Below are positions 1 through 35,472 of a DNA stretch of 35,472 nucleotides, piece after piece. The notes beneath the pieces are model-generated. The model was not told the DNA's origin and made no database searches. It saw only the letters and a program-made list of their open reading frames with translations. Location of the stretch: contig JYFJ02004024.1 of assembly GCA_000934665.2 (NCBI GenBank), positions 1 through 35,472 on the forward strand. Reading direction: 5' to 3'. This DNA is from Catajapyx aquilonaris. Taxonomy: Eukaryota. The position numbers and the translations under genes were made by a program. Each line of letters opens with the position of its first letter. Position 1 is the first letter of the stretch.

Positions 1-76
1 GGTTCCACTAGAATTGAACTCGTTAAGTTTCAGTTTGCGAATTAGTTGACTCAAAAATTGGGCATTGTAAAAAAAA

Positions 77-561
77 AATGATTTTTTCCAAGGTTGGTTT
101 TTCCGTGTGACATGATTATTTTTATTGGACGTTCTTAATCATGAAGCTGGTTTTTAATGTCCTTTTGAGGAGTGAAAACCTAGGCTGGAAAGTTGATAAT
201 TTGCAATTTTTGCATTTGAAATGGCACAGCAGGCACTAAGGAACCTTTTCAAAAATATTATTCTCAATTTAATTTTTCAGATAATTGTAGACGATTGCCA
301 ATTTTTGAGTTAGACCTACTTATTATAATGGCCATCGTCTACCATTGTCAGAAAAATGTGAAAATAATTCGGGAAGGTACCTAGTGCCTTCTGTAGTGCT
401 GTGGCCACTTCAAATGCAGAAATTGCAAATTCTCAACTTTCCAGCCCAGGTTTTCACTACTCAGAGGACATGATTTAAAAATTTTATTTCGTGAAATATT
501 AAGAACGTCCAATAAAAATTATCCTGTGACATGCCAAAATCTGTCCTGGAAGGAATCATTT
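77..561. repeat. Imperfect inverted repeat (foldback/MITE-like), arms about 77-250 and 371-561
   Basis: tttttattggacgttcttaat...gagtgaaaacctaggctggaaagttga...ttgcatttgaa is mirrored by ttcaaatgcagaaattgcaaattctcaactttccagcccaggttttcact...attaagaacgtccaataaaaa. True termini and TSD not identified. Confidence 0.8.
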
Positions 562-1942
562 CGGCATTATTTTTGGAAGATTAATACGCTCGTAATTAAA
601 AACCCTGATTCTTCAACACAGACAATGAATAAGCTAGAATTTTGAGCGAAATGTCAACTTGCACCAACCGTCATTTTATTGGCAAATAATTGGCAATAAA
701 ATGACAGGTTGTGCAAGTGGAGTGATGTGCTGATTGACCTGTAAAATTATAAAAATTAAACCAGTTGTATAGGTCTGGTCAAATGCATTTACCCCATTAA
801 TTAAGGGTATAATATAATTATGGTCATTCCTTTTTCTCAAGCGAACATTGCTAATTTTTACATGCTATGAGCTTGTAATATATAGCTCAAAAAGATGGAG
901 ACTTATTTTGCAATGAAACCAAATTGTTGTATTTGATGAGCAATATTACATGAAGGTGCAGCCTAGACCTTTGCTTGAGTGCTGTATAAATAGAAGGTAA
1001 TTTGGATTTTTGCTGAAAATTTGATGTGTGGAATAGCCCCTTTTATAGTTTATATACTAAATTGCACTTTTAATTGATGCAAGAACCTATACCCATTCCA
1101 TATAGTTTATTGCCTTTTTTTTGCCTTGACATTTTTATCTCATACAATCCGCCCTTTTGCAGCAGAAGCAGCCTCGAACATCTGGGTTTCTCTGGAGATG
1201 ACTGCTGCGAGCCTGCGATGGACAACTGATTTTGCGGAGACACTCCAGCAACATCTCATTTCGTCGCCGGCCACCAGCGCAATTATGGCTTCAGATGCCA
1301 ACACTGCCACACTTATTGGTGAGTCCTATTCATTTATTGGTGCCTCGTGTCTTGATGGGAAATCAGATAATCCACGCACAGTTTGGGTTGGAAAATCGAA
1401 ATGTCTTAATAGGAGGAACTGAGGAGTAGTAGTTAGGGACAGATATATCAGGTTCATTTTTTCTAAACATACGCCTGCAGTCTGATATTAGTGTTTGTGG
1501 ATGCATCACAAAATTAGGAATCTCTGCGGAACACTCGTCCTGGACAATCGGAGCACTGATGTTACGAGGCTTGTCTAGTGGGGTGAATAGCCATTTGGGT
1601 TGAGGTGGTGCAAGGTTAATAATTTCAGTGCAAAAGATCCATCCAAGGGCACATGTGATGTAGGGGGCAGGATTCATGAAAATAATGGTTTCTAGATATT
1701 GGATGTGGTGCCTCCGAATGATGAACTTGTGCATTAAAATTAATGGGATCCTAGTTATCAACAGGTGCTTAAAATTGAAACCAATCAAATAAGGACAGTT
1801 GAAATGGGATCAGTTTTCTATTAGGGTAGCTCATCAAAAGCATGTGCCTTGAATACTGTTAATCGATTTTGACATTTGACAATCAGAAGTTAATTATGTT
1901 TTGGGAAGTCACCTGTAATCTGCACATGGGTGTACCCCACCC

Positions 1943-3258
1943 CTGAAAAATGGCCTGGCAGTGCTAATTTGTAAAAATGTTGTATTGGAAGCAATGAGCA
2001 TTTGACCTACTGCATTAGGTGGCAGCCTTCTCACAAAATGTGTTGGTACAGGTTTCTTGTGTATATTCACTGTGAAGCATACTTAGACACTTGAGTGAAC
2101 CTGTGAGGAAATGGTTACTTTGCAAGTTAACGATGAGCAATGGCAAGGGGATTGTGACATGCGGTTAATAAGTTTTACTCCAAGGCTTAATTTCGCCATG
2201 AAAATGCACGTACTGTCTTTAAGTATTCCCTTCAATGGCATGTTTCTCGTAACTAATCTTCTTATTTATCAGTGTCATTAGTGGCTATTTAACTCTTCCC
2301 AATACAATCAGGGCACCACTGTACTGTACTTGTCAGTGAAGTTCACCTAGTACGAAAATCGTCCATGTCGCAAATATGAATTAGTAAAAAATGAATCATG
2401 TTTTAATAACACCTGCAGGCCCCAACATATACCTAATTAGAATACAAGTTTTATGATTATAGCATTTATATTATAATAAGTATATATAAGTAGACTATAG
2501 AAAACACTGATTAGAATATAAGTTGTATGATTATAGCATTTAACTAGAATTAGAATAGATAGTAGCCTATATAGATAACATGGAATATAAGTTGTATAAT
2601 AATTGTAACATTTTGTTATAATACAATTTATATTCTAATTCGGCATAATTATGTAAAGAGATGTTGGGACCTGCAGGTGTTAAAACATGATTCATTTTCT
2701 ACTAATTCATATTTGCGACATGGACAATTGGACATGCACATGATTTTTCGCACTAGGTGAACTTCACTGGTGTTGGGCAAGTACAGTGGTGCCTTGATTA
2801 TATTGGGAAGGCCCCTTAAGACCAAATAGGTCAGTAAAGGGTAAATAAATAAAATAAAATAAATAAAATAGATTATATTGGGAAGAGTTAAATAGCCACT
2901 AAAGACACTGCTAAATAAGCAGATTAGTTACGAGAAACATGCCATTGAAGGGAAGACTTAACTTAACTGAAAGACAGTACGTGCATTTTCATGGCGAAAT
3001 TAAGCCTTTGAGTAAAACTTAACCATGTCACAATAATGCTCTTGTAATTGCTCGTTAACTTGCAAAGTAACAATTTTCTCACAGGTTCATTCAAGTGCCT
3101 AAGTATGCTTCAGTGAATATGCACCACCACATTTTGTGAGAAGGCTAACCTAATGCAGTGGGTCAAATGCTACTCAACTCATTGTTTCAATCTGCCAGAT
3201 TTAATAACGTTTCCAATACAACATTTTTACAAATTAGCACAGCCAGGCCATTTTTCAG
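1943..3258. mobile_element. Large foldback (long-TIR, non-autonomous) DNA element with AT-rich minisatellite spacer
   Basis: Arm 1943-2428 (ctgaaaaatggcctggcagtgctaatttgtaaaaatgttgtattggaa...cctgcaggccccaacat) is the reverse complement of arm 2661-3258 (atgttgggacctgcagg...ttccaatacaacatttttacaaattagcacagccaggccatttttcag). The spacer has repeats of tagaatataagttgtatgattatagcattt. No clear TSD. Confidence 0.9.
2811..2870 (+). mobile_element. 60-bp 5'-truncated retroposon 3' end (LINE/SINE tail) inserted in the foldback right arm
   Basis: Perfect 15-bp direct repeat gattatattgggaag at 2796-2810 and 2871-2885. The insert has a stem-loop and ends in a (TAAA/TAAAA)n tail. It is absent from the left arm. 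Confidence 0.85.
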
Positions 3259-5354
3259 CCTGAAACTCTGTGCCATCATCTGGATAGCCACCCACAGCTC
3301 CCTGGATCACTGAAGGTGTTAAATCCAGTCTGGCCACATCATCAGAATGCTTCTTGAACCAATTCTGGACCTGCTGATGAAACTGCACTAGCCTGCTGGA
3401 ATTTCCCATCGTGATAAAGCAGTGCCATGAGCTGTGTTCACCCTGCCTCACGACAACACCTGGCCATTTGTTTAAACAGTTCCATGTTGCTATCCCGTGA
3501 CTTTTGGCACTTGAGTGTATATAGGGTCTTGCATAACAATGGATTGCACATGTTAATGGTTTCACCTGATTTGATTTAGCATTTTTGTTGCTTTCAGATT
3601 TCTTTCCCCTGCAGGAAGAGCAGCAGTGATTTTGCAGCACCATTGTCGCCAGAGGAGGATGCCCATAACGAGATATTCCTGCTGGTCAGTATCACGAGAA
3701 ATCAAGGTCTCAATGCAGTTGCATGGATTTGAGTTTGCTCCTGTGCAATGTTGACTAGTGAGAAGTATTACCTGACAGCAATAAAATGACATTATTCTGA
3801 ATGTATCTGCTTTCTCTGGGAAAATGGGGGGGGAACCTTTTGTGCTGAGCTCCAAGTCTTTGCCTTTACAGCAGACTGAGCAGATTTCCACTTAATCAGT
3901 TCTTCTGCAGGAGTCTTAAAAATCTGCAACTTGACCCTTATCAGCTTTGGCATATCTCGTTGGACAAGGATGAGACAGTGTAAATTAAGCTGTTTTTTTT
4001 GGCGTTACGTATGGATGGGAAATAAGCCAATATCAGGGTACTAGACTAATTCTGCGCAAAAAGTTATGATTTTAATTTCCATGTAATTGCATTGCCCTTT
4101 TTCTGATTATTTATGTTTTTGAATTGACATTTTTAATTGTTTGTTCTCTTTTCAGTGCAAGTAATTCGCAGCCTGCTGAGATGGTGCCATCCTGCAAGAA
4201 ATGATCATCCATATTTTCGCCTGCTTTCTCCTGTTTCCAGTAATTTGCAGCCCAGATGGTGCCAGTCAGGAGCACCATACCGCCTTTAACCCCCTACAAA
4301 CCTCCCCTTTTTTGGCATCATGTGCTAACACTTCTTGGCACATGATGTTGAAGAGAGGAAGATTTACCGCCTGCATTTAGGCTCCTCCCCCTTCGACGTC
4401 ATGTGCCAAGTGCATGACGTCAAGGGAGGAGGGGAAACTTGCAGGCTGAAAAATCGTAGTTTTAGTCGTCGGAAAAAAAAGACCGGGGTCGTCTGGGCGT
4501 AATTTCGGGCGGCCCCGGCCACCCCTGCATTCGCAAAGTCCGCTGGCGCGGAGCCTAGCTTAATGACCCCTCCCCTTTTTTCTGTAAACTTTTTTCAGAG
4601 TCCACTGATTGTCTCTCATTCGTTCACTCCAGTGCCTTGGCCCATCCCCCCTCTGCCTGCTGATGGTAGGGGTGAGTGAGGCTTGGATGGATGTGGGTGC
4701 ACGTACTGGGCAATGTAAGTTATGTTTCCCTCCTGCCCCTATCCTCCCAGGGCAANCCCCCCCCCCCCCCCCATCGTCCAAAGCCCCTCTCCCTGGCCAT
4801 CAGTAGGCGGAGGGAGGAGAGGCAACGATGCACTGTTTCTTTATTTCTTACAGCCGATATACATTGTACAAAAATCGCAATAAAGATGTTGACAATAATA
4901 GTTCTGACTGCTGCTTTTTTTTCCAGGATGTTCAAGTAACTTGTATGTTAGGCTGCTTGATCCTTTCCAGGCTGTGTGCAATAAAGGTGTGCACAATAAT
5001 AGTTACTCTTCTGATTGCTACTCCATCTTTTACAGGATGCCCAACAATCTAAAAAGGATAACAATGATTAAAAGACTTATAATATTTTAGGAGGATGAAT
5101 TAAGAGCTATTAAAATTTCATCCAATGAATTTTACTGGAAATACAGAAGGCTACACATGTAACTTATTATTGACATTAAAAACTCCAGCATTTTTGCCAC
5201 ATCCTGCACTTGCCATAAACAATTTCAACATAATAACTTCTGCAGGGGGAATAAAAAGCAATGGATCCAGGTATGACTACGATTGAATTAGGAGCAATGG
5301 CCTATGATTACTGAAAAACACATTGGATGTGTCAGCCACCTTCATATAGTTACT

Positions 5355-6660
5355 TTTTAATTGCCATTAAGGGAGCAACGAAGAAAAGGGGCAAGTCGAA
5401 AGGGGGGATAGTGGTGGAGCTGAACATTGAAAAAAAGGAAGTGGAAGATGCAGATGGGTGGGGGAAGGAACTAGAAACGATGAGGACAGAAGATGAGGGG
5501 AATGATGTGTGTGTGGGGACTTTAATGGTAGAATTGGACATGAGGGCACCATTGGAGAAATGGAAGGAACAGAGAAGATCTGAGGACGCCACATCAACAG
5601 AGAGGTTGCTAGATAACTGGGCAATGTGGGGTATGGTGGTAGCTAATGGGAGGACAAAGGGGAAGGTAACCTATATTGGTGCGACGGGGAAATCGGTAAT
5701 AGATTATGTAGTGACTGACAAAGATGCATGAGCTGAAATAATAGACATGACGGTAGGGACGAGAATTGAGTTGGATCACCAGCCATTGGAGGTGACCCAC
5801 AATCGGGTGGGGGGGAAGACACACAAAAGGGAAGTACAGCGGCCGAAGGAGGAAGGGGGTGAGGTGTAAGTGGGCCGAGGCATACAGGACACGGCTAAGA
5901 GAAAATAGCAAGAAGAGAAGGGTGGATTGGTTTGACGAGGAATGTAAGGAAAAAAGAGGAAGTATGGAAGAGGTTCAGGGCTTTTAAAAGAACGGGGACT
6001 GAGGAAGACACAGTAGAATATGTTGCTCAAAGGAAAGATTACCACAAATTATGTGAGGAGAAGAAGGGCAGGAACTCAAATAATGGAAAGTTAAGTGAGA
6101 ACGGAAGGTGAAATGTGGGAAAGACTCAGGGGGAAAATCAAGGACAGGTCCATCACGGAAGAGGAAAGGACAGAGCATTTTGTGGGGGTGCTGGGAGGGG
6201 AGTTGGAAAAAACGATGGTAGAAATCCCGGGAGGCAGAGGGGAACAGGTGGCAGGAAGGTGGGATGCTGACATAACTGAGAAGGAGATAACAGACTGCAT
6301 GAGGAGACTGAAAAAGAGGAAAGCACCAGGGATGGATGGGCATCCAAATGAGATTTTGAATAATGGAGGGGAAGTGGTGGTTAAAGAAATCAAGGACGGA
6401 GCTGTTCCTGAAAATTTGGGAAAGTGAGAGAATACCATATGTATGGAAAGAAGCATGGTTGTGGCCCATCCACAAAAGTGGGGAGAGAGGAATGGCGTAA
6501 GGGAAGAAGTACCATGGACAATACATTTATACTGAACTCATTGGTGCAGCATAGACTCAGTAAGAGGAGGGGGAAACTTTATGCACTATTCGTCAACCCC
6601 ACTCAAGGCAGCGTTTGACTCCGTGGACAGGGTTAAGCTCATGGAGAAACTGTGGATTTT
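5355..6660 (+). mobile_element. Degenerate non-LTR retrotransposon fragment (APE endonuclease C-terminal half plus N-terminal RT), with stops, frameshifts and deletions
   Basis: Endonuclease motifs NGRTKG..TYIG..GKSVIDYVV...DHQPL. RT-region motifs ITEKEI...LKKRKAPGMDGHPNEIL, WKEAWLWPIHK, RKGRSTMDNTFILNSLV, LYALFV/KAAFDSVDR. Confidence 0.9.
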
Positions 6661-8854
6661 CATGGTAATGATTTCTTTGGCATAATAATTTTCAAAAGGC
6701 AAAAGGAAAATAATTTTCAAACAAGGTACTGTAATTATCAGGCACAGTGAATACAATATATTCATTGCAGCATAAAAATTTAGCATCAAGAGACATTTTT
6801 CCATGATTATTATGACCAACACTGTTACAAGGTAAGTACAAGTGTGTAATACTTACCATGTCCATGTCTGGTCTGCCAGGATAGTAGATGGCAAGTGAAG
6901 GGTTGAGGCATATCTGATGATGACAGCACCTCGCATCGCTTGATTCCACAAGTTGATTAGGATGAGGCCAAAGTGGTTGCTGGTTTGGCAGAAACAGGCA
7001 GGTGATGTCCAGAGACCAATCAGATGCATCGTCATTCTGTAAGGTGTAATGAGTACAGGTCACACGACTGTCATTGAGAGTGCTACGTACTAATACTAAG
7101 TTGCATTGCCACACAATCAAGTATTTTGTCTCAGAAATTTTGAATGACATTAGTAGACTACAATTTCCACCAAGATATGCTAGCAATATGATAGGCGGCA
7201 GGTTCACACCATTGCGATTGTGACGATTTCAAAGTGAATGTAGAGCACATGAACAAAGCACATCAAACAGTACCATAATAAATTATTGGTGATTAGCATG
7301 GTGCCTATCTATGGAGAGACGCGGAAAGGCAAGTACGGTACATAGGATGGTAGGATTAACACAGGCACATTAACACATGCACATTTCAAATCCTGATAAT
7401 TATTCGCAACTCAAGAAGCAGATTGGAGGAATACGCATCATCTTAATAACATCACTTGTACGCAGTGTAAATGATTTTTGAGCAAAGTCGAAATCATTAA
7501 AATTATTTTGCACCCACATTTTACTTGCATACTTGGCTATTCAATTATTCTGAGTGTGGAGCATCCTACTGTGAGTTTATTGTTTAACAATAATTATTAC
7601 GGCTCAAGACATAAACTCACCATCAATATTAATTGCAGTTACATCCAAGGTCGTTGAGCATCAGCATGACGACATCTGTTCTTGTCCAGGGTTCCTTTGG
7701 TGACCAATCTGACTGTCGTGCTGGCAGTTCACTAGTCTGGTGTCCAAGGTGGTGTGTGTATCCAGCAGCATACCACAAACCAATTCTACATAATAAATAA
7801 AGCATATTAGAAACCTGTGACTTAATTTGCCCCAATTTGACTGGGCTCAGTGGTATACATCATATGACCAATTAGCAGGCTCTTAATGTACTTTATGAAC
7901 TTCAGAAATGTTGCTCTAAGTCCTATTTATTACATACACATACCTATCGGTTGATGTGCAGTTGCTGTGAAGGTCTTATTGTCACACGTCCCCAGGCAGG
8001 CTACCAGCACATCACTCTCCTCCTTTCCAGGTCACGAAATGGTTGCCATTGTGGTGCAATCACTCACCCACCAACCCCCTCAGGACATCATGTGGACGAC
8101 TTATGGCCCAATGGTGCCAACAAAAGTGGGTGGTTTGACCTTGAATAAATTCGAAAGGACCTTCACCAGTTGACTGCAAAAAAAACAACAACAACACATT
8201 ATCCTGGAAGTCAAGCTTCCTACATCGCAACCTAGTTTGAAGGGTTGCCCTGAAGGATGACTATTACTCACCGATGAATAAATTAATCTCAAATTAATTA
8301 CAACTGAAGTACAACTTGCTTCTTTTAGTCCTTCCAAAACAACGAAATGATGAAAATAATGTAGGTCGAGCTTATCTTCTTTGTACTTATCCTAAGAAAG
8401 GTAAAGCCACCCCTTGTGTAAATCAAGTACCGGTAGTACTAGGTTTTGCCAGGTAATAGTCTCTGACAATCAAGAATATGGGTTCAAGGGCTGGTACCTA
8501 CATGCACTAGAAGATATCGAGTGGGACTGCCTATGCAATGAAACATACATGAACACATGAATTTAATACAATTTAACTGAAGCAGTCTGTGTTTACCTTT
8601 TAAACTTTGTAAGTTTAAGTAACAACAATTAATATCCATCAAAATAACCCATTAAAATCCGCGATATTAAAATGTGCTATTGATACTTTAGTAGTATTAC
8701 AAAAAGCATATTTTATTTTTTATTACATAAAATGTTTACATAAACACGGCCAGAAATGACCCAACTGCACTAGTTGAAGTATGCCCTACCGCAGCATCAA
8801 CATTTTCAGATCAGCAACTTTGCAGGAAGCTTCAATTTAAATCGCAATATTTAT

Positions 8855-10991
8855 CTACAGTGTAAAATATATCGCAATGATGAATAAACTGAGATATAAG
8901 CAATGAATGGAAGATGCAGAACTTTTTGAAGGAAAGCTGCTAAAATTGATGGCATAATTATTATTGTTATCTATTGATTTTGCTATCCCAATTCGGTTCA
9001 ACCTCATGTCAAAGGTGCAGTAATATGCCCCAATAAATACGTCACCAAGGATCCACTCTGGTCCATCACTGTACTCGGATGGTGTGAAGCCAGACACACA
9101 CTCGCCTCTATCCTCATACTGAAAAAGACAACGTCAAATTAACCGCAGGCTTGTTGCATTCCTTTCAACGGCAAGGTTAGAAATAAATAACTTACCTTCA
9201 GTACATAATCCTTGCTTGTAAGAGTAAAAGCGTAGCTGCCAAACACAAAAACTATTGGCGGAAGTGAATCAACAATCCTGCAGTCCACCTGAAAATATCA
9301 CATCATGTATACAAATTCTGGTAACTATTGCAGTTGAATCCGGATATAACAGACTTCAAGGGAGAGCGAAAATCAGTCTGCCGAGGCTGTTATATCTGGA
9401 TTCAACTGTACCGGTATATAAACTTCCGCAGCATATTGCATGATATGTGTCTGTTATATCTTCAGAATATTGTACCTTGAGCCACTTTTCTATTGCACTA
9501 CAAGTTTTGCGACGTAATGAAAAAACTCACTTCATGGAAAGCCCATGTTCACACTTAATACACACCATGTGCAAGCCTGTGTTGGGATCTTCTTTTGCAT
9601 TAAGCAGATGGTTTAGCCTCTCTACATCTTCACTTGGCCCAATGATAAGACTGGTTCCTGTATCGATTATAACTTCACATCCACTCCTGCATGAAAATTC
9701 TTCACCGTTGAACACTAGTCGGTCCATATGAACCTGCCAGTAACCCTGCCTGGTGACAGGAAGGTAGGCAAATTCACCAGTGTAGTAATTGGGATCTGTT
9801 CCTCCCAAAATCAGTTGCCCACCAGGAGATCCATACAAGTTTCTACGGAGCCAAAGCGTGAAGAATTATTTCATGGTTAGGAGATACATGCCATGGGCGG
9901 CAGTCAAAGCCAATCAGCCAATGCAAAGGTTCACCACACCTGTTGAGATAAAACGAGAAAATGGGTTCATCCACAGCATTCTGTTGCATCATGGCAAGGA
10001 AAACTGGTAGCACTCCACTTTTAGACAGGGACGGATATCCCATTCCCAAGATGCCGTCAAAATATGTGTTCCTGAAGGAATTTCCTCCGGTGAAGTTTAT
10101 CTCGGCAAAGGTTTGTTGGGAAACTGTAATGCCTGCAACCTGAAATTGTACAATTCACTCGTTATTGCATAAAGTGCGTAACTTTATTTAAACCCAATAC
10201 TTACACTAATGTCATCCGTGGATAGAAATCCACTGGCAGGTCCTGAAATATAATTAATGCTAAATCTATGTCCATTGGCTCTATATGAACTGGATTTGGC
10301 TCCATCATAAAGTCGATGAGATGCTGAAATTTCCCAGAAAATAGTAGAAATATGGTAAAAACATGCTTTGCTTTGATGTCACCGGAATGAAAGAAACTCA
10401 CAGCAGCTGTAGTCGCTCTGAAGGCATTTTGAAGAATACACCCATGTGTCTGATGATCCAGTGTCAAAAATCACATTAAACTCTTGAGGAGGATTGCCAA
10501 TTTTTATGGGACCAACATACTGGGCCTGCAATTATAAAGCCAACTGTGTGCAAGTTCCTGACAAATGGTGCTTGCCACTTACGTTTCCATAATTCTTGAG
10601 AGGGTTAACCACCGCACCTCCCACATAGATGTAGTCATGCCTCTTCAATGGAATACCTTCCTCGTGAGCAATCTGTGCTTCTGATTTGATCTTCGTTAGT
10701 GGAATCCTGTTTTAAAATGTTTACCAGTAAGAGTTTTCGGTTTTGAGGCAATAATTTGATGACATACAGTGTTGGAACATTAATCGACTCGTACTGCTAG
10801 TGACATTTTCTGAAGCGGCAGAAGAACGAATCTTGCTTGCACGGCTTGCACTATCCATATCTTCGATTCGTTCTTCTGCCGCTTCAGAAAATGTCGCTAG
10901 CAGTTTGACTCGATTAATGTCCAACACTATACCTGACTAATCCAGTGGCAAATGCAATGAGGCAGAGAAGCAGCACAAGCACATGTGACAT
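8855..10991 (-). CDS. Gene A: cathepsin D-like A1 aspartic protease with predicted GPI-anchor tail, 8 exons, 419 aa
   Basis: Exons (minus strand): 10933-10991, 10583-10706, 10402-10525, 10205-10323, 9940-10139, 9566-9842, 9196-9288, 8855-9118. All GT-AG, phases compatible, 1260 nt. Signal peptide [69 protein letters not shown] at 8712-8724. Confidence 0.93.
9331..9408. mobile_element. Short palindromic Tc1/mariner-pogo-type MITE in gene A intron 6; related copies at about 31041-31110 and 32023-32108
   Basis: TIRs cagttgaatccggatataacag / ctgttatatctggattcaactg(ta). The same gatataacagacttcaagg core recurs at 32023-32108 and, inverted, near 31041-31110. Confidence 0.75.
10767..10929. mobile_element. 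Palindromic MITE with TA target duplication in gene A intron 1
   Basis: ta|cagtgttggaacattaatcga...gacattttctgaagcggcagaagaacgaatc / gattcgttcttctgccgcttcagaaaatgtc...tcgattaatgtccaacacta|ta. Second family member at 28074-28223. Confidence 0.88.
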
Positions 10992-11039
10992 TTTCAAGCC
11001 CTGTGTCTTTACCTGCACTGAGAATATTTCAGACTTTCA

Positions 11040-11155
11040 CATATCACAAGCCCTCTTATCACCTCCCTATCTCACTAAAGGTATCTATCACTGAAGCCCT
11101 GTCTGCCGTAAGAATCTGTATAAATAGAGGTCAATATAAGATAAGGGGAGTATCA
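11040..11155 (-). promoter_or_regulatory. GATA-motif cluster in the proximal upstream region of gene A
   Basis: WGATAR matches at 11056-11061, 11067-11072, 11085-11090 and 11139-11144, 65-155 bp upstream of the ATG. Confidence 0.45.
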
Positions 11156-11849
11156 AACACATTTCTCACAGTGGCTGCAAGTTCCAGCAGCTCATCATTT
11201 CACTGAACTTCAGAAAGCGATCATCTAGTTACTAGTATCAGTTGGGTGGTCAGCTCCCAAGGGAGTCAGACTGACTGTGGCGCTGGATAGTGCCAGTTTA
11301 TTAAACTCTTGTAAGGGTTGGTTGACACAATACGTGCTTACAATATTTGGATGAGTTAATTCTGGGTGCACACGACTGGCTATGGCTTGTTGGTAGTGAA
11401 CGAAATGGAGTTATGAGTGCTCAGCTTATCACTTGTCTAAACTATAAAGTAATCATTTCAGGTACTAATCTATAGTCAACGGACAACTAAGAAAGCACTT
11501 CTAGAACTTCCCATTTTTAAGCATCTCGCGAAAACAAAAGAAGCCCGTTTCCTCCTTTTGTTGTGTGAAAGCATTTACATGAAAATTTTTAAAAAGGTGT
11601 TTTCTCAGATAATTTGGTACATGAAACGATTATGTCAAATGAAAGTTAGGCTGAGTCCGCTGTAGCAATGAGTTTGTTTACAGGACGTTCTACATTGGCA
11701 ATTTGACAGTGGCTAACTGCTACTGCTACTTATCTGTTGAAGCTGCAAGTATATCATCTGAATCAGGTGTCATACTCGCAGCTATGTACCAAAATCGTGT
11801 GGATAATTAATCTTGGTCCTCACTGAAGTAATAAGTTGAGGTCATCTTT

Positions 11850-12410
11850 TTATTTGGCATCAGCAAGACGAGCAATACCAACCTGGTTGTTTGCGAAGTC
11901 AAAGATGGAGTAGCATCTTCCAATGAAGGCATCTCCAAGGATCCACAGAGGGCCCATTGGTGGTGGAATATCGATTCCCGTGAATCCAGACAGACAAATG
12001 GTGCATCCAATGGCACTCAGCTTCAGAGCATAGTCGGTGGGGCCAATGGAGACATCCTTATCTCCGAGGGAAAAGGTGACATTGGGCATTGTCGGCAGGT
12101 TGTCACAGTTGATGTACCACTTGGGTCTGACGATGTGGGTGGCACCCATGGCCTTGTTGATGGCTTTGACTTTGGCAGTTGGGCCAGCGATGACACTGGT
12201 GCCAGTGTCTACGATCATGGCACAGCCTTACTGGCAGCCAATTGCACTATCGCCAACCTGTGTGAAGAAAGGCATAAAATTACAAATGTGCATCAGGCAT
12301 TACTTTAAAAGCATAACATTCAGCAAAGGAATAACAAAAGTTTCCAAAGCCAAAGTTCAAAAACATTTATAGCCTTACATTTTTTAGCAACTAAATTATA
12401 GAGAAATTCA
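11850..12410 (-). pseudogene. Orphan duplicate of the cathepsin D terminal exon (11850-12257) plus about 150 bp of preceding intron, with an in-frame stop
   Basis: Aligns with 13884-14430 including the intron and acceptor (cacacag|gttggcgat). Reads [20 protein letters not shown]...[19 protein letters not shown] at 12228-12230 replaces GAA. No upstream exons found between 12410 and 13880. Confidence 0.88.
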
Positions 12411-13883
12411 CAAAAATATCTTGCACTCTAACAGAATAGATGAGGTAGACGACCATAGTCTTCACATGGTGGAGTGCTATAATATTTTCATATTACAATA
12501 AGCTAGTGAAAACCTTTTCCAAATTAATCAACAAGCAATGTCCATCTCTTTAACAAAGTATAACATGAACACTTACTTGACATGTGCCTGACAGCTGACG
12601 ACCCAGGCCAAGATGATAGCCAGGCAAGCCTTCATTTTCATGCCATGGTCGGGCTTCCGCTAACCTTCGAGTTGGTTAGTGAGAGGGAAGCTCTTTTAGA
12701 TTGTTGTCCAGGTTACCTCTTCTTCAAGACTGTCAGGTTCGGATATCAGGGCGACGCAGTTGCCTGCTGGCCCTGATATCGTCTGCCTAGTCAGTGTATG
12801 TATGGGCGAAGCAGATGCCTGCTGGCCCAACCATCACCCTTTATTTTATGAAGGTTATCAGATTTTTCGTGGATCTGTTCTTTTCATCTAGGACGTAACA
12901 TGGAAGATGTTGACCAAGATGTTGACAATACTTGAGTCTCCATTTTTTTACAGGGCTGAGAAAACGGTTGCACTTGATCTGGCTAACACCTGTAATTGTA
13001 GACATTGTACAGTACACACAGACACATGGGTACAAATTTGTTTGCAAAGTACAGTATCATGCATCTGGGGAGGTCAAGCTCCTCTTTGGCAATTTACACG
13101 TCAGATTCTGGCTTATAGAAAGACAGCAAACATTATGCAAGCACTATATTTACAGCATACTGTTAATGCACATTGCACAAGTTATACTGCACATGTTACT
13201 GTAACATGCATGTAATTGTATATGAATCAATAGAAATACAATGAATAAGAAACAAATCCCCAACACTTTGTGGCAAATGGGACAACTGCTCCGAGTTCTA
13301 AAATTGATTGCAAAGAATTAGTATACAGTAATTGAGTCCTTCTTCCTCGAAAATAACTTTTGCCCGGACTGCTCAGCTGTCTTATCACTCTATAAACATT
13401 ACTTCATGAGGAGCATTCAAGCTATTTGAAGAGAAATATCTTGTGAACACAGTAAGTCACCCCTTTGTTTTGTGATAGCATGCAATGGAGGAGAGCAGAG
13501 GTGAATCCCCTCAGGTCATTACACTTCCACCTTTGAGATATATAGTTTGATATTCAGATTCAATTCAGATCTTTCACAGGTTTCCTTTTAGATTCTCTCT
13601 TTTCCGCACTGTTGCTAAATCAAGTTTTTCCAACCCCAATATTACTTGGCTCATTCCAATACTTTCAGTGAATTACATAACTCACTTTGCGACATATGTA
13701 AATTGATAGCATTTACTGGATGTGCGAAAAGTCAAGTCAGATACATGTGATTGGAATTCGTATCCTTGTTTGTGCTATTATTTAGCATGTGAAAGAAGGA
13801 AAATAATACATCACTTGTTTGTTAGTGCGATGAGTACTTTATTGGCATGCAGTTGTTAGTAGCATTGAGTTGAGGTCACCTTT

Positions 13884-15636
<1,753 letters not shown>

Positions 15637-16461
15637 TGTCGTGGCTGATGAAAACTGGACAACGGGGCTTCCTTGTGATCCTCCTGCTTTTATTCAAGGC
15701 TACTCTTGACTTCTGACCCCACACTTCAGAGTATCAGGTGACTGGAAAAACATTAGTCAAGAGTTATATCAGTCCGTAGTGGCTATCAGAAGATTATATC
15801 CCTTCACCTTGTCAGTGATTTCTCCTTCATTCATTATCTCCTGAGATTTCAGCACTTGAAAGGCAAGGCCAACATGTCAAATTTGACATTGACAATGCAT
15901 TATCTTCATTTTTTTTTTATATCATTGAGAAAGCAGTTGCACCCAATCTGTCCAGCACCTGTAACTGTACTCGTTGTATAATACACACATTGGAGACAAA
16001 ATTATTTGCACAGTCCAGTATCGTACATCTTCTCAGGTCACGCTTCTTTTTTGCAACCCCTTACATAAGCAAATGACAGGCTCAGGATTCAACAGAACAA
16101 CTGGTCTACAAGCATAATTCACAGCAGAAGGTACCCACACCATTATTTACCACCAAGTTGCCATTATTACAATTCCATTCATGCCATTACAAATATTGTA
16201 CAGTAAAGCCTGCCCATTACGTACCCTGGGTATAGCGGAAGCCTATCCATTGCGGAATTTTTCCTGGGAACAGGCATATGTATAGGACATGTAATGTGTT
16301 TTTAGACGGATATTACAGAACCTGTCCAATGCAGAAACGGAGAGGATTTTTGTCTCCCTTCAGAAAAATCTATGTCCATAATGATGCGAGTCACAGCAAT
16401 AGAAACTACAGACGGTTCTGCCTCTGAGTAACCATTTTTGGACAGTCCTTTCACCATACTA

Positions 16462-16822
16462 ATAATAATATAATAATAATAATATAATAATTGTGGGTAA
16501 TGCTTTCACCCCTTCCGGGGTATCGCATGAACCTTTATTTTATTTTCCAATTTTTCTTTTAACTTCCACTCCGGTGCAAGGAATCAAGGAATTTGGGTAA
16601 GGATAGGGATTTTTCGGGGAGGGAACATGGGTGCAAGGTGCAATGTCATAGCTATGGGTCATGTGCTGTTCCCCAGGAGGTTAGGTTGCCAGACACCTCC
16701 TTGGTGCAGGTCAGAGACCCTCCCGACGCAGGTGAAAGGAAAGTTCCCCAGGCGGGGATCGAACCCGGGGCCTTTCACTCAGCAAGCCGTGACGTTACCA
16801 TCACGGCCACCACACCTCCCCG
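16462..16822 (-). mobile_element. Complete tRNA-derived SINE with (ATT)n tail and 14-bp TSD
   Basis: Minus-strand head has A box tggccgtgatgg and B box ggttcgatccc. Tail is (aat)n at 16461-16490 on the plus strand. TSD ctttcaccatacta at 16448-16461 and 16823-16836. Confidence 0.92.
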
Positions 16823-18615
16823 CTTTCACCATACTATGTCTCCAATTTCTGGAATTCCTATCAGCCTTAAAGATATTGAGATGAAAGGGGACTATTTTTG
16901 GTTGGCAAGAAGATGGTGGGCTAAGTTTAGTTCACGGTTCAGTCCAGTTTTAAAATGTCGGGGAAGAGGAAGGCGTGGACAAAGGACCCCCTCCCCTGGT
17001 ATGACGCTTAAAAATTTCATTTTTCTTCTGTGTTCTCGCCTTTGTTTTGTTTGATTTGATTTAAAATATATATATATATATATTCTATCTTGCAGCCGCC
17101 CCTAGGCAATTCCCTGCTCTGCCTAATCGTAAATCTGTCGCTGGCTAATCAGGAGTCATTATGAAATATCCTAGAAAAGATAACACTGTAATACAGTAAG
17201 ATTTCATATCTTATTAGATGCGGAAAAGTCTTTTTATCTGACATTAATTCCAGTGACCTATATTTATAAGCAATGTTTCACCGGTTTGTAAAGATGAGTA
17301 AGATCAATACGTGCTGCCATGTAATGGTCCTCCTGATCACAAAACAGTGCCGATTCCTTAAGATATTTTGCACACAGGTGTTTGCATAGCTTCAAGAATT
17401 AAGTCGCATTAAAAATTAAACAGCAGAACCCTGCCTGTAACAGCAAATATTAACAAAGCTGACTGATCATGCAAATCCTAGATGTCCTCTTCTACTTAAG
17501 ACACAATTCATCAAACTATCCTGGTAAATATTACTTGCTTGCTGTAATCCTCATCATTAGAATTTGCCCTTTATATTTTCCCCTCTCCAGTGAAAATGTG
17601 CATATTTGACCATATGTGATGAAGAGAATTGTATTGTGGGAAGCTTTCCCTCTCTTGTTACTTGATTTGTGAATGATCACTTTCTAGAAGTTGTCTTCAT
17701 CATGCAAAGCCCTCTTGATGTGAACATATTCCGCATGTTCATCCATCATGAGCAGGGAAGTGATCAACACCCCTCAATTATTCCATTTGAAATATGGAAT
17801 GCTCAATAATCGATTTCATTTCCATATTTCAAGTTTACTAGATCATCAGCTGAGAAAATACTGGACTATGCTGATGCAAGGCTGAGAGAGAAGCACTGAT
17901 TTACACATCTGCAAAAACTGACAGCAAGGCCCCTTGTGTTTGCAATACTTCCTTGTAGGTTACTGCCATCCTTCTAATGTGATGCAATTAAAATATAATG
18001 TGACAATACTGTAGTACAAAGGGTAACGTGTTATGTAACATAGCAACTGCATCAAGTACCATTGACTAGTTACAATCTTTCACTTCGGCAAGTGATATCA
18101 GGTAGGTCTATAGTGAAAAACGAAGTATGGATATCACATTCCTGATTCATCTTCATCCAACTACTATAAAAGCTATCTTCCTTGTTGCTTCCCCTACAAA
18201 GTTCCTTCATGGTCATGAATTTGGGTGATATAAGCCATTGTGCTGCAATGCACAACTAATGTATCTGCAACTGGGACCATGCCTGAATGCCAAAAATTAG
18301 GTCAAGGTCAAGAATATAATTAATAAATAATAATTGGCTGGCTCGTGATAGGCCCGCTGGAGCCTTTTAGGGGATCATCTGTTATTTACCTGACTTTAGT
18401 CATTGTCTGCTCTATGATGGTGTTTGTATTAGTTAACATTGCCATTTCCTGACAATGGTTCTAACCAGTTAATTTGAATTTATTTTCTTCATACAGATAG
18501 TGAAACCGATCATATTCATCTTCCTGACAGCTGATAACATTTGTGAATGATGCTAAATCTCATAATCCATGCACACAGTAAGAACATGTACAGCCTTACA
18601 TAACTTGACAAGTTT

Positions 18616-18777
18616 CCGCATTTGATGGCATACAAGACACACGGGCATGTAAGACGGACCCCCCATTCTAACCGCAGATCATATTCTGGAAAAAAAGCCT
18701 TTATTGTATTTTCGCATGTAATTTTTTAGCCATCTTTTGGGGAAAAAAGTGAGTCATATATGCCATCAAATACAGTA
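18616..18777. mobile_element. Degenerate pogo/Tigger-like MITE just downstream of gene C
   Basis: Terminal inverted match ccgcatttgatggcata / tatgccatcaaatacagta. Confidence 0.6.
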
Positions 18778-18890
18778 ATTGCCTAAACCCGTTTAACAAA
18801 TCCTCTCTTTTATAACGTACAGTACTTATACATATGTTAGTAATGATGAAATAGGTGTTAGGTAATATCTTTTATTAGTATTGGTGCTTA

Positions 18891-21039
18891 TCACTTGGCC
18901 TCAGCCAACCCAACCTGTGCATTTCCATAGTCAAATACAGTGTAGAACTTTCTGATAAAGGCATCACCCAACCTCCACATTGGGTTTGTATCGTCACACA
19001 TAAATATAGGTGTGCATGTATTAAATATCCCACCAGATTGCTGCAAAAACAAAATGCTTTAGTAACTGATCAATTATTTTAAAAGCATACAGTACATACC
19101 GAAATGTAATCATTTCCCTGCATAACAATGGCATGCTCGCCAAAGTGAAAGTCCAGCTTCGGTAGGTCAGGGATGCGGCTGCAGTCCACAGTCCACTTGC
19201 CAGTGAGAATATTCTGTGTTGCTCCTATTTTGTGATAAATGGACGTAATATCGTCTTTGTGCCCAGATACATAGGCATAGCTTGTCTGAAACGTGGCGTT
19301 GCAGCCATTCGTGCATGCAGCAGGATTTCCACCCACCATGACGCTAACATAGGTGAGAAAAATCTTTAAGTACAAAATGTAGTACATGTAATGTACGTGA
19401 CAAGACCCAAGACCAAAATTATCCTTCCTTTTCTTACGCCATCAATTAAAAGTTCTTCTATTGTACATGAATAATGATGAAATTGAATATTTCAGTACCT
19501 GCTTAGTTCAACTTGCCACTTTGCCTTCTTGTTCACGGGTATGTAGGTAATGTTGCCGTTGTAATGGTTGGCATCAGCTCCACCCAAAGTCAATACGCCA
19601 CCTGGTGCTTTTTTCGGGTCCCTGACAAAGCAAGCATAGATATCAAAATAATGCATAAACTGTGTAATTCTTAAGAGTGTCAAGATTAAGAAAGGCATCT
19701 GAAATAGCGCCTTACATATCAAAAAATTCAACCAATATGCAATGAAGAATGTAAATTTTCCAACGAAAAATAAAACAAAATTCAATGAAAGAGAATGTGA
19801 CAGAGACGTTGATAAGGCAGGCTTCTTGTCTCAATATTGGCACTGCATTGCAATAACATTTGTAAACATTTCTATTATGCAGACTTACTTGCTCATATAG
19901 AAGGCAAATACAGGCTTGTCAATCAATTTGTCGGCAATCATTTGACTGAAGATGGTGGGGAGCCCAGAAGCTGAAGCTTCGTTAAATGCCATTCCTACAA
20001 CGGCATCACACTTAAATGATCCAAATGGTGTCATTGGCGTAGTTGTCATCTCTGCGAAAGTGTACTTCTTTGTTGCCACGTTAGAAATCTGTACAAAGAG
20101 GAAAAGAAGTGTCAATCAATTCAGGACATGCCTTTGAAAGACAGAAGAGAGGTTTAAATATTACAAACAAGGCAGATCTCGATTCTATTTCAAGAAACGA
20201 TATGTATAAACCATTAGTTGGTGCATTATTATGCTGTAAACACAATTAAATAATGTACCCTTTTGGTAAATGTATGCAAATAAATAATGAGGAATGCTGA
20301 ATTCATAGACTCACTGTGATGTCATCAGTGGAAAGGAATCCTGCCACATGGCCTCCAAGTAAGTCGACATCATAGTTGGTACCATTCACTTTGTAGGTAG
20401 ATGATTTACTGTTGTCATACCGAGCATGTGCTCCTAAAAATTATTGAAATAAAATTATTGCTTGCATTGCACAATTATAGCCCTAACACTTACTGCAAGG
20501 ATAAGCCAAAATGCCACACTTCTCGGAGTAGACAACAGTATCCGCAAACCCTGTGTGAAAAAAGGCCTGGAATATCTGTCCAGGAGTCCCAATGCTAATA
20601 GGTCCATAATATTGCAACTGTAATTAACACGCGAATCAGGAACAGTGTTCATGAATAGTGACCCTAGCAGTGACTTACGTTATCATAATCCGTAAGGGTC
20701 TCATCCGCTGGACCTGTTTTCAGCTTACCCAGGGGAATCCTAGAATGAAACATTAAAATCAACAATATTGTAAGCACACAAAAACCCTATCAACCAATTA
20801 AGTCTGAAAATGAGGTCATTCACTACAACAGCAGGTCGTAACGCAATAAGTGAAGGTTACGTAAGTTTCTAAATGCAAACCTTGTTTTCTAAATCAATAC
20901 TTATAGATTCATTCAAAAAAAAAATGACAGTAGTAAAAAACTTCTAATAAAATCTAACACAAATTAATGAAAATTTCACTCACTCCAACAGAGCGTTGCA
21001 TGTGGCTATTGCCACCAGGAAGAGTGCGACAGACTTCAT
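18891..21039 (-). CDS. Gene C: cathepsin D-like pseudoprotease (both catalytic Asp replaced), 8 exons, 358 aa
   Basis: Exons: 20984-21039, 20679-20739, 20494-20617, 20315-20433, 19889-20088, 19499-19621, 19100-19343, 18891-19040. All GT-AG, 1077 nt, no stops. Signal peptide [89 protein letters not shown] at 18871-18876. Confidence 0.92.
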
Positions 21040-21083
21040 TATTAGTGTGGTGGTGACACTCACAGAAAAAGTTTTCGGGGGCC

Positions 21084-21101
21084 CTATATATGAGCAGATA
21101 G
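21084..21101 (-). promoter_or_regulatory. Probable TATA box of gene C with adjacent GATA motif
   Basis: Minus-strand TATATAG at 21084-21090, about 50 bp upstream of the ATG at 21039. AGATAG at 21096-21101. Confidence 0.55.
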
Positions 21102-21473
21102 GAAGTAATCAAACGCTCTTGAACATGTACTCGAAGTTACGCAACCAAGAACGAAGGTAAGAGTTAAACTGCGTATCTGTGGTGACCTCAAGTCCAAAAT
21201 AGTTATCTAATCAAGAAGAAAACACTTACTCTCCCGCTAAGTGTGTGTGCCAGACAGCAAGACAAGAAAAGGGTACGATATTTTCATCAAGTGCAGTTAT
21301 GAACAATGCTCTAATGCTTTGAAAGACAAAATGGCGTTCAAATTTTGGTCCTTGGACTGATCCACAAGGATATGGAAGTTTGGGTTGCGGCTGATGAAAG
21401 CCAATAATTTTCCAGCTGTGGATGTGGGCTTGAGAGCCAAATAATTTAAACATGTGAAATGCAATATTGTATC

Positions 21474-21789
21474 CACTGTAAACTGCAAAACATTAAAAGA
21501 GCATCACTGCTAATGGCCGGTTTTCATAAAAATCCCGGTTCTTTAGGAAAATCCCTATTCTATTTGCAGGGATTTTCCGAAAGAACCGGGTTTTTTATGA
21601 AAACCGGGCTTGGTGAAACCGGCCATAAGTCTCTCATGGAGCATCGATTTTTACTGCTCTTCTAATGCTCCGCTAATCCTCTTGTGATGCTTTTAGCAGA
21701 AAAAAATGCACCACAGGAGCATAAGAAGAGCATTAAAAATTGATGTTCCATGAGAGACTCACCAGTTTAATGTTTTGTAGTTTACAGTG
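21474..21789. mobile_element. Nested MITEs: outer palindrome containing a PIF/Harbinger (Tourist-like) MITE at 21514-21625
   Basis: Outer TIRs cactgtaaactgcaaaacattaaa / tttaatgttttgtagtttacagtg, with inner arms at 21629-21671 and 21716-21759. The inserted element tggccggttt...aaaccggcca is flanked by TAA at 21511-21513 and 21626-21628 and is itself palindromic. Confidence 0.85.
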
Positions 21790-22117
21790 TATGTAACTGT
21801 CTTTTAAATGTTAAAATGTCTTTCCTCTCCCCGCCAGTGTGTCATATTACTATGAATTCTTTAGAAACTCCAGCGGAGGCTACAATGTCCTATCAGCAGT
21901 CAATTGCAATGATCACGCCATCAGTGACGCACATACCTGCGATGCGTGACATGTGACCATTCCCCATTTCCAAAATGACAATTAAAACATTTTAAATCAA
22001 AATCATCATGTTGCGTTATTATTTACATGTGAATGTTGCTGATGTTTGTGGAAAGCCATGCTAAAGTTGACGTCATGGTGTTTTTTGCATCATTATTCGA
22101 ATACAAATGTCACTATA

Positions 22118-22543
22118 CAGGGTGTATATCTGAACTCAGTGCCCCGACGTATATGACTGCCTTCCTAGCCACCAGAGGATCGATTTAAGTATAGGAGTCC
22201 TATGTCTGGGCAGCCCCATTACTGAGATACACTCTTTAGCGATTTTTGCCTAATCGCTCCTTCTGACTTTTAAATAGAATTTTCTGGTGTAACTAGCCAA
22301 AGAGGCCTTACCACCTGTGGGCAACAAACCAACAAAGTCCCGCCCCCAGACCTTCCAGAGCCTTCTGACTGGGGGAGGGTTCGATGGGTGGCCTAACCGA
22401 CAGGATATTTTGTACTACATGTTTGCGGCCAATTATCTCCGCAATGAGGCTGCCCAGACATATGATTCCTATACTTAAATCGATCCTCTGGTGGCTAGGA
22501 AGGCAGTCATATACGTCGGGGCACTGAGTTCAGATACACCCTG
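22118..22543. mobile_element. Tc1/mariner-type MITE, about 110-bp near-perfect TIRs, TA TSD
   Basis: ta|cagggtgtatatctgaactcagtgccccgacgtatatgactgcc... / ...ggcagtcatatacgtcggggcactgagttcagatacaccctg|ta. Confidence 0.92.
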
Positions 22544-22782
22544 TATAACTCGAGGCAGCATTTCCTTGAATCATCTGTAATATTGTGAGCCACACAATGT
22601 TAAAGGTATTGCACAATCTATATCAAATATAAAGTTAAGCAAAAATAGACTCCCCAACACTTCATCTGTTGTTGCATCAATGTATGATTATAAAGATGAA
22701 GTGCTAAATGATTGCAGAGAATATTTTTGCTGCAGTCAGCAAAATGATAAGGACAGATGCGTTAATTGTTTTGTGGATTACA

Positions 22783-23498
22783 AAAGCAAACCCCCTTACC
22801 ATCCAGCCGGAAACGGTTTGGTTGAAAGATTTAACAAAACGTTGGTCGACATACTTAGTCTTTATGTCGACAACAACCAGCTCAATTGGGACAGAAACCT
22901 TCCTCTAGTTCTAATGGCGTACAGGGGTGCCATTCAGGAGTCAACAGGGGAGACTCCTTTCTTCCTAAACCATGGTCGAAACATTGTCTTCCCGTTTGAC
23001 GACATAATAAAACGTTATCTCCAGTCCCCTGGTAACAACTTCACTGAAAATCTTGTGAAAACTCTCCAAAATTCGTACCATGTTGTAAAAGACAGGATTC
23101 ACAAAGCTTTTCTACGACAGAAAAAATCACATGATCGTGGGTTTCGTCCAAAACACTTACGTCAAGGCGATATGGTACTAATTCACAAGCCCCAGTACAA
23201 AAAAGGACTCAGTCGAAAATTCCATCAGACTTGGCATGGTCCTTACAGAATCTTGAACCGTAAAAGCCCTGTTATTTTTGAACTTCAAAAACCAGGCCAG
23301 ATCGGTTCGTTCACGATTCACAGAGATCGACTTAGAAAATATTTTCCCTCAACTCCTTTTCCTACAATGGACATTCCATGTGTGGACACTCAAACTACAT
23401 CACAAACATTCTCAAAGCCAGTCCATACCAATGCCTCCTCCTACAATCTTCGTCCAAACCCATACCCCGCAGGGTTTTACAGTCAGTTTTTCAAATAA
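22783..23498 (+). CDS. Gypsy integrase fragment (catalytic Glu region and GPY/F module)
   Basis: Part of ORF 22680-23498. Recognisable homology starts at about SKPPYHP; the zinc finger and first two DDE aspartates are missing. Confidence 0.88.
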
Positions 23499-23723
23499 TT
23501 ATGAGTACTGCATTGTCGAAATTACGTGTAAACAACATTGACAGAATGGTAACCAGTCCATTGTCAAAATTCACTCAACCAATTTCTTTGACAACATGTG
23601 TAATTAAAGAGGCTGTGTTGTATCCTTAACAACCTAGTTGGCTGTTTTCAAACATTGTTGTCAGTTCTGTTCCAAAATAATATAGAACAGACACCCTCTG
23701 AGAAATTTTCTCTCATATTCATA

Positions 23724-24329
23724 ATGGGGAAGGGGGAAAAGAAGAAAGGTCCAAGGGGGGGTATCAACCAGTACCGGCCCTACGCTCCACCACCACTGTT
23801 GAGCCTGTTGTCTAGTCCACCACCTCAACCGCTACCGGTGATAGAAGACGTTCCGACCCTGGCAGATGAAGGTTCACAGTCACCATACTACCTTCCGTTG
23901 TCGCCCACGCAGTTAAACAACTCTAACTGGAAAAAGTTGCACAACGAATTGGTAGAAGCCTTTCCGGGAATACTGTCTCCCATACCAGAAGCAGAAGGTG
24001 AGCCTAAATCCAGCGGGTATGATGCGCTGGTGCCAGCAATAGATTGGACCACACCCATGGAGGTGGAATTAGATCTTCCAAAAAAGATCTCCAGAGATTT
24101 CACTCACCAGATGATCTACGACCACGTGACCTCAACATGCGGTCCAGTGGATGACTTGTTGGCTGGTGTGGCAGCCAACCAGGTCATCCATTCCAGGCCA
24201 TCCATTGGCCATGGAATAATAACCTATGGTCCAGGGAACCTCATAGCACCTCCGTGCTACAGGAGGAAAAGAAGAAGGAACTGTTCCCCGGAACATTCTT
24301 TAAAACGTTCCTCACCACCACCAACGTAG
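23724..24329 (+). CDS. Extra ORF of unknown function between Gypsy pol and the 3' LTR (201 aa from ATG)
   Basis: Open frame MGKGEKKKGPRGG...PPPLLSLLSSPPPQP...RRKRRRN...SSPPPT. Proline-rich with basic clusters; no signal peptide or TM segment visible. Confidence 0.55.
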   Translation: MGKGEKKKGPRGGINQYRPYAPPPLLSLLSSPPPQPLPVIEDVPTLADEGSQSPYYLPLSPTQLNNSNWKKLHNELVEAFPGILSPIPEAEGEPKSSGYDALVPAIDWTTPMEVELDLPKKISRDFTHQMIYDHVTSTCGPVDDLLAGVAANQVIHSRPSIGHGIITYGPGNLIAPPCYRRKRRRNCSPEHSLKRSSPPPT

Positions 24330-24370
24330 ATATTGGCGGGGGTAGCATCATCACCACCGACAGGAAGCCG

Positions 24371-24430
24371 GAGGACATCATCCCGGAGGACATCATCACA
24401 GAGGACATCATCACAGAGGACATCATCACC
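24371..24430 (+). repeat. 15-bp tandem repeat x4 (gaggacatcatcaca)
   Basis: Directly visible; reads (EDIIT)n in ORF 24254-24508. Confidence 0.95.
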
Positions 24431-24560
24431 GACGATTGGAACATGGAAGACGTCGTCTCTGGTGACCTCAACCCGGAGGACTTGATGTTTTCACCAGATC
24501 ATCTCTAAAAAAAAGTGGCAGCCCTGTTGGACTACCTCTTTTTTGCAAGAAAGAGAGCAA

Positions 24561-25229
24561 TGTGATGTGTATCTTATATAATGTACTTGTTGTTTTCAGT
24601 TACCATCTTTTGTTACGTACTTGTTGATTTCAGTTACCATCTTTTGTTATGTACTTGGTTACCTAGGGTTGTTATGTCAATTTCTGTTCCTAGGACCGTT
24701 ACGCTGGTGACCTAACAAATATGTAAACTAACAGAGGTGTTAAATAAAAGTGCCGAGGCCATGTGTGGCAGTCAGACTGGAGACAGCGTCGAGAGAGGGT
24801 CTCCCCTCCTGTTGACTGCGACGAACTGGTCTTCGCTCGAAAATCCAAATGTTGGTCGTTAGTAATTGGCGTACCGGTACAGGTAATGGTACCACTGGTT
24901 GAACGGTTGGTCGCAGGCATCTGCACCACTGACTATTCAGCAAGTGGTAGGGGGATATCCGTACCGCAGGCATCTGCACCGTACGGACTATCCTTCCGGA
25001 CCGTATACCATCTTACTACTCAGTGTGACGGTCAGACCGCAGGCATCTGCACCGTTTGACCGTTGTGCTGCAGTAGGAGGCGTACCTATTGGGTGATACT
25101 AAAAGCGCTTCCCTCTCACTGACCGTACGCGGTTGGCGGAAGCCCGGACCGGGTCCGGACGGTGTACAGCAAGCCGTCCGCGTACCTCCCTGTGACGTAA
25201 ATGTGAGTCACCCTGAACCTGGCGTCACA
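24561..25229 (+). repeat. Long terminal repeat (669 bp)
   Basis: Starts tgtgatg after the PPT and ends cgtcaca (inverted termini). AATAAA near 24744. Internal repeats: gtacttgttg.tttcagttaccatcttttgtta (2-3 copies) and cgcaggcatctgcacc (3 copies). Confidence 0.85.
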
Positions 25230-25439
25230 CTAATATTATACTGAATGCAATCATTTATCAGAACAGCTAAATCTCATAATCCATGCACGCAGTATGAACA
25301 TATATATACAGTAAAACTTCTGTAAGTCGAAGTTCTCTAGAAGTATAGCCTTACATAACTTGACAAGTACCGTCCAAGTACCGTGCAACAGAAGCATCAT
25401 CATTTTAGTCCTCCATCCACATCAGCCACAAGTCATCCA

Positions 25440-26975
25440 CCAACATCAGCCACCAATCCCTGGCCCGGACACAATTCTGGCCGAGTGGCCATGGATGCGG
25501 AGATTTGTGGGCACCAATGGAAAGAATCCAAAGTACCATGAGTCAGCCCCCATCTCCCATTCCCGCTGCCAGGCCTCCATTTGCGAGTCGAATGCCCGTT
25601 TTCCCATGTAGTGTGACGATATGGGCAGGAAGCGGCAACCCACGGTGAGCTGAGCCACCTTCTTTGCTTCCTGATCAGCCAGCTCGTTCCCGAGCGTACC
25701 TTGGTGTGCCTTAACCCAGTGGAGGTTGACGCCCTGGTTAGCTCCTTTCATCAGCCTACTTGCGTATTGAGCCGATCCGTTGGTGGAGATTGCGTTTACC
25801 ACCGTTTGAAGAGCTAACTTGGTGTCAGGAAGGGGCGGAGAGCGGCCAGCAGGTGTCTTCTGACCGCCTTCACCTGCGTTAGGTGGCCCCAAACTTTGGC
25901 CCCATATAGCAGCACTGCTGATGCCAATATGCGGAGTCTGCTTCTAGGCGCCAACCCCCAGCGCTGCCCTGCCACCCTCCACAGCCGGGATGATATGCTG
26001 CGTACCTTCGCAGCCGTCTTCTTGATGTGGGTGAACCAGAAGAGTTTGGCGTCAATGTGTAATCCGAGAACTCTCATGGAGTGGTTCAGTTCTATACGCT
26101 CCCTGCGGAAGAAGAGCCTCGGTTTCTTTTTCTCCTTGCAGTGAGGCAGGAAGAGACTCTCCGTCTTCGCCTCGTTATACGCAAGTCCCAATGCAGATGA
26201 CCACCCCAGCTTTAGCCAAGCGTCCTGGATGGTGTCAGCATCGTGTTGGAAATCAGTAGGACCTGATCGTCTGCATAAGCCTGGACATGCACCCTGTCCA
26301 GACCCGCATCCCTCATGGTCTGGAACCATCCATCCATGACCAGGATCCACAACATGGGTCACAAACTAGATCCCTGCGGGCAGCCCCTCTCCATGGTATA
26401 CAATCCCCAATCGCAAATGAGGTCAGGCGGGCCAAGGAATCCCTCCACCATGCGGATCAGTCCCCCAAGACATCGTGCCTGTAGTAGCGCCGCCATAATT
26501 TTTCTATGTGGGAGACTGTTAAATGCGTTTTTTATATCAAGAGTGATAATCAATCCATACAGTGCCTGGCAAATTATCGGGTCCCGGGGCCTTGTCAACA
26601 TACATGTTCAACACAGTTTCCTGAAGTTCTCCATCGGTGAAAGGAAGGTCCAAATGATCATCATGGAGATCCGTGCGAGGGCGTGTGTTCCATGAACCGT
26701 CATTCCTCGGGAAGTAACGGTCTATCGTAGCAGCTCCAATGTCGACCAGTGTGATGGCTGGGCCGTTGTTTCCCTCAATTCTGCGACTGAACTTCCCTCG
26801 TAGAATCTGGTATCGGAGCGGGGGGAGAGGGGAGCCAAGTGGGTCCGGAGTTTGGTTCGGAGCTTGCCAGCATGGTCTGGCGTTTGGTTCAGACCAATGC
26901 CTCCATAGTTGAACCCGGATCCAGAGGGAGGTTCGGAGCGGTTCAGAGTTTGGATATGTCCAACATACCAACACA
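25440..26975 (-). mobile_element. Degenerate R1-clade-like non-LTR retrotransposon (RT plus RNase H), internally deleted
   Basis: KAPGPDNL, ITLDIKNAFNSL, RGCPQGSSL, AYADD, MRVLGLHIDAKL.WFTHI, WGL...LLYGAKVW, and RNase H VNLHWVKAHQGTLGNELADQEAK, across several frames. Confidence 0.9.
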
Positions 26976-26984
26976 ACGGGCGGA

Positions 26985-27395
26985 AAGGCAGAAAAACCGC
27001 TGGATTTACTCCAGCGTATGCGTTAAGTTTTCATGGTGGGAGAAAGACATTTCCAAGCAGCAAATGTCACATTTTTATGTCATAAGCATTTTTTGTATGT
27101 CACAATATGTCATACCCATTTTTTGTATGTCACAATATGTCATACCCATTTTTTGAATGTTACAATATGATATTTTAACGTACAAAAATGCATATGACAT
27201 ACAACAAATATGTGTGACATGAGAATGTGACATCCAAAAAATGGGCATGACATATTGTATCGTACAAAAATGCGTATGCATAAAAATGTGACGTTTGCGG
27301 TACACCCTGTATCGCGGGTGCTTGGAAATGTCATTCTGCCACCATGAAAACATGACGCATACGCTGGAGTTAAATCCAGCGGTTTTTTCTGCCTT
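26985..27395. mobile_element. Non-autonomous TIR element with internal 30-bp tandem repeats
   Basis: aaggcagaaaaaccgctggattt.actccagcgtatgcgt...gacatttccaagca is mirrored at 27319-27395. Internal repeat catttttttgtatgtcacaatatgtcatacc and inverted variants. Confidence 0.85.
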
Positions 27396-28073
27396 GGTTT
27401 CCAAAGTGAATGTCCAACTGTCCCTTTAATAATGCACTGATTACCAGCAAGCCAAAAGATGTTCGAAGACCAAAGAGACAGTACTTGCCTTCTGTTGTTT
27501 GAAACTGTCCCTGAATTTGGCAGTAATGCAGTGTGTTACTCGACTTCCGTCTCTCCACTAACTTGCTCATATCCATCACTGTGATGTAATGCTTTGCAGC
27601 GTTTCCAAAGAAGCTTCAGCTTGAAAAAGTGAGCTCGGGAGCTCACCTCAGGTTTCTCACATTTAGTAACATATTGATGTTCACGTAGAATCATCCTGGC
27701 CTGCTCCTGGGGCTCATTGTATGGATCTACACGTTGCAAACAGATGTCAATTCAAGTGTCAATCACTCCAGAACAATATCCATATTCAAGCACCTAAAGG
27801 GGCAGCAATTGGTGCTTAACTCTCAGCTTTCTGTAGCAGCCGTCCATCAGAATCCAGCAACAGTTGACACTAATGCGTTCCTGCCCGGGCACACGACTAA
27901 GGTGGGAGGCAGGCCTGTCAACCCTGTTGCTGTTCTCTTCTGCAACATCCATTGCATGTATAATGTCGGGATACTGTCAAAAGTGTCTCCCACCACCACC
28001 ACCTGCAAATACAATCAACTTCAAATAACGTCCTCAGAAAATTCCCAGAATTATTACTTACCAATTGATTGTA

Positions 28074-28223
28074 CAGTGTTGGACATAAATCGAGGCATGC
28101 TGCTAGCGACATTTTCCGAAGCGGCAGAAGGAGGAATCGAATATAAGGATAGTGCGAACCGAGCGAGCAAGATTCCTTATTCTGCCGCTTCGGAAAATGT
28201 CCCTAGCAGCATTTATGATACTG
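28074..28223. mobile_element. MITE, same family as 10767-10929, right end degenerate
   Basis: tacagtgttggacataaatcga...gcgacattttccgaagcggcagaa / ttctgccgcttcggaaaatgtccctagcagc. Confidence 0.82.
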
Positions 28224-28279
28224 TGGCTCACAACCTGCCAAACAAAAAAAAAAGGTAGTGGACTGAAACACCAATAATT

Positions 28280-29265
28280 TCCGTCTCGAAACTATTTTAT
28301 TCTAAAAAAAAAACTTATCCACAAATACGCTGTTATTTTGTACCTCATAAAACCTTGGGGGAAAAGAAATGCAAAACGACTACCATTAAACCAAAAAAAA
28401 AAGAAAAGTGAACAACATACTTCTGGTTGACAAGAGAAGAAAAAAAAAAAAATACAGATCATACTTTTAACCTCAATAAATACTGAACTTTCCCCCCCAA
28501 GACATTTTCTCCCACAGAACGTAAACACAAACCTACTTTTCCAGAATATACATAAAACATCAAAACCCCACCAAAAATAAAAAATAATACTAAAGACTCG
28601 AGGATCTGGAGGCAGGGGGACAAAAAAAAAAAATTTGGGTACATTCCAGCGTTGTCAGACCAAAAGCATTTCAGAACGATCTGGTTTACAATATTCAAAT
28701 TACAGGGAGGTACAAATCCAGCGCTTCCAAGTGCAAGATAAAAAAGACGGCTCATCAACTGTCATCAGGTCTATTGTTCAGGTATTGATTGGTTGAGTTC
28801 TGGGGCGTCCAGAGGCAATAAAAAACAATGGAAAAGGGGAAGACATCTCTTTCTTGCAGGGAATGGGAGGGTCCGACGCCCACTGAACACAGCAAGGTTT
28901 AATTACAAAAAGATAATCCAAGGGTTTTTTTTAAAAAAAGGACTGCCAAGAGCACTGAGATGAATTACTTTAGATTGGGGAGGGGAGGGGGGGATGTGAA
29001 AACGGAAAAAAATTGGTCCCACTAAGTACACAAAACACTTTTCGAAGGGAGGGAGAAAACAAATAATAAAAAATATCAGAGAAGAAACTTCCTATCTCAC
29101 TCTTTCACTCCATTAAATAAACCAGCGTTGGAAATTAACCACGAGGATTGGAAATACAACAGGACGCAGGAAAAAAAAAATGAGAAAAAAAAACGAAGTG
29201 GGTTAAAGTCTCCTGTCTGAAATTTTTCTGTTGCTTTTACGCTTGTTCTTTGTTATCTTTTCCCT
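28280..29265 (-). other. Probable 1-kb U-rich 3' UTR of the Df31-like gene
   Basis: Transposon-free, with many poly-U tracts on the minus strand; AATAAA (tttatt on plus) at 28296-28301. Confidence 0.55.
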
Positions 29266-32200
29266 TTATGCCGTGGCTTCGGCTGCAGCCCCATTGGCCT
29301 CTGAGGCTTCGGCTGGCTTCTCATCCAACTTGGCCTTCTTCTCAGGGGTGGGGGCCAACTCGGGAGCATCCTTGGCATCCCCGCTTCCATCAGACTTCCT
29401 CTTCAGAGACACAGCCTCGGAGTCCTCAGCCACAGACACCTCTGCAAATGCGAGAGGAAAAACAGGAGTTATTGCCATGGCGTATACTCAGTGAAAGTCA
29501 ATGTGATGCAAATGATACAATATTGCATTGTAATTGTATTCTTGTGCATCACTATGTTGGAGCATCTTTTAAAAATGCATCACTTACTGCCTACAACATC
29601 AACAGATATTCCATTTGACTCTTAAGTTATACAGGGTGTAAATGAATTCAGCCGACAAACTTGTAGGGGTAATAGAGGGGGCCAAGACAAACATATTTGA
29701 CATAGGAAGCCGTGTCCAGAAACGCCATCTAGAGGGGGTTCATAGACAAGGAACGGGTGCACTCAGATGCGTCAGGCTGGCGGCATTAGCGAGCAGACCG
29801 TTTAGTTGCTAGGTGGTGGGCGGATTGAACACAACTTTGCATTTCGCCATAACCTGGCAACAACAGAGTTGTTGTTTATTATCTGCGCGCTACCTAGCAT
29901 GCTGACTTTACTTGCTAGGTGGCTCTGTTGTTGCCAGGTTATGGTGAATTGCAAAGCTGTGTACAATCTGCCCGCCACATAGCAACTAAACGGTCCACTC
30001 GCTAACACCACCAGCCTGACGCGTCTGAGCGCACCCGTTCCTTGTCTATGAACCCCCTCTAGATAGCGTTTCCAGACCCGGTTTCCTATGTCAAATATGT
30101 TTGTCTTGGTTCCCTCTATTACCCCTACAAGTTTGTCGGCTGAATTCATTTACACCCTGTATGCTTTTGCTTGTACTGTTTGGATTTGGGTAGGGTCACT
30201 TTAACAAGATCACAAATCTGTGACCAGAGAGAAAGAAAATAAAAAACTGGCACTTATCACATCTAAATGGGATGTGGAACGCATGTTCCTTGGTTGGTTC
30301 GTCGTGCCAAAGCAACTAAGGCTATCTGGCATTCACGTGATGGGTTTTTGGTAGTGGGAGGAAACAGGAGAAGCCAGAGAAAACCCACGTAAACACAACA
30401 AAAACGCATCAAAACGCTTCCACCTAAGTGTCCTCCGTCCGACCCGGGGTTAGAACTCAGGACCTTCGAGGTGGAAGGCTGTGGCGTTAAGCACTACACC
30501 ACACTGCTAACTTAGCAGTACCAATGCCAACACTGGTGCTGCTAAGTTAGCAGTGTCTTATTCTATCAGTGGGACGAAAATTCGACACATTATGGCCGGA
30601 GTAATAAAAAATATCAATTCAAACTGTTGGTTCAGTAGGTTGCTTTCACATGCACTATCAAATGCAAAAAAAAAAATCATTGGCAACTATCTGCATGTTC
30701 CATTGCTTTGATAATACGAGTAGGAATCAAGATTCGAATAGCTCTTATGCCCTGGAGAATACTTCACATTGACAATCACAGGACATACATAACCATCATT
30801 TTAAATTAATGTGCATGGCACTTCTGCATCAAGACCATAATATCCAGGGTGGCCAGTGATCTTTCATTCAAAAGCCCAGTGCTGTAATAACTACAATGAA
30901 ATGCCACATTACCCTGCATAGCACAGACAGATTAACCAAGGGCCACAGTACACCTTTGGGAAACAAGCCATCCAATGTAAAGTACTGTTATAACAGATTC
31001 TCATTTATAGCAGACTTCCATGTATGGCCTGTGCATTTGGCTGTAACAGACCTCAGTTATAACACTGGATTCTACGGTCCCTTGAAATCTGTTACATTCG
31101 GAGTCAACTGTATCAGCTGCTGTCAAACTAAATCATCCATTCAACCTCTGAACTGCAAAGTATTTCCATTGAGGAATGGCCCGTTCGAACAATAGGTTCT
31201 CTCACGTCAATAACACTTGTAACCCAACTTGGTGCATACCAGACCCTCTTACAGGCTTTAAAAAGAATGGATACAAGTAACCTGATACTGGCAGCTAATA
31301 CTATACTTGTTAGCTACTAAAACTGCAACAGTAATTGCTAAAAACAGGCAGCTTAATACCCATATAAGTCAAACAAGCCTTTTGGATCACCCTGTAAACA
31401 GTCAGCAATAAAATGCTACAAAAATCCAAACAGATTCCATGCGTCACACTGTTGTTATCGTAATCTATTAGGAGCAGCATCTGGACTAGGAATACTGAAC
31501 CAGTGGTATTGGTGCCCTAGTGTCGATGGCTATTTGTTGACGTTGTCTAAAATGGCACGGAAAGGAATCCGTGATGGGGATATCCCTAACTTAAACAGTA
31601 ACAATAATCTGAATAACTGTGGTCCCTTCAATACACTACATTTACAAAAGGCCACTATTTAAAATTTCAATAGCAATGAAAACTGAAATCACTACCTCAA
31701 GGCCACATTTGTATGTTACAACCAAATGGTGAACATGACAGCATTTAATGCTTAACAGGGACTGCAGCATGATTTTAAAGTACGGACAGACAGACTATGC
31801 CTTACGTAGAAGCCCTGACGTAAGTAGTTTCGGACTTGCGTAAAATACCAGCAATATTGCAAGAAAACCAGCTAAATTTCGGCTTGCGGCAACTCAAACC
31901 TGCCACCCAGACTCATTTTGCATGTGCCATTCATGCGTGACCCACTTCTGGGCATTGTGGAGAATCCCTTTCCACTCGCAAAGGCCTCAACTAAATACGA
32001 CAGTGACTCCAGTATTGATGTACAGTAGACTCCCGATATAACAGACTTCAAGGTACCGTAGAAATCAGTCTGCTATAACCAAGAATCTGTTATATCCAGA
32101 GTCAACTGCATAATGCACTGTGCAGTATGACTTTTTAAAGCTATGTACTACATTAACATTCTATTTAAATCATGTTGCAGACCGACCCATGCCAGTCAAG

Positions 32201-32889
32201 GACTGGCTGTATATGCTTTCAATTAATAATAATTGCTCTGAGCTTGCTTTTTTGCACACCCTGAAAAGCAGTAAGTGGCCATTTTCTGCAAAATTTCATG
32301 TGAAGACAACGTTCAAGTACATCTCAAACTTAGCCAAACTTTTCGCACAAAACCTAATATGAACTCCGACTGGCAAAAAGTAATTAAGTCAAGGTATTAC
32401 TCATTACTGGGAGAAGATTCAATGAGCCACTTGGTTGAACAACACTGGGTACAATATCGCCACTGCAGAAAGCTATTAGCATTATTATTGAATTGTATCA
32501 CGTGATAATGACCTTATTCAGGTGTAAAACGGTAGGGAGAGAATAAAGACTGACCTGAGTTTCCGTTTTCTGCCCCTTTAGCCTTCTCCTCCTCCTCGAC
32601 AGCTGCGTTACCATTCTCCTTGGGCTTCTCCTCTTCCGCCGTTTCCTCTTTCTTCTCGGTCTGCTTGGCGTCTCCAGCACCCTTCTCCTCCTCCTCCTTC
32701 TTTGCCTTCTCCTCTACCTTCTCTTCCTTCTTGGCATCTCCCGCTCCCTTCTCCTTCTTCTCTTCCTCCTCCTTCTTATTGCTCTTCTCCTCCACCTTCT
32801 CCTCTACCTTCTTTGCCTCCTCGGCCTCCTCAACCTTCTTCTCCACAACCTCCTTCTTTGGAGACTCCTCCACTACCTCCTTGGTTTCC
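29266..32889 (-). CDS. Df31: Df31 (decondensation factor 31)-like acidic, intrinsically disordered chromatin protein; last two coding exons, 5' exon(s) not found in window
   Basis: Exons 32555-32889 and 29266-29441 join in phase 1 (ENGNS-E-VSVAED). E/K/A-rich with ENG motifs. The C-terminus LKRKSD...APTPEKKAKLDEK...ANGAAAEATA resembles, from memory, Drosophila Df31 VKRKVDE...ATPEKKAKLDE...QNGAEASEVAA. Confidence 0.82.
29632..30159. mobile_element. Tc1/mariner-type MITE, about 230-bp TIRs, TA TSD, inside the Df31-like intron
   Basis: ta|cagggtgtaaatgaattcagccgacaaacttgtaggggtaatagaggg... / ...ccctctattacccctacaagtttgtcggctgaattcatttacaccctg|ta. Confidence 0.93.
30290..30500 (-). mobile_element. 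tRNA-derived SINE with V/Meta-SINE-like central domain
   Basis: Minus-strand head ggtgtagtgcttaa...gagttctaacccc (A and B boxes), central gtgggttttctctggcttctcctgtttcctcccac, tail ...cgacgaaccaaccaa. Confidence 0.8.
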
Positions 32890-33288
32890 CTGTAAATATC
32901 ATAACCAATTATAAAACAAGCCAGCACTGAATTTTATGCAACGATCAACACCTTAAGTAGCAGCTACATTTATGAGTACCTTCTTAAATGCAGCCGCATT
33001 AACATCCTGGTAGTTAGCAACACCTTTATGTTCCATAGTAGCAGCTGTACCAAAAATCTTTGCAGAAAGTCGTACAACAAATTTTTAAGGCAGCTATGCA
33101 CAAGCTCTGCCTACAGGATCAAGCACAAGTATAGCAAGCCAGGGCTGACTTCATACAGACAATAGTCTCCGCAGTACAATCCTCGACCAACCCCAGCTTC
33201 CCCGAAATTCGCTGCGAAATAACACACGTGATTGTCCTAATCTTTGCATTAACGAACCATGCACTGAATTGCAGCCAATATGCTGTCA

Positions 33289-33383
33289 ATGGGTGGAATT
33301 TTTGTCTGCTCGATACTTAGCAGTACCACTACAGGTACTGCTAAGTTAGCAGTAACTAGCAGTGGGGCAAAAATTCCACCCAT
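33289..33383. mobile_element. Small hairpin MITE; partial relative at 30501-30590
   Basis: atgggtggaattttt / aaaaattccacccat termini, with an acttagcagtacc / ggtactgctaagt core that is also present at 30501-30556. Confidence 0.72.
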
Positions 33384-35472
33384 AGTCTTTTTAACATGTC
33401 AGGAATTTCAATCTTGCAACTGTTGACCTAATGATTCAAGATACAACTTTTTCCCCCCCTCATTTATCATACAGCACAATTTCATTGTTCCCTCTTGCTG
33501 ATAGCCTATCAGTGTCTTCAGAAATGCTGCTCATTGATTACACAAAGTATGGTTGTCAAGAGGCAAGCACTTCAATTTATTGTTGTTTTTTTTGTGGCAC
33601 GATTCTTCAGGTAGAAGTACACAAGAAAATATCCTGGCATAACCCCTTTAACCCCAGTTGAATCTGAGAATGGTACAGCCGTCACAAGACTTTAAAAGTG
33701 GGGTTGCACTGTAGTAGGTTTAGTGCAACACAGCCTAAGTGCAAGTCTCATTGTTGAATGTCGTCATTGTGAAGTACCACTCTGTAGTTGAAGCTAATGA
33801 GACATTTTCGAGTCTAATGTCTTTTTTTTTTCCTTTTTGTTTGAAGGAATTGCCATGCTGTTTCCATTGCATGCTACTCAAGTAAGCACCAGTTTGCTGT
33901 ATTTCCAACCCTCGGTAACCCTGAACTTATTCAAAGCTTATACCAGTTCCAGTTCGAGCTTCACGAACACCTGCTTTTCGTATGAATCCAGTGTTCCCAA
34001 GAGCTGTAATGAAGGCTTTGACAAGAGTGGACTGCTACCTGCAAGTACAATGCATGATACTGTCACGTACTATCTGCACTAGTTACGCAAAATATAACTT
34101 TCCTGAGATGATGGGATGTACATGGACTTTTAAGAACATGCCCATTACGGCAGCATGCTAAGGCATGTTTCAATTAGTAAAGGCACATTTTGTACAACCA
34201 AGTAGCATGCATTACTGCACTAGCAAGGGCATACCCTAGCCGTACGAACAATGGGAAATAATCTAGCAAAACCTGTCAACAATTCCCATTTTTGTCACAC
34301 CTCAGGAAAATTCCCTGCCTACACTGCTTTCCCCTTCTGCAGAGAAGGTATTACCAAGCACAGATTCCCTTGAAGGCTACATTCGTAGAAATCTCTCCAG
34401 GCAATACCAATAATGGCAAAACGAAACAACCTGGAAGCAGTGATAAAATATCCTCAGCCTAGCACGATTCAGCTTTCCTGCTGGTGGCATGTAAACAAAC
34501 TTGATGCAGTTCACAGATTGGTTTTACGGCAGGATCAGACTTCTGAAACCATGCCAAATATCCAAATATGTTTTGTAAAAAGTGCCTTCGAGTTATTTTT
34601 AAAGGCCCAGTTTAAAATTCAACTACGCAGTAATACTTCACACTTATATGTGCCAGCCACGTTAAGGTAAACATCTTCCCAAGTGTGTCAAAACGGTCCC
34701 AAACTTCAGCTGAAAAGTTGCACTAACAACAAAGAGGCCGTACGTATGGAAGCATGGGCATTTCCTAAATGATTAAACGCAATCCGAGGCCATGTTTGCA
34801 ACAATTCCTGTAAAACGCAGGAAACTGCACTGCTTAAAAAAAAATTTAAGATGCGACTCTAAATCCATCTGTTTCCTGACCTATTTGTGGACCATTGGCT
34901 TGCAAGTCCGCAACCAATTTTCATCAATAACATCCCTAAGGCCTTCATGTGCCCCAAATCGGGCGGAATTTGTGAGTCACCATTATTGGCATGTCTTGCT
35001 GTAACATGGAGCATGGCCAGTCTTGGTACTGGCCAATACTCTCACCTATTCCTCATATTTGTCAGCAAAGGTCAAGGGCAACGAAGTTAATGCAAACAAG
35101 CTGCCAATAGAACATTCTCCAAGAAGGAAAAAATGTACGAAGCCTCATTGGCAGCTTGATATTATTCGCCCTGTTCATCTGTTTGTCCTGTACTTTACTG
35201 TAGCTCCAAACAACGCAGGTCGGCTGCAGTCCTGACTTTTGGAATTACTAGTCGTCCGCCATGCCTACGCTCTAGCACAGCTTCTGCCTCATCTGGCCGA
35301 TGCCAGTACAGTGCTGGACATAATAGCCGTCGCTGAATGTTTTTTTCCGGCAGCGGCGGCGGCGGGGTTACCTGGCAACCCTGTCTGGCGGGCCAATTCA
35401 AACATCAGCCCATGGAGAGCACTTCCATTGTTGCCACTGTTTACAAATAGTGAGTGCGCAGGCAGAAGAGAC

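Follow-up and report, generated by a model that had tools for sequence, protein, structure and literature searches.

The window analysed here, a stretch of 35,472 nucleotides of contig JYFJ02004024.1 from Catajapyx aquilonaris (assembly GCA_000934665.2), holds between positions 8855 and 21039 three intact genes of the pepsin family (A1), designated C, A and B, all on the minus strand. All of their introns are of the GT-AG type, none of the reading frames has an internal stop, and the Pfam domain Asp (PF00026) is matched on exons of each gene. A decayed fourth copy, D, which a previous sequence-only reading of this DNA did not mention, sits between A and B and has exons that match the same domain. 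The first four introns of A, B and C fall into identical alignment columns with identical phases (2, 0, 1, 0), exons 3 and 4 measure 124 and 119 nt in every gene, and intron 5 and a late phase-0 intron are common to B and C. The proteins have diverged strongly, with amino-acid identities of 44% (A/B), 39% (A/C) and 35% (B/C), and at four-fold sites the third bases match in 25/83, 18/65 and 18/54 cases, which is chance level. The description of a co-oriented, strongly diverged trio with four introns in common, given in the sequence-only reading, is thus borne out by alignment columns, phases and identities, and its labels for the three genes (canonical, anchored and dead) hold as predictions from the motifs, the C-terminal tail and the lost Asp residues. 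N-terminal hydrophobic stretches were seen by eye; the A1 propeptide has a weak match on exon 2 of A (E 0.0035, below the cut-off) and none on exon 2 of B or C. Two acidic, Lys/Glu-rich exons of a putative Df31-like neighbour have no Pfam match.

The three genes belong to a family of about two dozen, and the genome has 92 matches to the Asp domain on 14 contigs. Outside the window 24 paralogue windows were modelled, four of which (C5291b, C5291d, C668a and C5640) proved fragmentary or unreliable and were set aside, leaving 20 usable models; C5291d was retained for the promoter count alone, and late intron positions are approximate in the divergent models C270a, C9777, C5291a and C668b. C722 is BACE-like and has an unreliable 5' model.

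Run X1, judged to be RNA because its contigs skip introns exactly and one ends in poly(T), bridges four of the five introns of A, five of the seven introns of C (by one contig; introns 1 and 2 are not among the listed joints) and two of the seven introns of B (by one contig of depth 2.2). All three genes are spliced in this same run. The depths of the contigs (2604 for A, 522 for C and 2.2 for B) do not allow a ranking of the genes by expression, and the lack of cover over D does not indicate silence. A loose poly(T) end places poly(A) addition of A at ~13818.

Gene A (13884..15636, minus strand) has an open reading frame of 383 aa in six exons (15636-15578, 15459-15339, 15264-15141, 15078-14960, 14869-14540, 14282-13884) and is predicted to be a canonical cathepsin-D-like peptidase. 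As in cathepsin D (MEROPS A1A; PDB 5ux4, 1lya and 5n7n from a tick), both DTG motifs, the flap Tyr, six Cys, the polyproline loop and a prosegment are present, together with Trp39. The top matches in the PDB (E ~1e-36) and in the databases are cathepsin D, and identity to cathepsin D-like proteins reaches 60%. Its sequence makes A a likely soluble acid endopeptidase. However, A is not the cathepsin D orthologue of this genome; instead, C204, which lies on a short branch, groups with the cathepsin D of other animals. A branches outside this group as sister to the local expansion (90/88, not starred), and, unlike C204, has lost the introns at 208 and 249 and has a more acidic predicted pI. By sequence, A resembles cathepsin D in predicted function, yet is a paralogue rather than an orthologue.

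D (11850..12641, minus strand), recognized by its similarity to A, is a pseudogene, a dead duplicate of A. It retains the signal-peptide exon (12641-12577) and the end of the last intron with the last exon (12257-11850), contains an in-frame TAA and lacks exons 2-5, and its two remaining exons join out of frame. Identity to A is 87% over 589 nt and, in the upstream region, 72% over 174 nt; dN/dS is ~1.0 and dS ~0.14 over the last exon. Directly upstream of its start codon lies a dispersed repeat of ~190 bp (12649..12837): a genome search with the upstream region of D gave 36 matches, and ~20 other contigs match the repeat at 72-92%.

Gene B (8855..10991, minus strand; open reading frame of 419 aa) has eight exons (10991-10933, 10706-10583, 10525-10402, 10323-10205, 10139-9940, 9842-9566, 9288-9196, 9118-8855) and encodes a predicted A1 peptidase with both DTG motifs, the flap Tyr and Trp39, without a polyproline loop. 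Hydropathy and a rule-based check identified a GPI-signal-like C-terminal extension of 39 aa (8858..8974, minus strand), with a polar spacer, the small-residue omega candidates S396-S399, a terminal hydrophobic stretch and no cytosolic tail. The rule, which is our own check rather than a trained predictor, asks for an N-terminal signal, small omega residues, a polar spacer, a terminal hydrophobic stretch and the absence of a cytosolic tail. B and 10 of the 20 other paralogue models pass it; the remaining ten fail, as do A and C. B is therefore likely, by prediction from its sequence, to be a GPI-anchored acid peptidase of the cell surface. Its closest kin are encoded on other contigs: B groups with C1558a, b, c, e and f and with C2894 (83/95), and its identity to C1558a, b, c and f reaches 53-56%, compared with 43% to A. 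Outside this genome no close relative of B was found among 27 hits at 44-61%, the named ones being mostly cathepsin D or lysosomal aspartic protease. In the ESM Atlas the top cluster for the last exon was A1, mostly from plants, at a recognition score below the threshold of the tool, which makes it a lead only.

GPI-anchored A1 proteases are known from fungi, where, according to the accessible parts of two reports, the yapsins form multigene families with 11 members in Candida glabrata (PMC8844688, PMC12387857). B and its ten tailed paralogues resemble these yapsins in combining an A1 domain with a C-terminal GPI-type signal, anchoring being predicted. Unlike yapsins, B descends from animal cathepsin D, as judged by shared introns and by its position in trees that contained no yapsin; an anchor would thus have been gained independently. 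We consider it quite probable that a family of at least 11 GPI-anchored surface proteases has evolved from cathepsin D in this animal, in parallel to the fungal yapsins. No description of GPI-tailed A1 genes in an animal was found in the literature, in which supplementary A1 tables of genome papers could hold similar tailed or dead ones, and nothing on GPI-anchored aspartic peptidases was found in the accessible part of PMC4398375.

Gene C (18891..21039, minus strand) is an intact open reading frame of 358 aa in eight exons (21039-20984, 20739-20679, 20617-20494, 20433-20315, 20088-19889, 19621-19499, 19343-19100, 19040-18891) and encodes a pseudoprotease of the pepsin family that is predicted to be secreted. 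A spliced aligner, with C itself in its profile, gave the same model, and exon 3 has a Pfam Asp match. In the alignment the catalytic Asp32 is replaced by His (codon 20555..20557, minus strand; HTG motif) and Asp215 by Gln (codon 19286..19288, minus strand; QTS motif), which aligns with the Asp of the second DTG in the solved cathepsin D 9hk2. Run X1 lists no differing letter at the Asp32 site, and the exon with the Asp215 site has no other letters relative to the X1 contig. Near His32, Ser35 is changed to Phe and Trp39 to Val; around Gln215, Gly217 is changed to Ser and Thr218 to Tyr; and the flap Tyr75 is Leu. The signature of active A1 enzymes (DTG in both lobes, Tyr75 and Trp39) is thus lost. 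Exon 2 (20679..20739, minus strand) aligns as 61 nt compared with 121-124 nt in A and B; the prosegment is ~20 residues shorter and retains the first strand alone, and the gap falls within one exon both ends of which are conserved. Altogether 59 of 103 cathepsin-D-invariant residues are retained, including all six Cys, and the cleft residues are lost; a polyproline loop is absent.

Could C still be an enzyme? The exchange of Asp32 for His is that of the histo-aspartic protease (HAP) of Plasmodium, and a single Asp suffices for activity in HAP and BYC, as far as the accessible parts of the sources go. A peptidase with altered, His-dependent chemistry is nevertheless very improbable, as Asp215 is kept in HAP and has been argued to be required (PMC11313796), whereas C has Gln and has also lost Gly217, Ser35, Trp39 and Tyr75. 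A HAP-like assignment, defined by His32 with a retained Asp215, was rejected on the identity of residue 215.

At the other extreme, C could be a transcribed pseudogene without function. Its branch, with 1.4-1.8 changes per site, is the longest of the trio, its placement in the tree being tentative, and no orthologue was found: a word-index search gave nine candidates, none at E<=0.01, HMMER against 1.84 billion representatives gave 117 hits with at most 42% identity where most of exon 7 was covered, and none of 305 pattern matches in metagenome contigs was confirmed. All of them had a single 81-aa exon as query and argue only weakly for absence. Against decay speak eight exons without stop or frameshift, whereas D, at a dS of only ~0.14, has by now acquired a stop and undergone a large deletion, as well as the six Cys, a GC3 of 0.46 compared with an intron GC of 0.31, and correct splicing. 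We give this explanation hardly any chance.

A fold kept in its defining residues around a dismantled cleft, combined with a short prosegment and a long branch, would also suit an inhibitor of a foreign enzyme in defence or diet, comparable to the pepsin-fold plant proteins TAXI and EDGP, or a decoy aimed at a protein of a parasite or of the food, with A and B as ordinary digestive enzymes. This is unlikely in our view: no sequence link to TAXI or EDGP was found, the best of 35 matches of C exon 7 among solved structures being cathepsin D and renin, and the single-exon searches gave no orthologue on which positive selection could be assessed. The cockroach protein Bla g 2, which retains its aspartates and binds zinc, is absent among these 35 matches. 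By analogy, C is likely a stand-alone secreted binding protein like RmPAP, a secreted A1 protein of a tick that lacks Asp215, is inactive and binds haemoglobin non-proteolytically, according to the accessible part of the report (PMC6345952). No orthology is implied, and RmPAP lacks only the second Asp, whereas in C both are gone, along with the flap Tyr and the greater part of the prosegment. C also resembles, as a predicted secreted and inactive arthropod A1 protein, the cockroach proteins Bla g 2, Per a 2 and Lma-p54, which are secreted and inactive and for which, in the part of PMC9541408 available to us, a function is not established.

WGATAR motifs were counted in the 300 bp upstream of the start codon, where the background mean is 0.66. 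There are three upstream of A (15637..15936), four upstream of B (10992..11291; three of these 3' of a TATA-like box) and two upstream of C (21040..21340; one immediately 5' of a TATA-like box), all regions being on the minus strand. GATA motifs upstream of all three genes, as pointed out before, are thus confirmed, and their total of nine has a P of 0.0011 for three random windows. An excess is also seen in the 15 further paralogues whose start could be mapped (22 motifs, P=0.002), and the five mapped C1558 genes have 12 motifs (P=0.0008). The enrichment is real yet family-wide, with the trio at its upper end. A shared gut-type promoter of A, B and C is plausible.

GATA factors drive fat-body and yolk genes too, and the cluster, or C alone, could serve yolk, gland secretion or cuticle instead of the gut, like BYC, Bla g 2 and Lma-p54. 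Inactive A1 proteins indeed occur in the tergal gland and cuticle of cockroaches (PMC9541408), and RmPAP is transcribed in the midgut and accumulates in the ovary (PMC6345952), in both cases according to the accessible parts of the reports. The products of A and of the soluble C1558 genes, however, are predicted to be acidic (pI 4.1-4.5), which fits acid digestion, and we see only a slim chance for such a role.

The sequence-only reading had proposed a dedicated three-way module, in which C binds A or B, their substrate or their inhibitors, and linkage and co-regulation are kept for that purpose. The linkage is old and has been kept despite saturated synonymous sites, which could reflect selection; nine upstream GATA motifs are reached by only 22 of 816 family trios (top 3%, tested after the fact); and all three genes are spliced in one run. 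C, predicted to be soluble, is single-copy and the only paralogue found with both Asp lost, so that this genome has no second trio of exactly this composition. What was put forward in favour of a module nevertheless does not hold up. The same first four introns are present in 10 of the 20 other paralogue models and the 124 + 119 nt exon pair in eight; literature on intron positions in the pepsin family was not found. A clade of A, B and C is rejected (AU test, p=0.0003) and one of B and C marginally so (p-AU 0.033), in a test on 24 rows with a quick tree and LG+G4 that was run after an earlier tree had been seen. The genes are not mutual closest relatives, and therefore not a locally triplicated cluster, and the clade of B lies mostly elsewhere. 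A similar mix is found on C1558, where six tandem genes comprise three soluble copies with intact motifs and three tailed ones, one with intact motifs, one with Asp32 changed to Ala and one with degenerate motifs; one catalytic Asp is missing in three of the 20 models. Asp-directed inhibitors and peptide substrates use Ser35, Thr218, the catalytic Asp and the flap Tyr, and C has Phe and Tyr for Ser35 and Thr218 and lacks the others. Its cleft, rebuilt with bulky residues, speaks against a role of C in offering substrates to the active copies or in acting as a decoy for their inhibitors. A dedicated module is improbable.

Still more doubtful is an extended version, in which the animal has at least 11 GPI-anchored surface proteases and C is a secreted, prosegment-less adaptor of the pepsin fold; docked on A or on an anchored enzyme of the B type, C would steer its choice of substrate or its activation. 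It is the adaptor part that brings the joint probability down. A pseudoenzyme-enzyme pair within the pepsin family was not found described in the literature.

We favour, as more probable than not, the view that the cluster is what remains of old tandem copying within an A1 expansion of about two dozen genes, with A, B and C acting independently in the same gut tissue. Since they are old family members and a similar mix exists elsewhere in the genome, side-by-side work in the gut is more likely than action as one unit, and birth-and-death evolution seems to have left the trio as a by-product. The expansion is likely lineage-specific and digestive, by analogy with that of Rhodnius prolixus, which in the accessible part of PMC5736985 is a lineage-specific, partly tandem gut expansion of secreted cathepsin-D-like enzymes, mostly without proline loop; unlike in the present family, all its full-length members have intact catalytic residues. 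The gut itself we infer solely from analogy and from promoter motifs, and one GATA motif is present at the lysosomal-type gene C204 too. A duplicate of cathepsin D would have given rise, by tandem copying, to A and a sister clade of 19 modelled genes, and later moves would have scattered members of this clade over contigs. GATA/TATA promoters would drive A, B and C in gut endoderm. The tail of B would be replaced by a GPI anchor, which would hold the enzyme on the apical membrane. C may have lost its autoinhibitory prosegment helices because no activity was left to restrain, and its rebuilt cleft or surface may bind a ligand other than A or B, as carrier or inhibitor.

Each of the parts has known counterparts: digestive A1 genes have expanded in tandem elsewhere, arthropods have inactive A1 proteins, and fungi have A1 proteases with a GPI anchor. 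C, whose gene is clean and spliced, has lost both catalytic Asp and part of its prosegment, and is a good test case for binding by pepsin-fold pseudoenzymes. The fresher point, compared with the trio itself, is the presence of 11 GPI-tailed A1 genes in one animal: about half of its A1 genes have GPI-type tails, which, if confirmed, would add a membrane-bound tier of acid proteases to arthropod digestion.

The window comprises the entire contig C2156 of an animal assembly of 285.6 Mb (20,583 contigs). Based on six-frame reading and coordinate-based exon modelling, three intact pepsin-family (A1) genes lie on the minus strand: first C (21039-18891), then A (15636-13884) and B (10991-8855). The exon models contain no internal stop codon, and every intron has GT-AG ends; the intron boundaries of A and C were reproduced by a spliced aligner, whose profile itself contained these proteins. 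Introns 1-4 have the same aligned position and phase in the three genes, each has a 124-nt exon 3 and a 119-nt exon 4, and pairwise identity is 35-44%. The anatomy described in the sequence-only reading, three co-oriented, strongly diverged paralogues with common early introns, is indeed confirmed. Four-fold sites match at 28-33% versus 167/179 (93%) in a young gene pair on contig C1558 and, therefore, the split is old. RNA-like contigs of sequencing run X1 (library type unrecorded) skip introns at the predicted ends (4/5 in A, 5/7 in C and 2/7 in B, the latter in a single contig of depth 2.2), so all three genes are spliced. One X1 contig bears poly(T) at 13818.

In protein A, both DTG motifs are present together with the flap Tyr and the polyproline loop; among solved structures, cathepsin Ds are the closest to it. 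Both DTG motifs and the flap Tyr are found in protein B too, which lacks the proline loop and carries a 39-residue C-terminal extension with a hydrophobic end and no cytosolic tail, which passed our rule-based GPI check. In protein C, Asp32 is replaced by His and Asp215 by Gln, the second verified against PDB 9hk2; the alignment revealed further changes (Ser35→Phe, Trp39→Val, Tyr75→Leu, Gly217→Ser, Thr218→Tyr; pepsin numbering) and a prosegment about 20 residues shorter. The labels canonical, anchored and dead, given to A, B and C before, thus fit at the level of motifs, with anchoring of B as a prediction. C keeps 59 of the 103 residues invariant across 18 cathepsin-D-type rows, including all six cysteines, and B keeps 85. 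That C, an intact and spliced gene, is a pseudogene is most improbable.

Across the whole assembly, PF00026 matched 92 times at exon level, on 14 contigs; 16 stretches were fetched, 24 windows modelled and 20 paralogues kept. The first four introns are common to 10/20 models, including the cathepsin D orthologue C204, and 8/20 have the exon pair of 124 and 119 nt; exons of these two sizes are also present in human cathepsin D. The common introns are, therefore, a family trait. Half of the models (10/20) passed the GPI rule, one catalytic Asp is missing from 3/20 (C1558e, C5291a, C668b), and the motifs are degenerate in a further two (C2894, C1558d). C1558 harbors six tandem A1 genes (15291-31563), a mixture of soluble and tailed genes with intact motifs and of tailed genes that are defective. 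Its three soluble genes, the young pair among them, have a very acidic predicted pI (4.1); of the three with predicted GPI tails, one has Asp32→Ala and one DTA/DTS motifs. More predicted GPI-tailed genes are on contigs C270, C5291, C9777, C850 (11 N-glycosylation sequons) and C2894. C5291a and C668b are a close pair, both with Asp215→Val. A divergent sister of the cathepsin D orthologue (C1194:38204-39650) has Pro/Gln-rich insertions and has lost most late introns (one 959-nt exon); it may be partly retro-processed. Specific to the window is C, which is single-copy in the genome and, unlike the other modelled paralogues, soluble with both aspartates lost.

In a careful tree of 39 rows, B and C fall into a single clade (97/99) of 19 genes of this genome, and A is the sister of that clade (90/88, unstarred). 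B groups with five C1558 genes and C2894 (83/95), with which it has its late introns in common; the placement of C, a long branch, is uncertain. A 24-row tree, which omits four long-branch models and 11/16 reference proteins, clusters the genome's cathepsin D with insect cathepsin D (96). Here, a constrained A+B+C clade was rejected (p-AU 0.0003), and with it local triplication as origin of the cluster; B+C was rejected marginally (0.033). The cluster may be what remains of the locus in which the expansion started.

Between A and B lies D, a dead duplicate. Its signal-peptide exon, directly adjoined upstream by a repeat, resembles that of A, exons 2-5 are missing, and the end of the last intron plus the last exon (12257-11850) share 87% identity with A and include an in-frame stop. 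Against A, dN/dS is ~1.0 (11 synonymous, 36 non-synonymous differences). The last exon differs from that of A (14282-13884) at 47 of about 366 nt, including several acidic-to-basic changes, which is more than in the adjoining intron part (12/164). Divergence of D may have begun while it was still functional, or its intron may have undergone conversion.

The window also contains retroelement remains at 22581-23498 (+), 25446-27030 (-) and about 5300-6700 (+), with an integrase C-terminal/SH3 region, RNase H and, from the ORF list, reverse-transcriptase-like fragments. Two minus-strand exons (29250-29450, 32514-32890), described before as a Df31-like gene, encode a low-complexity protein that is acidic, rich in Lys, Glu and Ala, and basic and NLS-like at one end; a Pfam match to them was not found. 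Of all models, B is the lowest in GC3 (0.40), and its introns 1 and 6 carry MITE-like inverted repeats (10777-10920, 9331-9408), resembled, by eye, by sequence at about 28080-28210 and 32030-32110.

GATA motifs upstream of all three genes, as claimed before, were found: nine WGATAR in 3 x 300 bp versus a background of 0.66 per 300 bp (P=0.0011). Of the other paralogues, 15 have a mapped start, and these carry 22 motifs (P=0.002); four of their models (C204, C1194, C2317b, C668b) begin a few codons off the ATG. In the five C1558 genes there are 12 motifs (P=0.0008). In C, C1558a-c and C535, a GATA site lies immediately 5' of a TATA box. The proposal that A, B and C form a dedicated, co-regulated module has a modest point in its favor, a GATA count within the top 22 of 816 possible paralogue trios. 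It is unsupported by the family-wide introns, the rejected clade, the mixed types on C1558 and the GATA excess elsewhere, and we consider it quite unlikely.

Dead A1 proteins are not rare: of 263 fetched proteins that cover the second site, 10 are without the Asp there, including a herring protein (Denticeps, P0194; both Asp lost), two bug proteins and a millipede protein. A hydrophobic C terminus is present in 9/265; in most of these it seems to stem from intron read-through in partial gene models, and that of one named fish protein, P0188, appears to be a genuine tail. Single-exon queries found no close relative of B or C outside this genome. Described inactive A1 proteins include the haemoglobin-binding RmPAP of a tick (PMC6345952) and Bla g 2, Per a 2 and Lma-p54 of cockroaches (PMC9541408); the plant xylanase inhibitor, 7S globulin and EDGP are dead pepsin folds (PMC11313796). 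C as an inhibitor of, or decoy for, foreign proteins is improbable, and His-dependent activity of C is extremely so; HAP is argued to require Asp215 (PMC11313796). Gut A1 genes are described as expanded in tandem in Rhodnius (PMC5736985) and yapsins as fungal GPI-anchored A1 proteases (PMC8844688, PMC12387857); titles and abstract starts of the matches listed, the top 25 of 62 and the top 15 of 99, with few subscription journals covered, described no animal GPI-anchored aspartic peptidase.

Altogether, the reading we favor, with some confidence, is that A would digest protein in soluble form in an acid gut compartment, B would do the same while tethered to the apical membrane, and C would be a secreted binder with a ligand of its own. 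Of this, the gene anatomy, the residue losses, the splicing and the family context are observed, and the tissue, anchoring, activity and ligand inferred. The GATA-driven tissue programme would be common to much of the A1 family and not private to the trio; a yolk or gland role, also considered before, is as unlikely as the module. The chief points of interest are the predicted GPI-tailed A1 family and the doubly dead C.

Follow-up and report, generated by a model that had tools for sequence, protein, structure and literature searches.

The locus studied here raises the question of whether a gene with the exon structure of an aspartic protease, but with neither of the catalytic aspartates, is a maintained protein with another function, a decaying copy, or a protease of an unconventional kind. 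The window, meaning the whole stretch of DNA that was analysed, comprises 35 472 nucleotides of contig JYFJ02004024.1 of Catajapyx aquilonaris, and the gene in question is termed gene A. A preliminary description, made from the letters of this DNA, had read it as an intact but catalytically dead paralogue of cathepsin D, kept by selection as a secreted binding or inhibitor protein rather than being a pseudogene.

Gene A occupies positions 18891-21039 of the minus strand and has eight exons. Splicing by coordinates places GT..AG at all seven introns, with 14 of 14 splice dinucleotides intact, and yields a frame of 1077 nt that encodes 358 aa and closes with one terminal TGA. The flanking signals and exons, with the portions of the Pfam Asp profile (PF00026) matched by each translation, are as follows.

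21090-21085, minus strand: TATA-like hexamer TATATA, 46 nt upstream of the gene A ATG, read from the sequence
21039-20984, minus strand: exon 1, 56 nt, ATG and signal-peptide-like N-terminus, followed by a GT donor
20739-20679, minus strand: exon 2, 61 nt, shortened propeptide
20617-20494, minus strand: exon 3, 124 nt, H-T-G-F motif and V at the W39-equivalent position; PF00026 positions 1-35, E value 1.1e-6
20433-20315, minus strand: exon 4, 119 nt, N-G-T sequon and flap L-L-G-G; PF00026 positions 42-79
20088-19889, minus strand: exon 5, 200 nt, extra Cys147 and a G-to-A replacement at D-G-I-L-G; PF00026 positions 80-145
19621-19499, minus strand: exon 6, 123 nt; PF00026 positions 147-183
19343-19100, minus strand: exon 7, 244 nt, Q-T-S-Y-A-Y with an N-A-T sequon immediately before it; PF00026 positions 187-265
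19040-18891, minus strand: exon 8, 150 nt with the TGA, extra Cys324 and Ile-to-Arg332; PF00026 positions 274-315
18876-18871, minus strand: AATAAA, 15 nt past the gene A stop, read from the sequence and outside the spliced contig described below

PF00026 was matched collinearly by all six of the exon translations tested (exons 3-8), from position 1 to position 315 of its 315, with E values of 2.5e-4 to 2.9e-10. As judged from its translation, gene A is a member by descent of peptidase family A1 (pepsin/cathepsin D). Its N-terminus resembles a signal peptide, with M-K at the start, about 10 hydrophobic residues next and small residues after these, and exon 8 carries the same C-terminal ending as paralogue B of the same window. 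The eight-exon structure with a clean frame, as well as the TATA-like box and the polyA signal, had been put forward in the preliminary description, and each of them was found again in our analysis.

The active-site region was compared by aligning gene A with 28 canonical A1 proteins. The columns that hold D-T-G-S, D-T-G-T, the Y-G-S-G flap and N-L-W-V in those proteins are occupied in gene A by H-T-G-F (from residue 60, with codon CAC at 20557-20555), Q-T-S-Y (from residue 247, with codon CAG at 19288-19286), L-L-G-G (from residue 105) and D-T-V-V (from residue 65); these four motif replacements, proposed before any alignment had been made, are confirmed by the alignment columns. The His60 column holds Asp in 28 of 31 comparison proteins and the Gln247 column in all 31. 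An active A1 peptidase has two aspartates in D-T/S-G motifs, whereas gene A has His60 and Gln247 in their place. The flap and supporting residues have likewise been exchanged, Tyr75, Gly76, Ser35, Trp39, Gly217 and Thr218 being represented by Leu105, Leu106, Phe63, Val67, Ser249 and Tyr250. The former numbers, like the positions in the list below, follow pepsin numbering, and the replacements in gene A on this numbering are the following.

Asp32 to His
Ser35 to Phe
Ser36 to Ala
Trp39 to Val
Tyr75 to Leu
Gly76 to Leu
Gly119 to Ala
Tyr189 to Lys
Asp215 to Gln
Gly217 to Ser
Thr218 to Tyr
Ser219 to Ala
Leu220 to Tyr
Pro224 to His
Ile300 to Arg

All six cysteines that would form the usual three disulfides are present in gene A, in conserved cysteine columns from which the pairs C73/C80, C238/C242 and C282/C318 are predicted. 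The N-G-T sequon is kept at N97, and with the three cysteine pairs it upholds what had been said of this gene beforehand; Gly34 and the G-G...G-G-x-D, W-x-L-G-D and Y-T-x-F-D blocks are retained as well. Two further cysteines are new. Cys147 takes the place of a Phe that is present in 23 of 31 comparison proteins and in the paralogues, and Cys324 that of a Gly present in 26 of the 31; the mature protein has eight cysteines if Cys14 departs with the signal peptide. The pI calculated without the signal peptide is 5.9 for gene A, compared to 4.9 for paralogue B and 5.2 for paralogue D.

The propeptide also differs. In A1 zymogens a propeptide of about 40 residues contains a Lys-Tyr segment that contacts the catalytic aspartates and blocks the active site. 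Exon 2 measures 61 nt in gene A, whereas its counterparts in B and D have 121 and 124 nt, respectively; the reduction of 60-63 nt is in frame, and gene A has no stretch that aligns with the K-Y segment of other zymogens. Loss of the active site and loss of the propeptide that plugs it appear, on this alignment, to go together in gene A.

Gene A heads a same-strand tandem cluster, which was delimited by searching the window with the spliced protein (tblastn) and has these other members.

13884-15636, minus strand: paralogue B, 383 aa encoded in 6 exons, in which the two D-T-G motifs, the Y-G-S-G flap and the complete propeptide are present
11868-12260, minus strand: fragment C, a copy of the last exon of B only, with about 45 nt of the preceding intron
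8855-10991, minus strand: paralogue D, 8 exons, 419 aa, with both D-T-G motifs and the flap Y-I-S-G

Paralogue B is canonical cathepsin D-like and is 58 % identical to its closest cathepsin D in the databases; its last exon has 57-65 % identity to cathepsin D whether of vertebrate, insect or mollusc origin. Paralogue D has an extension of about 40 aa and a hydrophobic C-terminus. Fragment C is identical to B at 393 of 447 aligned nt (12 % divergence), is interrupted by a TAA in frame, has gained an insertion of 9 nt, and is evidently a young pseudogene. Gene A shares 36-39 % amino acid identity with its paralogues; introns 1-5 of A and D lie at identical alignment positions and in identical phases, and exons 3, 4 and 5 measure 124, 119 and 200 nt in both, with exons of 124 and 119 nt also present in B. 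Phylogenetic inference did not reject a single clade of A, B and D, as the constrained tree lay 6.4 log-likelihood units above a quick free search (p-AU 0.625), and in the best tree A and D were sisters with weak support (19). Synonymous sites are saturated among the three genes (pS 0.73-0.77), and the duplications that separated them are therefore old.

Scanning of 94 other ORFs in the rest of the window revealed only retroelement debris, as listed here; the database matches of a retroelement ORF have ≤39 % identity.

22581-23498, plus strand: integrase-like ORF, from the ORF scan
25446-25943, minus strand: RNase H ORF, from the ORF scan
26359-26607, minus strand: reverse transcriptase ORF, from the ORF scan

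No orthologue was found by a word-index search of exon 7 against longer proteins (0 of 9 candidates scored) or among the 117 matches of an exhaustive HMMER search with exon 7, which reached about 42 % true identity at best. Of the pattern matches in two metagenome scans, 305 for exon 7 and 264 for exon 5, none was confirmed. The top HMMER match, P0002, is a repeat protein and was set aside as spurious. Among stored proteins, P0134 is the most similar to gene A overall, with 42-43 % identity. Against the PDB, the nearest entries to exon 7 were cathepsin D, renin, chymosin and pepsin, and no chain named Bla g 2 was present among the 35 PDB sequences that it matched.

Departure from the catalytic pair is also common in the databases. 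Of 116 exon-7 matches examined, 100 have Asp at the position equivalent to Gln247, 5 are unaligned there and 11 have another residue; two of the latter, which are long repeat proteins, are probably spurious matches. Full-length alignment showed that P0075 is without both aspartates, and that P0059, P0093 and P0118 are without the second only. In a tree of 38 rows, which does not include the named Bla g 2, PAG and RmPAP sequences, the five rows that depart from the full catalytic pair require 5 changes (shuffled mean 4.8), and the identity of gene A to the other rows of this kind is 28-36 %. Five separate changes, combined with such low identity, indicate that the catalytic losses were independent. 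A1 homologues without catalytic aspartates are a class that is already known, and gene A, on the evidence of these alignments, is an A1 pseudoprotease of independent origin, this being a functional class and not a clade.

Evidence for splicing and for the accuracy of the sequence was taken from sequencing runs. Four are DNA runs of one sample, which is perhaps the source of the window, and in two of these (X1 and X4) the whole stretch was covered unspliced, with no joints and 0 differences. Run X5 is from another sample and another study; it lacks an on-record RNA label and contains 0.34 of the sampled words, which is approximately the share expected from exons alone. One X5 contig (record 12) of 855 letters aligned to the region 18600-21300 in six pieces.

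20601-20493, 20432-20315, 20088-19888, 19620-19499, 19343-19100 and 19040-18981: pieces of the X5 contig

The joints of this contig connect 19040 with 19100, 19343 with 19499, 19620 with 19888, 20088 with 20315 and 20432 with 20493, which are exactly the predicted introns 3-7. Five of the pieces have 0 letters that differ from gene A and the last piece (exon 8, down to 18981) has 1. The contig has a depth of 521.8, compared to 3.6 for the sole other X5 contig there, a figure that is no gauge of expression. X5 is most simply read as a transcriptome in which gene A is spliced as modelled. The preliminary description had turned to RNA reads for its seven junctions, and in this respect five of the seven were seen to be joined as predicted, while junctions 1 and 2, together with the ends and UTRs of gene A, fall outside the contig. 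It had further held that a GAC codon at the motif positions in reads would speak against its interpretation; both motif codons lie within the X5 contig, which has the same letters as gene A at each and no GAC. As these codons are unchanged in an independent sample, sequencing error is an unlikely explanation for them.

The principal competitor to a maintained gene is that gene A is a transcribed pseudogene, whose function has been lost, whose frame has stayed open by luck and whose surviving promoter still drives transcription. We regard this as unlikely, even though several observations are in its favour: both catalytic aspartates and many of the supporting residues are gone, no orthologue turned up in the collections searched, and fragment C shows that this cluster yields pseudogenes. 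The same fragment, however, has acquired a stop and an indel within 12 % nucleotide divergence, whereas gene A has 358 codons without a stop, all 14 splice dinucleotides intact and exon lengths that match those of its paralogues. The terminal branch of gene A in the 38-row tree is long (2.23, with both B and the median at 0.7), which fits a pseudogene and is also compatible with relaxed constraint.

The pattern of change within the protein was examined across the 94 columns that are at least 85 % conserved in the reference set of 28 non-redundant canonical A1 proteins. Gene A keeps 66 of these columns, B keeps 87 and D keeps 83. The losses in gene A are concentrated in the catalytic segments, with 15 of 24 columns changed there compared to 13 of 70 elsewhere (Fisher odds ratio 7.3, p = 1.5e-4), the segments being residues 57-70, 105-108 and 244-256 and having been chosen after the alignment was seen. 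Two of the 15 changes, at Thr66 and Tyr69, are common to the active paralogue D and may be older than the inactivation of gene A. In the remainder of the protein, gene A retains 57 of the 70 conserved columns, which speaks against a pseudogene.

A neutral model points the same way. The model applied point substitutions only to the codons of gene A and ignored indels and splice sites, the inclusion of which would reduce the probability further. Between 2.6 and 3.8 % of mutations led to stops, so that past 0.07-0.11 substitutions per site, where 15-20 % of residues are changed, the chance of an open frame is 5 %. The joint neutral probability of an open frame and of at least 15 changes among the 24 catalytic-segment columns is at most 2e-6 to 2e-5. 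A purely neutral history of gene A fits these results poorly. The path between A and B has a dN of 0.62, compared to a saturated dS of at least 2.7, and this is an average over both branches; pairwise dN/dS as a test of the gene A branch was ruled out by the saturation of synonymous sites. From the distribution of kept and changed columns, we infer that constraint would have acted on gene A after the loss of its aspartates. The earlier claim of a selected protein rather than a pseudogene is therefore supported in part: the gene is intact and spliced at five of seven junctions, its catalytic segments are remodelled, and its fold residues, disulfide cysteines and exon lengths are kept.

It is very improbable that gene A is still a protease that works by an unconventional His32-based mechanism, as proposed for Plasmodium HAP. 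Gene A does resemble HAP in having His in place of the first Asp, and both the fold and Gly34 are retained. However, the second Asp is Gln, which leaves an acid at neither catalytic position, and the equivalents of Gly217, Thr218, Ser219, Ser35, Trp39, Tyr75 and Gly76 have been replaced, mostly by bulky hydrophobic residues. The Gly and Thr beside the second catalytic aspartate hold the substrate backbone, and in gene A these are Ser and Tyr. The activation segment of the propeptide is also missing. That the loss of the aspartates is only mimicked by an incorrect gene model, or by errors made in assembly or sequencing, is scarcely credible, since although the agreeing DNA runs may themselves be the source of the window, the contig of another sample and study has the same letters at the motif codons and at the predicted junctions, and the many substitutions are spread over three separate exons.

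Taken together, this evidence suggests that gene A is probably a member of the A1 family that has no catalytic role but is transcribed and maintained by selection, and that derives from an old tandem duplication in a cathepsin D-like cluster. Following such a local duplication, the gene would have retained its signal peptide, the determinants of the bilobal fold, the three disulfides and the glycosylation site, and would have lost both aspartates with their supporting residues, the tyrosine of the flap and the propeptide portion by which the active site is normally plugged. Catalysis in the A1 family requires both carboxylates. With the catalytic aspartates, their support, the flap tyrosine and the propeptide plug all lost, the predicted protein would not be an aspartic protease and would have no need of zymogen activation. 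The signal-like N-terminus and the sequons indicate that it most likely enters the secretory pathway, where it would be secreted or delivered to the lumen of a vesicle and would act by binding; a secreted binding protein is thus the most likely function on present sequence evidence.

As to what might be bound, we infer from the residues now present (His, Phe, Leu-Leu, Gln-Thr-Ser-Tyr, Lys and Arg) that the former cleft would be hydrophobic and basic, not acidic. Residues that hydrogen-bond a peptide have been replaced and His, Lys and Arg have been gained, so a non-peptide or protein-surface ligand seems more likely than peptide binding of the kind attributed to the pregnancy-associated glycoproteins (PAGs). 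A more specific proposal, which we consider rather doubtful, is that the cleft has been rebuilt as a new ligand site in an abundant secreted carrier or trap, or in a decoy, that is zymogen-like in form. Here His60, Lys221 and Arg332 would add positive charge, with both acids gone, and Phe63, Leu105, Leu106, Tyr250 and Tyr252 would add hydrophobic bulk. Cys147, in the wall of the N-lobe, and Cys324, in the wall of the C-lobe, might form a fourth disulfide, which would clamp the lobes across the non-prime side. The ligand could then be an anionic hydrophobic molecule, such as haem, a fatty acid, a phospholipid or a sulfated molecule; alternatively, the protein could be a decoy for the targets of its active neighbours. 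Such a protein would be a permanently 'zymogen-like' member of the A1 family that retains the first propeptide strand.

The more general reading of gene A as a maintained, non-catalytic protein does not open a new category. Enzymes that have lost their activity but persist as binding proteins have repeatedly given rise to new functions. Most dead A1 examples still have a function to be assigned, and a ligand for gene A, if found, would add one. Gene A is somewhat fuller than most of the cases described, in that both aspartates are lost, the activation segment is co-deleted and the charge and hydrophobicity of the cleft are changed. In this cluster an intact but remodelled copy is found next to an active paralogue and a fragment in decay, which makes the steps from protease to non-enzyme directly comparable, namely the loss of both aspartates, of the flap tyrosine and of the activation segment, and the shift in the chemistry of the cleft.

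Compared to known systems, gene A is closest in structure to canonical cathepsin D, as represented by paralogue B and by PDB entries, with which it has in common the fold, the disulfides, the N-G-T sequon and the intron positions, and from which it differs by having lost the activation segment as well as the catalytic apparatus. Plasmodium HAP has His at the first catalytic Asp position, as gene A does, but keeps the second Asp and is active, whereas gene A has Gln247 at that position and is not of the histo-aspartic type. The ruminant PAGs form a large tandem family of A1 genes, many of which are described as inactive, and are secreted glycoproteins restricted to the mammalian placenta; their tandem arrangement and inactive members are as in the gene A cluster, but they generally keep the peptide-binding cleft, the residues of which have been replaced wholesale in gene A. 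Bla g 2 has both aspartates, in altered D-S-T and D-T-S motifs, and an inserted flap residue. Gene A is unlike it in having neither aspartate. Cockroaches have several secreted A1-fold proteins (Bla g 2, Per a 2, Lma-p54) that are described as inactive aspartic proteases with an unknown or presumed binding function, and in these respects they resemble what is proposed for gene A (PMC9541408). RmPAP of the tick Rhipicephalus microplus was reported to be a cathepsin D-like protein with no proteolytic activity that binds haemoglobin non-proteolytically (PMC6345952). It is similar to gene A in being a cathepsin D-like protein from which a catalytic Asp is missing, although, by the same account, RmPAP is without the second aspartate only, whereas gene A is without both, and without the flap tyrosine and part of the propeptide in addition (PMC6345952).

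Between two cathepsin D-like genes of the pepsin/cathepsin D (A1) family, the canonical paralogue B (13884-15636, minus strand) and paralogue D, which keeps both D-T-G motifs, lies a partial-duplication pseudogene, recognized by sequence comparison with B. The features concerned here are as follows:

8855-8990, minus strand: C-terminal extension of paralogue D
11868-12260, minus strand: last-exon copy of paralogue B (fragment C)
18731-18780: short repeat-like stretch just downstream of gene A, the cathepsin D paralogue lacking both catalytic Asp residues
22581-23498, plus strand; 25446-25943 and 26359-26607, minus strand: retroelement pieces with integrase, RNase H and reverse-transcriptase matches
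32625-32854: CT-rich imperfect tandem repeats, periods 27-66

Fragment C comprises a solitary last exon of B preceded by approximately 45 nt of the adjoining intron, and is 88 % identical to B at the nucleotide level. Its reading frame contains a TAA, and 9 nt have been inserted. Paralogue D itself continues for about 40 residues beyond the usual A1 C-terminus, ending in a Ser-rich stretch and then a hydrophobic tail, which in its sequence resembles a GPI-anchor or membrane signal; alternatively, the extension could be the product of an unrecognized intron.

The degraded retroelement pieces upstream of gene A are of Ty3/gypsy type, and the integrase ORF among them is at most 39 % identical to its closest database relatives. 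Downstream of gene A, approximately 45 nt of the repeat-like stretch are matched at 90-95 % identity by a number of further contigs from the DNA runs, the matches having loose ends on both sides, and this looks like a short dispersed repeat. The CT-rich repeats overlap open frames on both strands and may represent a low-complexity coding repeat. Marked strand asymmetry was seen at 5001-7000 (GC skew ~0.35, AT skew ~0.23), where several long ORFs on both strands gave no Pfam match. The sequence contains one N, at position 4756.

Other public A1 homologues, including P0059, P0075, P0093, P0104, P0107 and P0118, lack the second catalytic Asp, and P0075 lacks both. Several of those named carry an aromatic residue 2 or 3 positions past the second-Asp site, as does gene A.
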